A stretch of 64,000 nt of DNA from positions 9,326 through 73,325 of the forward strand of contig JBHHYI010000002.1 of assembly GCA_046757525.1 (NCBI GenBank), in the 5' to 3' direction. The notes under the pieces were generated by a model that ran no database searches, was not told where the DNA came from, and worked only from the letters and a program-made list of their open reading frames with translations. The stretch comes from a bacterium. Its GTDB lineage: Bacteria; Zhuqueibacterota; Zhuqueibacteria; Oceanimicrobiales; Oceanimicrobiaceae. Shown piece by piece: positions 1 through 64,000 of this stretch (positions within the stretch are counted from its first letter, which is position 1; each line of letters starts with the position of its first letter). Both the position numbers and the translations under genes were made by a program.

Positions 1-2118
1 CTCCTTCAGCGTGTCAGCAACCGCCACAATACCTGCGGCCTTACCATTCTCTGCCACGAACATAGGCGTCTTGCCTTGGTTAGACAACGCCTCAGCCTTT
101 TCCAACAAGGTACGCAATTGCACCGCTCGTTTTTGCATTAATTTCTCATTTCCTAACAGAACCACGGTGCCATTCACAGTGGCTTGGATACCATGACCTG
201 TAATCGCATTGAACTCGGTCGGGTCGCTCATCTTGACGCCCAGAGCCTTCGCCTTATTCACGATGGCTTCTCCCAAAGGATGCTCCGAATACTTTTCCGC
301 CGAAGCAGCCAGGCGCAAAACGGTATCTTCGTCGTAACCATTAAACGGCACAATATCCGTAACCTCTGGTTCTCCTTTGGTCAGGGTGCCGGTTTTGTCG
401 AATACAATGGTATTCAGACGATGTGCGGTTTCAAGACTTTCGCCGCCTTTAATCAGAATGCCATTTTCAGCGCCTTTGCCGGTACCCACCATGATGGCCG
501 TGGGCGTAGCCAACCCAAGGGCGCAAGGACAGGCGATAATCAGCACGGCAACAAAGTTTAGTAAAGCAAAGGTAAAGGCCGGCGTCGGCCCGAAAGCCCA
601 CCACACGACAAAGGTCGCCACGGCGATGCCAATGACAATCGGAACAAAGACGCCGCTTATTTTATCCGCCAGGCGCTGAATAGGCGCCTTGGAACCCTGC
701 GCCTCTTCCACCAACTTGATAATCTGCGCCAGGGCGGTATCCTTGCCGATCTTGATGGCCTTGAATTTGAACGATCCGGTTTTGTTGATGGTGGCGCCGA
801 TGACCTCGTCGCCAATGCTCTTCTCCACCGGCAGACTTTCTCCAGTCAGCATGGACTCATCCAGGGCCGACCGTCCTTCGACGATTTCTCCATCTACTGG
901 AACCTTTTCACCGGGTCGCACCACCACAATCTCTCCAATTTCAACGTTTTCGACCGGAATATCGACCTCTTCCCCGTTTCTAACCACCCTGGCCGTCTTG
1001 GCCTGCAAGCCCATGAGCTTTTTGATGGCCTCGCTGGTATGCCCCTTGGCAATGGCTTCCAAATAGCGTCCGAGGAGAATCAAGGTGACGATGATCGCAG
1101 CGGTGTCAAAATAGACTTTGGGCTGACGACCTGCCGAGGTGAAAAATGCAGGAAATAGGATGGCCGCCAAACTGTAAAAATAGGCTGCGGAGGTACCCAC
1201 GGCAATCAACGTGTTCATATCCGCGGTCTTGTGCTTTAACGCCGCCCAGAATCCGCGATAAAACTGCCAGCCGACCCAGAACTGCACGGGTGTGGCTAAG
1301 ATGAGCAGCACCCAATAATTAGAAAGCAAATCCGGCAGCCACGCGAACCATTCCTGGAAGCTACCCAGAAAAATGGGCAAGCTGAGCAGTGCTCCGACAA
1401 TCAGTTTGGTGCGCAAGGTGCGGATTTCCTTTTCCCGCGCCATCTTCTCGCGGTCCACGGCTTCTTCTCCCTCTTCGATTTCAAGCACCTCATAGCCCGT
1501 GTCGTGCACCACCTTTTTCAAGTCCGAGACACGCACCTGTGCCGAAAGAAAAGTCACGGTCGCCTTCTCGCTGGCAAAGTTGACGCTGGCGGAAACGACT
1601 CCTGGCGTTTTCAGAAGCGCGTTTTCAATCTTCTGTACGCAACTGGCGCAGCTCATCCCTGAAATTGGCAGAACGACTTTTTCGACCGCCGGCGTATAGC
1701 CGACGTCATTCACCGTGTCCACAACGTCTCGCGGCGAGACCCTGGCAGGGTCAAACACAACCGTGGCCTTTTCCGAACCGAAATTGACCGCGGCGTCGAG
1801 GACGCCGTCCACACCACGCAGCCCTTTCTCGATTTTTTCCACACAACTGGCGCAGCTCATGCCCTGAATAGGCACAATCAGTTTTGCCTTGCCCTTCACA
1901 CCCACCTCGTCCGTGGCGGTCCTGGCCGCTTCCGCAAGGTGCACCTCTCCCTCACCCACTGCACACACCGCGGTTGGATTCAGATATTTCTCAGGCTCTG
2001 CATCGAACTTTTTCTTGCACGCCTCTGCACAAAAATAAAACGTCGTACCATTGTGCTTGCTGGTCGCGGCCGCTTCCTTCTCATCCACAGTCATGCCGCA
2101 AACTGGATCTAATGACAT
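1..2118 (-). CDS. copA: Copper-translocating P1B-type ATPase (CopA). The N-terminus is present, and the C-terminus runs off the window at position 1.
   Basis: My reverse-strand translation starts at ATG 2118 with GGAGG 6 nt upstream. It reads [13 protein letters not shown] (YHS/TRASH-like CGM motif), then two HMA domains (GMSCASCV twice), the CPC transmembrane motif ([13 protein letters not shown]) and the DKTGTLT phosphorylation motif. The reading frame stays open to position 1. Confidence 0.9.
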
Positions 2119-2518
2119 TTGAGTACCTCCTTATCCATGATTCAAATGATTGCTCCTTGCTGGTTGGCCGTTCTTCTCGTCTATCTTGCCATCTCCGCAC
2201 TTGAAGCGTTAACCCGTCTACACCGACCACCTCCGCGAACTCGTTTTTGCGCAAGGCATCAAAAGAGACAGCCTTCCAAATCTCACCGTGCACCTGAACA
2301 CGTCCTTCTGGATTCAATGGCTTGAGCACCTTAGCTTTTGCACGCATGAGGCCCTCCTTGCCAGTTTGTACTGAGCGTCTCATCGCCCGCATGATTTCAA
2401 AATAAAACCAGGCAGACAGCAAGACTATCGCACCGTATACCGGGACTGCCGTCCAAACAGGCAAGAGCCAGAATACAGCCAATCCAAAAATGGGCATCAT
2501 TAAAATCAGATGACACAT
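2081..2518 (-). CDS. Short NfeD-family membrane protein carrying only the C-terminal OB-fold domain. It overlaps the copA start by 38 nt.
   Basis: 145 aa. The N-terminus is hydrophobic ([34 protein letters not shown]). The C-terminus reads [35 protein letters not shown], typical of the NfeD OB domain. An AAGGAGA RBS lies upstream. The full-length NfeD at 44949 ends in the similar [15 protein letters not shown]. Confidence 0.6.
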
Positions 2519-2814
2519 CGTGCTTGTTTGTATCTCCTTCGTTTGATCGTCTCTTTACACTTTTGTTAGACAAGAAACATGCCACATGCTTAGACAGTCT
2601 ACTAACCATTTTTAAATTAGGGAGTTAGAATGTTTGATTCGGCAGGTTTTTAGGTGAAGATTGAACAGTATTCTACATTCTGAATGGTGAGTATTCAACA
2701 GCTTTTGTAGTTGCAGCCGATCTATACTTATTACTCCTCCTGAATACGAGAAAAGGCTTTGAATCTACTGGACGATTTCTTATATTAATATGGGTATTAA
2801 CTAGGAGACTAATC

Positions 2815-2955
2815 ATGAAACGTATGAGCTTAAATGAGATTAGAAAGAAATATCCCGATGAGTGGGTACTTCTGGCAGGGCCCGAGACAGATGAATTTTT
2901 GAATATAAAAACCGCCGTCGTGATTGCACACAGCCCGCATCGTAGTGAAATATAG
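2815..2955 (+). CDS. Small hypothetical protein of 46 aa, possibly DUF5678-like.
   Basis: ATG at 2815 sits 6 nt after AGGAGA. The protein is MKRMSLNEIRKKYPDEWVLLAGPETDEFLNIKTAVVIAHSPHRSEI. It is too short to appear in the ORF track. It lies in an AT-rich islet immediately upstream of the aspartic protease gene. Confidence 0.4.
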   Translation: MKRMSLNEIRKKYPDEWVLLAGPETDEFLNIKTAVVIAHSPHRSEI

Positions 2956-3032
2956 CTGAAACAACGAAATCTGGAAGGACATTACGCTATTGAGTACACC
3001 GGTGAAATTGCTAAAAGCAAGGTCTTCGTTTT

Positions 3033-3456
3033 ATGAGCCTCCATATTTCTTTTGACCCTCACGAGAACTTAATCTATCTTCGAGCAAGGATTTTTGGGCC
3101 AACAGGTAGCCGCATTACGAAAATGGCACTTGACACAGGTGCTACGACCACGCTTGTGTCAGCCGATATTATCAATGCTGGGGTATTCACCAGCTATCGG
3201 TGAAACGGTTCGGCTCATTATGGGAGGAAGCATACAGTATGCATCACAAGTAATAGTGCAAATGCTGGAAGCAGCAGATGAGCGAGTAGAAAACCTGCGG
3301 ATAATCTGCCATGACCTTCCGGAAGAGAGTGGACTTGATGGTCTGTTGGGGTTGAATTTTCTGAGCCATTTCAATACCGAGATTAACTACAGCAATGGTA
3401 CGCTCATTCTTAAGCCAATTCAAAATGCTCAGCCTTCCGGCATACTTCAGGCATAG
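3033..3456 (+). pseudogene. Retropepsin-like (clan AA) aspartic protease with an apparent +1 frameshift near 3190-3205.
   Basis: Frame 3 (3033-3203) encodes MSLHISFDPHENLIYLRARIFGPTGSRITKMALDTGATTTLVSADIINAGVFTSYR and then a stop. The DTGA motif is the aspartic protease active site. Frame 1 (ORF 3094-3456) carries the rest: ...AIGETVRLIMGGSIQYASQVIVQ...ICHDLPEESGLDGLLGLNFLSHFNTEINYSNGTLILKPI. Together they give a ~140 aa single-domain retropepsin-like protease. Confidence 0.55.
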
Positions 3457-3502
3457 TCACAATTAATGCCTACTTGGTCACGTCGTGACATAAAAAAGGC
3501 AG

Positions 3503-3536
3503 GCCCATCCTGAACCTGCCTTCTTAATCTTACACC
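3503..3536 (-). terminator. Rho-independent terminator after the SHOCT gene.
   Basis: The minus strand reads AAGGCAGG-ttcaggatggg-CCTGCCTT followed by TTTTTTAT. Confidence 0.6.
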
Positions 3537-3543
3537 CGCGAGG

Positions 3544-3747
3544 CTAATGCGTCAGCATCTTCTTGCGCTCTTCAAACTCCTGTTTGTCAATCTCGCCGCG
3601 GGCGAACCGCTCGCGCAAGATATCCAACGCCGACTTACCTTTTTTCATGATCTTTCCTTTGGAATCGGTGTAATCGATAAATACCTTGACACCCCATACA
3701 ATTAAGACAATGAGTGCTATCCAAAGAATCCAGATGCCAAACATCAT
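3544..3747 (-). CDS. SHOCT-domain membrane protein.
   Basis: 67 aa with an N-terminal TM helix. The C-terminus reads LDILRERFARGEIDKQEFEERKKML, matching the SHOCT short C-terminal domain consensus. Confidence 0.7.
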   Translation of the reverse strand: MMFGIWILWIALIVLIVWGVKVFIDYTDSKGKIMKKGKSALDILRERFARGEIDKQEFEERKKMLTH

Positions 3748-3804
3748 GACTATACACCTCCTTCAATTTGTTATAGCCTCGCAGGCCAGGCAAAGAGCCT
3801 TTTT

Positions 3805-4446
3805 CTACTCTGTTTTAGGGTGATGCTTCTCATGTTCACTGGTTCCAGAGTCACTTTTTGAACTGCTACCCATCATGGGACAATCACCATTTTGACCCTG
3901 AGACATGGATCCCATTTGCATCATCCCACCACGCATGCCAGACATTTTCATCGATTTTGTCTTCTTCAACTGTTCTGGCGTGAGCACGGCACGAGCATCC
4001 AGTTGGGCCTTGAATTCGGTCAATCGAATGTCTGACCTCAGGTCCTCCACTCTTTTGGCCTTTGTTTCAAGGTCTGAGCGCTTGGCTTTCATACCTGTCA
4101 TGAGTTCATTGAGCTCGAGATTCGCGATTTTCAGGTCTGCCTCTTTTCGAATGACCGCTTTCTGGGTTGTGGTCTTGATTTTTTGGAGCTGCTCAATCTG
4201 GGAGTCGTTTAGGCCCAGGGACTCTGCCTGATTTAAGAAAAATCCCTGCATGTGACCCGCGCCCATCATGGGACACATCGAATCACCCATCTGGCACATC
4301 ATCTTCTGCCCCATCATCTTGTGCATGCCCTGCCCCATCGGCATGCCTTGCATCCCCATTTTTTGTTGCGACATACCTTGCGCCCACATGGGGCTGGCCA
4401 ATGCAACAGCAATCATGGCCGTCAAGAAAAATTTGAGTGTTCTCAT
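3805..4446 (-). CDS. Periplasmic Spy/CpxP/ZraP-family protein with Met/His-rich metal-binding-like tracts.
   Basis: It has a signal peptide (MRTLKFFLTAMIAVALASPMWAQ). The N- and C-terminal tracts are Met-rich (MGMQGMPMGQGMHKMMGQKMMCQMGDSMCPMMGAGHMQG and MSGMRGGMMQMGSMSQGQNGDCPMMG), and the protein ends HEKHHPKTE. The central helical region carries LTxxQ-type motifs (LNDSQIEQLQ, LTPEQLKK) diagnostic of the Spy/CpxP family. Confidence 0.75.
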   Translation of the reverse strand: MRTLKFFLTAMIAVALASPMWAQGMSQQKMGMQGMPMGQGMHKMMGQKMMCQMGDSMCPMMGAGHMQGFFLNQAESLGLNDSQIEQLQKIKTTTQKAVIRKEADLKIANLELNELMTGMKAKRSDLETKAKRVEDLRSDIRLTEFKAQLDARAVLTPEQLKKTKSMKMSGMRGGMMQMGSMSQGQNGDCPMMGSSSKSDSGTSEHEKHHPKTE

Positions 4447-4520
4447 GGTACTATCTCCTTTCTTGATTAGTTAGATGAGAATCTCTTCTGAATTACAAAA
4501 TTAAACTCGTTCCTTCCTTA

Positions 4521-4536
4521 CGCAACACTCATGCCA
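4521..4536 (-). promoter_or_regulatory. Sigma-54 (RpoN) promoter driving the ZraP-like/SHOCT operon.
   Basis: The minus strand reads cTGGCATgagtgTTGCGt. The -24 GG and -12 GC elements have exact consensus spacing (TGGCAC-N5-TTGCW). The site is ~75 nt upstream of the ATG at 4446. Confidence 0.5.
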
Positions 4537-5298
4537 GAAAGAAAGGTGCACCTGTTAGAAAAGTATCCGCTCTTTAACTCTGGTAAACTCAGACACTTTT
4601 ATCCCTTTCAACATTAAAAGATGGTTTGCCGGGATGCTCCTTTTGCAGAATATTTGACAACGCCACTGATGAATACTCTACAGCCCGCACGGGACGAAGC
4701 ATCCCAGATTGGCACCTACGACTGGCCAGAAGTTTCAAACGCACCGACGTCAGGGCGCGGCAAGAGTTTGACAATGGGAGTTGTCGAAGCTCTTATGAAA
4801 AGTGCCACGAGTCAGCTTGAGCGAAACCTTGAGGTATGGGGACTACGTTTTCTCAGGCATCCGTCAGCAGCCGGACTGATCCGTCAAGCGCCGGACTAAT
4901 GAGCCAGGACTCAATTGGTTGACACTGTCCTTGCTTCAGGGGAGAGTCGGCTTTGGCGTGGGCCAGCCACGCTTGCGCCTGTGGACCGTGCAAAGGCTAA
5001 AACAAGGCTTCAGCACTCCAGGGAGGCGGCTCGGCAGGCAAAACGAAGATGGGAAAAAGAAGGCGAGAGAACCCCGTCGTTGGCATAGCCTCCCGAAAGA
5101 CATCTTCATACCAGGCACGGAGTACGCCGTCACGGGGTCTTGAAGTCTAAGATTCAGCGACTGCACGCTGAGATGTCCCGATGAAAGAGGGGTGTAGGGT
5201 TGCGGCACGAAGAAGCAGAACTCAGGCGGCATCTCTAAAGGTCATTTCGACGACTGGCAGCGGAGGAGAAATCTTGTTTGGTAAGCGACGGATTCAGC

Positions 5299-5733
5299 TC
5301 AGAGATTCTGTGGCCCAAACACGGCCTCAAATTGCTGCGGTGTTTTGACCATCCTTCTTTTTTCGAAGTCGAAGAAGACCACGCCTGTCTTGGCTCGAGC
5401 AACTTCTCTGCCGCTGGCTTTGCTGGAAATCTTGAAAAAAAAGTCACAACCGTTGCGGTTGATTCCGTCGACTGCAACCTCGAATGTGAGGACTTCGCTG
5501 AGGAAGACTTCGCATTTGTACACAACCACGGCATCGACCACAACCAGACCCACGCCCTCAATGTTCAATTCAGAAAAACCGAATTGCTGTAAAAACCGCA
5601 TTCTGGCTTCGTGAATGAGAGACAAGAACTTGTCGTTGCCGAGGTGGCCACCGTAATTGAGATCGGTGACCCGAACTCTCATTTCCGTGGAAAACTGAAA
5701 TTTGTCGGGTAGATTTATTTTGACGCGCGCCAT
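5299..5733 (-). CDS. Acyl-CoA thioesterase of the 4HBT/YbgC hotdog family.
   Basis: 144 aa. Residues ...VTDLNYGGHLGNDKFLSLIHEARMRFL... are typical of the YbgC/4HBT family. Confidence 0.75.
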   Translation of the reverse strand: MARVKINLPDKFQFSTEMRVRVTDLNYGGHLGNDKFLSLIHEARMRFLQQFGFSELNIEGVGLVVVDAVVVYKCEVFLSEVLTFEVAVDGINRNGCDFFFKISSKASGREVARAKTGVVFFDFEKRRMVKTPQQFEAVFGPQNL

Positions 5734-5958
5734 GATTTTATCGAGTAGCCGAATAGGTGATTTGCTTCAAACATCCCATAAAAAGCGTTGCACGACCAGG
5801 TTGAAAAACTTACGGATTCCGGAACAAATAGGCAACCATTTTTTGGTTTCAGGAGGCTACGATTGGGGACACAAGAAAGTTGACCTTTTTGCAATTTAAT
5901 CTTATATTCGCATTGCACTCAATTCAATGGCCTTGACAAACAAAAAAGGTGGCAAGTC

Positions 5959-8073
5959 ATGAACCACTCGCTGGATGCGATTTTTAGACCCAAATCTGTG
6001 GCTGTGGTTGGGGCTTCAACGCAGAGAGGAGTCCTGGGCAGGGAAATTTTCGACAAGCTCTTAGGTAGCGATTTTAATGGCCCGGTCTACCCGGTTAATC
6101 CCAAAGCCCAATACATTCACGCTGTCAAGGCCTATCCCAGAATTTCTGCCATTCCCGATCAGGTTGATTTGGCGGTGTTGGTGGTTCGTAAGGAGTTTGT
6201 GTTGGACATCATTCGCGAGTGCGCGGACTGCGGGGTGAAAGGGGTGATCGTCCTGACGGCCGGATTCAAGGAGACCGGGGCCAGAGGGGCGCAAGTGGAG
6301 CGGCAAATGGTGGAGATTTTGCAGGCACACCGCATGCGCATGGTGGGTCCCAACTGCATGGGGGTCATCAATACAGAATCCGAAGTGAGGTTGGATGCCA
6401 CCTTTGCACCGGTTGTGCCCGAACCCGGGAATGTTGGCATCGTCTCGCAGAGCGGAGCGCTGGGGCAGACCATTCTCGAGCACGCCCAGAACTTGAACCT
6501 GGGCGTCGCCATGTTCGCCTCGGTGGGTAACAAAGCCGATGTTTCTGGCAACGACCTTTTGGAGTACTGGCGCGACAATCCGCACGTGGAAGTGATTCTT
6601 ATGTACTTGGAGAGCTTCGGCAATCCCAAGAAGTTCGTGCAGTTGGCCAAACAGGTGAGCAAGAAAAAGCCCATCATCATCGTGAAGTCGGGTAGGACCG
6701 TCTCCGGGGCGCGGGCAGCCACCTCCCACACCGGTGCTCTGGCCGGCATGGACGTGGCCTACGACGCTTTGTTTAAGCAGAGCGGTGTCATCCGCGCTGA
6801 CACCATCGAAGAGATGTTCGACTTTGCGCTGGGCATGGCCAATCTTCCGAGGCCAAAAGGAAACCGGGTGGCCATTATTACCAACGCTGGCGGTCCGGCC
6901 ATCATGGCGGCTGATGCTTGTGAGAGCCTGGGGCTGGAAGTAGCCAAATTGCGCAACGAAACCAAGGCCAGGCTGCGAGAAAAATTGGTGCCGGAAGCCA
7001 GTGTGCAGAATCCCATCGACCTACTGGCCGGCGGCGGTCCGGACGAGTTCCAATTTGCGCTGGATGAAGTGCTTCGGGACAAAAATGTGGACGCCGCCAT
7101 CGTCATTTTCGTGGCGCCGATCATCACCGATCCAACGCAGGTGGCTCTGAAAATTTCCCAGGTGGCTGCGAAATTCGAAAAACCCGTGCTCGGCTGCTTC
7201 ATGGGGGTTAAAGGCGTGGCCACAGGGGTCGAGGAGCTGCATCGCCGTAGGATCCCGGCCTATGCCTATCCCGAATCCGCCGCTCGAACATTAGCAGCCA
7301 TGGTGAAGTACAGTGAATGGCTGAAGAAGAAGACCGGTACAGTCCCGGAGTTTGACGTTGACAAAGAAACCGTTGCAGCTATTTTGGCGCAGGCCATCAG
7401 GGAAAATCGTGAAGACCTGAACTTCAGAGAAATCACAAGAATCCTTCGGTGTTATCACATCCCCTTTGTTCAGTCCAGAGTCTGCAAAAATGTGGCGGAG
7501 ATTTTGACGGCTGCCAGAGAGATGGCGTGGCCTCTGGTCTTGAAGTTGAGTTCCGAAGAAATCATTCACAAAACGGAAGTCGGAGGCGTGAAAGTGGATT
7601 TGCGCAGTGAACAGGAATTACAGAACGCCTACCGGCAAATGTTCGCAGCGCTTGAACAGAGGAACATCCCCATGCAGTCGGTTTCGTTTGTGGTGCAAGA
7701 GATGTTAGCGGCTGGACGGGAGACCATCGTGGGTTTCCACAGTGTGAAGAATTTTGGCTCGCTGGTGATGTTTGGTCTGGGCGGCATCTACGTGGAAGTG
7801 ATGAACGATGTTGCCTTCAGAATTGCGCCGCTTACCGACCTGGACGCGGCAAGAATGATTCGGGAAATCAAGGGACGGCCGATCTTAGAAGGCATTCGCG
7901 GAGAAGCGCCCGTGCACCTTGGCATCATCGAAGAGACGCTGCTGCGACTTTCGCAACTGACCCTGGACTTCCCACAGATCGTGGAAATGGACATCAATCC
8001 CTTCCTGGTCTTCCCTGAGAAAGCCAAATGCAGAGGCGTCGACGCCAGAATGCGCATCGCTAAAAACGATTGA
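5959..8073 (+). CDS. Acetate--CoA ligase [ADP-forming] / NDP-forming acyl-CoA synthetase, with fused alpha and beta domains.
   Basis: 704 aa. The N-terminus has a CoA-binding domain (SVAVVGASTQRGVLGREIF, VYPVNPK) and a succinyl-CoA-synthetase-like ligase domain. The C-terminus has an ATP-grasp domain. Confidence 0.85.
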   Translation: MNHSLDAIFRPKSVAVVGASTQRGVLGREIFDKLLGSDFNGPVYPVNPKAQYIHAVKAYPRISAIPDQVDLAVLVVRKEFVLDIIRECADCGVKGVIVLTAGFKETGARGAQVERQMVEILQAHRMRMVGPNCMGVINTESEVRLDATFAPVVPEPGNVGIVSQSGALGQTILEHAQNLNLGVAMFASVGNKADVSGNDLLEYWRDNPHVEVILMYLESFGNPKKFVQLAKQVSKKKPIIIVKSGRTVSGARAATSHTGALAGMDVAYDALFKQSGVIRADTIEEMFDFALGMANLPRPKGNRVAIITNAGGPAIMAADACESLGLEVAKLRNETKARLREKLVPEASVQNPIDLLAGGGPDEFQFALDEVLRDKNVDAAIVIFVAPIITDPTQVALKISQVAAKFEKPVLGCFMGVKGVATGVEELHRRRIPAYAYPESAARTLAAMVKYSEWLKKKTGTVPEFDVDKETVAAILAQAIRENREDLNFREITRILRCYHIPFVQSRVCKNVAEILTAAREMAWPLVLKLSSEEIIHKTEVGGVKVDLRSEQELQNAYRQMFAALEQRNIPMQSVSFVVQEMLAAGRETIVGFHSVKNFGSLVMFGLGGIYVEVMNDVAFRIAPLTDLDAARMIREIKGRPILEGIRGEAPVHLGIIEETLLRLSQLTLDFPQIVEMDINPFLVFPEKAKCRGVDARMRIAKND

Positions 8074-8274
8074 TATTTGCTGTGTCCAACTTAGTAGAGA
8101 AGCTCTGATAAAAAAAACACCACCACCTTGGTTGCTGGTAACTTTGGTCTCGTTGCGCTCGTTTAGTTAGAAGGCTCGTGTAAACACTTCAGAGCAAGAA
8201 AAATGGAATAAAAAATTTATCATGGAGTATTACCGGTAGAGGAAAGGATCTAACGTTAGCTGCGCCGTGCACTG

Positions 8275-8868
8275 ATGGAATCGCGTGAAGAAAAACAAGT
8301 ATTGAAGTACATCAAAAAAGCCCTTGCAGGTGAGTCGAAAGCCTTTGAGTGGATCGTCCGTGCGTATCAAAAACGCATCTATTACGCCGTTCTGCAAATG
8401 GTCATGAATCATGAAGACGCCAACGATATCATCCAGGATACGTTTGTCAAAGCGTTTACCAAGCTGGACACCTACAATAAGGAATACCCCTTTTACCCAT
8501 GGTTGTATCGCATTGCGATTAACACGACGCTCAATCATCAGAAACAGAAGAAGCGCAATCAGTTGTTGTCTCTGGACGATTCCAATGGCAATCACCAGGG
8601 GGAGCTGGCCATGGAGGCCGAGCAGGTTAACGAAATGGAGAAGAATGAGCTGATCGTAGAGGTCAGGCGAGCGTTGCGGCAAATTCCTGCTGAACAACGC
8701 ATTGTCTTCATGTTGCGGGTCAAAGATGAATTGAGTTACCAGGAAATCAGTGAGTATCTGGAGATTTCCATGGGTACGGTCATGTCGAGATTATCTCGTG
8801 CCCGCGAAAAGCTGCGGGCGCTGCTAAGCAACTATTTAGAGAAGAAGGATGTTGAGGTTAACCGATGA
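8275..8868 (+). CDS. RNA polymerase sigma-70 family ECF sigma factor.
   Basis: 197 aa. Region 2 reads DIIQDTFVKAF...YPWLYRIAINT. Region 4 has an HTH (ELSYQEISEYLEISMGTVMSRLSRAREKLR). Its stop overlaps the next start (ATGA at 8865-8868). Confidence 0.85.
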   Translation: MESREEKQVLKYIKKALAGESKAFEWIVRAYQKRIYYAVLQMVMNHEDANDIIQDTFVKAFTKLDTYNKEYPFYPWLYRIAINTTLNHQKQKKRNQLLSLDDSNGNHQGELAMEAEQVNEMEKNELIVEVRRALRQIPAEQRIVFMLRVKDELSYQEISEYLEISMGTVMSRLSRAREKLRALLSNYLEKKDVEVNR

Positions 8869-10091
8869 ATTGCATTGATTGTAAATCCAGGATGCAGCTT
8901 TATCTGGACCAGGCGCTTCCCCGTGAGGAGAGCAAGCAGATGCTCGAGCATTTGAAGGCTTGTCCGGATTGCAACAACGAGTATCAGACTTTGCAGAGAG
9001 TGGACGCCCTGGGCCGATTGGAGGTTTTTCCAGGGCCACCGTCGGAATATTGGGACACGTTGCCACAGCAGATCACCCGTCAACTTCCGCGCAGAGAACT
9101 GATCAAAGTCTCCAGGAAAACAATTCCGTTGCGGCCCAAGTTCCTTTTTTCAGGGCGATTGCGGGCGGGGCTTGCTGTGGCCCTTGGCATTGTCGCGTTA
9201 GTCCTCTTAATGCGAAGAAGCCATTGGCTCGATCAGGACGGCCCTGAGGTGCCTGGCAATCCAGGCGTGACAGTGAAATCGACTACCCAACAAGTCCCAC
9301 CAATTAACTCGTTGCGTAAACGGGAAAGCAGCGACAAAACGCGGCACACCACAACCAGAGTTGCTGAAAGACCTGACGGATTCCGGTCGCACAAAAACAT
9401 GGACGCTACGGCCAACCCGCCGGATTCTCACCCACAGCAACCAAAGTCCTCGCGTGGAATGTCGGAAGGTGTGGCGCAAAAGCAGCCTGAGCCGGTCCAG
9501 GACGTGTCACAAGAGTTGCAGGAGCCTGCGACGGTGAATGCCCTGGCAGGACTGAAGGAGGTGAGAAAAGCCAAACCTTCGCCTCTGACCACTATTGAGT
9601 CACCCAAAAAGCTTACCCAACTGTACCCAATTCCCAGGGATGAATTGGCGTTGTCCGTTTCCAAAATGGTTAAGGAAACGGCTTCCAATTCAAGGAGGCA
9701 CGTGCCCAACCAGTTTGCCCTGAATGTCGGTCGAGAGGTTCCGTCGGACCAAACCTCTCAGGACCACAAGCAGCTTGGTGAGACCGACTCGAGACAAGAC
9801 GATTTTGCTGAAACCCTGTGGTTGGTGCAAGAGAGCACAACCCTTGAGGAAAAACGGAACATCTGGCTGTCTTATATTGCCAGAGAACAGGCCCCCACCT
9901 ACCGTTCTCTGGGTGTTTATCATTTGGCCCGGGTCCTAACCCAACGAGTTGAGCAGTCGAAGAACAAAGAGAAGGCCCTCCAGGCTCTCAACTTTTTCCG
10001 GAAACACGAAAAGTCGTTGCGACCTTTAATGGGAGGCCGGCAGTACGAACTCGAGCTGAACGCATTCACCGCCGTACTTGACGGCCGTTGA
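8865..10091 (+). CDS. Membrane anti-sigma factor with an N-terminal zinc finger (ZAS-like).
   Basis: The N-terminal cytoplasmic part carries H-x3-C-x2-C (HLKACPDC) and DCKSRMQLYLD. A single TM helix follows (LAVALGIVALVLLM). It is translationally coupled to the ECF sigma gene. Confidence 0.7.
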   Translation: MNCIDCKSRMQLYLDQALPREESKQMLEHLKACPDCNNEYQTLQRVDALGRLEVFPGPPSEYWDTLPQQITRQLPRRELIKVSRKTIPLRPKFLFSGRLRAGLAVALGIVALVLLMRRSHWLDQDGPEVPGNPGVTVKSTTQQVPPINSLRKRESSDKTRHTTTRVAERPDGFRSHKNMDATANPPDSHPQQPKSSRGMSEGVAQKQPEPVQDVSQELQEPATVNALAGLKEVRKAKPSPLTTIESPKKLTQLYPIPRDELALSVSKMVKETASNSRRHVPNQFALNVGREVPSDQTSQDHKQLGETDSRQDDFAETLWLVQESTTLEEKRNIWLSYIAREQAPTYRSLGVYHLARVLTQRVEQSKNKEKALQALNFFRKHEKSLRPLMGGRQYELELNAFTAVLDGR

Positions 10092-10515
10092 CCAGACCCG
10101 AACTATACTATTATGTCTCATTTCTTGCATCGGTCAGGCCAGTCATCCGGCGGCTGCCGGCCGGCCCTTGACGGGCCCGTTAGAGGTCCGGCCTTTGACG
10201 GACGCCCGACTGACAAAAGTGCAAAAAGAAATGGAACGCGGATTGCACGGATTTAACTGATCCGAACGGATTAGCCCGATTTAATCTGTTTGAGGCAGTC
10301 AGTCTGAACGGTATAGCTCATCAACCGTTTAATTTGTACAAGAAACAAATCCGCGTAAATCCGTTCGATCCGTAAAATCCGTGTTCCATTCGTTTGCGGC
10401 TGCGCCGCGCTAGGGCTACGAAACTGTTTTTAGAAAACCCGTGCTCCTGGTGACGCAAACGACTCATTAATGAGACCAGACCTCCTTGCTCCTCCCCCTC
10501 CTTCTTTTAGCCGTG

Positions 10516-10551
10516 AAAAGGCTGTGCGTTCTTGCACGGCCTTTTCTTTTT
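10516..10551 (+). terminator. Orphan Rho-independent terminator hairpin.
   Basis: The stem AAAAGGCTGTGC and GCACGGCCTTTT (one G-U pair) has loop gttctt, and the run CTTTTTTG follows. It lies 425 nt downstream of the anti-sigma stop. Confidence 0.5.
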
Positions 10552-10636
10552 GAGTTGATTTTGTGCTAAATTTTCAGTAATGTTTAAGCACAATGATCAC
10601 TGAACCTGAGTTAGAAACAAACCTTAGCTTGCGAGC

Positions 10637-11497
10637 ATGAACCCTGTGGACCTGAACGCTTCCGATCTCCAGGGGCTGGTCGCAACGGCTTTGGCTGAAG
10701 ATCTCGGCAGCCGAGGCGATGTGACTTCCGATTGGTTGCTGCCCGATGAAACAAAGGGCACCGCGGTCATCGTTGCCAAACAGGAAGGCATCATTGCCGG
10801 TCTTCCGGTTGCCCAGAAGGTGTTTGAGACTGTGGATCAGGAGCTCGTTTTTACCCCATTCGTCCGGGACGGAGATCGCCTCCAGAGGAACACAAAGGTC
10901 GCTCAAATTGCCGGCTCTGCAAGAGGCATTTTGACTGCGGAACGGACTGCACTGAACTTTTTGCAAAGACTGTCCGGCATTGCAACTCTAACCTCGCAAT
11001 ATGTGGCACAAACACAGGGCACCAAAGCCAGAACCCTGGACACCAGGAAAACAACCCCTGGGTTGCGCCACCTGGAAAAATACGCGGTACGCATGGGCGG
11101 CGGGCTAAATCACAGAATGGGATTGCACGACATGGTCCTGATTAAGGAGAATCACATTGAGGCGGTGGGAAGCTTAGCCAGGGCCGTGACATTGGTGCGG
11201 GAACGGTCGAGTCGCGACAACTTGCAATTGAGCGTTGAGGTGGAAACGCGCACTTTACAAGAAGTAAGCGAAGCCCTTGAATCGCAGGTGGACAGAATCA
11301 TGTTGGACAACATGCCATTGAGCGAAATACAAGAGGCCGTGCGGCTGGTCGGCGGAAAGGTGGAGGTGGAGGTTTCCGGTGGCGTTACCCTGGCAAATGT
11401 GCGCGCCATCGCGGAAACCGGCGTGGATTACATTTCCGTCGGTGCGCTCACTCATTCCGCGCCAGCTTTGGATTTGTCGCTGTTAATGGGGCGTTGA
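10637..11497 (+). CDS. nadC: Nicotinate-nucleotide pyrophosphorylase [carboxylating] (quinolinate phosphoribosyltransferase).
   Basis: 286 aa. Supporting motifs are ERTALNFLQRLSGIAT, DTRKTTPGLR and MLDNM, together with TIM-barrel signature residues. Confidence 0.85.
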   Translation: MNPVDLNASDLQGLVATALAEDLGSRGDVTSDWLLPDETKGTAVIVAKQEGIIAGLPVAQKVFETVDQELVFTPFVRDGDRLQRNTKVAQIAGSARGILTAERTALNFLQRLSGIATLTSQYVAQTQGTKARTLDTRKTTPGLRHLEKYAVRMGGGLNHRMGLHDMVLIKENHIEAVGSLARAVTLVRERSSRDNLQLSVEVETRTLQEVSEALESQVDRIMLDNMPLSEIQEAVRLVGGKVEVEVSGGVTLANVRAIAETGVDYISVGALTHSAPALDLSLLMGR

Positions 11498-11550
11498 AGT
11501 CCAGGCAGTTTTGTGAATCATCACACGGGAATCTAAACGTGAGTAGTTCG

Positions 11551-11961
11551 ATGTTAAAAAAGATCGACCACATTGGAATTGCGGTTGCTGATTTGGATCC
11601 AGCCGTCCAGAAGTACAGTAAAATAACCGGCCGTGAACCCGAGCATAAGGAGATCGTGAGCGAGCAAAAAGTGGCCACGGCTTTTTTCCCGATAGGAGAA
11701 GTACGTCTGGAACTGCTGCAAGGCACGCAGCCAGATTCGCCGATTTCCAGGTTCATCGAAAAGCGCGGTGAAGGGTTCCACCACATCTGCTTTGAAGTGG
11801 AAGATCTCGACCAGTCGGTTGCGGCCCTCTCCCGGTTGGGTTTGCAATTCATCGAGGGAGTTTCGCGCAAAGGTGCCGGGGACGCTCAGGTCGCTTTCAT
11901 TCATCCTAAAAGCACGGGCGGCATTTTGATTGAATTGGTGCAATACCCCAAAGAAAAATAA
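11551..11961 (+). CDS. Methylmalonyl-CoA epimerase / VOC (glyoxalase I-like) family protein.
   Basis: It starts MLKKIDHIGIAVADLDPAVQKY and also carries GEGFHHICFEV and GGILIELVQ. The ORF-track start at 11494 is probably too far upstream; ATG 11551 fits the family N-terminus. Confidence 0.7.
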   Translation: MLKKIDHIGIAVADLDPAVQKYSKITGREPEHKEIVSEQKVATAFFPIGEVRLELLQGTQPDSPISRFIEKRGEGFHHICFEVEDLDQSVAALSRLGLQFIEGVSRKGAGDAQVAFIHPKSTGGILIELVQYPKEK

Positions 11962-11970
11962 ACTGAAAGA

Positions 11971-13857
11971 ATGAACACCGCACTCCCGGCAGTACAGAAC
12001 CATTCGCTGCTGGAAAAGTTGAAAAGCGTTCCGCGCAAGCCTGGCTGTTATCTGTTCAAAGACCGGAAGGGAAAGATCATCTACATCGGCAAAGCCAAGG
12101 TGCTGCGCAACCGCGTGCGCTCCTACTTTCAAGACGGTCGCCTGGAAGGCCCAAAGCTGCTTCGATTAAAAGCCAGGATTTCTGACTTTGAAACTATTGT
12201 TACGGATACGGAGATGGAAGCCTTGATTCTCGAGATGAACCTGATCAAGGAGTACAAGCCACGCTACAACATCAACCTCAAGGACGACAAGAGCTATCCT
12301 TATATTCGGGTCACCAACGAACGCTTTCCACGGATTTTCCCAACGCGCAGGATTATCAAGGACGGGTCGCGCTACTTCGGGCCTTACACCGATGTTGGGG
12401 CCATGCGCAACCTGTTGAAATCGCTCAAGCGCATTTTTCCCGTGCGAAGCTGCAACTATGATCTGACTGAAGATGCGGTTGCCAAAAAAAAATACAAGCT
12501 CTGCCTGGATTACCACATCAAGAAATGTGACGGCCCTTGCGAAGGTCTGGTCGGCGAGGCAGAGTATAACCGCATGGTAGATCAGATCGTCAACTTCGTC
12601 AACGGCAAGAACGGTCAGGTGGTCACCGAACTCAAAGACAAAATGTGGAAGTTGGCCGAAGCCAAGAGATTCGAAGAAGCTGCCCGCGTTCGCGACCAGA
12701 TTCAGTCGGTCGAGAATTTTCAATACAAGCAAAAAGTCGTCACAGACGATTTGAAAGACCGGGATTTCGTGGCAGTGGCCGTGGAGGACGAACATGCTTG
12801 TGGCGTTGTTTTCAAGGTACGCGACGGTAAAATATTGGGGCGCCAGCATTTCTATTTGAACGGCGTCGAGGGGGAAACATTTGCGGACGTGGTTTCGTCC
12901 TTCCTGAAGCAGTTCTACCTCAAGGCGGATTTCATCCCAGAAGAAATATTCCTGCCGGTGGCCATCGAAGACATTGAGCAGATCGAACGTTGGTTGACGG
13001 AAAAGCGGGCGGCCAGAGTGAAACTGGTCGCACCGCAGAAAGGGCAGAAGGCAAAACTGATCGACATGGCCCTGAAGAACGCGCAACTGTTGCTGCAAGA
13101 ATTGCAACTTCAGGCGCAAAAATCCAGGGACTACATTCATCACAACGTGAAGTCCTTGCAACGCGACCTGCGTCTCAAGCGACCGCCTCGCCGAATTGAA
13201 TGCTTCGACATTTCCAACATCCAGGGGAGCGATCCAGTGGCTTCCATGGTTACGTTTGTCAACGGTAAACCCAGGAAAAGCGACTACCGCAAATTCAAGA
13301 TTCGTGTAAAACAGAGTCCGGACGATTTCGCCATGATGGCCGAGGCCGTTAGCCGGCGTTATTCTGGGTCCCTGGCAAAAAAACTGGAAACCCCGGACCT
13401 GGTCTTGATCGACGGCGGGAAGGGGCAATTGTCCACTGTTGTCAGCGTTTTTAAACAGCTCAACCTGGCGGGACAGGCAGTGGCAGCCCTGGCCAAAAGG
13501 CTGGACGAAGTGTTTTTACCCGGAGCCCCTGAACCACAAAATATCCCGAAAACCTCGTCCGGGCTGAAATTGTTGCAGCAAATCCGAGACGAAGCCCACC
13601 GCTTTGCCGTCACCTACCATCGCACCCTGAGGAAGAAGCGCACGGCCAGGTCGGCCCTGGATGCCATTGCCGGCATTGGGCCAACACGGCGAAATGGCTT
13701 AATCAAGTATTTTGGCTCTGTTAAGAATATTAAAGAAGCCACCGTGGATGAATTGGAAATGGTAGAAGGGATTACCAAAGAGCTCGCCAGAAGGATTTGG
13801 GATCATTTTCACAAGATACCGTCAGACGATTCCGGATCGAGGTCGGCAACGATATGA
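11971..13857 (+). CDS. uvrC: Excinuclease ABC subunit C.
   Basis: 628 aa. It has a GIY-YIG domain (PGCYLFKDRKGKIIYIGKAKVLRNRVRSYF), a UvrBC-binding region and a C-terminal RNase-H-like plus HhH domain. Confidence 0.9.
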   Translation: MNTALPAVQNHSLLEKLKSVPRKPGCYLFKDRKGKIIYIGKAKVLRNRVRSYFQDGRLEGPKLLRLKARISDFETIVTDTEMEALILEMNLIKEYKPRYNINLKDDKSYPYIRVTNERFPRIFPTRRIIKDGSRYFGPYTDVGAMRNLLKSLKRIFPVRSCNYDLTEDAVAKKKYKLCLDYHIKKCDGPCEGLVGEAEYNRMVDQIVNFVNGKNGQVVTELKDKMWKLAEAKRFEEAARVRDQIQSVENFQYKQKVVTDDLKDRDFVAVAVEDEHACGVVFKVRDGKILGRQHFYLNGVEGETFADVVSSFLKQFYLKADFIPEEIFLPVAIEDIEQIERWLTEKRAARVKLVAPQKGQKAKLIDMALKNAQLLLQELQLQAQKSRDYIHHNVKSLQRDLRLKRPPRRIECFDISNIQGSDPVASMVTFVNGKPRKSDYRKFKIRVKQSPDDFAMMAEAVSRRYSGSLAKKLETPDLVLIDGGKGQLSTVVSVFKQLNLAGQAVAALAKRLDEVFLPGAPEPQNIPKTSSGLKLLQQIRDEAHRFAVTYHRTLRKKRTARSALDAIAGIGPTRRNGLIKYFGSVKNIKEATVDELEMVEGITKELARRIWDHFHKIPSDDSGSRSATI

Positions 13858-14062
13858 AGACTTCCGGTAGTCGATACATATTACTTTTGCAACCTATCTT
13901 GTTTCAGAAAGCCAAATTCTTCATTGGCAATGTAATAAGAAATCCGCTTATGGACAAGACTTGTTTAGAAAGCTAAAATATTGCATTGCATGCTCAATTT
14001 TCTTACTTTTGGGAGCGAAACTTATTGTCATAAGAAGCTCACCACTAAAAAGGTGTTAAAAT

Positions 14063-14278
14063 ATGATTGATCTAAAAACAGTTGACCAGCTTAAACAAGC
14101 GTCCATCGAAGAACGGCTCAAGATTATCGAACTCATTCTTCAATCCCTCAAAGAAGATATTAAACAAAAACCTAAAATTGCGGCAACACGATTCAAATCT
14201 TTCAAGGTTCGCAAATTTAGTTTGGGTCAAGAGGTTCATGTGGATCGTGAGGATTTATATTCGGAAAGAGGATTATAG
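14063..14278 (+). CDS. Type II antitoxin of the putative addiction-module-component family.
   Basis: 71 aa. The N-terminus LKQASIEERLKIIELILQSL matches the addiction-module-component consensus. It sits 4 nt upstream of the PIN toxin gene in AT-rich DNA. Confidence 0.55.
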   Translation: MIDLKTVDQLKQASIEERLKIIELILQSLKEDIKQKPKIAATRFKSFKVRKFSLGQEVHVDREDLYSERGL

Positions 14279-14281
14279 AGC

Positions 14282-14743
14282 ATGTTTGCGATTGACACCA
14301 ATCTTCTGGTCTACGCTCACAATGAGGATTCTGAATTCAACGAAGCAGCAACTTCATTCTTGGAGAGAGTTGTAAATGAGCGAGACGAAGAAGGAAATCT
14401 CTCCGTCTGTATTCCCTCACAAGTATTGACAGAGTTTGTCAATGTGATTACACGACAGCGTTTGGAGAAGCCACTATCACTTTCGCAGGCAATCGAGGCA
14501 GTAAATGACTATCTCAAGGTAGGTATCAAGATAATTCATCAACGTGAAAACCAAATTCAGACTTTTTTGGAATTGCTCGGTTCTCTAAGCTCTCGCAAGA
14601 AAGTCTTTGATGTGGCTCTTGCTGCAACACTAAAGGACAATGGCATATCAGGACTTTACACAGTCAATGCCAATGATTTTTATGAATTTGATTTTTTGGA
14701 AGTTCTGAATCCATTGGAATCTGAAACACAGGAGTCTAAGTAG
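14282..14743 (+). CDS. PIN-domain ribonuclease toxin (VapC-like).
   Basis: It starts MFAIDTNLLVYA, where the first conserved PIN Asp lies. Further acidic residues follow (NERDEEG; TEFVNVI). Confidence 0.7.
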   Translation: MFAIDTNLLVYAHNEDSEFNEAATSFLERVVNERDEEGNLSVCIPSQVLTEFVNVITRQRLEKPLSLSQAIEAVNDYLKVGIKIIHQRENQIQTFLELLGSLSSRKKVFDVALAATLKDNGISGLYTVNANDFYEFDFLEVLNPLESETQESK

Positions 14744-14915
14744 CTGTCATTAAAAGAGAGGATCTAACAACAACTGGTGTGGATTTGCAGGCTCTGGATT
14801 CCTGGGTTGTATTTGTGCACTCTCAAAGTTATTTTGTAGCAGCCACAGGGTCTCCTTTTCTTCGCCCCATTTAAACACATCCGTTATTGAAAAAATTTGA
14901 GCGTATGTTAAATAG

Positions 14916-16322
14916 ATGAAGAAAATTGCACCCATCGTTTTTTTGCTCCTTTTGTTGACACCGATGAGCCTACCTGGCCGTGGCGGCAAAAAATACGATC
15001 CGACAACTCTGGTCTTTCCGTCATTCCTGCACACCATGGGCGTCCGCAAAGCCACCAAATTGCACTTCATGATTTACACCAAAAACAAAGTCAAGGTGCG
15101 CGATCCGCAAGGCATTGCCGTGGTGCGGCTGAGAAGCTGGGATGATCCCAACAACAAAAAGGACGACGACGAAGTAACCGGCTATGGGGTTAATTCTGGT
15201 GAGAACGTTGTCGTCTACAACACGTCCATGACCGGCATCAGTATTTACGGTTTGAAACAGAAAGGAGAAAAAGCGCTCAATCACCCCATGGGAATTGCCG
15301 CCAACGCGGAAGGAGATGTTTACGTAGCCGACACAGGCAACCACCGAATTGTGCGCTTGAAGAACCCAAAAAGGAAGCTGCAGTTTGTGCGCGGAATTGG
15401 TGGCGAAGGGGCTTTGCCAGGGCAGTTCAAATCCCCGACCGGGGTTGCCCTGGATTCCAATGGCATGGTTTATGTCTGCGATACCGGCAACCACCGCATT
15501 CAAATACTGCGACCCGACGCCAGGTTACACCTGTGGTTTGGCGAGCAAGGGGTTGAAGACGGGCAACTCTGGCATCCTTCCGGCATTGCTGTCACAGACC
15601 ACGGCCAGCCCTGGTCGTTCTACAAAGATGCCTTCATCGCCTTAATCGATCTGGACCATACCAGGCTACAAAAATTTACTCTGGACGGCAAGTTTGTCAA
15701 AGCCATCCGGCTAAAAGACTTCGGCTACCAAAGCGGCCAGTTGGCGTATCTGGCCTTAGACTATTACAGCAACATCTGGGTCACGGATTTTGAAAACCAT
15801 TGCATTCACAAGTTCGACGGGAATTTGAACTATCTGACCTCTTTTGGTCGCTTTGGTAAAGACGACAAGGAATTCAACGAACCGCGGGGCATCGCTATTT
15901 ACAGAAGATTTGGCCAGGTGTTTGTAGCAGAAAAAGAATCGGCGCAATATTATTGGATCGGTACCGACGTGTTCAATTTCCGCGGTCACTGGGACGCTGA
16001 AAAAAAACTCGTGGTGCTCGACTTTTTCCTCACCGAGCCTTCTTACATCACTTTGAGCGTTAAACGGGACCAGGGTCCAACTGTCAAAGTCTTTGAAAAA
16101 GCAAAATACTTCTCCGGCCATCGACGAATTTATTTAGACGAGCACTGGAAACGGATTCCAGAGCACAGAGTCGAGAATTCAAAGGCTTACGGAAATGGCG
16201 TTTCAGACAAGCTGCAATCCATACCAGAGGGCACCTACAAACTCAAGCTGAAAGTCGAGGCCACTTATTCTTCCTACAAATACTTTTCGAAAGAAGTAAA
16301 AACCGAGCTCCGGATCGATTAG
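14916..16322 (+). CDS. Secreted NHL-repeat (six-bladed beta-propeller) protein.
   Basis: It has a signal peptide (MKKIAPIVFLLLLLTPMSLPG). NHL repeats are repeated: GDVYVADTGNHRIVRL, GMVYVCDTGNHRIQIL and IWVTDFENHCIHKF. Confidence 0.7.
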   Translation: MKKIAPIVFLLLLLTPMSLPGRGGKKYDPTTLVFPSFLHTMGVRKATKLHFMIYTKNKVKVRDPQGIAVVRLRSWDDPNNKKDDDEVTGYGVNSGENVVVYNTSMTGISIYGLKQKGEKALNHPMGIAANAEGDVYVADTGNHRIVRLKNPKRKLQFVRGIGGEGALPGQFKSPTGVALDSNGMVYVCDTGNHRIQILRPDARLHLWFGEQGVEDGQLWHPSGIAVTDHGQPWSFYKDAFIALIDLDHTRLQKFTLDGKFVKAIRLKDFGYQSGQLAYLALDYYSNIWVTDFENHCIHKFDGNLNYLTSFGRFGKDDKEFNEPRGIAIYRRFGQVFVAEKESAQYYWIGTDVFNFRGHWDAEKKLVVLDFFLTEPSYITLSVKRDQGPTVKVFEKAKYFSGHRRIYLDEHWKRIPEHRVENSKAYGNGVSDKLQSIPEGTYKLKLKVEATYSSYKYFSKEVKTELRID

Positions 16323-16435
16323 TTTGTCCGTCTTAACCCGGCAAGCCGGGAATTCGTGTGGCACGCCGATAACTTAAATTACAAGAGACGCTGCGCAATC
16401 GAGACGATTGCGTTACGTCCGACAGAGCGTTTCCT

Positions 16436-16612
16436 GAAAGCGCTGTGCGAGTCATCCCGAGTAGGTCACTGTTGTTCAAGTGACCGTATCGAGGGCATCG
16501 TCCTGAGCCCGACGAAGGGGTAACGGGCGTCGCCCTTCGATACGTTTCGACCAAAAACCGATCGGGACTACTCAGGACGACTCCCTTTAGGATCAAAGAG
16601 AATCAACTGTCG
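16436..16612 (+). repeat. Intergenic repeat element, copy A (full length, sense orientation).
   Basis: It contains GCTGTGCGAGTCATCCCGAGTAGGTCACTGttgttcaAGTGACCGTATCGAGGG plus downstream hairpins. It is 80-90% identical to 57258-57420, and its 5' module matches the reverse complement of 20569-20616. Confidence 0.8.
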
Positions 16613-16710
16613 TTCCGCTCCAAAGAAGCGTATCCTAAAAGCCGAAAGCGAAGAAGGGAACAAAATTGCATTTGTCTGGTAAAAATTAGCCTGAAACACC
16701 AACTTGACCA

Positions 16711-17127
16711 ATGAGACACCCAAACAAGACAATTTCAGTTAGCTTGATTGCACTGGTTCTGCTTCTGAATTTCCCCGCGGGCCTGGTCAATCTTTGTCAG
16801 TCCACGACTCAGGGGATGACTAAAACGACGTGTTGCCAAGGGCGAATGGTGGTGGCGCACGTGCAAGGTAAAAGCAATATCACAAGGACTTCTTGTTGCT
16901 GCAATTTCTCGACAGATGGGAAGCGGCGTTCCCCTTTGGTACACATCGCCGTAACCGACAACGGGAAAAATAGGAACAATGAGAAGGCGTTCAAGAAAAT
17001 TTCTCTGCAACCCGGGCTCACCCACAGGCAAGCGCCTGTCTCCCTTTCAAAAACAAACCTGTTGTTTCAACTCAAGGTCAACTTAGACCTAAAAATCTTC
17101 ACTCTCACCTCCTCCCTTTTGATCTGA
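16711..17127 (+). CDS. Hypothetical small secreted Cys-rich protein (weak call).
   Basis: 138 aa. It has a signal-peptide-like N-terminus (ISVSLIALVLLLNFPAGLV) and CC/CCC clusters (TTCCQG, SCCCNF). No recognisable family. Confidence 0.3.
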   Translation: MRHPNKTISVSLIALVLLLNFPAGLVNLCQSTTQGMTKTTCCQGRMVVAHVQGKSNITRTSCCCNFSTDGKRRSPLVHIAVTDNGKNRNNEKAFKKISLQPGLTHRQAPVSLSKTNLLFQLKVNLDLKIFTLTSSLLI

Positions 17128-17679
17128 TTTCTTCGCTCTTGGCTGTTTAGGCCCGTTTTCAACTCGGGCTGAGCAAGCGAACGCAAAGCACCCCGAATCA
17201 AAGGGTCTGCCATAAGCTTGGCCTCAGCTCGAATCAAGATTGTGCAACGGCGTCCACGATCAACAAACAGTTCTATGTACTTTTGGGCCAGGCTTCCCGG
17301 AAATCTCCTGACTCCGAGGAGGTTTCAGAGCGACTCAGGCCAGGGCTATCTGGTGGGTTGAAAAACCTGCATCCGATCCCGCGGAATGAATAGGAAGACG
17401 AGGCCCCGTCGGCGCAAAAGCCAATGGGAAAAATGTAGAATATTGTCCACATGTTTAGAGTCGGTGTGGAATAGTAGTCAAACGCTCGAATCCTCGCGTG
17501 GAGAAAAATATTGGTTAGAACAGGCTAATTCACTTATTAAGCTGACAGTTGCAGCAACAAAAAATCGTTTGAAAAAAAATGGTATAGTTTTTGGCATATT
17601 GCGCAAACAATAATCCGCAACGAAGTCTGTTTGAACGATGAGCATAAAAGAGAGTTATTGATCATTTGGAGGTAAGTGT

Positions 17680-18954
17680 ATGAATAGACCTATTTTAATA
17701 TGGGTGACGATATTTTTAGTATTTACTGTGGCACACGACTGTGTCTTCGCTCAAAACAATGGCAAAGGTCTTTCTCTACAAAAACTGATCGAGGAAGCGT
17801 TGGAGAGAAACCCTGAGATTAAGTCAGCGCAACGTCTTTGGCAAGCCACCGAACAGAAGCCCGCACAGGTTTCTACGCTGCCGGACCCGGTATTTAGCTA
17901 TTCCCGCTTTGGCAAAAGTGTGGAAACCCGCGTGGGGCCGCAGGAGAATGTGTTTGCGCTGTCGCAGAAAATTCCTTTTCCGGGCAAATTAGGCTTGAAA
18001 GGAAAAATGGCCGGGCAAGACGCCTTGTCGCAACAGCAAGCGTATGAAGCCACCAAAAGGGATGTCATTTTCAAAGTTAAGAACGCTTACTACGATTTGT
18101 ATTGGGTTGACCAGTCCATAGGCATTTTGGAACAATATCTGAATTTGTTGCAAGATTTCACCCGTGTGGCGGAACGAAAGTACGCCACCGGGCAGGGCAT
18201 TCAGGCAAGCGTTCTTAAATCGCAGGTCGAGATTTCAAGTACACTGGAAAGAAAGCTCCGTTTTGAGAAAGTGCGGCACGGGATTGTGGCGCACCTGAAC
18301 GCGCTTGTGGACAGACCGCAGAATGCTGAATTGGGAAGGGCGACTCAAATCGACTCAGCCCGCCTGCATTTAGACCAGGACGCTTTGGTCCAACAAGCCT
18401 TGTCAGACCGGCAGGAGCTCATGTCGATTCAAGCCATGATCGGGAAGAGCCAATTCATGCGAAGTCTGGCAAAACGAAACTACCTGCCTGATTTCACTCT
18501 AAAGGCTAATTACATCGATGTTGCAAAAGGAGTAAGCGTCGCTGCCGATGCGGGTAAGAATGCCTGGTCTGTGATGCTCGGCCTGAATTTGCCCATCTGG
18601 CTGGGCAAGCGCAACGCTGCAGTTCGGGAAGCGGATGACATGCTTGCCTCAAACAAACTGAAGTACGAAGATTTTCTTAACCAGGTGGAAGCTGAAATCA
18701 GGGATTTTTACTACCAGCTCGACGTCACCGGTGAGACCCTGGATTTGTATGAGCAAGGACTCATCGCTCAGGCCGAGAGCAGCCTGGCGTCCTCTCTGGC
18801 CAGCTACCGGACCGGTAAGCTGGATTTCTTGAGCCTTTTGGACGCTGAGCGCATGCTGTTGCACTTGAGGTTGGGATATGTCAAAGAGCTGTCGAATTAC
18901 CAGAAGGAGTTAGCGGCGTTGGAGCGCACAGTTGGAGGCCAGTTGCCCCAATAG
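17680..18954 (+). CDS. cusC: TolC-family outer membrane efflux protein of the heavy-metal RND operon.
   Basis: 424 aa with a signal peptide. It starts with the OEP repeat LSLQKLIEEALERNPEIKSAQ. It is first in a three-gene operon with an adaptor and an HME-RND pump. It could equally be CzcC-type. Confidence 0.7.
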   Translation: MNRPILIWVTIFLVFTVAHDCVFAQNNGKGLSLQKLIEEALERNPEIKSAQRLWQATEQKPAQVSTLPDPVFSYSRFGKSVETRVGPQENVFALSQKIPFPGKLGLKGKMAGQDALSQQQAYEATKRDVIFKVKNAYYDLYWVDQSIGILEQYLNLLQDFTRVAERKYATGQGIQASVLKSQVEISSTLERKLRFEKVRHGIVAHLNALVDRPQNAELGRATQIDSARLHLDQDALVQQALSDRQELMSIQAMIGKSQFMRSLAKRNYLPDFTLKANYIDVAKGVSVAADAGKNAWSVMLGLNLPIWLGKRNAAVREADDMLASNKLKYEDFLNQVEAEIRDFYYQLDVTGETLDLYEQGLIAQAESSLASSLASYRTGKLDFLSLLDAERMLLHLRLGYVKELSNYQKELAALERTVGGQLPQ

Positions 18955-19009
18955 CCACACGGAAGAGCCTCTTTAACCAAAGAAACGCTTTTAGCAAGGA
19001 GAGTAAAAC

Positions 19010-20416
19010 ATGCTAGATCTTATGATTCTGAAGAAACAACGTCGGTCTGTTGTCCTGGCTCTGACGGTCTTGCTTCTAACTGGGGCTTGTGGCAAGCGTG
19101 AGCATGAGCAGACGGCTGCTTCCGGTAAGGAGCCAGCAAAAGCCGAGGCATCGGCGCCGCAGATGAGCGCAGACCATGAGCAAGCTGGCACGATGAAAAT
19201 GGACATGAAAATGAAAAAAAGCACACCATCACAGGACTCGGCGGACAAGAAAGGGAAAAAGATTCTGTATTGGCGTGCGCCCATGGACCCCACCTACATT
19301 TCGGACCAACCGGGCAAGTCGCCCATGGGGATGGATCTGATTCCGGTTTACGAAGGCGAAGAAGTCGCTTCCGGCTCCACAATTTCAATCGATCCGGTAA
19401 CCGTGCAAAACATGGGCGTCCGTACTGCACGGGTGAGGCGTCAGCCATTCAGCCGTGTTATCAGAACTGTTGGACATATTGACTATGACGAGGAAACATT
19501 GTACAACATCAACCTCAAGTTTCATGGCTGGATAGAGAAGCTCTATGTGGACCGCACCGGAGAGCCGGTAAGGAAAGGGCAGGCGCTGCTCAAGGTTTAC
19601 TCTCCGGAGCTGGTTTCGACGCAGGAAGAATATCTCCTGGCTTACAAGAACCGGCAGCAATTGGCCAATAGCTCGTTTGCCCAGGTGAGCAAGGGGGCTG
19701 AAAGTCTGCTGGCGTCGACGCGTCAAAGACTGCAGTATTGGGACATTTCCGACGAGCAGATTGCAAAGCTGGAAAAGACCGGGCAGGTCAACAAAACATT
19801 GACCATCTACTCGCCGGCGGACGGAGTCGTGGTGCACAAGAATGCCGTCGAGGGAATGTACGCCATGGAAGGTGTCAACCTGTTTCGCATCGCTGACCTC
19901 ACAAAGATATGGGTCTATGCTCACATCTTCGAGTACGAACTGCCCTGGATTAAGGTTGGGCAACAGGTAACCATGGAATTGCCCTATGTTCCCGGGCGAA
20001 AATTTACAGGAAGGGTGGATTACCTGTATCCTTATCTGAACGCCAAAACCAGAGACGTAAAGATTCGCATCATATTTAACAATCCAACGCTGGAGCTGAA
20101 GCCACAAATGTATGCCAACATAACGATTGAATCCAGCGCTGGCGACAACGTGTTGGTGGTCCCGGGTGAAGCAGTCATTCGCTCTGGTGTGCGCAACCTG
20201 GTTTTTCTCGATCTGGGAAATGGAAAATTTCGCCCGCAGGAAGTCGTGTTGGGCCCTGAAGGCGACGACGGCCTGGTGGAAATCGTTTCGGGCTTAGAGG
20301 AAGGCCAGGGGATTGTCACCAGCGCACAATTCATGTTGGACTCTGAAAGTCGTTTACGCGAAGCGATTCAAAAGATGCTGGAAGTCAAAAAAGCTGCTCA
20401 ACAAAAAATGGAATAA
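19010..20416 (+). CDS. cusB: Efflux RND periplasmic adaptor subunit (CusB/CzcB-like).
   Basis: 468 aa. The N-terminus is Met-rich (TMKMDMKMKK). A degenerate heavy-metal-binding domain reads YWRAPMDPTYISDQPGKSPMGMDLIPV; the canonical form is YxCPMHP...GKCPKCGMDL. HlyD-like barrel-sandwich and beta-barrel domains follow. Confidence 0.8.
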   Translation: MLDLMILKKQRRSVVLALTVLLLTGACGKREHEQTAASGKEPAKAEASAPQMSADHEQAGTMKMDMKMKKSTPSQDSADKKGKKILYWRAPMDPTYISDQPGKSPMGMDLIPVYEGEEVASGSTISIDPVTVQNMGVRTARVRRQPFSRVIRTVGHIDYDEETLYNINLKFHGWIEKLYVDRTGEPVRKGQALLKVYSPELVSTQEEYLLAYKNRQQLANSSFAQVSKGAESLLASTRQRLQYWDISDEQIAKLEKTGQVNKTLTIYSPADGVVVHKNAVEGMYAMEGVNLFRIADLTKIWVYAHIFEYELPWIKVGQQVTMELPYVPGRKFTGRVDYLYPYLNAKTRDVKIRIIFNNPTLELKPQMYANITIESSAGDNVLVVPGEAVIRSGVRNLVFLDLGNGKFRPQEVVLGPEGDDGLVEIVSGLEEGQGIVTSAQFMLDSESRLREAIQKMLEVKKAAQQKME

Positions 20417-20475
20417 GGGAAATAATATGCTCTCGGGAAACGCTCCTTGTTCGTCTTTTACGAATAAAACGACCC

Positions 20476-20620
20476 ACTTTGGCTGTAGGGTGCTATTTGG
20501 CACGTGGGGCTACAAGGGACGCTGGAGCGTCCTGTGTTCGTCCCCACGCAGAGCATGGGAACGAGGGCTACGGTCACTTGAGAAGCAGCGACCTACTCGG
20601 GATGACTCGCACAGTGCTTC
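20476..20620 (-). repeat. Intergenic repeat element, copy B, in inverted orientation inside the cus operon.
   Basis: The reverse complement of 20569-20616 is CACTGTGCGAGTCATCCCGAGTAGGTCGCTGCTTCTCAAGTGACCGTA, which matches the conserved 5' module of copies A and C. The downstream part holds different GC-rich hairpins (GGACGCTccAGCGTCC). Confidence 0.75.
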
Positions 20621-20778
20621 TGAGACACCGGGCTTTACTAAACTTCGGAAGGTTAGTAAAGCTGAAAATGAGTTCCTTCCATTCAGAACTGCGATAGCCG
20701 TGAAATTCAAAAAAGCGTTTAGATTGAAAAATTCATGAACAACGAAGCGCGAATTTACTGAAGAATAGAGGACTGAAA

Positions 20779-23700
20779 ATGTTAGAAAAGGTGATAGAAT
20801 GGTCAGTCAACAACCGGTTCATGGTGATATTGGTCACATTGTTTGTCATTCTGATCGGCGTAATAGCCATGCTGCGAACACCGGTTGACGCCATCCCGGA
20901 TTTGTCTGATGTGCAAGTGATCGTTTTTACGGAATTTCCAGGTCAGGCACCGCAGGTAGTGGAAGACCAGGTGACCTATCCGCTGACCACGTCCATGCTG
21001 GCAGTGCCGCGCGCCAAGGTGGTGAGGGGATACTCTTTTTTCGGATTTTCCATGGTTTACATCATTTTTGAGGACAACACCGATCTCTACTGGGCGCGCA
21101 GCCGGGTGTTGGAATATCTCAATTACGTTTCAAAGAGACTGCCGCCAGGGGTCACCCCCACGCTCGGACCGGACGCCACCGGCGTGGGCTGGGTGTATGA
21201 ATACGCCTTAAAGAGCGATCGCCATGATTTGGCGCAACTGCGCTCCATTCAGGACTGGCTGCTGCGCTACGAATTGACCACGGTGCCGGGTGTGGCTGAA
21301 GTGGCCAGCATCGGAGGCTATGTCAAGCAGTACCAGGTCGAGGTCGATCCCAACAAATTGCTGATATATGACATTCCCCTGCAAAAAATAAAAATGGCCA
21401 TCAAGAATGCCAACAACGACGTGGGCGGCCGCCTGGTGGAAATGGCGGAAACCGAATTCATGGTCAGAGGGCTGGGGTACATTAAGTCGGTAAGTGACCT
21501 GGAAAAGGTTACGCTGGGAGTGGACAATCGCGGGGTGCCCATTACGCTGAAACAAGTCGCCCATGTACAGCTCGGGCCTGAATTGCGTCGTGGACTTTCG
21601 GAACTGAATGGCGAAGGCGAAGTGGTGGGCGGCATCATCGTCATGCGTTACGGAGAAAATGCCTTGAAGACCATCGACGGCGTGAAGGCCAAGCTCGAAC
21701 AACTTAAGAAGAGCTTGCCCAAAGGGGTAGAAATCGTACCGGTGTACGACCGCTCCGGTTTGATCGAACGCGCTATTGAGAATCTGCGAGGCAAACTTGT
21801 CGAAGAAAGTATTGTGGTGGCGCTGGTGTGTATAATTTTTCTGCTGCACTTTCGCAGCGCCTTCGTGGCGATTTTCACGCTACCGGTCGGCATTCTGATC
21901 GCCTTCATGATCATGCACCGGCAGGGCATTAACGCCAACATCATGTCGCTGGGGGGCATCGCCATCGCCATCGGCGCCATGGTGGACGCTGCCATCGTCA
22001 TGATCGAGAATGCGCATAAACATATCGAGCACGATACCGGCAAGAATCACTGGCAGATCATCATCGACGCTTCCAAGGAAGTGGGCCCGGCTCTCTTCTA
22101 TTCCCTGCTCATCATCACCATCTCGTTTGTGCCGGTTTTTACCTTACAGGCGCAAGAGGGCAGATTGTTCAAACCTCTTGCATTTACCAAAACCTATGCC
22201 ATGGCGGCCTCTGCCTTGCTGGCCATCACCATCGTGCCGGTGCTCATGGGCTACTTTATCCGTGGTAAGATCATGCCGGAGGACAAAAACCCGGTCAACC
22301 GCTTCTTGATCTGGATCTACCTGCCGGTGATCAACCTGGTGCTTCGCTTCAAGAAGACCGCGCTGCTGGTAGCGACAGCGATTCTGCTGCTCAGCCTGTG
22401 GCCGCTGTCGAAGCTTGGTTCGGAATTCATGCCGCCCCTATACGAAGGCGATCTGCTTTACATGCCGACCACCGATCCTGGCATAAGCATTACCAAAGCC
22501 AAGCAGCTCTTACAGCAGACCGACAAGATCATCAAGAACCAGTTTCCCAATGAAGTACACCACGTTTTCGGCAAGGTTGGTCGTGCGGAAACGGCCACCG
22601 ACCCGGCACCGCTTTCCATGATGGAAACCACCATCATGCTGAAGCCAGAAGATGAGTGGAGTCCCGGGATGACACCGAAGAAGCTGGTCGATTCTTTGAA
22701 CGCGGCCATTCATTTTCCCGGCCTCACCAATGCCTGGACCATGCCAATCAAAACGCGAATCGATATGCTGGCCACAGGCATTAAGACGCCGGTGGGCATT
22801 AAGCTCATGGGGGACGATCTCTCGGTGCTGGCTGATCTGGCGCAACAGATCGCCACGGTGCTCACCAACGTACCGGGTACGCTCAGTGTGTTTCCCGAAA
22901 AGGCGGTCGGCGGCAATTATCTGGATTTTAAAATCAAACGCGATGAAACCATGCGGTATGGCCTTAATGTGGGGGATGTTCAAGATGTCATCAAGAGTGC
23001 CATCGGCGGCATGAACGTCACACAAACGGTCGAAGGGCTTGAACGCTACCCGGTCAACGTTCGTTACAGCCGCGAGCTTCGGGACAACATCGGGGCCTTG
23101 CAGCGCGTGCTCATCTCCACGCCCACGGGCGCTCAGATTCCCATCACCCAGGTGGCCGACATTCAAATCAAGAAGGGGCCGCCGGTCATCAAGAGCGAAA
23201 ACTCGCGGCGCTCTGCGTGGATCTATGTCGATTTAAGCAACATCGATGTTGGCACCTATGTGGCCAGAGCGAAAAAAGTGGTCGAAGAACGGATCAATCT
23301 GCCCACCGGTTATACCATGTTGTGGAGCGGGCAATACGAATACATGCAGCGCGCCAAAGAACGAATGAAATTAGTGGTTCCTGTCACATTGGTGATTATC
23401 TTTGTACTCCTGTTCCTCAATTTCAAGAATGTGGTTGAAAGCGTCGTCGTCATGTTTTCACTTCCGTTTGCACTGATAGGCGGCATCTGGCTCATGTATC
23501 TGCTGAATTATGACTTTAGCGTGGCCGTCGGGGTCGGTTTCATTGCGCTCGCAGGGGTAACTGCTGAAATTGGGGTCATCATGCTGACCTACCTGGATCG
23601 AGCCTATGAGCAGCGAATCAGCAGCGGGAAAATGCAGCACAAATCGGACTTGATCCAATCGATTCTCGAAGGGACCAGCATGCGCTTACGACCCATTTTC

Positions 23701-23904
23701 ATGACCGTGACCGCCATTATCGCAGGACTTCTGCCCATCATGTGGGGGCATGGCACCGGTTCGGATGTCATGAAGCGGATCGCAGCGCCCATGGTTGGCG
23801 GAATGATGTCCTCGACCGTCTTAACCCTGCTCGTGATTCCGGCCATTTACTTCATCTGGAAAAGCTGGGAGAATCGCAAACGGTGGGTGGCGGAACAGAA
23901 GTAA
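20779..23904 (+). CDS. cusA: Heavy-metal efflux RND permease of the CusA/CzcA family.
   Basis: 1041 aa. The N-terminus MLEKVIEWSVNNRFMVILVTLFVILIGVIAM...AIPDLSDVQVIVFTEFPGQAPQVVEDQVTYPL is characteristic of HME-RND pumps, which have 12 TM helices. Confidence 0.9.
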   Translation: MLEKVIEWSVNNRFMVILVTLFVILIGVIAMLRTPVDAIPDLSDVQVIVFTEFPGQAPQVVEDQVTYPLTTSMLAVPRAKVVRGYSFFGFSMVYIIFEDNTDLYWARSRVLEYLNYVSKRLPPGVTPTLGPDATGVGWVYEYALKSDRHDLAQLRSIQDWLLRYELTTVPGVAEVASIGGYVKQYQVEVDPNKLLIYDIPLQKIKMAIKNANNDVGGRLVEMAETEFMVRGLGYIKSVSDLEKVTLGVDNRGVPITLKQVAHVQLGPELRRGLSELNGEGEVVGGIIVMRYGENALKTIDGVKAKLEQLKKSLPKGVEIVPVYDRSGLIERAIENLRGKLVEESIVVALVCIIFLLHFRSAFVAIFTLPVGILIAFMIMHRQGINANIMSLGGIAIAIGAMVDAAIVMIENAHKHIEHDTGKNHWQIIIDASKEVGPALFYSLLIITISFVPVFTLQAQEGRLFKPLAFTKTYAMAASALLAITIVPVLMGYFIRGKIMPEDKNPVNRFLIWIYLPVINLVLRFKKTALLVATAILLLSLWPLSKLGSEFMPPLYEGDLLYMPTTDPGISITKAKQLLQQTDKIIKNQFPNEVHHVFGKVGRAETATDPAPLSMMETTIMLKPEDEWSPGMTPKKLVDSLNAAIHFPGLTNAWTMPIKTRIDMLATGIKTPVGIKLMGDDLSVLADLAQQIATVLTNVPGTLSVFPEKAVGGNYLDFKIKRDETMRYGLNVGDVQDVIKSAIGGMNVTQTVEGLERYPVNVRYSRELRDNIGALQRVLISTPTGAQIPITQVADIQIKKGPPVIKSENSRRSAWIYVDLSNIDVGTYVARAKKVVEERINLPTGYTMLWSGQYEYMQRAKERMKLVVPVTLVIIFVLLFLNFKNVVESVVVMFSLPFALIGGIWLMYLLNYDFSVAVGVGFIALAGVTAEIGVIMLTYLDRAYEQRISSGKMQHKSDLIQSILEGTSMRLRPIFMTVTAIIAGLLPIMWGHGTGSDVMKRIAAPMVGGMMSSTVLTLLVIPAIYFIWKSWENRKRWVAEQK

Positions 23905-23967
23905 TGCAGATTTGAATGTCTGCTCATCAGAAAGTGAAGTGTTTCAAATGTTGGAAAGGAATTTGTC

Positions 23968-25968
23968 ATGAATGCAGTAGCCAGTGGCTTGTTGCTGTTC
24001 GCGTTCGTCCTCGCTGGATACGGAACCTGGGCGGCTTTTTATGGGGGGCGTTGGCAGCAGGAGCGCATGATTCTCAGTGCACGACGCAGCGCTGTGGCCT
24101 TGTTTGCTATCACGACCCTCATTATTCTGGCGTTAGCTTACGCTTTTGTCACGCGCGATTTCTCATTGGAGTACGTTGCTCACTACTCCAGTCGAACTTT
24201 GCCCATGTTCTATACCGTTGCTGCGGTTTGGGCAGGCCAGGCCGGGTCGCTTCTCTTGTGGGCCTGGCTGTTGACGGTGTTTGCGGCGCTCGTCGTCTGG
24301 CAAAACCGACATAAAAATCGTGAGCTGTTGCCGTATGTACTCGCCGTTATGTTCTTTACCGCGTTCTTTTTCTTTGGTCTCATGGTCTATGCCACCAGTC
24401 CATTCAAACCGTTGCCACAGCCAGTTGCTGACGGCAACGGGCTGAATCCCATGCTGCAAAATGTCGGCATGGTTATGCATCCGCCGACGCTCTACCTGGG
24501 GTACGTTGGCTTCATCGTCCCCTTTGCCTTTGCCATCGCTGCCCTGATCACGAAACGGCTGGATGCGCAGTGGATTCGCTCTACGCGGCGTTGGGCCTTG
24601 TTCGCCTGGTTGTTCTTGACACTTGGCAATCTTTTTGGCGCCAAGTGGGCGTATGTCGAATTGGGCTGGGGAGGCTACTGGGCCTGGGATCCGGTTGAAA
24701 ACGCATCGTTCATGCCATGGCTCACTGGCACAGCCTTCTTGCACTCGGTCATGATTCAGGAAAAGCGCGGCATGCTCAAAGTGTGGAACCTGACCCTGAT
24801 CATTATTACCTTTGCGCTTACGATTTTTGGTACATTTATCACTCGTAGCGGCATTATTTCTTCCGTGCACTCTTTCGGACTCTCCAATCTCGGTCCTATC
24901 TTCATGATTTTTCTTGCAGTAGTGCTTGTGGGTGCATTTGGTTTGCTGTGGGTACGGCGACCCTATTTAAAGAGCACGAACAAATTGGATGCGCTTTGGT
25001 CACGAGAGTCGAGCTTCTTGTTTAACAATCTCTTTCTCGTCGGCATGACTTTCGCCATCTTCTGGGGTACGATTTTCCCCATCATTTCGGAAGCCGTACG
25101 AGGCGTCAAAATTACCGTTGGGCCGCCATTTTTTAATCAGGTTAACGTGCCTATTGGCCTTGCGTTGCTGGCTTTGACGGGCATCTGCCCGCTCATTGCC
25201 TGGCGCAAGGCTTCGCAACGGAATTTGCGGCGCAGCTTCACCATCCCAATGTCAGCGTCGATTGTGAGTGCGGCGGGATTCTACCTTCTGGGGGTGCACT
25301 CACTCTATCCCCTGATGTCTTTTGTGCTCTCTGTGTTTGTGATGACCACGATTATCATGGAGTTTTCGCGGGGCACAGCGGCAAGAGCGCGCATTTCAGG
25401 TGAGAATCTGTTACGTGCCTTGTACGATTTGGTCATGCGCAACAAACGACGTTATGGGGGTTATGTCATTCATATTGGCATCGTCATGATTTTTGTCGGC
25501 ATCACCGGTTCCAGCGCTTTTCAAAAAGAGCAAGCTGCCAGCCTCAAACCTGGAGACGCCATTGAAGTCGCTGGTTACAGACTCAACTACCAGGGGTTGG
25601 AGGATCGTTCCACGCCGCATGCGCAGATTGTAGCTGCCGAAATGCAGGTCGAATCAAATGGCAAACCTCTCACAACTCTATATCCCGAACGCCGGAAATA
25701 CCGCAAGCAGGATGTGGTCAGCGAAGTAGCCATACGCCAGACACCGAAGGAAGATCTCTACGTCATTCTTGCTGATTTCGACGCTGAACAAAACGCCCAC
25801 ATTAAAGTAATGGTGATCCCTCTGGTGGGATGGATCTGGATTGGCGGCGTTGTCATGATTATTGGAACACTTATCGCTTTGGGACCGGACCGCCTGAAGA
25901 AGAAAAGCGCTGAGCTGCCGACGCGAAAATCTCCTTCACATAAAAAGGAGGTAGATTATGCGGTATAA
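23968..25968 (+). CDS. ccmF: Cytochrome c-type biogenesis heme lyase of the CcmF/NrfE family.
   Basis: 666 aa. It carries RDFSLEYVAHYSS and a WWD-like motif (ELGWGGYWAWDPVENASFMPW), plus many TM helices. Confidence 0.8.
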   Translation: MNAVASGLLLFAFVLAGYGTWAAFYGGRWQQERMILSARRSAVALFAITTLIILALAYAFVTRDFSLEYVAHYSSRTLPMFYTVAAVWAGQAGSLLLWAWLLTVFAALVVWQNRHKNRELLPYVLAVMFFTAFFFFGLMVYATSPFKPLPQPVADGNGLNPMLQNVGMVMHPPTLYLGYVGFIVPFAFAIAALITKRLDAQWIRSTRRWALFAWLFLTLGNLFGAKWAYVELGWGGYWAWDPVENASFMPWLTGTAFLHSVMIQEKRGMLKVWNLTLIIITFALTIFGTFITRSGIISSVHSFGLSNLGPIFMIFLAVVLVGAFGLLWVRRPYLKSTNKLDALWSRESSFLFNNLFLVGMTFAIFWGTIFPIISEAVRGVKITVGPPFFNQVNVPIGLALLALTGICPLIAWRKASQRNLRRSFTIPMSASIVSAAGFYLLGVHSLYPLMSFVLSVFVMTTIIMEFSRGTAARARISGENLLRALYDLVMRNKRRYGGYVIHIGIVMIFVGITGSSAFQKEQAASLKPGDAIEVAGYRLNYQGLEDRSTPHAQIVAAEMQVESNGKPLTTLYPERRKYRKQDVVSEVAIRQTPKEDLYVILADFDAEQNAHIKVMVIPLVGWIWIGGVVMIIGTLIALGPDRLKKKSAELPTRKSPSHKKEVDYAV

Positions 25969-26449
25969 GAATTTAACGATTTTGATCTTGTCGGTTTTCC
26001 TGGGGTGCTTGAGTGCAGTTTACGCCCTGCCTCAACAGGTAACCCTCAGCGAGATAAAAAAAAGTCTGGTCTGTCAGTGCGATTGCAACATGACGGTCGA
26101 AGCCTGTCAGGGAGCAATGTCCTGTGACACCTCTGAAAAACTCACCGCCGAAGCTGCGGGTTACGTCGAACAGGGTATGAATAAAGAGGCTATCCTGGCT
26201 GCCTTTGTCCAGAAATACGGTGAGCACATTTTAGCGGCACCGCCGAAGAAGGGATTCAACCTGACGGCATGGATTCTGCCTTTTGCAGCGATTCTCTTCA
26301 CGGGTTTCGGCATTGTGGTACTTTTGAAACGCTGGGCCAGACAGCCACAAACCGCTCAGGCGAAACCGAACATTACAGAGAAGACAGAGAACAATCACGG
26401 CTCTCGCTACGAAGAAAAGTTGGACGAAGCCCTGCGTTCTCTCGATTAA
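25958..26449 (+). CDS. ccmH: CcmH/NrfF-like thiol-disulfide protein.
   Basis: 163 aa with a signal peptide. The Cys motif is LVCQCDCN. It has a C-terminal TM helix and overlaps the ccmF stop. Confidence 0.55.
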   Translation: MRYKNLTILILSVFLGCLSAVYALPQQVTLSEIKKSLVCQCDCNMTVEACQGAMSCDTSEKLTAEAAGYVEQGMNKEAILAAFVQKYGEHILAAPPKKGFNLTAWILPFAAILFTGFGIVVLLKRWARQPQTAQAKPNITEKTENNHGSRYEEKLDEALRSLD

Positions 26450-26464
26450 GGAAAGGACGGTACC

Positions 26465-26884
26465 ATGAATGAAATCATCCTACTTATGATTGTACTGGCT
26501 GCAATCGCCTATCTCGCAGAGCCGTACTGGCGCAAAAAGGTGATAGCTCCAAACCGTTCAAACGTTCAGTTGGCCGACCTGATCGAGAGGCGGAATAGTC
26601 TGCTTGCCCAGATCAAAGAAATTGAGTTTGACCATGAAGTTGGTAAGGTGTCCGCCGAGGATTTTTCTGAGATCAACGCTCGCTACCGTAGCGAGGCCAT
26701 TGGAGTTCTTCGCCGGATCGACGCGCTGCAAGGAAACAAGCGCTCCCGCCAAAAACTTGAAGCGGAATTGCAAAGCATGCGCTCGCGGCGCAAGAAAGGT
26801 ACGATGTTCTGCAGCCAGTGCGGTACCGCCTTCGGACCTAAAGATCGTTTCTGCTCAAACTGCGGGAATCGAATAAGAAAGTGA
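26465..26884 (+). CDS. Membrane-anchored protein with a C-terminal zinc ribbon (hypothetical).
   Basis: 139 aa. It has an N-terminal TM helix, a coiled-coil-like middle and a C-terminus reading CSQCGTAFGPKDRFCSNCGN. Confidence 0.45.
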   Translation: MNEIILLMIVLAAIAYLAEPYWRKKVIAPNRSNVQLADLIERRNSLLAQIKEIEFDHEVGKVSAEDFSEINARYRSEAIGVLRRIDALQGNKRSRQKLEAELQSMRSRRKKGTMFCSQCGTAFGPKDRFCSNCGNRIRK

Positions 26885-28125
26885 GGAATTCCATGCATAG
26901 AATGCTGTTAACCATTTCCATGAGTCTTATCCTGACTCCGGGAATTGGTTTGTCTCAAAGTCACAAAGCGCACGGGACGTTGTTCGGTTTTATTTACAAT
27001 GGCAGCAAAGCCACCGATGCTGCACCAAAAGTCGGACTTGCCAACCAGGAGGTCGTCATATACAAATACCTCGATGGCCAAACGGAGGAAGGTACTCGCG
27101 CGCACACCACAACCGACTCCAGAGGGCGTTTTGCCTTTAAGAATTTGGAGGTAGGCAAACGATTCGCTTACTACCCGGCAACCGTTGTAGGAGGCATCGA
27201 ATACTACGGCGATGTTGTTACCCTCACACCAGATACCCTGAACAGACGCAGTGACATCACCACATTTGAACCCTCCGCTTCCGATTCAAGCATTTCGGTC
27301 GTGACGCAGCATATTATCGTTACCCCTGGTGCGGGTGTTCTGCAGGTGAAGGAAATCGCGGTGTTCAGCAATCGCGGGCGGCACACCTATGTGGGCAGTG
27401 TGCCAGCGGGCCAGCCTGGCAAGAACATCGTTCTGAGAATGGATCTCCCTGACAATGCAAAGGACGTACAGTTCGGCGGTGACTTGATGGCGTGCTGTGC
27501 CATGGTGTCCGGAAATCATATTTTCGACACTATGGAATTTAAACCGGGGGTGCGCCAGGAGGTGGTGAGTTATCTTTTGCCGTACAAGGGGCAATCCACG
27601 AGCGTGGTCAAGAAAGTTGCCTATCCTACAGCGGCAATCGATGTTTTCCTACCGGAGAATCTCGGGGCACTGCAAGCGCAGGGCTTTGTTTCGCAGGGTT
27701 CGTTTCAAATCAGAGGTGAGAACTATACGCGATACACGGCCGCGGGTTTTGCCAGGGGAAGGGTGCTGACCCTCACCTTCGGAGGCCTCCCTGCTGCGCC
27801 TGCAGACTGGCGATGGCTCCCACCGGTCGTGCTTGGTCTTCTTCTGGTTGTTGGTTTTACAACCTACCATCTACGAAGAAGAGCACAATCAACTGCTCAG
27901 CAGATTACCGACGAAACTGCCGCTTCAGAGGTCGATCCGGAAAGACAACGATTGCTAGCGGAAATCTTGCAACTGGATGAAGCTTATGAGGCTGGTGAGA
28001 TTGACGAAAACACCTACGCGGTTGCAAGAGAAAAGCGCATTGCGATGGTCAATGCCAGAGACGAACCGCAAAATGTAGAGCCAGTTGAACAACAGCCTGG
28101 AGGAGCGCATGCCAAAAGTAAATAA
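26881..28125 (+). CDS. Carboxypeptidase-regulatory-like domain protein with a C-terminal TM anchor (hypothetical).
   Basis: 414 aa with a signal peptide. It carries the DSRGRFAFKNL motif of the CarbopepD_reg fold. Near the C-terminus are a TM helix (LPPVVLGLLLVVGFTTY) and an acidic tail. Confidence 0.5.
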   Translation: MRNSMHRMLLTISMSLILTPGIGLSQSHKAHGTLFGFIYNGSKATDAAPKVGLANQEVVIYKYLDGQTEEGTRAHTTTDSRGRFAFKNLEVGKRFAYYPATVVGGIEYYGDVVTLTPDTLNRRSDITTFEPSASDSSISVVTQHIIVTPGAGVLQVKEIAVFSNRGRHTYVGSVPAGQPGKNIVLRMDLPDNAKDVQFGGDLMACCAMVSGNHIFDTMEFKPGVRQEVVSYLLPYKGQSTSVVKKVAYPTAAIDVFLPENLGALQAQGFVSQGSFQIRGENYTRYTAAGFARGRVLTLTFGGLPAAPADWRWLPPVVLGLLLVVGFTTYHLRRRAQSTAQQITDETAASEVDPERQRLLAEILQLDEAYEAGEIDENTYAVAREKRIAMVNARDEPQNVEPVEQQPGGAHAKSK

Positions 28126-28483
28126 GCCAATAGCCGCGGCAGTGGTTACGGTTCTCGCAATTTGTATCGCCATAGCCCTGGCGTTTTATTCGAGTTTAAA
28201 GTTAGATTCGAAATCGGAAAGTGGTAAGCCCGCTGATCCGCAGAAAGCGGTCATGGCCGAGACACAAGCGATGAATAAAGCCCGCCTGGATGGCCTGGCC
28301 AACCAGGGTAAAGTAATAAAAGGCATGAGATCAGAACAAGTTCGTGTGGCACTTGGTGAACCTGTACGGATTGAAGAAGTGACACAAAAAGGTGAGGTCG
28401 TGACGGTTTGGTGGTATAAACGCCAGGGTTGGCTACGTGTTGTTTTTGAGCAAGGGAAGGTGGCAGAAGTTGAAAGGCCTTAG
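28109..28483 (+). CDS. Hypothetical membrane-anchored periplasmic protein.
   Basis: It starts MPKVNKPIAAAVVTVLAICIAIALAFY (N-terminal TM helix). The start at 28109 was chosen over the ORF-track start at 28085. Confidence 0.4.
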   Translation: MPKVNKPIAAAVVTVLAICIAIALAFYSSLKLDSKSESGKPADPQKAVMAETQAMNKARLDGLANQGKVIKGMRSEQVRVALGEPVRIEEVTQKGEVVTVWWYKRQGWLRVVFEQGKVAEVERP

Positions 28484-28711
28484 TCCTCTTTCGATTGCTC
28501 TGAACTCAAATGTGTTTGCGTATGTCAAAGAAGAAAACTAATACCGATCTTAATCAATTCAATAACTGAATGAGCTATAAGCACAACACGGCGAATTACG
28601 ACCCTGCCACCAATGCGGTAGCAGAAGAATTCTTTTGCGGTTGTCCTGATTGCACTGAGGATTGGGTCCTGATGAACAAAGCTATTTTACCAGCAGATTA
28701 AGGAATAAATC

Positions 28712-29068
28712 ATGGATAAGTTAACCAAGAGTATTCTCTTAGCAGGCGTGGTTTTTTCGTTACAACTAATGGACTGCTACAAAGGGTCGCTTGTACTTGG
28801 CCAAAATGTTGTGCAGCGGACCGAAGTTGTCCGCACACAAGTAAGCACAGATAGCGCGCAAATTATGCAAGTCACTCTAAAAAGCTTGAGCGCATCTGCT
28901 GACAAATCGGCCCTGGAATCCATCCAGAACATTCTACAAAACATTGAAGGAGTAATCTATAGATTTGCCCAATTTAACAAGGTAATTAAAGAATCGAATG
29001 TGAATGCTCTACCTGTAAACATGAGCATTAGCATGGTGCCCTTTGGGAACGCCTATCAGCTACAATAA
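28712..29068 (+). CDS. Hypothetical small secreted protein in an AT-rich islet.
   Basis: 118 aa with a signal peptide (MDKLTKSILLAGVVFSLQLMDC). No recognisable motif. Confidence 0.4.
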   Translation: MDKLTKSILLAGVVFSLQLMDCYKGSLVLGQNVVQRTEVVRTQVSTDSAQIMQVTLKSLSASADKSALESIQNILQNIEGVIYRFAQFNKVIKESNVNALPVNMSISMVPFGNAYQLQ

Positions 29069-29213
29069 CAAAATCAGTTGGTTGGAAGAAATTCCAATTG
29101 ATAAATAGGGCATACGATTGCTTGGGTTCCAACCTGAAGACTCTCGTTTGCAGAATCTTTTTCAAGCTTGAAGAGTACAATAGAATGAAATTGTCTAATA
29201 TTCTACATTTTGA

Positions 29214-30344
29214 TTGAATCTCGTGCTAAGCCCGGAAGAAAAAAAGCCCATCATTATTCTCGTTGGATTGATTGTTATTATCACTGTCTTGCATTACAGT
29301 ACGACCACAACTAAAGGTTCCTTGCACGAAGTCTACAAGACTCTGTATTATATCCCGATTATCTTGGCTGCCTTTCATTTTGGCATCAAGGGGGGTTTGA
29401 TAGCCTCATTAAGCATTAGTGCTGTGTATTTGCCCCACGTGATCTTTCAGTGGCGAGGAGAATTGGAGGAATTTACCCACCGTTTATTAGAAATTGGACT
29501 GTACAATGTGGCAGCGTACATTGTGGGCCGGCTGTCTCAAGGGGAGCGCGCAGAACGCAACAAATACGAGCAAGCCGCCGAACAACTGCGCGAATCGTAT
29601 GAACAGCTCCAGCACCAGTCCGAGACTCTGGCTGAAGTAGAGGAGCAGTTACGACATTCAGACCGACTGTCGGTTATGGGGGAACTGGCTGCCAGTCTGG
29701 CGCATGAGGTACGGAATCCCCTGGGCTCCATTAAAGGGGCGGTAGAGATTCTGCAGGACGATTATCCCAAGGAGAATCCAAACTACCAGTTTCTACAAAT
29801 CCTCGTCAAAGAAGTCAATCGTCTGAATCAGGTCATAGAGAATTTCCTGAGCCTGGCGCGTTCAAGGGTCTCGCAGATTCAGGAGTTACCCCTGCAGGAG
29901 ACTGTGAATTCCGTTGTCAACATTGTGTCAGCAAAGGCACACAAAGAGAAAGTGGCCATCGATTGTCGTTTTCCGGACCACCCTGTGCTCATAAAAGCCG
30001 ATGAAAACAAATTTCGGCAAGTTTTGCTGAACCTTTTACTAAACGCCATGGCCGCTATCAACGGCGGCGGTCATATTACCATCGACTCTCAGGTCAATAA
30101 CCGGCAGGCAGGCAATCGAATATTAGAGCTGACCATTTCTGACACGGGCAGCGGCATTCCGGAAAGCGAGATGAAAAATATCTTCAAGCCATTTTTTACC
30201 ACGAAAGAACATGGCACAGGTTTAGGCTTACCCATTACCAAGCGCATCATAGAAGAGTGCAACTGGGAGCTTGGGATCGACAGCAAGGTCGGTGAGGGCA
30301 CACAAGTCAGGGTGCGTATCCCCCTAAACGAGGAAACATCATGA
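29214..30344 (+). CDS. Two-component sensor histidine kinase with a membrane-embedded N-terminal domain.
   Basis: It has ~4 N-terminal TM helices and no large periplasmic loop. Then come a coiled coil, a HisKA H-box (LAASLAHEVRNPL) and an HATPase_c domain (DTGSGIPE; GTGLGL). It starts at TTG per the ORF track. Confidence 0.8.
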   Translation: MNLVLSPEEKKPIIILVGLIVIITVLHYSTTTTKGSLHEVYKTLYYIPIILAAFHFGIKGGLIASLSISAVYLPHVIFQWRGELEEFTHRLLEIGLYNVAAYIVGRLSQGERAERNKYEQAAEQLRESYEQLQHQSETLAEVEEQLRHSDRLSVMGELAASLAHEVRNPLGSIKGAVEILQDDYPKENPNYQFLQILVKEVNRLNQVIENFLSLARSRVSQIQELPLQETVNSVVNIVSAKAHKEKVAIDCRFPDHPVLIKADENKFRQVLLNLLLNAMAAINGGGHITIDSQVNNRQAGNRILELTISDTGSGIPESEMKNIFKPFFTTKEHGTGLGLPITKRIIEECNWELGIDSKVGEGTQVRVRIPLNEETS

Positions 30345-31699
30345 AGCAGAATAGAATTTTACTCATTGATGACGATGAGAGCTTGCTGCAGGTGACCGCC
30401 CATCAGCTCAAGCAGGGAGGCTACCAGGTCACCACGGCCATGACTGGAGAGGAAGGTGTGGAGAAATTCAAGGGGGGCACCTTTGAGGTAGTCATCACCG
30501 ATTTGGCCCTCCCGAAGATGAACGGCATCCAGGTCCTGATGGAAGTGAGGCGGCTGAATAAAGAAGTCGCAGTCATCATCATCACAGCCTTCGGCACTAT
30601 TGAAAATGCGGTGGAAGCCTGTGCCCTGGGTGCGGATGACTACCTGACCAAACCCTTCAGCCGCGAGCAGCTTCGGTTCGTGCTGGAAAAAGCCCTGCGG
30701 CTCCGGCACCTGAAAGCGGAAAACCTGCAGCTCAAAAGTGCCCTGTTGGAAAAATACGACTTCACCAACATTGTGGCCAAAAGCGGCAAAATGCAAGAAG
30801 TGTTGAAGATGGTGGGCCGGGTCGCCGAGAGCGAAGCCACCGTGCTGATCCTGGGCGAAAGTGGCACCGGCAAGGAATTGGTGGCGAGAGCCATTCATTA
30901 CAACAGTCCGCGCAAAAGCAGCCCTTTCATCACGGTGAACTGTCCCTCCATTCCGGACAACCTCCTGGAAAGCGAGCTCTTCGGTCACGTAAAGGGCGCG
31001 TACACCGGAGCCACCAAAGACCGGCATGGCAAATTTGAACAGGCGGATGGCGGCACCATTTTCCTGGACGAGATTGGCGATCTGAAGCCCGAATTGCAAG
31101 CCAAGCTGCTGCGTGTGCTGCAAGAAAGAGAGGTTGAACGCGTGGGGGGAGATAAACCGATTAAAGTGGACATCCGGATTCTGGCCGCCACCAATCAGGA
31201 TTTGCAAGCACGCGTGCAAGCTGGTACATTTCGCGAAGACTTGTTTTACCGGCTGACTGTCGTGCCCATCAGGATTCCCCCAATCAGGGAACGCAAAGAA
31301 GAAATCCCCTTTCTGGTTGACCACTTCTTGCACAAGTTTGCCCGCGGCCGTCGCTTGCAGGTGAGCGAACAAGCCATGCAAGCGCTGCTGGATTATGACT
31401 GGCCGGGCAACGTGCGAGAAATAGAAAACGCCATGGAACGGGCTGCTATTCTGAGCACCACGGAGATGATTACACCTGACGTTCTACCGCCACAACTGCG
31501 ACCCACAGAGTTAAATGTCATGGACGGCAATGTCATCCGCATCCCCGATGCAGGCATGGCGTTAGAAGAAATCGAACGCCGCTGCATTCAAATAGCTCTG
31601 GATAAATCGGGCGGCAACCAGACCCGTGCTGCCAAATTCTTGCAAGTCCCCAGACATATTCTTCTGTATCGGATGCGGAAGTTGAAAGTTGGGCAGTAA
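30341..31699 (+). CDS. Sigma-54-dependent response regulator (NtrC/ZraR/AtoC family).
   Basis: It has a REC domain (LLIDDDESL...TDLALPKMNG), an AAA+ sigma-54 activator domain (GESGTGKE; ESELFGHVKGAYTGA) and a C-terminal Fis-type HTH. Its start overlaps the kinase stop. Confidence 0.9.
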   Translation: MKQNRILLIDDDESLLQVTAHQLKQGGYQVTTAMTGEEGVEKFKGGTFEVVITDLALPKMNGIQVLMEVRRLNKEVAVIIITAFGTIENAVEACALGADDYLTKPFSREQLRFVLEKALRLRHLKAENLQLKSALLEKYDFTNIVAKSGKMQEVLKMVGRVAESEATVLILGESGTGKELVARAIHYNSPRKSSPFITVNCPSIPDNLLESELFGHVKGAYTGATKDRHGKFEQADGGTIFLDEIGDLKPELQAKLLRVLQEREVERVGGDKPIKVDIRILAATNQDLQARVQAGTFREDLFYRLTVVPIRIPPIRERKEEIPFLVDHFLHKFARGRRLQVSEQAMQALLDYDWPGNVREIENAMERAAILSTTEMITPDVLPPQLRPTELNVMDGNVIRIPDAGMALEEIERRCIQIALDKSGGNQTRAAKFLQVPRHILLYRMRKLKVGQ

Positions 31700-31754
31700 C
31701 TCTAACAATTCAATGAATGACGGGGCACCAACCACAAAAATAGCGACGAGCGCT

Positions 31755-33098
31755 ATGCACAAGCGATTGAACCGCATGGCTGTTTTAGCCTGCATTTTTT
31801 CGGCTGTCTTCTTACTCACACCGCAGAGACAAACGGTCTACGCACAGCAGACTCCGGATTTGCACGCCACAATTGATTCCATCAGCCAGGATATTGCCAA
31901 AATCCGTGGCCTGCCGTTCAAGCACCGGGTCAACGTTCAGAAACAGTCGCTGCACGATTTTGGTCTCTTTCTCGACAGAACCGTCCTGCAACAGATGCCT
32001 GAATTGCGACTCAGCTATTATGGGAAGATCGTAAAAATGCTTGGATTGTACCGCGGCCCGGAGATTGCAGATTTCAAATCAATGGCAAAACTGATCATGC
32101 AAAGTCAAGCGGCCGCCTATTACGATCCGGCTACAAACACGTTTTACGTGGTCATGCCGGACATTCCCAGGCAGATGCTAAGCACGGTTTACGCGCACGA
32201 GCTTTACCACGGGTTGCAGGATCAATACTTCAACCTGGAGCAATACCTGCTTTCACAAACCAGCGGGGCCCTAAATGACGACGAGTTGCTTGCACGCCAG
32301 GCAGTGGTCGAAGGCGAAGCCACCTACATCATGACCCTCTGGTCCGTTGAGAAGATGCTGGGTTCTCTACCTCAACCATCCATGCTACGGATGATGATCG
32401 ACATGCAAGCCCAAATGGACACGAAGAAAATGCTGGAAATCCTGAAAAGCGAAGCCTTGCCAATGGCAAGCGAAAGCGATGTTGCGAAAGCCGTTCACGC
32501 GCTGGAAGATATCCCCCCTTTCCTCGTCGAAACCCTGATGGGGGTCTATCTGAAGGGCATGGCATTTATCTTTCACATTCAACAACAGGGTTGGCAGAAG
32601 GTCAGCCAGCTCTACGATCCCAACAGGGCGCCGGTGTCTACTGAACAAATCCTTCACGCCGAGAAATGGCTAAAGCAAGAAAAACCGTTTAAGTACCAGT
32701 GGCCTTTCTTTGAGAACGAAGCGACCTTTGAAGGGTGGGAAGTACTCGACAGCAACACGATTGGGGAGTTTCAGTGGCGAATAATCTTCTCAGAGTACGA
32801 CATGGCCAATGTAGCCAGGATAGCGGCGGACGGCTGGGATGGCGACAGTTACGCTATCCTCAAAAACAGCACTAGCGACGATCTGATTTTGCTGCTCGTC
32901 ACAAACTGGGACACCACAAAGGACGCCGAGGAATTTGCCACAAACTACCAGGCGCTTTTGAAAGTTAAGCAACGCGAAAGTCCCGAACCTGCGAAAGTCG
33001 CACAGGAAAACAAAGAGGTTATCGTCGTTGAGGGAGGACGGGAAGGCTCATTAGACGCTATGGTCGCTTTTGTAAGAAAAGTCGCCAAGTCAAAGTAG
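31755..33098 (+). CDS. Secreted putative zinc metallopeptidase (HExxH, gluzincin-like).
   Basis: It has a signal peptide (MHKRLNRMAVLACIFSAVFLLTP). The motif VYAHELYHGLQD (HExxH) is followed by a downstream EGEATY that could supply the third ligand. The ORF-track start at 31689 overlaps the regulator, so I used the in-frame ATG at 31755. Confidence 0.5.
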   Translation: MHKRLNRMAVLACIFSAVFLLTPQRQTVYAQQTPDLHATIDSISQDIAKIRGLPFKHRVNVQKQSLHDFGLFLDRTVLQQMPELRLSYYGKIVKMLGLYRGPEIADFKSMAKLIMQSQAAAYYDPATNTFYVVMPDIPRQMLSTVYAHELYHGLQDQYFNLEQYLLSQTSGALNDDELLARQAVVEGEATYIMTLWSVEKMLGSLPQPSMLRMMIDMQAQMDTKKMLEILKSEALPMASESDVAKAVHALEDIPPFLVETLMGVYLKGMAFIFHIQQQGWQKVSQLYDPNRAPVSTEQILHAEKWLKQEKPFKYQWPFFENEATFEGWEVLDSNTIGEFQWRIIFSEYDMANVARIAADGWDGDSYAILKNSTSDDLILLLVTNWDTTKDAEEFATNYQALLKVKQRESPEPAKVAQENKEVIVVEGGREGSLDAMVAFVRKVAKSK

Positions 33099-33123
33099 AG
33101 GCCGTAGATTACACCAATTTCTT

Positions 33124-33576
33124 TCACGCAAATCTTTGCCGTAAATGCGGTTTCTCCCGGCTCTTTAGCTGCTTTTCAATGTACCTGAGCTGTTCGTTAA
33201 TGATCGCTTTGAGTATCATTGTTTTTGTCGAAGGGTGTGTTATTCTTTCGAGTTTCTTTCTCTGCTTAAGCAAAAAGCGTTTCTCTAACAACAACCGCCT
33301 GCGCCAATCAGCCTTCAGCGGGGCACGGTGGGATTCCGCGATTTGTTCAATGGCGCGGCAGCCTTTGAGGAGCTGTTTGGCAGTGTTAAACTCTGGTAAG
33401 CGGGATTCTCTGACCGCTCTCGTTGCCTGGTGCCACAAGGCATGTTTGAGCGATGGTCTTGCTGGATTCCCTGCTTCGGTTTTCTTCGCGCTTGAACTGT
33501 GGTCGATCCCACTCGTTTGCAGGGCAACCAGGCTCACAATTAGCAGCCCCTTTAATTTGAAGCTATGATTCTGCAA
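33124..33576 (-). CDS. Hypothetical secreted basic protein.
   Basis: 150 aa with a signal peptide and a Lys/Arg-rich helical C-terminus. Confidence 0.4.
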   Translation of the reverse strand: MQNHSFKLKGLLIVSLVALQTSGIDHSSSAKKTEAGNPARPSLKHALWHQATRAVRESRLPEFNTAKQLLKGCRAIEQIAESHRAPLKADWRRRLLLEKRFLLKQRKKLERITHPSTKTMILKAIINEQLRYIEKQLKSREKPHLRQRFA

Positions 33577-33947
33577 AATTCACCTCCTTGCAAATAAGCG
33601 GTCCGTTGCAGAATCCCCATACAAAGCAAGTGCCGGAACGGGAAAACGGCTGTTTCGAAATGGAATTTTGATTCCGCCAGGAAAGGACTCACTCTGCTTT
33701 GCAAGTTAGCTGGAACCGCAGCACCAGAACGTCCTGTAACTGTTTAAAAATCAATATCATTAAAACAATATCTTATGCCGCTGCGGGTTCAAAACAGATT
33801 GACTTTCACCACAGACAGGACCTGCATGAAGGCTGCAAACAAAGAAAAGCTGGCAAACGCAGTCCGGCTTTCAAAAGCGCGGGGAAAATAATTCCAATTG
33901 AGGACTCAACGGTAGGCAAAAAAGTGTGCTCTGCGCCCCCTGATGGT

Positions 33948-35249
33948 TCATCGTGCTACCTTGGGTCGGGCACCCACTTCGGCGTTTTTCAAGACGGCAC
34001 GAATCGTGCTCCAAAGGTTGTATTTTTCAATGGTACTCAGGTCATAGATGTACAAACCATTGGTTTGTTCCATGGCCATAGTCAGGGCAAGCTTGAATTC
34101 ATCGCGATTGCTCCGGAATTGTTCTGCCCAAACTGAGGCATAAACAGGGCGATAGCTGTCAACCGCTTCCATGGCCAGCTTGGTCGCGCCTTCGATGCTC
34201 ATCCACCATTCGGCCCCCACTTTTTCGGCTTGATCCATATCGAGGCGTGGAAAGTAGCAGGCGGCAATTAGATAATCCACCAAATTCACTATGCTTGTGT
34301 TGTGATACTTCGGCGTCGACCAATCTGCATCAAAAGCGTAATTGGGGCTTGCCCAGTTAACTCCATATTCATAATAGGTGGGATACCACGCACCCACCAG
34401 ATTGCCAATTTCAATGTTCCGGTTGACCTCTCTCACTTTTTGAACCAATCTGGTCAAGAAGGTCTTAATACTGCGGGACCGAAATTCAATCCAGCGTTGA
34501 AAAAAGTTGCCAGGCACAATCTGCCATTCATCGTTCTGGTATTGCCATTCATACACATCCTTGGGCCACCATTGAAAGTTTGAGCCTTGCCCTATCGACT
34601 GCAAGAAAACCCCTTTGGTATAATCAGAAAAATCTGACTCAATGCTGTTGAACCGGATTCTATCGAAAATGATGTTGTCCACTTTGTACTTTTTCAAGAA
34701 TTCAGTCACCACGCGTATTTCATAGTCCTGCACTTCTTGCAGCAGTGGATTGACAAACGCCGCCGTGCCAAACGCCCAATCGGTGATCGGCATGACTTTC
34801 GGCTCATTCTCATCGACGACATAGACATAAGTTTGCCACTCGGGCTTATCGTTGTAAACAGGTCCCCGCCTCTGGAGCATGTGACCTTCAGAAAAAATAG
34901 TAAACACTGGGTAGAATTGGATTTTACGTTTTCTGCACTCTTCCTGAAAAATCTTCACCGGATCGAGATTCAACGGCAACCGGTAATCTTCCCAATCCAG
35001 CAGTCTGGGGGCTATTTTACTCTCGTAGAGGACTTCGCCGCTTAAACATTTCACGCCCAAAGCAATCGCTTCAATTCCGGCACTTTGGACGCGTGTTATT
35101 ATGTTGATGATGCCACCCCGACTGCTTATTTTCTTGATGTTTGAAATGGGGTCGCACCAAAGAACAGCAGGCCGGTCTGATTTCTGTGAGTAACTGAGCG
35201 TGAAATCAAATAGGAGAAAAGCAAGCAACACGAAGAGTCGTGGCAACAT
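33948..35249 (-). CDS. Secreted glycoside-hydrolase-like protein (GHL10 / DUF187-like TIM barrel).
   Basis: 433 aa with a signal peptide. It carries conserved aromatic and acidic blocks (WCDP, FYPVFTIF, YVYVVDENEP, NIIFDRIRF, WWMSIEG) reminiscent of GHL10 family proteins. Not verified. Confidence 0.5.
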   Translation of the reverse strand: MLPRLFVLLAFLLFDFTLSYSQKSDRPAVLWCDPISNIKKISSRGGIINIITRVQSAGIEAIALGVKCLSGEVLYESKIAPRLLDWEDYRLPLNLDPVKIFQEECRKRKIQFYPVFTIFSEGHMLQRRGPVYNDKPEWQTYVYVVDENEPKVMPITDWAFGTAAFVNPLLQEVQDYEIRVVTEFLKKYKVDNIIFDRIRFNSIESDFSDYTKGVFLQSIGQGSNFQWWPKDVYEWQYQNDEWQIVPGNFFQRWIEFRSRSIKTFLTRLVQKVREVNRNIEIGNLVGAWYPTYYEYGVNWASPNYAFDADWSTPKYHNTSIVNLVDYLIAACYFPRLDMDQAEKVGAEWWMSIEGATKLAMEAVDSYRPVYASVWAEQFRSNRDEFKLALTMAMEQTNGLYIYDLSTIEKYNLWSTIRAVLKNAEVGARPKVAR

Positions 35250-35265
35250 TCAAGGCTCCAGGTCT

Positions 35266-35529
35266 CTAAAATAATATTCTGCTAAAAGCGAGGCTTAACA
35301 GGCCCAACAAAGTGATGGCTATGCCTATGGCGACCGAGATCGCACCAGATTCGTGCTTTTTGAAGACCAGGCTGATCCCAAAAGAGGCTAACAACATGCC
35401 AAAAAATACGGTAAATCGATGGGTACTCAATCCCACCAGCAAACAGAAAACAGCCCAAATGACCCATTTTTCCTGAGTCGTGAAGCCTCTTTTTTGTTTC
35501 TTTATCTCTTGCATCAGCGGTGCACTCAA
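35266..35529 (-). CDS. Small two-TM membrane protein (hypothetical).
   Basis: 87 aa with two hydrophobic helices. Confidence 0.35.
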   Translation of the reverse strand: MSAPLMQEIKKQKRGFTTQEKWVIWAVFCLLVGLSTHRFTVFFGMLLASFGISLVFKKHESGAISVAIGIAITLLGLLSLAFSRILF

Positions 35530-35634
35530 CGAAAGGTAAAAATCTTATTTGATTTTAACAAACGTTTTTTGCAAATAAAAAGGCAGGAAATTGGATTTCC
35601 TGCCTTCTTGTTTCTGCGAATGGTGAGATTGTCG

Positions 35635-36168
35635 CTATACCCGGCCATAGGAACCTGCCAAATCATTCAGCAGATTCTCAAACACCTCCTCCGTCAAGTT
35701 AAACGGGATGCGCGAGCGCTTTTTTGCGCCCTGGTTGTCGATTTCATATCGTTGCAACACCAACGTTCCCAGGGCATCCAAAATGATTTCGAAATACGTA
35801 ACGGTGCTTTTCTCTCGTCTCGGCGACTCACTTCGCAACTGAATTCTCGCATTGTTAGCGTCTATTTCAATGATAGCCAGGTTTTCCAACAGATAGCCAA
35901 TGTTCTCCGCCAAATAGTTCGCTTGTTCTTTCAACGCGCTCAACTCGGTAGCCTGCTGGCCCGCTTCATTTTCTGAAGTCAACTCGATCTTGTCGATCAA
36001 ATAACTGTATTTGTCGAAATCTTTGACCTCCACCCGTAAATTAATTCCGTGGTGCAGGTGGTTAAAAACATAATCTTCGTTCTGGCCAGTTAAACCAAGC
36101 TCTTTTTGTTCGAAAAGATAATTCTGTAGTTTCTCCAGCGCAGTTCTGCCAATCTTCATGGGTGTCAC
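35635..36168 (-). CDS. Hypothetical protein tightly linked downstream of spoVR.
   Basis: 177 aa. It has no signal peptide or TM helix and looks alpha-helical. It starts 10 nt after the spoVR stop. Confidence 0.45.
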   Translation of the reverse strand: MTPMKIGRTALEKLQNYLFEQKELGLTGQNEDYVFNHLHHGINLRVEVKDFDKYSYLIDKIELTSENEAGQQATELSALKEQANYLAENIGYLLENLAIIEIDANNARIQLRSESPRREKSTVTYFEIILDALGTLVLQRYEIDNQGAKKRSRIPFNLTEEVFENLLNDLAGSYGRV

Positions 36169-36177
36169 CTCCTCAAA

Positions 36178-37668
36178 TTAATCTATTTCAATTTCTGTGT
36201 GTTCATTACCATCATAACTTAATAGCGTTTTCACCTCTTCGATTATGGTTTCCAGGTGCACCGGTCGCGTCCAAATTTTGAACAGGTTTTTCAGAGTATC
36301 CCTGGCTTCGTTGTCTTGAAGGTCGACACCTTCATGTTGGTGAACAAGGTACAGTTCACCGCGATTAAGATAATTTGCATCCACGACATAAATGAACGGT
36401 TGTCCAAAATTTGTCAAGCTGAATAGTAATTTTTCCTTGACTTGTTTGAAATCTCTATCCGTAATTTCGTATAGATTGTTTCGATCGTTGTAATTATATA
36501 CGAACAATTTTTGTTCTCTGCAAAAATCCGGTGTCAAAAAAGCGTCGATGAACATCAGGTCGTTATAGAGTTTACGCACTTCAAAGATCTTTTCGGTGCC
36601 TAAACCTGTGTCTCGATTCCAGTTTTTCTTGGTTAGCCAATCGTCGCATTCGTCATACTCTTTGCCGAATTTCCCTTTGTTCCAACGGTCTTCGATGTCC
36701 CGAAAAAGCTCCACACCTAACTTGTAGGGATTCAACCTGCCCGTGCCGGTTAGCAAAGTTCCTGAGTGGTGGTCGGCGTAATCAATTACTTCAGAGTCCG
36801 ACAGACATTTTTCGGTCATGATTTTGGAATGCCAGTAGGTAGCCCAGCCTTCGTTCATGATCTTTGTCTGTCCCTGGGGCGCGAAGTAGTAGGCTTCTTC
36901 ACGGACGATTGAAAGAATGTCCCGCTGCCACTTCTCCAAGGGTGCGTTCTCGATCAAAAACTTAAGAATGTCGCGTTCTGGCTCCTCGGGATGCTTATGT
37001 TTCTGCTCTTTTTCGCGTTCGTCCGCCAATTGTCTTTGTTGCTCCAAAAACTCCGCTGGATTAATGTACGCGTCCATGTACGACTTGCTTTTCAGCTTCA
37101 ACGGTGTGCTGGTTTCGGGTGCTTCCTCCCCCACAGCCAGCATATCATCGTCCCTATTGCGCTTTATGAATTCTGAGTGCAGATCGATCAAATTCTCCAG
37201 TGACAGGCAGGTGTCAATGAAGTCCTCGACCACTTCAACACTGCGACTTTCGACGTAACGACGAATTTGGGTGGCATGATTAGCCATTTCATCCATCATT
37301 TTTCTGTTTGTATTCTGGAAACAAAGGTTGTTCTTAAAGAAATCGCAGTGGGCGTGCACATGCGCCATGACCAGCTTCTGGTCGACCAAGTTGTTGCTCT
37401 TCATCAAATAAGCATAGCAGGGATCGTTGTTGATCACCAACTCGTAGATTTTCTGCAAGCCGTAGGAATAGCCCTTGGAAAGCTCCTCGTATTCCATGCC
37501 AAAGCGCCAATGCGGATACCTGGTAGGAAATCCACCATAGCTGGCCACTTCATTCAACTCATCAAACTCGACGACCTCAAAGATGGTCTCAAAAAAGTCT
37601 AAGCCGAAATCCGAGGCGTAACCTTTGATTTCCTCTTGAATATCGACGAGATGTTTAGGTAGATTCAT
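36178..37668 (-). CDS. spoVR: SpoVR/YcgB-family protein.
   Basis: 496 aa. The N-terminus MNLPKHLVDIQEEIKGYASDFGLDFFETIFEVVEFDELNEVASYGGFPTRYPHWRFGMEYE is strongly SpoVR-like. Confidence 0.85.
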   Translation of the reverse strand: MNLPKHLVDIQEEIKGYASDFGLDFFETIFEVVEFDELNEVASYGGFPTRYPHWRFGMEYEELSKGYSYGLQKIYELVINNDPCYAYLMKSNNLVDQKLVMAHVHAHCDFFKNNLCFQNTNRKMMDEMANHATQIRRYVESRSVEVVEDFIDTCLSLENLIDLHSEFIKRNRDDDMLAVGEEAPETSTPLKLKSKSYMDAYINPAEFLEQQRQLADEREKEQKHKHPEEPERDILKFLIENAPLEKWQRDILSIVREEAYYFAPQGQTKIMNEGWATYWHSKIMTEKCLSDSEVIDYADHHSGTLLTGTGRLNPYKLGVELFRDIEDRWNKGKFGKEYDECDDWLTKKNWNRDTGLGTEKIFEVRKLYNDLMFIDAFLTPDFCREQKLFVYNYNDRNNLYEITDRDFKQVKEKLLFSLTNFGQPFIYVVDANYLNRGELYLVHQHEGVDLQDNEARDTLKNLFKIWTRPVHLETIIEEVKTLLSYDGNEHTEIEID

Positions 37669-37690
37669 CGTGATCCTTACGGCTTAACTG

Positions 37691-38794
37691 TTATTTGCCC
37701 TTGCCCAAGAACTGCTTAATAGAATCGTAAATGCCCTCTTTGTCGAGTATTTCAGAAAAAACGATCTTGTCTTCTTCGTGAAAGTAGTCTTCCAAGTCCT
37801 GAATGAACTGCCCGCTGCCGTAGGGACTTTCAACCTGACCGTAACAAAATAGATTCGATTTTGGAATCAAATGTGTCTCGAGTATTGCGATGCACTCGTC
37901 CGTATCGATTTCGCCCCAATTATCGCCATCGGAAAAATGGAAGAGATAGATGTTCCACTCAGATGGACTGTAAGACTCACCGATCAGTCTGTTGGCTAAC
38001 TTGTACGCAGAAGAAATAATGGTGCCGCCGCTTTCCCGAGTGTGATAGAAAGTGTCCTTGTCGACGATGCGCGCCACCGCATCATGGATGATGTAGCGAG
38101 TCTCAATATTTTTGTACTGGTATCTCAACCAGGTGTCTATCCAAAACGCCTCAATTCGAACAATCTCTTTTTGCTCTTCACCCATGGAACCCGAAACATC
38201 CATCATGTAGATGATCACGGCGTTGCTCTCCGGCTCCTGCGTAACTTTCCAGGATCTATATCTTCGATCTTCGCGAATGGGGATGATGACGGGGTTGTCC
38301 GGGTTGTAGGTCTGCATTATGAGTTGCCGCTTCAAAGCCTGCTTGTACGTTCTCTTAAAATGCTTTAGAGAGTCAGGCCCGGTTTGACTAATACCGGTGT
38401 ATTTATCCTTGTTGTCAGTGATGTTTTTCTTCCCCTTAGGCTCGACGTTGGGCAATTCCAATTCCTCGCCCAACATTTGCGCAAGTTCATCCAGCGTAAT
38501 GTCAACTTCCAGGATGTGTTCGCCAGGAGCATCCCCGGCACCTGGGCCCGGTTGCAACTCACCACGTCCCAGCGGGGTTCCGATGGCACCTTCGCCTTGA
38601 CCCACGCCACCCGCCTTCTTGGTGCCGTAACGAAAATGCGGAATACGAATCTGCGGCAAAGGAATGCTGACGAAATCTTTGCCCTTCTTTCCGATCAACT
38701 CCCCGCGTGTAATATACTTTCTGAGATCCTTTTTGACCTTACCACGGATGATTTGCCGAAAACGATTCTGATCCTTGTCAATTCGTTTAACCAT
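37691..38794 (-). CDS. DUF444 / YeaH / YhbH-family protein with a vWA-like domain.
   Basis: 367 aa. The N-terminus reads [53 protein letters not shown], and the C-terminal region is vWA-like. Confidence 0.85.
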
Positions 38795-38810
38795 TGTTTC
38801 AGTACTTCTT

Positions 38811-40928
38811 TTATTTCAGTACTTCTTTGACATCGCCGCGCGCAAATATGCTGGCAACATAGTTCAACACATCTGTGGCACAAATGTCGCAATAACCATA
38901 ATACTTGATCATGCGCGACTTGACCACGTCGATCTTTTCTTGCGTTTCCTTGTCAACCACACTGGAAATCAGTGTGGTCAGCTTAATGGAATCCTTTTGG
39001 TCTTCGAACAGTTTGAGCTCCAGCGCCTTCTGCAAGCGTTCGTTGGACCGATAGTCGAAAGACCTGCCTTCCAAGGCCAGGGCACCGATGTAATTCATGA
39101 TCTCTCGGCGGAAATCGTCTTTTCGGCTTTCCGGGATGTCGATTTTTTCTTCGATGGAACGCATGAGTCTCTCGTCCGGTTCTTCGTCTGCACCGGTGTA
39201 CTTGTTTCTGACTTTCTCCTTTTGGGTGTAAGCCTTAACGTGATCGATGTAGTTGCCGCAAAGCCGCTTCAGCGCTTCCTCATCTGCGGCGATCGCTCTC
39301 TGAACCTCGGACTTGACGATATCCTCAAATTCCTCTTTAACAACAGAAAGCAATTCCCTGAATCTCTTTCTCTGTTCCTCGCTCGTTATCAAAGAATGAT
39401 GATAGAGGCCCTCTTCCAACTCATTCAAAACCATGAACGGATTGACACAGGCCCCACCTTCATCGCTTACCAGAGCATTGGATATCTTGTCCTGAATATA
39501 TCTCGGAGAAATACCCTCCATGCCTTCACGCGCAGCCTCAAACCGCAGCTCCTTGATGTTATCTTCGGTAAATCCGGGGAGAGTTTTGCCGTCATAAAGC
39601 TTGAGTTTTTGCAACAAAGTAAGCTGAGCTTTCTTGGGTCCTTCCAATCGGGTCAAAACAGCCCAAATTGAGGCCATTTCGATGGTATGAGGTGCAATGT
39701 GCTTACCCTTGATGCGATCCATGTTATAATCCTTTTCGTAAATCTTCACCTCATCAGAAATCTTGGTAATATACGGTATGTCAATTTTCACCGTTCGATC
39801 CCGCAAAGCTTCCATGAATTCATTGGATTGCAGCTTCCTATATTCCGGCTCATTGGTATGCCCAATGATAACCTCGTCGATATCTGTTTGCGCAAATTTT
39901 TTCGGTTTTATCTTGTGCTCTTGAGAAGCACCCAACAAATCATAAAGGAAGGCCACGTCCAATTTTAACACCTCGATGAATTCCACCAGGCCCCGATTGG
40001 CTATGTTCAATTCGCCATCAAAATTAAACGCACGCGGATCAGAGTCCGAACCATATTCGGCTATCTTTCTGTAGTTGATGTCGCCAGTCAGTTCCGTAGA
40101 ATCCTGGTTCTTCTCGTCCTTTGGTTGGAACGTTCCAATTCCAATTCGGTCTTTCTCAGATAAGATCAATCTGCGCACCTGAACATCGGCTATAATTTTA
40201 GACCAATCGCCCTGGTACTGGTGACTTTTTTCCTGGAACGTTTGACGGCAAAAGGGACACAATTCACCTTCTATGGTAATCTGGGTCTCGTCCGGATTCC
40301 CCCGGTTAAGCTCATGCATCGCCTTCGTGCGAAATTCCTCAGGAATCAAATGCAGGGGTTCTTCGTGCATGGGACAATCGGAGTATTGGATACCATCCGG
40401 TGTTTCTAACTTCCAGGAATAGGTGTACAGCGCGCCTTCCTGCGTTTTCGAATACGCTTCAATGCCCTTTTTCAGCAATCGCACGATGGTACTCTTGGCG
40501 CTGCCTACCGGGCCATGCAAAAGAAACACGCGCTTTTCGGTACCATAACCCTTTGCCGCCGACTTGATCAAATTGACAATTTTCATGATGGGCCGTTCTA
40601 AACCAAACACTGCGTCGCGGCCGTTGTCAATGGGATCGTCGAAGAAGTTGTATTTAATCAGCTTTTCCTTGTATTCCTGATATTCTTCAGTGCCATAGGA
40701 AAGAATCATGTCGTAGAGCCGTTGGAAAGCGGTGCGAGCCACTTTAGGATTCTTGCGAACGATTTCCAGATATTGCGGAAACGTGCCAACCCAATTCAAC
40801 TCCTTGTATTTGTCAACGTCCTGCAGGCCCTGAATTAAAGAAATAATGCTCGATTCATTCGATGACTTGTCTGCTTTTTTTATGTTGTCCGTGGTGTCCA
40901 TAACGATAAACCTCCAATAGAGTAGCAA
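38811..40928 (-). CDS. prkA: PrkA/YeaG-family serine protein kinase.
   Basis: 705 aa. It has an N-terminal PrkA AAA domain with a Walker A motif ([12 protein letters not shown]) and a C-terminal PrkA kinase-like domain. Confidence 0.9.
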
Positions 40929-41387
40929 AGGAAATTAGCAGCTTTACAAACCAATCAACTGCACTTAAGTGAATATACAAACACTATGCCAGACTTATTT
41001 CCTATTGCCTTGCATCTGAATTTGGGTCAATGGACCAATTATTGTGAATAAAAACTCTTCTTGCGAATACGATGTTACACATTGAGACAATCTGCTCAAT
41101 ACAAAAAAAGTCGAAAATAATCCATTTCGACTGTAGTTGATTCAAAGAACAAAAATTGTGTTTGTCTAAATAATCTTAATTAACCCAAATGTTCTGGCAT
41201 GACACTTTCTTAATTTTAAATATAACTTGCTTAAAAGTCAAGCACATTTTGGTTAACGGGTCAAAATTTCTCATCCCCATATATTTGATTATCGAACGCT
41301 GCTCCCATTTTTATTAATCACTAACTGTAATAATTTACTAATTATTTCAGATCTGGTTCCTCGGGCCATCCCCCTTTTAGTTTTCTG

Positions 41388-41416
41388 TTGACAATATGGT
41401 TGAGTTTTTGTAAACT
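41388..41416 (+). promoter_or_regulatory. Candidate sigma-70 promoter for comM.
   Basis: It reads TTGACA-17 nt-TAAACT in the AT-rich divergent region between prkA and comM. Confidence 0.3.
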
Positions 41417-41491
41417 TAAATGTCTTCAAATCAACCATCCGTGATCGTCATCAATGCTGAAAATTTCCACAAACGTACGAAGCATAAGGAT

Positions 41492-43033
41492 ATGTTTGCA
41501 AAAGTCTTAAGTGCTGCCGTTTTGGGAATCGATGCCTACATCGTTGAAGTGGAAGCTCATCTCGAAGGGCAGTTACCGACTTTTGCCACGGTAGGCTTGC
41601 CGGAAGGCGCGGTCCGGGAATCCAAGGAAAGAGTCAACGCGGCCATCAAAAACTCTGGTTTCAAATTTCCCCAAAAAAGAGTCACCATCAATTTAGCGCC
41701 GGCCGACATAAAAAAAGAGGGTTCGGCTTTTGATCTCCCGATGGCCATTGGGATCCTGGCGGCCATGGGCCAGGTTTCAGAGGACCTGCTCCAGGACTAT
41801 ATCCTCCTGGGCGAACTTTCTCTCGACGGTAGCTTGCGGCCCATCCGCGGAACCCTTCCAATTGCCATGGCGGTCAAAAGCGCTGGAAAATCCGGCATCA
41901 TCGTTCCACGGGAAAATGCCAAGGAAGCGGCTATCTCGGAAAACATTCAGGTCTTTCCAATGTCGCATCTGAATGAAACCGTGGAATTCTTGAATAATTC
42001 CGGGCAGAGGCAGCCGTTTGAAATCAACATCCAGGAAGTCTTCTCCCAAAGTCGGAATTACAATATTGATTTCAGGGATGTCAAGGGTCAAGAACACGTG
42101 AAACGGGCTTTGGAAGTGGCGGCCGCCGGCGGCCACAACATCATCATGATTGGGCCGCCCGGTTCAGGAAAGACCATGTTAGCCAAAAGGTTCCCCACCA
42201 TATTGCCCGATTTAACTCTGGACGAAGCGTTGGAAACGACCAAGATTCACTCGGTGGTTGGACTGTTACCAGCCGACACCGCCCTGATCGCCACGCGACC
42301 TTTTCGCGCGCCGCATCATACCATTAGTGACGCTGGTTTGATTGGCGGCGGTCACATCCCGCGTCCGGGTGAAGTCAGTCTGGCTAACCACGGCGTGTTA
42401 TTTCTGGACGAACTGCCAGAATTCAAAAAGAATGTGCTTGAAGTTCTCAGGCAACCCATCGAGGACGGCAAGGTTACCATTTCCAGAGCCATGCTTTCTC
42501 TCACCTACCCCGCAGAATTCATGCTGGCCGCGGCCATGAATCCCTGTCCGTGCGGCTATTACACCGATCCCAACAATGAATGCACCTGCACGCCGCCACA
42601 AATTCAGAAATATCTCTCCAAAGTGTCCGGGCCACTGTTGGATCGCATTGACATCCACATCGAAGTTCCGGCCGTCCGGTTCAAAGAGCTTGCCAGCGAA
42701 TCCACCGGTGAAACCTCTGAATGCATTCGCCGCCGCGTGGACAAAGCCAGAAGCATTCAATGCAACCGCTTCAAGGATTATAAGCACTTGTTTTCCAATG
42801 CCCGCATGGAAGCTAAAGAGATTCGCAGATTCTGCCAAATCGATTCAAAAGGTCGGGAATTGCTCAACATGGCCATCACCAAATTAGGCCTCTCAGCCCG
42901 GGCTTACGATAGAATTCTGAAGGTGTCACGGACCATAGCCGACCTGGAAGGTTCTGAAAAAATAGAACCAGCCTTCATTAGCGAAGCGATTCAGTACCGA
43001 AGCTTAGATAGGAATTTAGGGGCGGGTTATTAG
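41492..43033 (+). CDS. comM: YifB/ComM-family Mg-chelatase-like AAA+ ATPase.
   Basis: It starts [23 protein letters not shown] (the family N-terminus). It carries a Walker A motif (GPPGSGKTM), a zinc-finger-like [15 protein letters not shown] and a C-terminal Mg-chelatase domain. ATG 41492 is preferred over the ORF-track start at 41420. Confidence 0.85.
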
Positions 43034-43506
43034 AGACGGCGCCGTTCAAGTTCTGCAAAAAACGGCTTTCCGGCTACTTTCTCCATAAACAAAAAATCCC
43101 TGCTCTTCAATGCAGCGATATCGAAAGAACTTCTTTCGACACGGTGGGCACCGCCTGTACGTTTTTTGCGTCCACTAACTTCAAAAAGTTGAAGTTGAGG
43201 CATGCAATACACGCCCAGAGCAAAGCTCCCATTTTAAAGGTATTAGCTCTTTGATTAAAAGGCCACACCGAAGTATGCAGGGATTTTCTCTGATGATATT
43301 TTAGTAAAATTCCCTCTAAATGTCAAGCACTAATTGCGGCCATCCGTTATTTTTTTGATTCCTCTGTCCACAAGTCATTGATTGCACAGAAATTACCTAC
43401 TTTTGACAAAATATCCCACGCAACTATCCGACTGAAAAAAGAGTTGCTTTTATTTTTGTAATTCTTTAAGTTAATTTAAGGTCAACAACTATTATAAAAC
43501 AACATT

Positions 43507-44715
43507 ATGGCAACAAACAGCTCGATGGACGCCCCGTTAAAAGCAGTCTCAACGGCCATTCTCTTGTTCCTCTTGTGTGCGATGAAGCCTTACTCCTACG
43601 CCGAGAAAAACCGTCGACCACGCGCACGGGACATCGGCATAGAGGTCGGCATTCTGAAGCCCGGCAAGTGGAACACAATAACCGACGTTGCCGGCGTCAA
43701 AGTCGGCCAGGTGACTTTGGTGAAAGGGGACGCCGTCCGCACCGGTGTTACGGCAATAATACCGCGCCAGGGCAACTTGTTCCGAAACAAGGTGCCAGCC
43801 GCTATTTTTGTGGGAAACGGTTTCGGCAAGTTGGCTGGCTTCACACAAGTCAACGAATTAGGTAACATAGAAACGCCGATTTTGTTGACCAATACCCTGA
43901 ATGTGCCAAAAGTCGCCGATGCCGTCATCGACTATATGCTCAAGATCCAAGGCAATGAGAATGTCCGCTCGGTCAACCCGGTCGTGGGGGAAACCAACGA
44001 CGGCTGGTTAAACGATATCCGAGGGAGACATGTGTCCAGAGAAGACGTGTTCGAGGCCATCGAGAACGCCAAATCGGGAGCCGTAGAAGAAGGCTCTGTG
44101 GGCGCCGGAACCGGTACCATGTGTTTGGGCTTCAAGGGCGGAATTGGCACTTCTTCGAGAGTCCTGCCGGGCGAATTCGGCGGATTCACCATCGGTGTGC
44201 TGGTACAAACCAATTTTGGCGGCATTTTGGAGATCAACGGAGCGCCGGTCGGTCGCGAACTCGGCAACTACTATCTGGCCAGGAAGATGGACTCCAGACC
44301 AGGCGACGGCTCCTGCATGATCGTGGTCGCGACTGACGCCCCGCTCGGTTCGAGAAATCTAAAACGTTTGGCAAAACGAAGCTATCTTGGACTGGCCAGG
44401 ACCGGCTTCTTTTCTGCCAACGGCAGCGGTGATTATGTGATTGCGTTTTCAACCAATCAAATCGAACAGCAAGAGAATGCTCAAACGAAACAAGTGGAAT
44501 TGCTCCGCAATGAGCACCTATCGCCGCTGTTCCTGGCCGTTGTCGAAGCCACTCAGGAGGCCGTCTACAATTCGCTCCTGCGCGCCACAACCGTTCGCGG
44601 CAGAGAAGGCCATGTGGGTACGGCCATACCCATTGACCGGGTGGTGGAAATCTGCAAGAAGTACAATGTGCTGAATTGGCATGCGTCCTTGCCACCTTAC
44701 GGAACAACGAACTGA
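43507..44715 (+). CDS. DmpA/S58 (P1) family aminopeptidase/amidase.
   Basis: 402 aa with a signal peptide. Supporting motifs are GVKVGQVTL...RTGVTAI and GSVGAGTGTMCLGFKGGIGTSSR, the autoprocessing region typical of DmpA/ArgJ-fold peptidases. Confidence 0.75.
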   Translation: MATNSSMDAPLKAVSTAILLFLLCAMKPYSYAEKNRRPRARDIGIEVGILKPGKWNTITDVAGVKVGQVTLVKGDAVRTGVTAIIPRQGNLFRNKVPAAIFVGNGFGKLAGFTQVNELGNIETPILLTNTLNVPKVADAVIDYMLKIQGNENVRSVNPVVGETNDGWLNDIRGRHVSREDVFEAIENAKSGAVEEGSVGAGTGTMCLGFKGGIGTSSRVLPGEFGGFTIGVLVQTNFGGILEINGAPVGRELGNYYLARKMDSRPGDGSCMIVVATDAPLGSRNLKRLAKRSYLGLARTGFFSANGSGDYVIAFSTNQIEQQENAQTKQVELLRNEHLSPLFLAVVEATQEAVYNSLLRATTVRGREGHVGTAIPIDRVVEICKKYNVLNWHASLPPYGTTN

Positions 44716-44717
44716 TC

Positions 44718-44942
44718 ATGACGAACTTTGACGGCATTGGCAAATTCTTGATCTATGCAGGATTGTTCCTTTTATTCCTGGGCGTCCTGTTAACTTTTGC
44801 CCGGCACATCCCTTTTTTAGGCAAACTGCCGGGAGACATTCTGATTCAGAAAAAGAACTTCACCTTGTATTTTCCCATAACGACCTCTATTTTGATTAGC
44901 ATCGTGCTGTCAATTTTGTTGTTTTTGTTGAGCAAGAAATAA
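44718..44942 (+). CDS. DUF2905-family small membrane protein.
   Basis: It starts MTNFDGIGKFLIYAGLFLLFLGVLLTF and carries LGKLPGDI, matching the DUF2905 consensus. Its start is 3 nt after the DmpA stop. Confidence 0.6.
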   Translation: MTNFDGIGKFLIYAGLFLLFLGVLLTFARHIPFLGKLPGDILIQKKNFTLYFPITTSILISIVLSILLFLLSKK

Positions 44943-44948
44943 GACGCT

Positions 44949-46301
44949 TTGGAAATGCTTGCAATAACTAACAGACACATCGGCTGGACCTGGGTTTCGC
45001 TTCTCATGGGGGTGACGGCAATCTCATGCGTTTCTACCAATGAGGCCCGGGCACAAAATACACTGGAAGGGACAGTGTATGTTCTGACCGTGGATGGGGT
45101 GATAAACCCGGTTTCTGCCGAGTTCATTACCAAATCGATTGACAAAGCCACAGATACCGGTGCCATTTGTGTCATCATAAAACTGGACACACCAGGCGGA
45201 CTCATGGAATCCACGCGTCAAATTACCAAGAAAATCCTGGCTTCAAGAATCCCTGTCGTCATTTACGTTGCGCCATCTGGTGCCAGGGCGGCCTCTGCTG
45301 GAGTCTTTATTTCCTATTCAGCCAACCTGGTCGCAATGGCGCCGAGCACAAACATTGGAGCGGCGCACCCGGTAAGCATTACCGGCGGCGCAGACACTTC
45401 CTCGGTAATGAACGACAAAGTGACCAATGATGCCGTGGCCCAGATCAAAGCGTTGGCTGAGAAACGCGGCCGCAATATCGAGTGGGCGGAGAAGGCGGTG
45501 CGAGAAAGTGTTTCCATTACCGAATCGGAGGCGCTCGACCAGCATGTGATCAACTTCATCTCGCCTTCTGTGGACAGCCTGCTCAAACAAATGGATGGTC
45601 TGGAAGTGCAAGTTGCCAGCGGTAAATACGTTCTGCATACCCGCAACGCTCGCAAAGAATTCCACGAAATGAACTTCCGGTACAGAATCCTCGACAAGAT
45701 CTCGAGTCCGAATGTTGCTTACATTCTGATGATGCTCGGCATTTGGGGGCTGTTCTTCGAGCTGTCCAATCCGGGCGCCATATTTCCGGGTGTGGTTGGC
45801 GCCATCTTTCTCATCTTGGGCTTTTACGCGCTGCAAACCCTTCCGGTCAATTATGCAGGCCTGCTTTTGGTCGTGCTCGCCTTAGTTCTGTTTATCCTGG
45901 AGGTCAAGATTACCAGCTACGGTCTTTTAACCATTGGAGGAGTCATTTCCATGCTCTTAGGGTCTCTCATGCTCATCGATCGTCCCCCAAAGGAATTTGG
46001 CCCCGCGTTTTCCATTTCCATTAGTCTGATTATTACGTTCGTGGTTCTCACAGCCACGTTTTTTCTCGTTGCTTTGAGCCTGGCGTTCAAAACCTATCGC
46101 ACCAAGGTCACCACAGGCAAAGAGGGAATCATCGGTGAACAAGGGGTTGCGCAGACCAGAATTGCCCCGGAGGGAAACGTGTGCATTCATGGGGAGATCT
46201 GGAAGGCCGTAAGCGACGGCGCCATCAAGAAGGGCGAAAAAGTGCGTGTTGTTGCGGTGAACGGGCTAAAGCTTACTGTGGAGAAAGTTACACGAAGTTA
46301 G
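44949..46301 (+). CDS. NfeD-family membrane-bound ClpP-class serine protease (full length).
   Basis: 450 aa with a signal peptide. It has a ClpP-like domain (VIIKLDTPGGLMEST; AASAGVFISYSANLVAMAPSTNIGAAHPV), multiple TM helices and a C-terminal OB domain ([11 protein letters not shown]). Confidence 0.8.
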   Translation: MEMLAITNRHIGWTWVSLLMGVTAISCVSTNEARAQNTLEGTVYVLTVDGVINPVSAEFITKSIDKATDTGAICVIIKLDTPGGLMESTRQITKKILASRIPVVIYVAPSGARAASAGVFISYSANLVAMAPSTNIGAAHPVSITGGADTSSVMNDKVTNDAVAQIKALAEKRGRNIEWAEKAVRESVSITESEALDQHVINFISPSVDSLLKQMDGLEVQVASGKYVLHTRNARKEFHEMNFRYRILDKISSPNVAYILMMLGIWGLFFELSNPGAIFPGVVGAIFLILGFYALQTLPVNYAGLLLVVLALVLFILEVKITSYGLLTIGGVISMLLGSLMLIDRPPKEFGPAFSISISLIITFVVLTATFFLVALSLAFKTYRTKVTTGKEGIIGEQGVAQTRIAPEGNVCIHGEIWKAVSDGAIKKGEKVRVVAVNGLKLTVEKVTRS

Positions 46302-46404
46302 TTCAGACTTCCATTATTGAGTGAAGGTTCTTAGCTAAGAGCAAGCGTTGTTGCAAACCATTCTTTGCTGAGAAGCGTCACAGACTATTTAAGGAGGGAA
46401 TCCC

Positions 46405-47148
46405 ATGCCATTTATGACAGTTGTAATTGCTTTCGTGGCCATGCTGTTGGCCAGCGCGATAAGAATTCTGCGCGAATACGAACGAGGAGTGGTTTTTCGC
46501 CTGGGGCGTCTGGTTGGGTCTAAGGGACCGGGCCTCATCCTCCTGATTCCACTTGTTGACCGCATGGTAAAAGTGGACCTGCGCACGGTCGCCATGGACA
46601 TCCCACCCCAGGATGTCATCACCAGAGACAACGTTTCCGTCAAAGTCAATGCGGTGTTGTACTTCAGGGTCATGGACCCGTCCAAGGCCATTACCGAAGT
46701 GGAGGACTTCTTATTTGCAACCTCGCAACTGTCCCAGACGACCCTTAGAAGCGTTTTGGGCGGTGCGGAATTGGATGAAATGCTTGCGGAAAGAGAAAAA
46801 ATCAACGCCAGTCTACAGGAAATCATCGACAGTCACAGCGACCCCTGGGGCATCAAGGTCTCCCTGGTGGAAATCAAGCATGTGGACTTACCCCAGGAAA
46901 TGCAACGCGCTATTGCCAGACAGGCAGAAGCCGAACGAGAGCGCCGCGCGAAGATCATTCACGCCGAAGGGGAATTTCAAGCTTCGCAAAAATTGAGAGA
47001 TGCTGCTGTAGTGATTAGCGAATATCCCCAGGCGCTGCAACTGCGTTTCTTGCAGACGCTCACCGAGGTGGCAGCCGAGAACAACTCAACTCTGGTATTT
47101 CCGCTGCCCATCGATCTGTTCCGGCATTTTTTCAAAGCAGACGATTAA
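46405..47148 (+). CDS. SPFH/Band 7 (stomatin/slipin-like) protein paired with NfeD.
   Basis: 247 aa. It carries [16 protein letters not shown] and [20 protein letters not shown], the SPFH signature. Confidence 0.85.
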
Positions 47149-47187
47149 GCTCGCCTATCCAACAAAAAACGAACTGGGGAAACCTCT

Positions 47188-47799
47188 ATGAGATCACTAT
47201 GGGGTGTTTTTCGTGGAAAATTAATAATCCCATTCTTGTTGTTTTGTGTCGTTACTGGTTGCGCCAGGAGTACCAGGAAAGATGTCCTGGTAACCAGTGA
47301 AGATTGGAGCAGTCATGCCGACTATGCCTTGTCCCTGTCGCAAGCCATCCTCAAGGGAATGCGGCAATTAGAAGAAGACCTGTTGATTTCAGAGTTAGGT
47401 TTCGAAGGTATCGACTTAACCATAAAATCCACGGACCATCTCATACTGCGGGCCAAAGTCACTGACTTCAAGCTGCAAGAACAGCCCCAGGAAAATATCT
47501 TCACCACGTGGAAGATTTATCTAATCTCGAACCACCTCATGGATTATGTCAATGCCGTGTCTTTTGATTCCGCCACCAATAATCATGCAGCCACCACTGG
47601 CGACTCCAAATCAGCAAACGCTGCCTACGACTCCCTGACAATCAACATCTATTCGCCGTCGTCCAGGCTGCACTTAGAAAATGGCCACACCCCTTCCGCC
47701 ATTGAGGTCATCTATTGGCGTGATTTCTCGAAAAAGGACAGACTGGCGACTTTACGGATGCGCAAAAATGCCTATGATCGTTTCGTCATTGATCGATAA
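47188..47799 (+). CDS. Hypothetical lipoprotein.
   Basis: 203 aa. It has a lipobox-like LLFCVVTGCA, and its stop is 4 nt before the next start. Confidence 0.4.
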   Translation: MRSLWGVFRGKLIIPFLLFCVVTGCARSTRKDVLVTSEDWSSHADYALSLSQAILKGMRQLEEDLLISELGFEGIDLTIKSTDHLILRAKVTDFKLQEQPQENIFTTWKIYLISNHLMDYVNAVSFDSATNNHAATTGDSKSANAAYDSLTINIYSPSSRLHLENGHTPSAIEVIYWRDFSKKDRLATLRMRKNAYDRFVIDR

Positions 47800-47802
47800 A
47801 CC

Positions 47803-49038
47803 GTGCAGTTAAGAGATAAGCTCAGGCAGCTTGAAAAACTGCCTTACCCGAAACACACGGACACCCGGGAAACCAGGAGTCAGGATCGCTCAAATATCGG
47901 TGAAGTGGTCGAAGGTGAATTCCGACAGTCACACTTCGGAACCTACTTCGTAAGAGAAAAAACCTTTCCGCTGGAACATTGCCAGGGCACGGTCCAATTG
48001 TCTTCTTTCTTGGACTACCCCTCCGGATTGTTCACTCTACTCGCGAAAAATATGCAGCTTGCCGACATCGACCCCAAACGAGCGCTTTTTATCGACACCG
48101 AAACTACCGGACTTTCTGGCGGCACCGGTACCCTGGCCTTTCTAATAGGCATAGGCTATTTTAGCACGGACGGCTTCCGACTCTTGCAGTTCTTTGTCCA
48201 CGACTTGAACGCTGAAAAAGCTATCTTGCACCGAATCAATGAAATCGTAGCGGCTTGTGACTTGGCTGTCAGCTACAATGGCAAATGTTTCGACTTCCCC
48301 CTGCTCATTGCAAGAAACATCTTGTACCGCCTGTCCACACCTTTGACCAAGGTGCAACATCTCGATCTCCTATTCACGGTCAGAAGGCTGTGGCGGCACA
48401 GGCTGCCCGATTGCACTCTGAATACAGCACAAAAGCATCTCTTAAAAGCACCCCGAATCGGCGACGTGCTGGGATATGCCATTCCAGAGCTCTATTTCAG
48501 ATATTTCAGGACTAAAGACGCACGGCCGCTGCAAGCGGTATTTTACCACAACGAACAGGACATTCTTACCCTCGCAGCCCTTGGAACGAAGGCCTGCCAA
48601 TTGTTCGAATCGCCTCTGGAGGAAAGCCAGAACGGCCAGGACATCTTAGCTTTAGGGAAGGTGTATGAGAACCTCGCTCTGCACGAGCGCTCCATTGAAT
48701 TGTACCGTCAGTATCTGAACACGCCCGGCAGGCTTGACCAGAGGCGGGATTTACTCCTGCGACTGGCTTTAAACCATAAAAAACTGAATCAGTACCAGCA
48801 GGCGCAACATGCTTGGCAGACTTGCATCGATAGCGAACACTTTCATCCCCAGCCCTACATCGAGCTGGCCAAAATCTTTGAACATCAAGAAAAGGATTAC
48901 AAGAAAGCCCTGTCCTACGTAGACAGGGCCTTGAAAGAGATGGCTTCGATCGAAGCGCTAAGGGAGCGCCAAAGCTGGGTAGACTACAAAAATGACTTGA
49001 TTCACCGACGCCGACGACTCAAGCGCCAAACAGATTAA
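47803..49038 (+). CDS. RNase-H-like (YprB/DEDD-like exonuclease fold) protein with C-terminal TPR repeats.
   Basis: 411 aa. It carries ALFIDTETTGL (the exonuclease-fold Asp-Glu motif), YNGKCFDFPLL and C-terminal TPR-like helices. Confidence 0.55.
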   Translation: MQLRDKLRQLEKLPYPKHTDTRETRSQDRSNIGEVVEGEFRQSHFGTYFVREKTFPLEHCQGTVQLSSFLDYPSGLFTLLAKNMQLADIDPKRALFIDTETTGLSGGTGTLAFLIGIGYFSTDGFRLLQFFVHDLNAEKAILHRINEIVAACDLAVSYNGKCFDFPLLIARNILYRLSTPLTKVQHLDLLFTVRRLWRHRLPDCTLNTAQKHLLKAPRIGDVLGYAIPELYFRYFRTKDARPLQAVFYHNEQDILTLAALGTKACQLFESPLEESQNGQDILALGKVYENLALHERSIELYRQYLNTPGRLDQRRDLLLRLALNHKKLNQYQQAQHAWQTCIDSEHFHPQPYIELAKIFEHQEKDYKKALSYVDRALKEMASIEALRERQSWVDYKNDLIHRRRRLKRQTD

Positions 49039-49580
49039 TCCTCGCGTCTAAAAATGTGGTAGCCCAACTTGCTTTGCACAATCTCGCTAATTTCACCGGG
49101 CTTTAACTTGAGTATGACGTTCTCAAATTCGGGCTGGAAATCACCTTTCTTAAAATACCCCAGGTCGCCACCTCTGGACGCAGCCGGACCCACCGAGTAC
49201 TTTTTGGCTAATGTGCCGAAATCAGCACCGGCTTTGAGTTGACGCAAGATATCCTCGGCTTTGGCACGATCCTTCACAATGATTTGCAAGGCTCTATACC
49301 CCTGGCCACTGAGGGCAAACCGGCTGTCGGTGACGGATTTCTTCCAAATCCAACCCTCCAGGCGCACCTTAACCCAGTCCGGGGTATCCTCCAGAACCAC
49401 CATAGAAGTGCCTTTGTGCAGGCTGCCCAATTTGTCCCCGCCGGGTGCAGCTCTTAAGTTTTCAGTGGGCACTTTGACATAGAGAGTCCTGCCGCGAGGG
49501 TACTCAATGAAAGCATAAGCCAAGTACGTACTCAGGATCAAGGCCAAAACCGTCATGGCCAAAACCATTTTTTTCTTCAT
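49035..49580 (-). CDS. Parvulin-type peptidyl-prolyl cis-trans isomerase.
   Basis: 181 aa with a signal peptide. The C-terminal PpiC domain reads LAKKYSVGPAASRGGDLGYFKKGDFQPEFENV...GYHIF. Confidence 0.75.
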   Translation of the reverse strand: MKKKMVLAMTVLALILSTYLAYAFIEYPRGRTLYVKVPTENLRAAPGGDKLGSLHKGTSMVVLEDTPDWVKVRLEGWIWKKSVTDSRFALSGQGYRALQIIVKDRAKAEDILRQLKAGADFGTLAKKYSVGPAASRGGDLGYFKKGDFQPEFENVILKLKPGEISEIVQSKLGYHIFRRED

Positions 49581-49592
49581 TCCTCCATCTCC

Positions 49593-51068
49593 CTAATTAA
49601 GACCGTTTGCAGGTTGCTGAGCTTTTTTGTACAATCCAATGCTGAGATTGCTAAACTGTCCTTTCAAAACTCGGACGTCCTTGAGAGTCTTGGTGTAATA
49701 TCCCGGGCTGATGATTCTCAAAGTATACCTGCCCGGATTGACGATGCGATAAAATCCTCCGGTTTCAGCATCGGTTTTTCTATTATGTGTGTGATCGGAT
49801 GAAAACTCCTCGACTTTTATTTCCGCTAACAACGGGGCTTTGGTGAAGGCATCGATGACATGGCCGCGAATGCCCGTGTCTAACGTTCTATCGAGCAGGT
49901 AAAAGGCACCTTTCATGTTTTCGTTGATGATGCTCGAAATGTCTTGTTCTGCCGGAAAATACTCGGTTGCAACTTCGACAATGTAATCCAGCACGCTTAA
50001 GTAGCCATACATCCAGATCGAACTCTGTCCCACGCGACCATTCAGCGGCAAAATAGAATAGTTGCCACGTCCAGAAAGCCGCCTTATTCTCGACGCCATC
50101 TTGCTTGCGATGTCTACAATGAGGTCCAAATCGGGCGGCTTCTTGTAATTGCCCCAGGGAAACAGGATGGATTCGCCATAGCTATGATAGGAGATTCCAA
50201 TAACGAAATTCTCTCGTATCGCCAAGTCGCGCACCGCCTGAGTTTCTTTTTCCGAAAACGGACCCTTGCCCCGGTAGAACCAACTGCTGGGCTTACCATC
50301 GCCGCCATCCTTCCAATTATAATCATAATTTCTATTTAAGTCAACCCCATCTATCATGGGATCAAAAACGCCGTCACCGTTGTTGTCCCGGAGATTCTTG
50401 CGCCACCACGGAAAGCTCAAATGGTTGTCGAGAATGTACTTATACCCATCGGGATTGACCAAGGGGACAAACCAGATTTCAATAGCATTCACCCATCTTG
50501 TAATTTTAGGGTCTTTTCCGTATCTCTCACAGAGTCTCTTCATCAATTGCAAACAAATCTTGGCGCCGATTGGTTCACGTGCGTGATGCACGCCCGTAAA
50601 CAATATCCTGGGCTCGTCTTCTCTTTTGACAGCATTATCCGATATCTTCACGGCCCATATAGGAAGCCCCAGTGCTGTCGTAGTGCCGATTTGGTCTATC
50701 TTTACGATGTCGGGGTATTCTTCTTGCAGGCTCTTGATGTCAGACTCGATAGAACTCAAGGGCCGATAGGCTTTCGGAACGTTTGGCTTGGCCGGTCGAA
50801 ATGGCGCGCTAACTTTGCGCAGAGCGAACGTTGTTTGTCCGTGGAGTTGGGGCCGCGCAAATAGTGCGTACGTCCCCTGCGCTTTCGTTTTCTTTCTTAG
50901 CTTGGAGTCGGATCGCGAGGAATCTTTTGGGGTCGGTCTGAGAATGGGGAGACTTTCTTGAGAGCGTGTCCCCTTGTTGCCAAAAATCACCAGCACGATA
51001 AAGCCAAAAAATACGGCAGAAATGCTAAGAACAAAACGCTTCAAAGTTAGCAGCTCGTAGTTTCGCAT
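49593..51068 (-). CDS. M14-family zinc carboxypeptidase with a C-terminal carboxypeptidase-regulatory-like domain.
   Basis: 491 aa. It carries a zinc-binding HxxE (GVHHAREPIG), ISYHSYGESILFPWG and a C-terminal CarbopepD_reg-like beta domain. Confidence 0.75.
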   Translation of the reverse strand: MRNYELLTLKRFVLSISAVFFGFIVLVIFGNKGTRSQESLPILRPTPKDSSRSDSKLRKKTKAQGTYALFARPQLHGQTTFALRKVSAPFRPAKPNVPKAYRPLSSIESDIKSLQEEYPDIVKIDQIGTTTALGLPIWAVKISDNAVKREDEPRILFTGVHHAREPIGAKICLQLMKRLCERYGKDPKITRWVNAIEIWFVPLVNPDGYKYILDNHLSFPWWRKNLRDNNGDGVFDPMIDGVDLNRNYDYNWKDGGDGKPSSWFYRGKGPFSEKETQAVRDLAIRENFVIGISYHSYGESILFPWGNYKKPPDLDLIVDIASKMASRIRRLSGRGNYSILPLNGRVGQSSIWMYGYLSVLDYIVEVATEYFPAEQDISSIINENMKGAFYLLDRTLDTGIRGHVIDAFTKAPLLAEIKVEEFSSDHTHNRKTDAETGGFYRIVNPGRYTLRIISPGYYTKTLKDVRVLKGQFSNLSIGLYKKAQQPANGLN

Positions 51069-51172
51069 GACTGTGAGGTAAGAAAATTAAACTGTTATAG
51101 ATTCTAACAACGCAAAAAGTTCAGATTATTTCTTAAATACAATATTCGACGAATCTCACGAACGCAGCAATG

Positions 51173-52693
51173 TCACAAAGCTCGCAAAAATTGGACAGAA
51201 TCCTGGGCAAAATTGGCCAAGGGAGCCCAATATATTCCAAGCAAGATAGTGGGGACAACCAGGACGACAAGCAGGGTAACGAAAAAAGGAGATATTGCAA
51301 CAGGTGTTAGTTTTTCTTCCAGACTTTTATCTAAGAACATAGCCTTGATGATACGGGCATAGTAATACAGGGAAACAACGCTGTTAATGATACCCACAAC
51401 CGCTAACCAATAATAACTGGTACCCGCCTTGATTACGGCGGCAAAAAGGTAAAACTTCCCGACAAAACCGGCCGTTGGAGGCAAACCAGTAAGCGAAAAG
51501 AGAAAAACCCCCATGGCCACAGCGGGAATCGGGGCTCGCCAGGCCAATCCCTTGTAGTCCTCGATACTCTCACTACCGACCAGTTCCTGGTTGATGATGA
51601 CGACTAAGAAAGCGCCAATATTCATTAAATAGTACACGACCAAATAGAACATGGTCGCATGAATCCCCTGTTCGGAAAGAACCACGGTACCCATCAAAGC
51701 ATAGCCGGCGTGGGCAATGCTCGAATAGGCCAACAGTCGTTTCACGTTGTTCTGAACGATGGCAACGAGATTCCCCAGTGTCATGGTAGCAGCGGAAATC
51801 ACGGCCAAAAGCTGCGCCCAGTCAAGACCCGACAGCACAGACCAATCGCCAACGTGGCCGCTGGAAGTCCCGGAGGTCAGAGCCACATTGAAAAAGCGAA
51901 TCAGGAGCGCAAAGCCAGCCGCTTTGGGTCCCACAGAAAGAAAAGCTGTGATCGGCGTGGGCGCGCCCTCGTAGACATCCGGCGTCCAGAAATGAAACGG
52001 AACCGAAGCGATCTTATATCCAAATCCACCCAAAATCAAAAGCACCGAAACGAACAACGTCAACTTGTCCGGGCTGGAAGTGGCCAGAACCGTTTGGATT
52101 TCATAAATGTTGAGCGTTCCGGTCAGTCCGTATAGCAGGGAAATGCCGTATAACATCAACCCTGATGAAAAGGCACCGTAAATCGTGTACTTCAGGCCAG
52201 CCTCGCTGGACCGCCGCCGCGTCTTCAAATAAGTCGCCAGGATGAACGACGTGATGCTTACCAACTCGATGGATATATAAATCGTGATTAAATTGGTGGC
52301 TGAGGCCATCAAAAACATGCCCAGTGTGGTGGCAATCAATAAGGTAAAATATTCCCCAACGGGCCGGCCAGAGAGCTCCAAAGAACCGATAGACAAAAAT
52401 ATCACGATGAAAGTGGATGCCAGAAAAAGCACCTTAAAGAACAAAGCAAATGGATCCACAACCAACATGTCATTGAAAAGCGAATAGCTGCCCAGTTTGT
52501 ATTGAGCCAACACCGTAACGAACGTCGCCACAATTCCGAGCAAGGCTACCATCGAGGTCCACGGAGACTTCTCTTTCTTGAGAATTATGTCGGCTATGAC
52601 CAGAATTACGATGACTCCGGTCAGAAGGATCTCGGGGATAAAATAGCTTAGGCTTGCAATGTTATTTTGTAACGCAGAAGAATAATCCATCAT
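51173..52693 (-). CDS. nuoN: NADH-quinone oxidoreductase subunit N.
   Basis: 506 aa polytopic antiporter-like subunit, last in the nuo cluster. Confidence 0.85.
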   Translation of the reverse strand: MMDYSSALQNNIASLSYFIPEILLTGVIVILVIADIILKKEKSPWTSMVALLGIVATFVTVLAQYKLGSYSLFNDMLVVDPFALFFKVLFLASTFIVIFLSIGSLELSGRPVGEYFTLLIATTLGMFLMASATNLITIYISIELVSITSFILATYLKTRRRSSEAGLKYTIYGAFSSGLMLYGISLLYGLTGTLNIYEIQTVLATSSPDKLTLFVSVLLILGGFGYKIASVPFHFWTPDVYEGAPTPITAFLSVGPKAAGFALLIRFFNVALTSGTSSGHVGDWSVLSGLDWAQLLAVISAATMTLGNLVAIVQNNVKRLLAYSSIAHAGYALMGTVVLSEQGIHATMFYLVVYYLMNIGAFLVVIINQELVGSESIEDYKGLAWRAPIPAVAMGVFLFSLTGLPPTAGFVGKFYLFAAVIKAGTSYYWLAVVGIINSVVSLYYYARIIKAMFLDKSLEEKLTPVAISPFFVTLLVVLVVPTILLGIYWAPLANFAQDSVQFLRAL

Positions 52694-52702
52694 GATATGC
52701 TT

Positions 52703-54274
52703 TTATTGTAGACCGAAAAAGGTCGTGGTTCCCGCGGCAGCAACAACGTGCACTAAATTGTTTAGAGAGACCTTGATCAGGTCCAGCAACGGGGCCGGGT
52801 AAACCCCCAGGAAAATGACGATAACAGCTAATGGCACCAGGGTGAATAATTCCCTGCCATTTATCTCTGGCAGATCGGCATATTTGGGGTTTAGTTTGCC
52901 AAAAAACATCCTTTGCAGAGACCACAAAAAATAGCCGGCTGTGACCACGATCCCCAGGGTTGAAACGATGGTAATCACTTTTAGATTAAACAGCTCAGAA
53001 CCGAAGGCACCGAGAAATGAAAAGGCCTCACTGATGAAACTGGACAAACCCGGCAGCCCCAGGCCGCCGAAGAATGCCAGACTAAATATGCCAGCATAAA
53101 TGGGCACCTTCACCGCCAGACCGCCGAAACCATCGATGTCGCGATGATGGGCGCGATCGTAGATTACGCCCACCAGGAGAAAGAGCATGGCGGTCACCGT
53201 GCCATGATTGAACATTTGCATCACCGCGCCGTTCATCCCCAGCGGCGTCAGGGCAGACATGCCTAACAAGACGATGCCCATGTGACTGATGCTGGAGTAG
53301 GCCACCATCTTCTTCAGGTCCTTTTGCCCCAGGGCACAAAAAGCCCCGTAGAGAATGTTGATCAGACCCAGGATGGCCAGGCCATAGGCACAGTATTGGT
53401 ATTTCATGGCATCGGGGAGCATGGGGAAGCTAATGCGGAGCATGCCGTAAGTGCCCATCTTCAACAGCACGCCTGCGAGAATCACGCTAATTGCCGTCGG
53501 GGCTTCCACGTGAGCATCCGGAAGCCAGGTATGAAAAGGAAACACGGGTACCTTAATGGCAAAACCAACAAACAAGGCCACATAAAGGAGCAAACGAATA
53601 TTGAAGTTGTGCAACACCCCGGTGTGATTGGCCTGGTTCATCATGTGGAGCATGTTAAAAGTATGTCCACCGGTAGCCGGGTCCTGGACGTTGAAATACA
53701 GCACCAACATGACCAGCAACATGAACACACTGCCCAACAGCGTGTACAAGAAAAACTTTATGGCAGCATACGGACCTCCCCTCACCATGCCATCCGGATC
53801 CACTCGCGAAGGACTGCCCCAAACCCCGATAAGAAAGTACATGGGCAGCAACATGATCTCCCAGAAAATATAGAACAAGAAGAAATCCAACGCACAAAAC
53901 ACCCCCATCATACCGGTGTCGAGCAGCAAGAACATAGCAAAGTAGCCCTTGACGCCCCGGTCGATGCCCCAGGAGGCAAAAATGCAGATGAAGGAGAGCA
54001 GCGCCGTCAACAAAACCATGGGAATGCTGAGTCCGTCGATTCCCATAAAATATTCTATATTAAACGAAGGAATCCATTTGTAGTGCTCAATAAACTGAAA
54101 ACTGATACTTGTGGTATCAAAGTGCAGGTAAAGCCAGGCAGCGATAACCACCTGGATGCCCGTGAACACGGCCGCGATTGACCTGATCAGATTCTTGTTT
54201 GATTTTGGAGCCAACAGAATGAGAAAAATCCCCACAATTGGCATGAAGGTGATCAGCGTTAATGCTTTGTCCAT
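52703..54274 (-). CDS. nuoM: NADH-quinone oxidoreductase subunit M.
   Basis: 523 aa antiporter-like subunit. Confidence 0.85.
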   Translation of the reverse strand: MDKALTLITFMPIVGIFLILLAPKSNKNLIRSIAAVFTGIQVVIAAWLYLHFDTTSISFQFIEHYKWIPSFNIEYFMGIDGLSIPMVLLTALLSFICIFASWGIDRGVKGYFAMFLLLDTGMMGVFCALDFFLFYIFWEIMLLPMYFLIGVWGSPSRVDPDGMVRGGPYAAIKFFLYTLLGSVFMLLVMLVLYFNVQDPATGGHTFNMLHMMNQANHTGVLHNFNIRLLLYVALFVGFAIKVPVFPFHTWLPDAHVEAPTAISVILAGVLLKMGTYGMLRISFPMLPDAMKYQYCAYGLAILGLINILYGAFCALGQKDLKKMVAYSSISHMGIVLLGMSALTPLGMNGAVMQMFNHGTVTAMLFLLVGVIYDRAHHRDIDGFGGLAVKVPIYAGIFSLAFFGGLGLPGLSSFISEAFSFLGAFGSELFNLKVITIVSTLGIVVTAGYFLWSLQRMFFGKLNPKYADLPEINGRELFTLVPLAVIVIFLGVYPAPLLDLIKVSLNNLVHVVAAAGTTTFFGLQ

Positions 54275-54308
54275 TTAATTGAGTCCCTCTCGTTATAGAA
54301 ATTTACGA

Positions 54309-56300
54309 TTAAAAAAGCTGGATGATGAACAGCGCCACCACAGCGGCCAAAGCCATCAAAATGTAACTTTGAACTTTTCCCGTTTGTACCTCCCTCAATT
54401 GGGTGCCAAAGAAACCGACAACTCTTGCCACGAGATTAACCAAACCATCTACGATTCTCAGATCGAAGCGGCCTTCGGCGAACGAGAACAAGGTTACCAC
54501 TTTGGCAGCACCGTTGACAACGCCATCGATCACTCTCAAATCGAAAACGGCAGAGGCGCGACTGAGCAGCAAGGTCCCTTTGACGGCGGTAGCACTGTAA
54601 AGCTCATCAAAATAATATTTGTTCCAGAGCAACGTGTAAATGCCCTTTAAGCGTGCTCCCCACGCTTCGGCAGAAATTTTGTGCCAATAATAAGTCGCCG
54701 TGGCCAGCAAGATTCCAAGACCGGCAAACAAAATGGAGGAAATCATAGCGATATTGTGCGCCAAATGGGTGCCCGCGTGGGCAGCTTCATGAGGCACCAG
54801 GCTTGCGGCGGCGGCCGTGGCATAGGTACTTAGTTCAGGTTTGGCCAGAAGGTGCTCGAACCAGCCCCACGAAATGGTGCCGATGGAAAATAATGCCAGC
54901 ACCGAAAGGGGCACGGTCATCACCCACGGAGACTCGTGGGCATGATCATACTTCTCCTGAACGCGTGGCTTGCCCGCAAATGTCAAGTAAACAAGCCGGA
55001 ACATGTAGAAGGCGGTAATGCCGGCGGAAACCACCATCACGATGAAGATAATCAAATGCTGCGGATGCTCCAAACCGAACTCCAAAGAGGCGCCGAGAAT
55101 GGCGTCCTTGCTCCAGAATCCAGCGAACGGCCAAACACCAGAAATCGAAAGCGTGGCGATCAAGAAGGTTGCAAAGGTGATTGGCATTTTCTTGCGTAGC
55201 CCACCCATTTCAGGCATCTCCTGGGTGTGCAAAGCATGGATTACGCTGCCGGAACCCAAAAACAACAAGGCTTTGAAAAACGCGTGGGTGGTTAAATGAA
55301 AAAGCCCTGCGGTATATCCTCCGGTCCCCAGACCTACCATCATGTAGCCTAATTGGCTGATGGTAGAATAGGCCAAAACCCTCTTGATGTCCGTCTGCAC
55401 AATGGCAATGGTGGCCGCCATGAAGGCGGTAATGGTGCCGATGTAGGCAATGACCAGCAGAGCGTCTTCCGTGTAAAACACGAAGGTGCGTCCCACCATG
55501 TAAACGCCGGCTGCAACCATGGTTGCAGCGTGAATCAGCGCACTGACTGGCGTGGGACCTTCCATAGCGTCGGGCAGCCAGACGTGCAGTGGGAACTGGG
55601 CCGACTTGCCAATGGCACCCATGAAAAGTAAAACGCCAGCCAATGTTAGCCATCCCCCCTGCAATTGGCCGTCAGCAACTGCCCGAAATATGTCCTGAAA
55701 GTTGAAACTTCCTAAGGTGGAAAAAATAATCAGAATGCCAGCAAACATCCCCACATCGCCGACGCGGTTGGTGAGAAAGGCCTTTTTGCCGGCGTTGGCG
55801 GCCGAGTCCTTCTCGAACCAAAATCCGATGAGCAAATACGAACACAGGCCCACAAGTTCCCAGAAAATGTAAATACCAAAGAAGTTGTCGACCAAAATCA
55901 AGCCAAGCATGGAAAAGGAAAAGAGGGACAGATAAGCAAAATAGCGACTGTAGCGCGGATCGCCATGCATGTAGCCTATGGAATACAGATGAATCAAGGC
56001 ACTGATCAGCGTGACAACCATGAGCATGACTGCCGTCAAATTGTCTATGTGGAATCCAAAGGTAACGGCAACGGGGCCAAAGTTGATCCATTCCCATCTC
56101 TGGGTTATCTTAAATTCCGGGTCGTAATTGGACAAGACTTGCAGAAATATCGGTAGCGCCAAAACAAAAGCAGCAAACATGGCCAAGGTGGGAAGCCAGG
56201 CACCCTGTTTCGGAAGGCGTTTCCCGAAGAATATTTGAATCGTAAATGCGAATAGAGGCAATAATAGAATGAAAATCGCGTTGGTAATCGGATCACTCAT
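54309..56300 (-). CDS. nuoL: NADH-quinone oxidoreductase subunit L.
   Basis: 663 aa antiporter-like subunit with a long C-terminal extension. Confidence 0.85.
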   Translation of the reverse strand: MSDPITNAIFILLLPLFAFTIQIFFGKRLPKQGAWLPTLAMFAAFVLALPIFLQVLSNYDPEFKITQRWEWINFGPVAVTFGFHIDNLTAVMLMVVTLISALIHLYSIGYMHGDPRYSRYFAYLSLFSFSMLGLILVDNFFGIYIFWELVGLCSYLLIGFWFEKDSAANAGKKAFLTNRVGDVGMFAGILIIFSTLGSFNFQDIFRAVADGQLQGGWLTLAGVLLFMGAIGKSAQFPLHVWLPDAMEGPTPVSALIHAATMVAAGVYMVGRTFVFYTEDALLVIAYIGTITAFMAATIAIVQTDIKRVLAYSTISQLGYMMVGLGTGGYTAGLFHLTTHAFFKALLFLGSGSVIHALHTQEMPEMGGLRKKMPITFATFLIATLSISGVWPFAGFWSKDAILGASLEFGLEHPQHLIIFIVMVVSAGITAFYMFRLVYLTFAGKPRVQEKYDHAHESPWVMTVPLSVLALFSIGTISWGWFEHLLAKPELSTYATAAAASLVPHEAAHAGTHLAHNIAMISSILFAGLGILLATATYYWHKISAEAWGARLKGIYTLLWNKYYFDELYSATAVKGTLLLSRASAVFDLRVIDGVVNGAAKVVTLFSFAEGRFDLRIVDGLVNLVARVVGFFGTQLREVQTGKVQSYILMALAAVVALFIIQLF

Positions 56301-56346
56301 CTTCTGTTTCTATCTTTCTGTTTAGGTCTCCTTTGGCGCATCGCGT

Positions 56347-56658
56347 CTATCGTGCAAGTGTATCCGCTTCGTCTAAATCAATGGAATGGAAACGCTGATA
56401 AATGTTTAAAACGATCGCCAGGGCTACTGCGGCCCCGGCCGCGGCGGTTATGATGATAAATATCCCAAAAATTTGGCCGTCCAAATCGGTGTCTGCAAAA
56501 CGGGCAAAGGCAACAAAGTTAATGTTGGCAGCATTCAGGATCAGCTCAATGCCCATCAACACGGTGATGGCATTTTTCTTGGTGATGACACTCAACAAAC
56601 CCAGACAGAACAGGATTGCGCTTACAGTCAAATAATGGTCCAAACCGATGTGTGACAT
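56347..56658 (-). CDS. nuoK: NADH-quinone oxidoreductase subunit K.
   Basis: 103 aa with three TM helices. It carries LILNAANINFVAF. Confidence 0.85.
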   Translation of the reverse strand: MSHIGLDHYLTVSAILFCLGLLSVITKKNAITVLMGIELILNAANINFVAFARFADTDLDGQIFGIFIIITAAAGAAVALAIVLNIYQRFHSIDLDEADTLAR

Positions 56659-56660
56659 CT

Positions 56661-57158
56661 TCAGACTTTCTCCTTCCTGGCGATAAAGGCGGCCCCGATC
56701 AAAGCGCCCAACAACAGCACAGAAGCGATTTCAAAGGGAATCAGGAACTTGGTCATCAACAGATTGCCGATTCTTGCCGTAGTCGGAGCAAACGCCGAGA
56801 CCTGCACACTGTTCCAGGTCGTTTTATAGACTACGCGCAACAATATCACCAACACGCCGCCTACAACTAAGAGAGCCGGCAACAACTGCAGAGTTCCAGT
56901 GCGGAGCTGCGTACTGGCAGCTTTTTGCGAAAGCATCACCCCAAAGATCAACAAAATCAAGATTCCACCAACGTAAATCAAAACCTGAACCACAGCCAAA
57001 AAGTCTGCTGCCAGTAGCACGTAAATCCCGGCGACGCCGAAGAAAGTAAACAACAAGCCCACCGCAGAGTAAATGACGCTCTTCGAAAAGGCCATGACCA
57101 CAGCCGAGAAAATGGTGAGAGCAGCAAATCCATAAAAGACAATGTCGAAAAGACTCAT
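56661..57158 (-). CDS. nuoJ: NADH-quinone oxidoreductase subunit J.
   Basis: It starts MSLFDIVFYGFAALTIFSAVVMAF. ATG 57158 is preferred over the ORF-track TTG at 57182. Confidence 0.8.
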   Translation of the reverse strand: MSLFDIVFYGFAALTIFSAVVMAFSKSVIYSAVGLLFTFFGVAGIYVLLAADFLAVVQVLIYVGGILILLIFGVMLSQKAASTQLRTGTLQLLPALLVVGGVLVILLRVVYKTTWNSVQVSAFAPTTARIGNLLMTKFLIPFEIASVLLLGALIGAAFIARKEKV

Positions 57159-57190
57159 ATTCCTTTGCTTGCTTTCATTCAATCAAGTTA

Positions 57191-57420
57191 CTAAAAGCTC
57201 TTTGCACGCGTTGCGTGCTTTTACATGCAAGAAACGACCGAAGCGTTCCTTAACAGCATTGTGCAAGTCATCCCGAGTAGGTCACTGCTTCTCAAGTGAC
57301 CGTATCGAGGGGTGACGGCCGTCGCCCTTCGATGTGTCCCGACCCAAAAGCGGTCGGGACTACTCAGGGCGACTACCTTTTTGCTCAAGCAAAAACAACT
57401 GTCATTCAATCCCGGTCGTT
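57191..57420 (+). repeat. Intergenic repeat element, copy C, composite, antisense between nuoH and nuoJ.
   Basis: 57258-57311 reads TTGTGCAAGTCATCCCGAGTAGGTCACTGcttctcaAGTGACCGTATCGAGGGG. Downstream is a perfect hairpin GTCCCGACC-caaaagc-GGTCGGGAC. Its 5' module (57191-57245) is also found at 60545-60590. Confidence 0.8.
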
Positions 57421-57484
57421 GCGTAACTCGAAACGACAAGACCGTCGGGACTTTTCGGACAGCTCCACTCCAGAGGAGTGTTTC

Positions 57485-58549
57485 TTAGAAGACGATGTAG
57501 AATCCGACGCCAATCATGGACACGAAAGCAAACGGGGTCAGAACTTTCCAGCACGTGTACATGAGCTGGTCCACACGCAAGCGCGGCAAGGTCCATCGCA
57601 GCCACATCTGAACAAACATTAGTCCAAAAGCCTTTAGGAATATCCAGAAGATTTGAAATACACCGTGATCCAAAAACGGGATCAATGAACCGAATGGACT
57701 GGACCAACCCCCTAAGAACAGTGTTGCTCCGACAACCCCGACCAGAAACATGTTGGCATATTCCGCCAAAAAGAACATAGCCCACTTCATGCCGCTGTAT
57801 TCGGTGTGAAAGCCTGCGACAATTTCTGACTCAGCTTCCGGAATATCGAATGGCGCCCGGTTTACTTCAGCCAAAGAAGCAACAAAATAAATCAAAAATG
57901 CGACGAGGTTAAACGGGAAAAATCGCCAAACCAGCCAATTTTGAATTCCCCCGACTTGCGCCTCTACCATCTGCCCCAGGTTCATCGACCCCACCGTCAT
58001 GATTACCACTAAAACAGCAAGAGACGCCGGCACTTCAAAGCTTACGATTTGCGCCGCAGACCGCATCCCACCCAACAGAGACCACTTGTTGTTGGAAGCC
58101 CAGCCAGCCAAAATGATGCCCACCACAACAAATGAGGAAATGGCGATAATGTAAAGCATACCAACATTGAGATCGCTGATGACAAATCTTCTTCCGAAGG
58201 GTAAGACGGCAAACGCGGCTAAGGTGGCGACGAATACGATAAAAGGGGCTAATAGATGCAGACGCTTGTCGGCAGCGGTGGGAACGATGTCCTCTTTTAG
58301 GAGAAGCTTGACAGCGTCCGCCAGGGTTTGCGCCCAGCCATGCCAACCTCCCACATACATGGGACCAAGACGGTCCTGCATGTGGGCGGAGATTTTTCTT
58401 TCCAAATAGACCCCGACCAGCGCCAGCACGGCTGCCAATGATGTCAAAACAACGGCACCAAGGATCATGAAAATTATTGCAACGACAGCTTCGGGTAATT
58501 CTCCTATGAAGGTTTGACTGTGGGCTAAATGCTCAATAAGTTCATGCAT
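57485..58549 (-). CDS. nuoH: NADH-quinone oxidoreductase subunit H.
   Basis: 354 aa. The motif ERKISAHMQDRLGP is typical of NuoH/ND1. Confidence 0.85.
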   Translation of the reverse strand: MHELIEHLAHSQTFIGELPEAVVAIIFMILGAVVLTSLAAVLALVGVYLERKISAHMQDRLGPMYVGGWHGWAQTLADAVKLLLKEDIVPTAADKRLHLLAPFIVFVATLAAFAVLPFGRRFVISDLNVGMLYIIAISSFVVVGIILAGWASNNKWSLLGGMRSAAQIVSFEVPASLAVLVVIMTVGSMNLGQMVEAQVGGIQNWLVWRFFPFNLVAFLIYFVASLAEVNRAPFDIPEAESEIVAGFHTEYSGMKWAMFFLAEYANMFLVGVVGATLFLGGWSSPFGSLIPFLDHGVFQIFWIFLKAFGLMFVQMWLRWTLPRLRVDQLMYTCWKVLTPFAFVSMIGVGFYIVF

Positions 58550-58579
58550 CTATGAAAATGTGGTCCTTTCCCAGCGATG

Positions 58580-59011
58580 TTACCCAGCGAATTCTTCAAC
58601 CAGTTGCTTTTTTTCTTCAACAGGTGCCACATCCGGAGCCGGCACGGTTGGAGGTTTGTCCCATTCCAGGTCGCCTTTGGCCCAGACATAAGCTAATCCA
58701 ACCAACAGAATAAACACAAATACCATCATTTCTACAAAAGCAAACAGACCGAGGTCCTTGAACACAACAGCCCACGGAAACAAGAATACGATTTCAACAT
58801 CGAAAATCAAAAAGACAAGCGCTACCACATAAAATCGAATGTTGAACTGAATCCACGAATCTCCAATGGGGGTTTCACCACATTCGTAGGTGCTCAGTTT
58901 TCCAGGATGCGGACTTCGTGCCTGAATGATCCGCGACAATATCAAGTTTACCCCAACAAACAGGGCGCCAAAAATCAAGAAAACTAAGATATTGGCGAAA
59001 TTAAAAAGCAT
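58580..59011 (-). CDS. nuoA: NADH-quinone oxidoreductase subunit A.
   Basis: It starts MLFNFANILVFLIFGALFV and carries YECGE, typical of NuoA/ND3. An AAAGGA RBS sits before ATG 59011. Confidence 0.8.
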   Translation of the reverse strand: MLFNFANILVFLIFGALFVGVNLILSRIIQARSPHPGKLSTYECGETPIGDSWIQFNIRFYVVALVFLIFDVEIVFLFPWAVVFKDLGLFAFVEMMVFVFILLVGLAYVWAKGDLEWDKPPTVPAPDVAPVEEKKQLVEEFAG

Positions 59012-59327
59012 TGATAATCCTTTCCGGCATGAGGGCAAAAAAAATTAGCCATGGCTAATTTACAAGGCTGTATTATAAGAAATTTTTGACACTTAGTCAA
59101 GTGAAAATTTGGATGGCACTACAAATTGGAAGGAGCTTGGCGTGAGAACCGTAAAACTTCTGCAACATTGCTTCAGCGGCACCGGACCGCGTCGATAATA
59201 AGCATACCAACTACTTGTCCTGAAGAAGCACCTTAACCTTCATTACCTTAGGCCTCGGCAGCTCGCAAAATTGACATCTCGCATGACCCCGTTGAGCTCC
59301 GGGGCCCCTTTTTTCTGTGAAAACTAA

Positions 59328-60305
59328 CTATTTGTAGCCATTCAATTTGAATCGGAAGCCACCGGTTATGCCATAAAACTGTCTCGACTGGCCGTTGAAA
59401 TAGTTGTGCAACCGGCCTTTCAAGGTGAAGCCGGCAAACTCACTGGTCGGCATGAAGAATCCGGTGCCGCCAAAAATTCCAAAATTGGTTGAGGAGAATG
59501 TGGTTTCCAGATCATTCGCTGTTACCGTCTTGATCTGCGGTCGATAAAGGCCGCCACCTGTTTCGAAAAAGATGTGGTTGCCAAAGAATGCTTGAAAAAC
59601 CACCAGACCTTGCAGAATCGAGGCGGAAACATCGTTTACGCCGTTGACAGCGCCCCCACCGAGAGCCGTATTGCTCAAGAAAGAATTGCTGATTTCGATG
59701 CCGACATTGATACCATGGCCGGCAGCAACCATGTAGCTGGCCCCAAAACGGAAACTGGATGAAAATGCCTGAGCAAGGCTGCCGGTTGGTACAATCGTGC
59801 CCACGTCTACGCCCAACCAGGGCCGGCGCAGGCTCGTCCTGGCAGAATAAATAGAAATTGGCTCATGGAGTGGGATTTCTGAGCCGTCAGGGGCAGTGCT
59901 TTCCCAGCTAACGAATTGCGCACCGCTGGACTTACGCTGCCTGGGCTGGCGCGTCCCAACTTCAGGACTTGCGCCCACGCTGCCGGAACGGCGCACCACT
60001 CTTTTTGTACTGGCCGCAGTAAACAGGCGATCGCCCTTCTGAAGGATTGTGTTGCTGCCATTGGTTAGCCGCTTCACGGCCGCCCGGTTTGCAGTGGAAC
60101 GAATGACTTTCACTTTGCCGACTTCAACCAACCCGGCGGCTGTCTCTCGCTTGACATAAAGTATTTGACCGACAGCGAAACCTTTGTTGAGGCCTTTGTT
60201 GATGATGCCGTATTGTCCGCTCACCTTGATCACGCGGGCTTCATCGCTGTACAGCTTTGGGCAAAACAAGTTGGCAAAAAACAAGAGAAGGAATAGCTTC
60301 TTCAT
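59328..60305 (-). CDS. Hypothetical outer-membrane beta-barrel protein.
   Basis: It has a signal peptide (MKKLFLLLFFANLFCPKLYS) and a GGAGGG RBS. The C-terminal half has alternating beta-strand-like hydrophobics and the protein ends ...GGFRFKLNGYK. The N-terminal region is basic and Ser/Arg-rich. Confidence 0.5.
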   Translation of the reverse strand: MKKLFLLLFFANLFCPKLYSDEARVIKVSGQYGIINKGLNKGFAVGQILYVKRETAAGLVEVGKVKVIRSTANRAAVKRLTNGSNTILQKGDRLFTAASTKRVVRRSGSVGASPEVGTRQPRQRKSSGAQFVSWESTAPDGSEIPLHEPISIYSARTSLRRPWLGVDVGTIVPTGSLAQAFSSSFRFGASYMVAAGHGINVGIEISNSFLSNTALGGGAVNGVNDVSASILQGLVVFQAFFGNHIFFETGGGLYRPQIKTVTANDLETTFSSTNFGIFGGTGFFMPTSEFAGFTLKGRLHNYFNGQSRQFYGITGGFRFKLNGYK

Positions 60306-60467
60306 CACACCCTCCAAACGCTCAAATTGTGAATAAACTATCCCTCGTAGAGACGAATCCAACAGGGTGTTGAATTCAAGAAATGAACAGTGGAAATATA
60401 AACATTACCACTTGCAATGGCAAGTAAAATAATTGTAACGTCGAGTAGTAAATTTTACGTGTCACAC

Positions 60468-60499
60468 AAAAAGGACACGAGCTTGACTCGTGTCCTTTC
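60468..60499 (-). terminator. Rho-independent terminator downstream of the Yip1 gene.
   Basis: The minus strand reads GGACACGAG-tcaag-CTCGTGTCC followed by TTTTTGTGTG. Confidence 0.6.
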
Positions 60500-60544
60500 A
60501 TTAGTCGAACCTCCAAAGAGCAAAAAGACAACTCTGGGTCGTGA

Positions 60545-60590
60545 CTAAAAGCGCTGTGCACGTTTTGCCTGCTTTTACATGAAAGAAATG
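60545..60590 (+). repeat. Short repeat module (copy D), related to the 5' module of repeat copy C.
   Basis: CTAAAAGCGCTGTGCACGTTTTGCCTGCTTTTACATGAAAGAAATG aligns with 57191-57236 (CTAAAAGCTCTTTGCACGCGTTGCGTGCTTTTACATGCAAGAAACG). Confidence 0.6.
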
Positions 60591-60633
60591 CCCTCGCAAA
60601 CGAGACGTTTGCTTTACGAACGGCAGGCGTTTC

Positions 60634-61224
60634 TTAGAAGTAGCGAGCAGGCCCGCCACCGCCACTCCAGGCAACAGCGCCAGCTACGGAGCCAATGACC
60701 ACCATGACGATGAGGCCAATGATTAACGTAACCACGGTGTACACCACGGATTTTTCCTGAGGCGCTTCCATAAGAACTGGAATCCCAAGATAAAGAATAT
60801 AGATTCCATAGAGAGAACCCAGGAAAGCTAAGATGGACAAACTTGGGATAATGTTAAACGCACCGGCTACAAATACGGGTGTGAAAGAATAGACTGTCAG
60901 TTTGAAAGCGTTGCGGTCGTTTTTGACCGCGTTAAAGCTGGGAGCCAGAGCATTGATTATTTTTCCGACAATGAGGACAGCGATTAAACTGAGAACATAA
61001 GTCAAGATAGAGTAAACCAGCGTGCGTCCGATGTTTTGCCTACCGATAAATGGCAACCCCACCAGGGCATACCCGATAAACTGGCCCACGGCGGGGACTG
61101 CTGCCACAATAGCGACATACTCTTTCATGGTTCCTGCAATACTCAAGTCTTCTGTCTTAACCTCGGTTAACGCCTCTTTTGGTGACAGAAGAATTGACTT
61201 GACCCTCGCAATCACTTTTTCCAT
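60634..61224 (-). CDS. Yip1-domain membrane protein.
   Basis: 196 aa with five TM helices. Its N-terminus MEKVIARVKSILLSPKEALTEV is typical of the bacterial Yip1 family. Confidence 0.7.
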   Translation of the reverse strand: MEKVIARVKSILLSPKEALTEVKTEDLSIAGTMKEYVAIVAAVPAVGQFIGYALVGLPFIGRQNIGRTLVYSILTYVLSLIAVLIVGKIINALAPSFNAVKNDRNAFKLTVYSFTPVFVAGAFNIIPSLSILAFLGSLYGIYILYLGIPVLMEAPQEKSVVYTVVTLIIGLIVMVVIGSVAGAVAWSGGGGPARYF

Positions 61225-61352
61225 TTCCCACTCCTTTCCAAATGGTTTTTTAATGGGTACCTCTGTTACAATGGTTTTGTTACTGTTCTACAAAACTCCA
61301 GAAAATCTTTTTCCATACCGTGATTCAGCTTCCAAATTCAGGTTCAAATCTG

Positions 61353-64000
61353 TTAGCCATCCATCCAGACGTTTTCTCGACCTAATATGTTTCGTAGCTG
61401 GTGAATGACTTCGGGATTGGGTTTTACACTCAACTTATTGGCTCTGATGATTCTTTCATTTTCGTGGGGTACTTTCAAATTGATGAAGATATGACAATCG
61501 CCTGGATTTTGTTTCAAAATATCGGTGACCTGGTTGAGCGTGGGGTCGTCCAGACCTAAAGTGTCCAGAGTTAGATACAGTTTCTTGGCGTAGCGGCTCC
61601 ACACTTCGTCGAGCGCCACGATCTCGTCACACAGAATTTTCGTTTCCTCATCTTCCCGGCAGGAGGTCCGACCCGAAACGACAATCATGGCATCCGGATG
61701 AATGAGTTCCTGGAAATTGGCAAAAGATTTTGAAAAAACGATCACCTCTGCCGTGCCGGTGAAGTCTTCCAAAGTCAAGAAGGCCATATTTTTTTTGTTG
61801 CGATCGACGATGGTTTTGCATTCAGTCACAATGCCACAGACTTTGACGGCACGGCCATCGCCCAACGTACTCAACGATTCCAAAGAAGTAGTGGCGAAGG
61901 TTCTGACCTCCTGATCATATTTCTGCAACGGGTGGCCGGACACGTAAAAGCCAAGCAGCTCTTTTTCGCGGGCAAGAATCTCGGTGTTGTTCCACTGGGA
62001 AACCATCGGCAGCGGTGGATACTGCACCCCACTGGTGTCGTCAAATTCATCGAATATACTCGTTTGTTTCTTAAATTTGTTGGCGTGGCTGGTCTGAGCG
62101 AAACTGAGGGCCATCTCAACCGCGGCGAGCAGTTGGGCACGATGGCCTTCCAGGGAATCCATCGCACCCGCCTGAATGAGACTCTCCAGGACTTTCTTGT
62201 TCACCAGGCGTTGGTCCACCCGTTCACAAAACCCAAAAATGTTGCGAAAAGGACCTTCGGCGATTCTTGCCGCAATGATAGACTCCACAGCACCTTTGCC
62301 CACATTTTTCACTGCTCCCAGACCGAATCGAATGCCTTCATCGGTGACCACAAAATCGGTGAAGCTCTCATTAACATCCGGGGACAGGACACGGATTCCC
62401 ATGCGCCGGCACTCATCTAACAAAATCACCACCCGGTTGGTGCTGCCCATTTCACTGGACAAAGAGGCCGCCATGAACTCCGCTGGAAAGTGCCGTTTTA
62501 AGTAAGCGGTTTGGAAGGCGATCAAAGCGTAACACGTAGAATGGGGCTTGACGAAACCGTAACCGGCAAATTTATCCATCATGCTGAATATTTCGCTGGC
62601 AATTTTCTCTGGGATTCCGTTTTGCTGACACCCCTCGAGAAACAATGCACGCTGCTCGGCCATCAGCGCCTGATTTTTTTTGCCCATCGCGCGGCGCAAC
62701 AAATCGGCTTTGCCCATGCTGAAGCCCGCAAGCACGCTGGCGATGCGCATAACCTGTTCCTGGTAGACGATGATTCCGTAAGTTTCTTTGAGGATGGGTT
62801 CCAGCGCAGGATGCAAGTACTCGATTTTTTTCTGACCGTGTTTCCTTTGAATAAAATCGTCTATCCAGGCCATGGGGCCCGGGCGATACAGGGCATTCAT
62901 GGCAATCAGGTCTTCAAATGCCTGTGGTTTCAGCTTGCGGAGATACTCTCGCATCCCCGCACTTTCAAACTGGAAAATACCAACCGTCTCGCCATTCGCA
63001 AAAACTTCAAACGTCTCCGGATCATCCAGAGGTATTTGGTTGATGTCGACTTTTATGCCGCGCTTTTCCACCGCCTTCACGCATTTGTCGATGACCGTAA
63101 GCGTGCGCAAACCCAGGAAATCCATTTTGAGAACCCCAATCCCCTCCAGACATTTCATATCGTACTGCGTGGTAACATCCCCCTGGGACGATTTGTACAA
63201 AGGCGTGTAGTTCGTCAATTCGTCAGGCGTGATGACAACGCCTGCGGCGTGAGTGGAAGCATGGCGGGCCAGGCCTTCCAGCACCCTTGAGTATTCGATG
63301 AGTTGCCGGTAAGCCGGGTCCTGGCCGGAAAGTTTGTTCAAATCTGGTACCTGCTCCATGGCACGCGACAGGGTCATGTTCGGAGTTGGGGGAATCATCT
63401 TGGCGATCCGGTCCACATCACCGTAGCGAATCTTCAGCACGCGGCCCACATCCCGAATCACGGCGCGCGCTGCCATGGTACCGTAGGTGATGATCTGGGT
63501 GACATTCTTTTCGCCATACTTTTGCTTGACGTACTCAATGATTTCCTCGCGCCGTTCAAAACAAAAATCGATGTCGATGTCCGGCATGGTTACCCGTTCG
63601 GGGTTCAAAAACCGCTCAAAGATCAGATTGTACTTCAGCGGATTGATGCTGGTGATCCCCAGGCAATACGAAACCAGGCTGCCCGCCGCGGAGCCTCGAC
63701 CCGGGCCCACGGGAATCCCCTTGCGCCTGGCGTACTGAATGAAATCCATGACGATGAGGAAATAGCCGGCATAACCCATTTTATTTATGATAGCTAACTC
63801 ATGTTGCAACCGTTCCTCCACCTCGGGGGAAATCACCTCAAACAGCGACCTGGCACCCTGATAGGTTAACTTTTCCAGAAACTCCTCAAGCGTTTCGGCG
63901 TCAGTGTCGGCTGGGATCTCAAACCTGGGCAAGTGAGTCCGTTCAAAATCCAATTCCAGATTGCATTTGTCGGCTATTTCGGCGGTGGTGCTGAGAGCCT
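61353..64000 (-). CDS. dnaE: DNA polymerase III alpha subunit, 3' portion; the N-terminus lies beyond the window end.
   Basis: It carries the polymerase core (YAGYFLIVMDFIQYARRKGIPVGPGRGSAAGSLVSYCLGIT), HhH and OB domains, and stops at 61353. The frame stays open through 64000. Confidence 0.9.
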   Translation of the reverse strand, partial: ALSTTAEIADKCNLELDFERTHLPRFEIPADTDAETLEEFLEKLTYQGARSLFEVISPEVEERLQHELAIINKMGYAGYFLIVMDFIQYARRKGIPVGPGRGSAAGSLVSYCLGITSINPLKYNLIFERFLNPERVTMPDIDIDFCFERREEIIEYVKQKYGEKNVTQIITYGTMAARAVIRDVGRVLKIRYGDVDRIAKMIPPTPNMTLSRAMEQVPDLNKLSGQDPAYRQLIEYSRVLEGLARHASTHAAGVVITPDELTNYTPLYKSSQGDVTTQYDMKCLEGIGVLKMDFLGLRTLTVIDKCVKAVEKRGIKVDINQIPLDDPETFEVFANGETVGIFQFESAGMREYLRKLKPQAFEDLIAMNALYRPGPMAWIDDFIQRKHGQKKIEYLHPALEPILKETYGIIVYQEQVMRIASVLAGFSMGKADLLRRAMGKKNQALMAEQRALFLEGCQQNGIPEKIASEIFSMMDKFAGYGFVKPHSTCYALIAFQTAYLKRHFPAEFMAASLSSEMGSTNRVVILLDECRRMGIRVLSPDVNESFTDFVVTDEGIRFGLGAVKNVGKGAVESIIAARIAEGPFRNIFGFCERVDQRLVNKKVLESLIQAGAMDSLEGHRAQLLAAVEMALSFAQTSHANKFKKQTSIFDEFDDTSGVQYPPLPMVSQWNNTEILAREKELLGFYVSGHPLQKYDQEVRTFATTSLESLSTLGDGRAVKVCGIVTECKTIVDRNKKNMAFLTLEDFTGTAEVIVFSKSFANFQELIHPDAMIVVSGRTSCREDEETKILCDEIVALDEVWSRYAKKLYLTLDTLGLDDPTLNQVTDILKQNPGDCHIFINLKVPHENERIIRANKLSVKPNPEVIHQLRNILGRENVWMDG

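Follow-up and report, generated by a model that had tools for sequence, protein, structure and literature searches.

Copper and silver export in well-studied bacteria is governed by MerR-, CsoR- or OmpR-type regulators acting at sigma-70 promoters. In E. coli the OmpR-type two-component system CusRS and the MerR-type sensor CueR both work at promoters of this kind, on CusCFBA and CopA, respectively. In the ZraPSR system of E. coli and Salmonella a sigma-54, NtrC-class two-component system activates the gene of a Spy/CpxP-family protein with metal-binding Met/His/Gly-rich tails. This protein, ZraP, feeds back on ZraSR, as CpxP feeds back on CpxA. CnrX of Cupriavidus is membrane-anchored and signals to an anti-sigma/ECF system. 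In the CorSR/curA operon system of Myxococcus xanthus the target is a multicopper oxidase, and CorS is described as carrying a HAMP domain besides its periplasmic sensor (PMC3707914).

The 64-kb stretch of DNA analysed here (the window; Table 1) encodes a histidine kinase with an NtrC-class sigma-54 activator, a secreted Spy-like protein followed by a SHOCT protein, and transporters resembling the E. coli cargo, i.e. a CusA-type pump with its methionine triad, a CusB-like adaptor and a CopA P1B-ATPase. Judged from the sequence elements and their conservation, it is quite probable that these genes form a sigma-54-dependent Cu/Ag export regulon, driven by this regulator through shared binding boxes. 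Unlike in E. coli, where pump and CopA are served by different regulators, the trans-envelope pump, the inner-membrane ATPase and the periplasmic Spy-family protein appear to be coordinated here by a single activator of the sigma-54 type. A literature search for the box sequence returned nothing relevant, and the regulon is described neither in the D. vulgaris sigma-54 regulome paper nor in a 2025 cross-phylum survey of sigma-54; apparently it is undescribed so far.

Table 1. Positions of the features discussed, numbered from the first letter of the window. Bit scores of boxes, except that of the weaker box at 17465-17480, refer to a position weight matrix (PWM) built from relatives alone.
Feature	Position	Strand	Remarks
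CopA-type Cu(I) P1B ATPase, first 706 residues	1..2118	-	cut by window edge
NfeD-like protein	2081..2518	-	Pfam NfeD
Sigma-54-type element TGGCATGTTTCTTGTC, for NfeD-CopA	2569..2584	-	-12 region TTGT
Second putative enhancer pair, TGTTGAATACTCACCA + TGTAGAATACTGTTCA	2662..2700	-	23 bp apart; 16.2 + 16.6 bits
Intrinsic terminator, hairpin + U-run	3493..3525	-	fold -25.8 kcal/mol, z = -3.1
67-aa protein, N-terminal hydrophobic helix + SHOCT domain	3544..3747	-	Pfam PF09851, 35.2 bits vs cut-off 27
Secreted Met/Cys/His-rich (Spy-like) protein, 213 aa	3805..4446	-	CnrX/Spy/CpxP/ZraP-type helical core
Sigma-54 -24/-12 element TGGCATGAGTGTTGCG	4521..4536	-	TGGCAT-N5-TTGCG; GG-N10-GC spacing correct
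Putative enhancer (UAS) box 2, TGTCAAATATTCTGCA	4644..4659	-	conserved block in orthologous upstream regions; 19.5 bits
Putative enhancer (UAS) box 1, TGTAGAGTATTCATCA	4667..4682	-	aligned conserved block in orthologous upstream regions; 18.2 bits
Putative enhancer box TGTAGAATATTGTCCA	17434-17449	+	21.2 bits, top match of the window
Weaker enhancer-type box	17465-17480	+	13.1 bits
Candidate sigma-54 element TGGTATAGTTTTTGGC, for cus-like operon	17580..17595	+	-12 region TTGG
cusC-like outer-membrane factor	17680-18954	+	Pfam + NCBIfam
cusB-like adaptor with HMBD	19010-20416	+	Pfam + NCBIfam
cusA-like RND pump	20779-23904	+	Pfam + NCBIfam
Single enhancer-type box TGTCTAATATTCTACA	29192..29207	+	abuts kinase start; 19.5 bits
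Histidine kinase	29214..30344	+	HisKA + HATPase_c
NtrC-class sigma-54 activator (receiver, AAA+, Fis-type HTH)	30341..31699	+	Response_reg + Sigma54_activat + HTH_8

The original prediction started from the sigma-54 promoter of the Spy-like gene, and both its sequence and its coordinates proved correct, with a gap of 74 nt between the element and the ATG at 4446. The element agrees with TGGCAC-N5-TTGCW at 10 of the 12 specified positions, and its GG and GC doublets lie exactly 10 nt apart. For the motif TGGCAY-N5-TTGC 0.43 occurrences are expected in the window and one is found, while 37 of 100 shuffled sequences contained it at least once; the match is thus insignificant alone and derives its significance from position and conservation. 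The same -24/-12 element was found in all 11 distinct orthologous loci, 60-87 nt 5' of the likely ATG (in L013 the called start codon appears too far downstream), and it is kept while the flanks diverge and spacers vary. This answers the question, raised with the prediction, of whether the site is conserved upstream of orthologous genes in relatives. Distant Spy-like relatives from Eisenbacteria, Nitrospiria and Deltaproteobacteria (L017-L024, 28-39% identity) showed no convincing -24/-12 element, which indicates that the promoter is a trait of the close family only. No match to the RpoN family was found among the ORFs screened in the window, and an rpoN gene elsewhere in the genome is implied only by the presence of an NtrC-class activator. 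An Rfam search of 2400-5400 revealed no RNA family, and the conserved, AT-rich stretch that separates enhancer from promoter, inspected by eye, showed no clear match to the IHF consensus. Taken with its conservation, the element at 4536..4521 is very probably a real sigma-54 promoter of the gene of a Met-rich, chaperone-like periplasmic protein.

From this promoter a two-gene Spy-like/SHOCT operon would be transcribed, ending at the hairpin at 3525..3493. Both the SHOCT gene and the terminator had been predicted and are indeed present; the terminator was missed by a simple terminator scan and confirmed by folding. A SHOCT-type gene of 66-67 codons lies 3' of the Spy-like gene in about 7 of the 11 orthologous loci (L003, L006, L009, L013, L027, L028 and L034), and is absent in L011 and L029.

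Upstream of the promoter, at 4682..4644, two copies of a shared 16-bp box are present (TGTnnAnTATTCnnCA), with the pseudo-palindromic consensus TGTAGAnTATTCnnCA. The copies are 23 bp apart from centre to centre, and box 2 is situated 107 nt 5' of the -24 element. With the relatives-only PWM seven sites of at least 16 bits were found in the whole window, against 0.24 expected, and four of at least 18 bits, against 0.06; six of the seven fall in the four control regions. A PWM match at 52343-52358, within a Proton_antipo_M gene and without a promoter in its vicinity, was treated as chance. It had been proposed that an 8-nt inverted repeat, GGGATGCT/AGCATCCC, is the enhancer. This repeat is present at 4631-4638/4698-4705, but two 8-nt inverted repeats occur in 852 nt where by our own estimate about 1.6 are expected by chance, and it is missing in seven orthologous loci. 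It was also not found at the other promoters of the regulon, where a search for it had been suggested. The conserved 16-bp boxes lie between its arms. The NtrC-class regulator is predicted to bind these two boxes, ~110-145 bp 5' of the -24 element, and would contact sigma-54 by DNA looping.

The combination of boxes and promoter is not confined to the Spy-like gene. Among 38 box clusters in 24 loci, a TGGYAY-N5-TTG element stands 63-131 nt from the boxes and points away from them in 29, while 0.026 are expected per cluster. This coupling speaks against a merely fortuitous likeness of the -24/-12 element, with the operon being read from an ordinary sigma-70-type promoter. Such an explanation could appeal to the single site per window where 0.43 was expected; it is nevertheless highly improbable, as it would leave the fixed distance of the element amid diverging flanks in all 11 loci unexplained, and no sigma-70-like site was reported for the minus strand at 4447-4700.

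A sigma-54-type element and the boxes recur at two transporter loci. A copA gene and a cusCBA-type operon had been predicted in the window; the cus-like operon was confirmed (17680-23904), and copA is there as a fragment only (2118..1 on the minus strand). The 666-aa ORF at 23968-25968 encodes CcmF rather than CopA. The 706-residue CopA fragment is 80.6% identical to CopA of L003 and has two GMSCASC (CxxC) motifs, CPC and DKTGT. The enhancer pair of NfeD-CopA is also found in L003, L039 and L066; its sigma-54-type element is identical in L003, and similar TTGT variants occur in L009, L028 and L039. The same regulator-box-promoter module would thus drive NfeD-CopA (boxes 2700..2662, promoter 2584..2569).

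The pump shares 56% amino acid identity with E. coli CusA, with M573/M623/M672, the relay methionines, D405 and E939 all conserved, and scores 1235 against TIGR00914 (cut-off 701). The adaptor scores 197 with the CusB equivalog model, below the cut-off of 390, and contains the HMBD domain. Unlike E. coli CusCFBA, no CusF-like ORF was found here. The candidate sigma-54 element of this operon is located 130 nt 3' of the strong box and 84 nt 5' of the ATG, and in relatives this place is taken by TGGCAY-N5-TTG[A/T/C]. With its non-canonical -12 region (TTGG) and one strong box only, it is the least certain promoter of the regulon. Very probably the pump is driven by the same module (box 17434, promoter 17580). 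That copA and cus belong to one regulon, as had been suggested, agrees with the finding of the same boxes at each, followed by a TGGYAY-N5-TTG element. The presence of the module on both CopA and the cusCBA-like pump suggests that the unit is a copper/silver export regulon. The methionine triad of CusA, kept in the pump, points to Cu(I)/Ag(I) and not zinc as the probable metal; this assignment of the signal is drawn from the cargo genes, not from the sensor itself.

The original prediction of a kinase/regulator pair at 29214-31699, with a membrane-embedded sensor and an NtrC-class activator, was found to be right. The regulator matches Sigma54_activat with E=1e-74 and carries GAYTGA as its loop. 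The kinase has an N-terminus of ~110 aa with four hydrophobic, membrane-embedded segments and no periplasmic domain, and it would sense through this four-segment sensor only. The regulator gene lies 25 kb from the Spy-like promoter. In four lineages (L006/7/8, L026, L028 and L029) the orthologous pair is situated directly 5' of the orthologous Spy-like gene; identity to the orthologues of relatives is 81-83% for the regulator, 69% for the kinase and 58% for the target Spy-like protein. The box at the kinase start is found at the same position in L006, L028 and L107, i.e. in four lineages with the window, and no -24/-12 element was found near it in the window, L006, L028 or L107. This box is probably an autoregulatory operator through which the system feeds back on itself. 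In L100 a box pair occupies the divergent region between a two-component system of the same type and an RND operon. Adjacency in four lineages and the kinase-start box both favour the proposal that the distant two-component system is the activator, and it is likely, by this comparison of loci, that the system activates the Spy-like promoter.

Promoter and enhancer might instead be real but bound by another sigma-54 activator whose gene lies beyond the window, the system in the window then controlling something else. The 25-kb distance, the apparent richness of the genome in sigma-54-like sites and the second NtrC-type pair that adjoins the first in the L107 genome would fit such an arrangement. 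It is unlikely all the same, given the linkage of pair and target in the four lineages, the box at the kinase's own start and the position of the L100 box pair.

The resemblance to ZraPSR was the basis for the suggestion of a ZraP-like, zinc-related system. Both systems share one logic, in which a sigma-54 two-component system acts with a Spy-family periplasmic protein with Met/His/Gly-rich tails, and autoregulation is likely here too. Regulator and ZraR of E. coli share 46% identity, the kinase core and ZraS 35%, and ZraP is among the fold matches of the Spy-like protein. The window could therefore be thought to hold orthologues of ZraP and ZraSR in a ZraPSR-type zinc/envelope-stress system, with the GGGATGCT repeat as enhancer. 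This is very unlikely. The regulator scores 429 bits with the ZraR equivalog model NF007689, below its cut-off of 760, while AtoC and NtrC models score higher. Only the core of the kinase (residues 142-372) aligns with ZraS, without similarity to the ZraS sensor domain. BLASTP of the Spy-like protein against E. coli ZraP gave no match at E up to 10, so that the likeness is at fold level only. The enhancer PWM has no match above 6 bits in the E. coli zraP-zraS intergenic region, and the inverted repeat is no commoner than expected by chance and not conserved. The co-regulated CusA and CopA bear Cu(I)/Ag(I) signatures. These results do not support the zinc framing. Unlike ZraPSR, the regulon also takes in CopA and a CusCBA-type pump, the enhancer sequence differs, and the gene order in relatives is co-directional (two-component system, then target) where that of ZraPSR is divergent. 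On these comparisons the system appears to work like ZraPSR without being its orthologue.

By analogy it also seems to work like CorSR, of which it is presumably no orthologue either, and from which it is set apart by the published description: the kinase sensor is membrane-embedded here and periplasmic in CorS, and the targets here are the Spy-like/SHOCT pair and CusCBA (PMC3707914). No enhancer motif for CorSR was found in the passages of that source that were searched (PMC3707914).

The Spy-like protein has a signal peptide that looks cleavable. It matches Pfam Metal_resist (PF13801), the family of CnrX and NccX, with E=3e-5 and 24.6 bits, below the cut-off of 29.2. NCBIfam gave no match for the Spy-like, SHOCT and NfeD proteins, and a sequence-profile search of the PDB gave 5ihf as the sole, marginal match (E=0.12). 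In an AF2 model the core helices (residues 81-175) have pLDDT >90 and the Met-rich tails are disordered. Foldseek top matches of this model are CnrX, NccX, Spy, CpxP and ZraP, with probabilities of 0.9-1.0 and weak E-values of at least 0.02; the best structural matches of the core are CnrX and NccX of Cupriavidus (TM 0.66-0.73 on target). The predicted core conforms to the hooked helical hairpin of this superfamily. Unlike CnrX, the protein has long Met-rich tails and a sigma-54 context besides its cleavable-looking signal peptide. Of the LTxxQ motifs LTPEQ is invariant among orthologues and the first is a variant, LNDSQ. The orthologues also share a C-x-MM(G) motif, with Cys, Met and Met invariant or near-invariant, and a consensus C-terminal tail EHEKHHP. 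Our best guess is that the protein acts in the periplasm as a chaperone that buffers Cu(I)/Ag(I), and that it might also feed back on the kinase.

Compatible with the regulon as such, the Spy-like protein could act chiefly in signalling, as a modulator with feedback on the kinase, possibly via the TM-SHOCT protein. CpxP, ZraP and the sensor CnrX belong to the same fold family, relatives keep the gene in tight linkage with the two-component system, the kinase itself lacks a periplasmic domain, and the TM-SHOCT partner is kept in most, not all, orthologous loci. The pair could then relay periplasmic metal status to a sensor-less kinase. The interaction of protein and kinase is hypothetical, however, and the kinase exposes just two short periplasmic loops of ~15 residues, as judged by eye. 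A Spy-like gene is often lacking from box-bearing RND or CopA loci, from which it follows that the regulon works in its absence. A mainly signalling role is therefore possible but doubtful, and the buffering chaperone is preferred.

A metagenome search with the cusC-like protein found no relatives and was replaced by a DNA-pattern scan for the box pair. The pair alone was found in 75 loci, most of which were set aside, either as tandem repeats or for want of a recognisable regulon gene; in 16 there are genes homologous to this kinase/regulator pair, to NfeD-CopA, or to the pump, adaptor or outer-membrane factor of the RND system. A Calditrichaeota MAG carries the box-promoter module as well. 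More tentatively, an undescribed sigma-54 Cu/Ag-export regulon under one NtrC-class regulator may occur widely across the FCB superphylum, in Calditrichota, KSB1 and their relatives. In such a regulon the regulator would bind the 16-bp palindrome TGTAGAATATTCTACA and co-activate CopA, the CusCBA-type pump and the Spy-like/TM-SHOCT pair; the kinase would use conserved histidines to sense at or inside the membrane, and the Spy-like protein would represent a Met-rich branch that is new to the CnrX/Spy fold. The rule of box plus promoter is usable to predict the regulon in uncultured FCB-group genomes and metagenomes. Metal sensing by a kinase without periplasmic domain, the function of small TM-SHOCT proteins and the part of Met-rich Spy/CnrX-fold proteins in copper handling become testable candidates. 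The -12 base differs between the promoter classes: the Spy-like gene has TTGC, copA mostly has TTGT and the pump mostly TTGA. These systematic differences could grade the response.

The sigma-54 promoter (-24/-12 element) and the Spy-like/SHOCT operon of the original prediction were confirmed in coordinates, spacing and terminator (see Table). The ATG of the Spy-like gene, at 4446, lies 74 nt beyond the element and is preceded by AAGGAG. The promoter match is by itself no proof, since the window has a single occurrence of the pattern TGGCAY-N5-TTGC where 0.43 are expected. In a collection of 5.8 billion proteins, close clusters of the Spy-like protein number only about 17, and the DNA around eleven distinct orthologues (55-71 % identity) was compared. 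TGG[CT]A[CT]-N5-TTGC was found 60-87 nt upstream of the start in all eleven loci (with CGG in one), and the spacer bases were unrelated; the promoter is thus conserved upstream of the orthologous Spy/ZraP-like genes, as originally required. In one of the comparison loci (designated by L-numbers), L013, the annotated start is evidently misplaced, too far downstream. The element was absent from distant Spy-like proteins (28-39 % identity) of high-GC phyla. What the SHOCT domain does has not been established (PMC3581485); one report describes induction by silver of a SHOCT membrane protein in a haloarchaeon (PMC10694973).

Features of the proposed regulon and neighbouring elements in the window
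Feature	Position	Strand	Remarks
NfeD-CopA box pair	2700..2662	-	23-bp spacing; upstream of NfeD (2518..2081) and copA
NfeD-CopA sigma-54-type element TGGCATGTTTCTTGTC	2584..2569	-	downstream of NfeD box pair
Hairpin and U-run after SHOCT gene	3525..3493	-	folding -25.8 kcal/mol, z=-3.1
SHOCT ORF	3544-3747	-	67 aa; hydrophobic N-terminus; Pfam SHOCT domain above cut-off
Spy-like ORF	3805-4446	-	213 aa; Met-rich stretches, helical core
Sigma-54 promoter element TGGCATGAGTGTTGCG	4536..4521	-	GG-N10-GC spacing
Spy-like enhancer boxes	4682..4667 and 4659..4644	-	aligned conserved block
cus-like box	17434-17449	+	top-scoring window site; 230 nt upstream of cusC-like gene
Second cus-like box	17465-17480	+	weaker score
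cus-like sigma-54 element TGGTATAGTTTTTGGC	17580-17595	+	84 nt ahead of ATG; -12 non-canonical
Kinase-gene box	29192-29207	+	6-15 nt ahead of kinase start
Histidine kinase and NtrC-class regulator pair	29214-31699	+	Pfam domains
ORF after regulator	31689-33098	+	469 aa; overlaps regulator stop
prkA - DUF444(yeaH) - spoVR operon	38811-40928, 37691-38794, 36178-37668	-	behind TGGCATAGTGTTTGTA
Intragenic box	52343		matrix site

Alignment of the orthologous upstream regions revealed a single conserved block. It lies some 110-145 nt upstream of -24 and consists of two 16-bp pseudo-palindromes (boxes), TGTnnAnTATTCnnCA, 23 bp apart centre to centre. An inverted repeat (4631-4638/4698-4705) had been proposed as the enhancer, and its arms lie on either side of this block. 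The 852-nt spacer has two 8-nt inverted repeats, this one included, which is near the chance number. In seven orthologous loci the proposed repeat has no counterpart; its other copies in the window occur only within spoVR and DUF444 coding sequence, none upstream of a -24/-12 element. This repeat was therefore discarded as enhancer. The ~600 nt upstream of the enhancer (4700-5298), ending at a thioesterase gene (5299-5733(-)), hold neither a recognisable gene nor an Rfam family; the only ORFs there are short and lack a Pfam match.

A weight matrix derived solely from the boxes of relatives, with 200 dinucleotide shuffles as background, yielded seven window sites scoring 16 bits or more (0.24 expected), four of which reached 18 bits or more (0.06 expected). 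The predicted metal-stress regulon gained support here: besides the Spy-like operon, boxes precede NfeD-CopA, the cus-like (cusCBA-type) operon and the kinase gene. The site at 52343 lies inside a gene and was taken as chance. The element TGGCATGTTTCTTGTC recurs unchanged in L003 and in similar form in L009, L028 and L039. The SHOCT terminator and the NfeD enhancer have small ORFs of the opposite strand inserted between them (2815-3456(+)), none with a Pfam match; one has a D-T-G-A retropepsin-like motif and is apparently split over frames (3033-3203/3094-3456). Only about 300 nt separate SHOCT from NfeD in L003, and HicA or other toxin-antitoxin-like inserts occupy the equivalent positions in L004, L025 and L028.

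An unbiased scan of JGI metagenomes with the box pair alone returned 75 loci, many of them plain 23-bp tandem repeats. Sixteen contained homologues of an outer-membrane factor/adaptor/RND pump, NfeD-CopA or the kinase/regulator pair of the window, with boxes upstream of these genes and promoters of the type TGGCAY-N5-TTG with C, T or A as the next base. TGGYAY-N5-TTG lay 63-131 nt from 29 of 38 box clusters (24 loci), oriented away from the boxes, where 0.026 was expected per cluster. The base after TTG is C in all 11 Spy-like promoters, T in most copA and A in most RND-pump promoters; it could set promoter strength or leakiness in an operon-linked manner. In the window cus promoter it is G, and this TTGG fits a family rule TGGYAY-N5-TTGN. 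A 3.5-Mb Calditrichaeota contig has a matching layout within 9 kb, in the order two-component system, kinase-proximal box, tandem boxes, TGGCATCATCATTGAA, small ORF, outer-membrane factor, CusB-like adaptor and RND pump. The first gene of seven box-controlled RND operons (L036, L047, L053, L056, L062, L086, L089), located after the sigma-54 promoter and before the outer-membrane factor gene, encodes a conserved small membrane protein of ~95-125 aa (motifs TCL[FY]HR and YL[VL]P[FY]G[FL][FL]WW), of which tblastn found no homologue in the window.

The two-component system of the window, already proposed as regulator of the Spy-like operon, comprises a kinase with HisKA and HATPase_c domains and a regulator with Response_reg, Sigma54_activat, AAA lid and HTH_8 domains and a GAYTGA loop. 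In four independent relatives (L006/7/8, L026, L028, L029) such a pair lies directly upstream of the Spy-like orthologue, which supports that proposal; the regulator has 451 aa and the kinase 376-382 aa where complete, a range omitting L026 and L029, where a contig end cuts it. Identity between the window and L006 is 81 % for the regulator and 69 % for the kinase but only 58 % for the Spy-like protein. By these identities and this adjacency, the window pair is the orthologue of a system normally adjoining the Spy-like operon, here split off by 25 kb. The annotated sources of regulators at least 60 % identical are KSB1, Calditrichaeota, Zhuqueibacterota and Fodinibius, all of the FCB group. In four lineages (the window; L006, 2031-2046; L028, 272-287; L107, 8745-8760) a single box lies about 6-30 nt ahead of the kinase start, with no -24/-12 element nearby in any of them (0/4), which suggests a putative operator for autoregulation rather than an enhancer. 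ORF 31689-33098 is probably co-transcribed with the regulator gene, as it overlaps the regulator stop. It has no Pfam match and, with its signal-peptide-like N-terminus and HELYH (HExxH) motif, may encode a secreted metalloprotease. In L006 the Spy-like gene, not such an ORF, directly follows the regulator.

The N-terminus of the Spy-like protein is signal-peptide-like as judged by eye, and its Pfam match to Metal_resist is sub-threshold (E=3e-5; 24.6 bits, cut-off 29.2). AlphaFold, on a 17-sequence alignment, predicted a helical hairpin (residues 66-175, pLDDT >90) with disordered Met-rich tails. Foldseek against the PDB ranked CnrX first (TM 0.66-0.73 on target, probability 1.0, E about 0.02), followed by NccX, Spy, CpxP and ZraP. 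Based on this ranking and the modelled hairpin, the protein is assigned to a remote branch of the LTxxQ fold. BLAST gave no match to E. coli ZraP, and a PDB profile search only a marginal one.

The window system functions like ZraPSR in its architecture, but fell outside it in every comparison tested. The regulator scores under the ZraR equivalog cut-off (the curated profile limit) and gets higher scores with AtoC and NtrC models; the catalytic core is all that the kinase has in common with ZraS, and its N-terminus of roughly 110 aa has four hydrophobic segments with conserved histidines and short loops; no resemblance to the window enhancer is seen in the E. coli ZraR boxes. The suggested ZraP orthology is thus probably wrong.

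Zinc is probably not the metal either. Over its full length the RND pump shares 56 % identity with E. coli CusA; it scores above the CusA/CzcA family cut-off and keeps M573, M623, M672, the relay methionines, D405 and E939; the methionine triad of CusA is a Cu(I)/Ag(I) site. The adaptor matches CusB best and has an HMBD domain. The CopA fragment (2118..1(-), 706 residues, 80.6 % identical to that of L003) has two GMSCASC motifs, CPC and DKTGT. ORF 23968-25968, possibly the source of the earlier copA call, is CcmF. A CusF-like gene is absent, and the ~360-nt gap between the cusB-like and cusA-like genes (20417-20778) has no convincing ORF. In the Spy-like family a C-x-MM(G) motif is conserved ahead of the core, and in most members the core is followed by a second motif, which is CPMMG-like, and by a tail EHEKHHP; we infer that these are ligands typical of Cu(I). 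The window is best read as holding a copper/silver-export regulon that uses sigma-54 and has a defined enhancer; we infer all of its mechanistic steps that go further than sequence, conservation and synteny. In Myxococcus xanthus, copA and a multicopper oxidase are controlled by CorSR, a known two-component system for copper that also works with sigma-54; its kinase CorS is reported to have a periplasmic sensor and a HAMP domain, in contrast to the window kinase (PMC3707914). No description of this box or of a copper/silver regulon of this kind was found in the searchable literature.

Further sigma-54-like elements occur in the window. TGGCATAGTGTTTGTA (40976-40991(-)) lies 47 nt ahead of the prkA operon; no enhancer box of the copper/silver-regulon type is near it, so this promoter would need a different activator. 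Just past the gene after the regulator, CGGCACTTGCTTTGTA (33620-33635(-)) is a possible further promoter, about 43 nt ahead of ORF 33124-33576(-) (150 aa, no Pfam match). TGGAACGCGGATTGCA (10232-10247(+)), with an ECF sigma/anti-sigma pair (8275-10091) on one side and nadC (10637-11497) on the other, agrees with the sigma-54 consensus TGGCACG-N4-TTGCW at 11 of 12 specified positions.

Follow-up and report, generated by a model that had tools for sequence, protein, structure and literature searches.

What kind of element is the repeated sequence that stands between neighbouring genes at three places of this bacterial DNA, at two of them inside an operon? We analysed the whole stretch of 64,000 nucleotides (the window), in which a preliminary description had pointed out a modular, hairpin-rich intergenic repeat with three copies sharing a core. 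The exact 21-nt core GTCATCCCGAGTAGGTCRCTG was indeed present three times, at 16451-16471 (+ strand, copy A), 20586-20606 (- strand, copy B) and 57267-57287 (+ strand, copy C), against none expected; allowing up to 3 mismatches added no match in the window, and the core was absent from 100 dinucleotide shuffles. Copies A and C were homologous over about 190 nt (16426-16615 and 57242-57407), their alignment consisting of a 70-nt block at 86% and a 100-nt block at 81% with a 24-nt indel between them (extra in A), an interruption that had already been reported. Copy B, described earlier as a core with different hairpins, shared only 50-51 nt with A and C, at 90-94% (20569-20619), and beyond this segment consisted of unrelated hairpins. 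In six-frame translation the three copies gave the common spurious peptide that had been noticed before: GHLNNSDLLGMTRT in copy A, GHLRSSDLLGMTRT in copy B and GHLRSSDLLGMTCT in copy C.

The gene contexts were also those first proposed. Copy A lies downstream of an NHL-repeat gene (14916-16322), and copy B lies between a CusB-like (HlyD_D23) and a CusA-like (ACR_tran) gene, in detail between OEP/CusB-like genes and the CusA-like gene (19010-20416 and 20779-23904), whose 362-nt spacer is mostly filled by copy B and the hairpins joined to it. Copy C is located between nuoH (57485-58549, - strand) and nuoJ. The gene downstream of copy A (16711-17127) encodes a small Cys-rich protein with a hydrophobic N-terminus; considered as an element-borne gene, it matched no Pfam or NCBIfam family, and it probably belongs to the metal-efflux locus.

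The features recognized in and around the copies, with coordinates of the window, were the following:

16393-16433, + strand: module M1, a hairpin GCAATCGAGACGATTGC and then TTACG..CAG.GCGTTTC, directly upstream of copy A; it recurs at 60594-60633.
16426-16441, + strand: flank motif AGCGTTTCCTGAAAGC on the left side of copy A, directly repeated on its right side (16627-16642) and also found right of copy B at 20429-20444 (- strand).
16449-16583, + strand: four-way-junction core of copy A, 138.5 bits with model R1.
16449-16463 with 16569-16583, + strand: helix P1 of copy A, from the RNA fold.
16464-16485, + strand: helix P2 of copy A, from the RNA fold.
16486-16543, + strand: helix P3 of copy A, from the RNA fold; it holds the 24-nt insert.
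16544-16568, + strand: helix P4 of copy A, from the RNA fold.
16584-16615, + strand: tail on the 3' side of copy A, made up of a small AT-rich hairpin plus conserved AACTGTC at 16605-16611.
16627-16642, + strand: second copy of the flank motif, AGCGTATCCTAAAAGC, right of copy A, from the motif search.
20425-20568, - strand: GC-rich hairpins joined to copy B, unrelated to A and C, ending in the flank motif at 20429-20444.
20569-20608, - strand: truncated copy B, with the 5' arm of P1, P2 and CCGTA (GAGTCATCCCGAGTAGGTCGCTGCTTCTCAAGTGACCGTA), without the 3' partner of P1.
57187-57239, + strand: module M0, GTTACTAAAAGCTCTTTGCACGCGTTGCGTGCTTTTACATGCAAGAAACGACC, upstream of copy C; it recurs at 60541-60593.
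57242-57264, + strand: remnant of the M1 end, AGCGTTCCTTAACAGCATTGTGC, joining M0 to the core of copy C (A 16426-16495 versus C 57242-57311, 86%).
57265-57375, + strand: four-way-junction core of copy C, from the folds and 122.1 bits with model R1, antiparallel to nuo transcription.
57376-57484, + strand: tail of copy C (AACTGTC at 57397-57403) and two further hairpins, extending to the nuoH stop codon.
60541-60633, + strand: coreless M0-M1 block, which counts as the fourth mosaic-family member and directly adjoins the stop codon of a Yip1-domain gene.

The copies were confirmed, with wider limits than first given: the repeat reaches further, upstream into M1 and M0 and downstream into the 3' tail. 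Local alignment of M1 (16393-16433) with 60594-60633 gave 82% identity over 40 nt and a score of 43, against a best score of 24 among 1000 shuffles and of 25 among 1857 random window segments (2857 controls). The two M0 stretches (57187-57239 and 60541-60593) were 83% identical over 53 nt in the repeat search and 86.7% identical over 45 nt by BLASTn. These parts were combined in different ways, as the word "modular" in the preliminary description had implied: copy A is M1, core and tail; copy C is M0, the M1 remnant, core and tail; copy B is a core fragment with other hairpins; and the block at 60541-60633 is M0 and M1 alone. Such use of a few short motifs in differing combinations is characteristic of the mosaic elements known as BIMEs. 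The 16-nt motif AGCGTTTCCTGAAAGC had 3 matches at up to 3 mismatches versus 0.84 expected, which is weak statistically; degenerate versions were read by eye left of copy B and on both sides of copy C, and the motif may be part of the element or a duplicated target. In total, the 64 kb of this genome held three cores and one M0-M1 block, and no further copy appeared in the 4.7 kb past the window end, on a contig reached via the Yip1-domain protein. The NHL protein and an NfeD-like protein had no recorded entry that extended the sequence.

Inspection of the core showed that it is an inverted doublet of a unit of about 50 nt, GTCAYCCYGAGTAG-[hairpin]-CGTATCGARGGGYGAC, whose inner hairpins differ: P2 has the form GTAG-GTCACT.. 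and P4 the form ..CGACC-AAAA-GGTCG-CTAC. The outer arms form P1, in which the 5' arm GAGTCATCCCGAGTA is paired with the 3' arm TACTCAGGRCGACTC with two fixed mismatches, A.C and C.A. P2 is a 7-bp stem, GGTCACT-8 nt-AGTGACC, so the hairpin that had been proposed from these two heptamers is real. P3 is a spacer stem (GTATCGAGGGG...CCCTTCGATAC), and P4 combines a stem of 9 bp with an A-rich loop of 7 nt. Together, P1 to P4 make a four-way junction with zero unpaired junction nucleotides, and beyond P1 come a small AT-rich hairpin and the conserved RACTGTC. The doublet can be folded in two ways, as two separate units or as one four-way junction.

A repeat family should also occur outside the window, and the preliminary description had made its reading depend on this point. 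We found five copies on three metagenome contigs and, in addition, a diverged one in another genome. The exact core was found in metagenomes on three contigs of one sample (241 million records searched), and the five copies stood on contigs L001-L003 of the JGI metagenome Ga0114931, between PaaK and amidase genes or before a porin-like gene. The exact core had no match in 185,579 species-representative genomes and none in viral contigs; a distant BLASTn search of the plasmid collection with the core also gave no match. A second core word matched one viral sequence (the high-GC contig L086) by chance, a match that model R1 rejected, and a profile of the spurious peptide run against 5.8 billion proteins returned 123 word-sharing candidates, none at E<=10. 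All nine core copies counted in total, on six contigs, were intergenic. Copy A and those of L001, L002, L003 and L016 (the contig with the diverged copy, see below) run in the same direction as their neighbours; B, C and the M0-M1 block run in the opposite direction.

Contigs L001 and L002 carry the orthologous PaaK-amidase spacers of two species, with PaaK 83% identical, and differ in copy number: L002 has one long copy and L001 has three (L001a, L001b and L001c). In L001 the orthologous copy is interrupted after CGTATAGAGAGG by a second copy that has its own 43-nt 5' module, and the third copy lies upstream; the 5' modules of L001 and L002 are different from those of the window copies. It follows from these shared and nested copies that one copy at this spacer is older than the split of the two species, that the others were gained later, and that copies insert into, or recombine with, one another. 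P3 tolerates inserts, which measure 24 nt in A and roughly 80 nt in L002 and L001c, and in L001a both P3 and P4 are collapsed. Alignments placed RACTGT about 24 nt past P1 in A, C, L001a and L003.

The diverged copy (L016:5483-5598) was found in a MAG labelled Bacteroidota whose NuoH is 65% identical to that of the window, and was scored by R1 at 59.8 bits (E ~1e-14). It presents the same four helices at -79.6 kcal/mol (z -9.5). Its P1 is GTCATGCTGAGCGCA/TGCGCTCAGCATGAC with perfect pairing, its P2 is unrelated in sequence, P3 keeps TCGAAG/CTTCGA, and P4 is nearly that of copy C (TCTCGACC-AAAAAGC-GGTCGAGA); CGCA stands in place of GTAG. Since this diverged copy has the same four helices, the four-helix architecture is older and more widespread than the exact sequence. 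One may then ask whether the junction itself is the conserved object, i.e., a Holliday-junction-like cruciform that defines a mobile or recombinogenic element of the FCB group by its structure and is recognised by a structure-specific enzyme. The junction was found in the KSB1-like MAG, in a metagenome where it belongs to a second group of organisms, and, diverged, in the Bacteroidota MAG, where the four helices have all been rebuilt and the P4 hairpin CGACC-AAAAAGC-GGTCG was kept. It may have some relation to hairpins of the form GTCAYYCYGAGCG...GAAGRRTGAC in L016, L065 and L076. Short hairpins of the form GTCATTCTGAGCGGAGCGAAGAATGAC were seen in L076, L065 and L016, and hairpins of that type are common in many phyla. 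We regard a purely structure-defined element of this breadth as an improbable reading.

Copies A, C, L003, L002 and L016 were all predicted to fold as the same four-way junction, with z-scores of the core copies from -4.9 to -9.5. RNA energies of the two strands (sense/antisense, in kcal/mol) were -67.7/-67.9 for A, -66.7/-61.1 for C, -68.9/-72.0 for L003 and -75.2/-77.5 for L016. With DNA parameters the strands were again similar, and one strand of C folded unit by unit, not as the junction. Copy B reached only 31.7 bits with R1 (over 20525-20608) and its fold showed P2 alone; the hairpins joined to it (20425-20568) folded at -75.5 kcal/mol (z -3.84) and had no second copy in any sequence compared. 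Two of the copies had been called antisense to the mRNA. Their opposite orientation inside the operons is correct, and the label means little, since either strand of this quasi-palindromic core folds as well as the other.

Conserved structure, for which a check had been suggested in the preliminary description, was visible. In an alignment of five copies, 88% of the cells were paired and 17 of 45 pairs had changed on both sides, counts that refer to five sequences only and to an alignment fitted to the structure; none of 500 shuffles reached the observed level, and slid controls gave at most 4 double-change pairs. The double changes in P1 came mostly from L016, aligned with a 2-nt register shift. 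P2 was represented by three unrelated paired sequences: GGTCACT/AGTGACC, TTCCGAC/GTCGGGA and GTTCCGC/GCGGAAC. The helices are maintained through compensatory changes.

The copies could also be read as independently transcribed structured small RNAs, or as a mobile ribozyme-like RNA, with the four-way junction of one strand as the functional product. Such a reading draws on the strongly non-random folds, on compensatory changes in every helix, on a P4 whose A-rich loop and stem were kept even in the distant L016, on several G.U pairs in the "sense" strand and on a TTGCAG-N17-TTTATT-shaped module that we read before two of the L001 copies. The opposite strand, however, folds equally well, and a manual count of the A/C/L003 alignment gave 7 G.U versus A.C changes tolerated on one strand and 5 on the other, i.e., no strand preference. 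The Rfam comparison that had been proposed matched no family: there was none at gathering score in the window or in six loci, and at E<=10 (copy A and L016) only chance-level matches far below the gathering scores. Readings as hammerhead, twister, group II domain 5 and Y-RNA-like motifs, considered from the sequence, were given up because none had a match. No sigma-70-like promoter was found upstream of any copy, in a scan restricted to that type and thus not extending to Bacteroidota-type promoters, and no terminator was found past the core. Further, the truncated copy B is unable to form the junction, the copies are nested and rearranged, and their orientation relative to neighbouring genes is mixed. 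Neither an Rfam match nor a promoter and terminator of its own with one-stranded G.U use was thus observed, and we consider the small RNA family, one of the options offered at the outset, very improbable and only a minor rival.

The nuo operon allowed comparison with sites that lack the element. NuoH relatives were MAGs labelled candidate division KSB1, Calditrichota or "bacterium", the best being 85% identical. In six of them (NuoH identity 74-85%) the nuoH-nuoJ spacer measured 4 nt (L004 and L005), 10 nt (L009), 66 nt (L089), 41 nt (L090) and 34 nt (L091), the last three genomes having the window's gene order. The spacer of the window is 329 nt long (57156-57484, taking the nuoJ start, an ATG at 57155, from the call on an identical Logan contig), and all of it is missing in the relatives. 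Model R1 detected copies neither in 33 kb from the three nearest relatives nor, with the exception of L016, in 1.3 Mb around nuoH from 80 FCB-group genomes. With a spacer of 4-66 nt in six relatives versus 329 nt in the window, the element is an insertion; no near-identical pair of filled and empty sites that would define its junctions was found among the sequences compared. Inside copy C, short-read Logan contigs of the same sequence as the window (SRR29324609 and SRR29324611) break off at P4 and at P2, and contigs L084, L087 and L088 all end at 60583-60599, the M0/M1 border. Since short-read contigs break inside the element as they do in a multi-copy repeat in de Bruijn assembly, these breaks indirectly indicate additional copies in the source genome.

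REP/BIME, ERIC and Correia elements are known to affect the stability or processing of mRNA. By analogy, the copies of the window might be cis-regulatory mRNA elements (stabilisers, attenuators or processing sites) selected by the host, tuning nuoA-H versus nuoJ-N and cusB versus cusA; such effects are on record for the same three families (for REPs, PMC3733652). Two copies lie inside operons and are necessarily transcribed with them, the structures are very stable in both orientations, and a small hairpin begins 4 nt past the nuoH stop codon. Yet the element is missing in six relatives that have this nuo gene order, the core occurs in unrelated contexts (after the NHL gene, between PaaK and amidase, before the porin-like gene), its orientation relative to transcription is not fixed, and copy B is fragmentary. 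Host selection for regulation is therefore, in our opinion, improbable and a minor rival, as the small RNA gene is. Effects on mRNA stability or attenuation are plausible as a consequence of the insertion.

Dispersal by a transposase deserved closer inspection. A classical MITE would be a deletion derivative of a DDE-type insertion sequence, with the P1 arms GAGTCATCCCGAGTAG and CTACTCAGGRCGACTC as terminal inverted repeats, moved in cut-and-paste fashion by the transposase of its parent. Inverted arms of 15-16 bp with two fixed mismatches, a size of 110-190 bp, intergenic position, empty sites in relatives and variable copy number are all consistent with it. However, direct repeats next to P1 were absent in A, C, L001a and L003, the 16-nt flank motif is not adjacent to P1, and conserved sequence continues outside P1 (RACTGTC in the tail, M1/TGTGC upstream), so P1 is not the physical end of the element. 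Terminal inverted repeats at physical ends with a target-site duplication were accordingly not seen, and no near-identical empty site was available to fix the junctions. Instead of unit-length copies there are mosaic and nested ones; neither the window nor L001-L003 contained any transposase, and the exact cores were unmatched in plasmids and viral contigs. Since the element does not physically end at P1 and P1 has no target duplication next to it, a DDE-type MITE is the less likely reading, and we hold it to be unlikely, somewhat less so than the regulatory and the purely structural ones.

We favour, and consider probable, a reading in which the element is a palindromic repeat of the REP-dimer/BIME type that is non-coding and non-autonomous, behaves in a MITE-like way and has spread in the intergenic spacers of one uncultured FCB-group lineage near KSB1/Calditrichota. 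Among the options first listed, a REP/BIME-like or MITE-like dispersed repeat is preferred because relatives have empty sites, copy number varies at orthologous loci, modules form mosaics, the structure is strand-symmetric and orientation is mixed. GTAG-tagged REPs are defined as palindromes that have stems of 6-13 bp and end in GTAG; they commonly occur as inverted pairs ("HH" when the tags are outside), often heterodimeric, the dimer spacers of 20-100 bp sometimes have complementary ends, and the dimers can form a large single fold (Di Nocera et al., PMC3733652). Here, P2 and P4 are short imperfect palindromes (within 20-40 bp, stems within 6-13 bp), with stems of 7 and 9 bp, and in A, C, L002 and L003 each is preceded by GTAG on its own strand, as in GTAG REP dimers, REPINs and E. 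coli BIMEs. They form an inverted pair, for which the definition asks units 1-100 bp apart that can make a larger fold; here the tags are outside ("HH") and the spacer P3 measures 35-120 nt with complementary ends. This is the inverted heterodimer with a structured, variable spacer, folding separately or as one, that is familiar from GTAG REP dimers and REPINs. Extragenic position, including the inside of operons, is shared with REPs and BIMEs, the mosaic of a few motifs with E. coli BIMEs, and the persistence of one copy at an orthologous locus across species with REP dimers.

Differences from REP dimers were also evident. The elements described here have extra inverted arms of 11-12 bp outside the GTAG tags and a conserved 3' tail, their two hairpins are unrelated in sequence, and they form a four-way junction without unpaired bases, not one long hairpin. 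GTAG is missing in the diverged L016, and no RAYT gene is known from this lineage. In the other copies, the sequence before P2 is GAGTAG in A, B, C, L001a, L002 and L003, CTTAG in L001b and CCAAT in L001c; CTAC follows P4 in A, C, L002, L003 and L001c, and L016 has CGCA/TGCG. Since the tag before P2 is missing in L001c and L016, GTAG may be incidental.

Other known repeats offered partial parallels. ERIC/IRU and the Neisseria Correia elements (NEMIS) are likewise imperfect palindromes of 100-170 bp, intergenic or within operons in either orientation, co-transcribed with adjoining genes and with size variants produced by internal insertion at fixed points (here P3). They have no sequence similarity to our family and fold as one long hairpin; in Correia elements there are also TA target duplications and well-defined inverted termini, neither of which was observed here. 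Streptococcus pneumoniae BOX elements resemble the family in having a few short boxes in varied number and order, stable structure and intergenic location, and differ in modules, in host phylum and in their tandem arrangement (boxA-boxB(n)-boxC), in contrast to the inverted doublet found here. Integron attC sites (no integrase or cassette array nearby), IS200/IS605 ends or PATE (no TnpA/TnpB nearby) and retron msr/msd (no reverse transcriptase nearby) were discarded, the conserved motifs not fitting any of them. A full-text literature search on variants of the hairpin sequences returned no relevant paper. The core would thus seem to work like a REP dimer or BIME, formal membership being left aside here. 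The family is real, lineage-restricted, non-coding and palindromic; it is new as a family, of a type already described in other bacteria.

In the REP/BIME-type reading, copies would be spread in trans by an enzyme able to recognise the single-stranded hairpins once folded. The GTAG before P2 and the CTAC after P4 make a RAYT-like HUH/Y1 transposase the natural candidate, and recombination between copies would generate the mosaics. Finding a cognate RAYT-like gene would provide an independent test of the REPIN-RAYT model; should there be no such gene, the mode of spread would be an open question. To our knowledge, dispersed palindromic repeats, well studied in Proteobacteria and Neisseria, are almost undescribed in FCB-group candidate phyla. 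The present family suggests that a REP/BIME-like lifestyle exists in those phyla too, its unusual feature being the junction without unpaired bases.

The family also accounts for three oddities of this genome: spacers of 330-360 nt in otherwise tightly packed operons, recurrent spurious ORFs (..YGHL.NSDLLGMT..), which are relevant to annotation, and breaks in short-read assemblies, which are relevant to assembly. Transcription of the nuo and the cus operon has to pass through 330-360 nt of predicted structure that is very stable. In either mRNA and in either orientation, a structure of about -65 kcal/mol might hold back exonucleases or serve as an RNase processing site, and might uncouple the adjacent cistrons. 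By analogy with known repeats it could block 3'-5' decay, make RNase III or RNase E sites and break the translational coupling of nuoH and nuoJ; any such influence would come as a by-product of an element that is itself selfish or neutral, and would not be why it exists. Note that nuoH and nuoJ are only 4-10 nt apart in L004, L005 and L009, and that a new AAGGA sequence is located upstream of the nuoJ ATG in the window.

In addition to copies A, B and C, the mosaic family has a fourth member in the window, one that had escaped the preliminary description: a block composed of M0 and M1, the short modules joined upstream of cores A and C. This block and the other features considered here were located as follows:

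Features in the window and on other contigs
Window 60541-60633: M0-M1 block with no four-way core, adjoining the stop codon of a Yip1-domain gene
Window 60460-60495: clean hairpin AAAAAGGACACGAG-CTTGA-CTCGTGTCCTTT between convergent or tandem genes
Window 49593-59038, minus strand: nuo cluster nuoA-nuoH-nuoJ-nuoK-nuoL-nuoM-nuoN
Window 16711-17127: Cys-rich ORF of 138 aa with a hydrophobic N-terminus, flanked by copy A on one side and the OEP-CusB-CusA genes on the other
Window 36178-40928, minus strand: PrkA / DUF444 / SpoVR gene trio
Window 1616-1681 and 1820-1885: 66-nt direct repeat (73% identity, 204 nt apart) in the GC-rich window start
L016:5483-5598: diverged four-way element copy in the Bacteroidota MAG La3_concoct.179
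L076:5499 (minus), L065:17813 (plus) and L065:7177 (plus): short intergenic hairpins GTCATTCYGAGCG..CGAAGRATGAC

The ends of three Logan contigs (short-read contigs identical to the window) fell at 60583-60599, within the M0-M1 block. The nearby clean hairpin looks like an ordinary bidirectional terminator, with no relation to the repeat family.

Outside the window, the diverged L016 copy had every helix rebuilt, yet its P4 was nearly the same, and a compact GTCATTCTGAGG...CGAAGAATC hairpin was found 1.8 kb beyond it, at L016:7352. In orthologous PaaK-amidase spacers of two species from one metagenome (Ga0114931), three element copies were present in L001:5715-6200, one nested inside another, as compared with a single copy in L002:1981-2321; a 43-nt module, TTGCAGAATATYGTWTTGCTC..TTTATTAACCAGTACCTTGT, lay upstream of two of the copies in these spacers.

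The short hairpins on L076 and L065 are similar to the outer arms of the repeat unit in the window and give rise to spurious peptides, e.g., MLRFARND. Hairpins of this type are widespread in many phyla; a literature search on them found no paper.

The window's nuo cluster encodes membrane-arm subunits only: nuoB-G are absent, and nuoI is missing between nuoH and nuoJ, the genes flanking copy C. Because relatives with an empty nuoH-nuoJ site (L089-L091) share this gene order, it is a lineage trait and not a product of element insertion.

The Cys-rich ORF matched no family in Pfam or NCBIfam, and it may code for an accessory protein that binds metal and belongs to the efflux locus. Beside copy B, the cusB-cusA spacer contains a further palindrome, GCTTTACTAAACTTCGGAAGGTTAGTAAAGC (20632-20662), which is nearly perfect and separate from the copy. 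The PrkA / DUF444 / SpoVR trio carried by this KSB1-like genome corresponds to the conserved 'yeaG-yeaH-ycgB'-type stress module, and the direct repeat at the window start is probably an internal repeat of a minus-strand gene running off the window.
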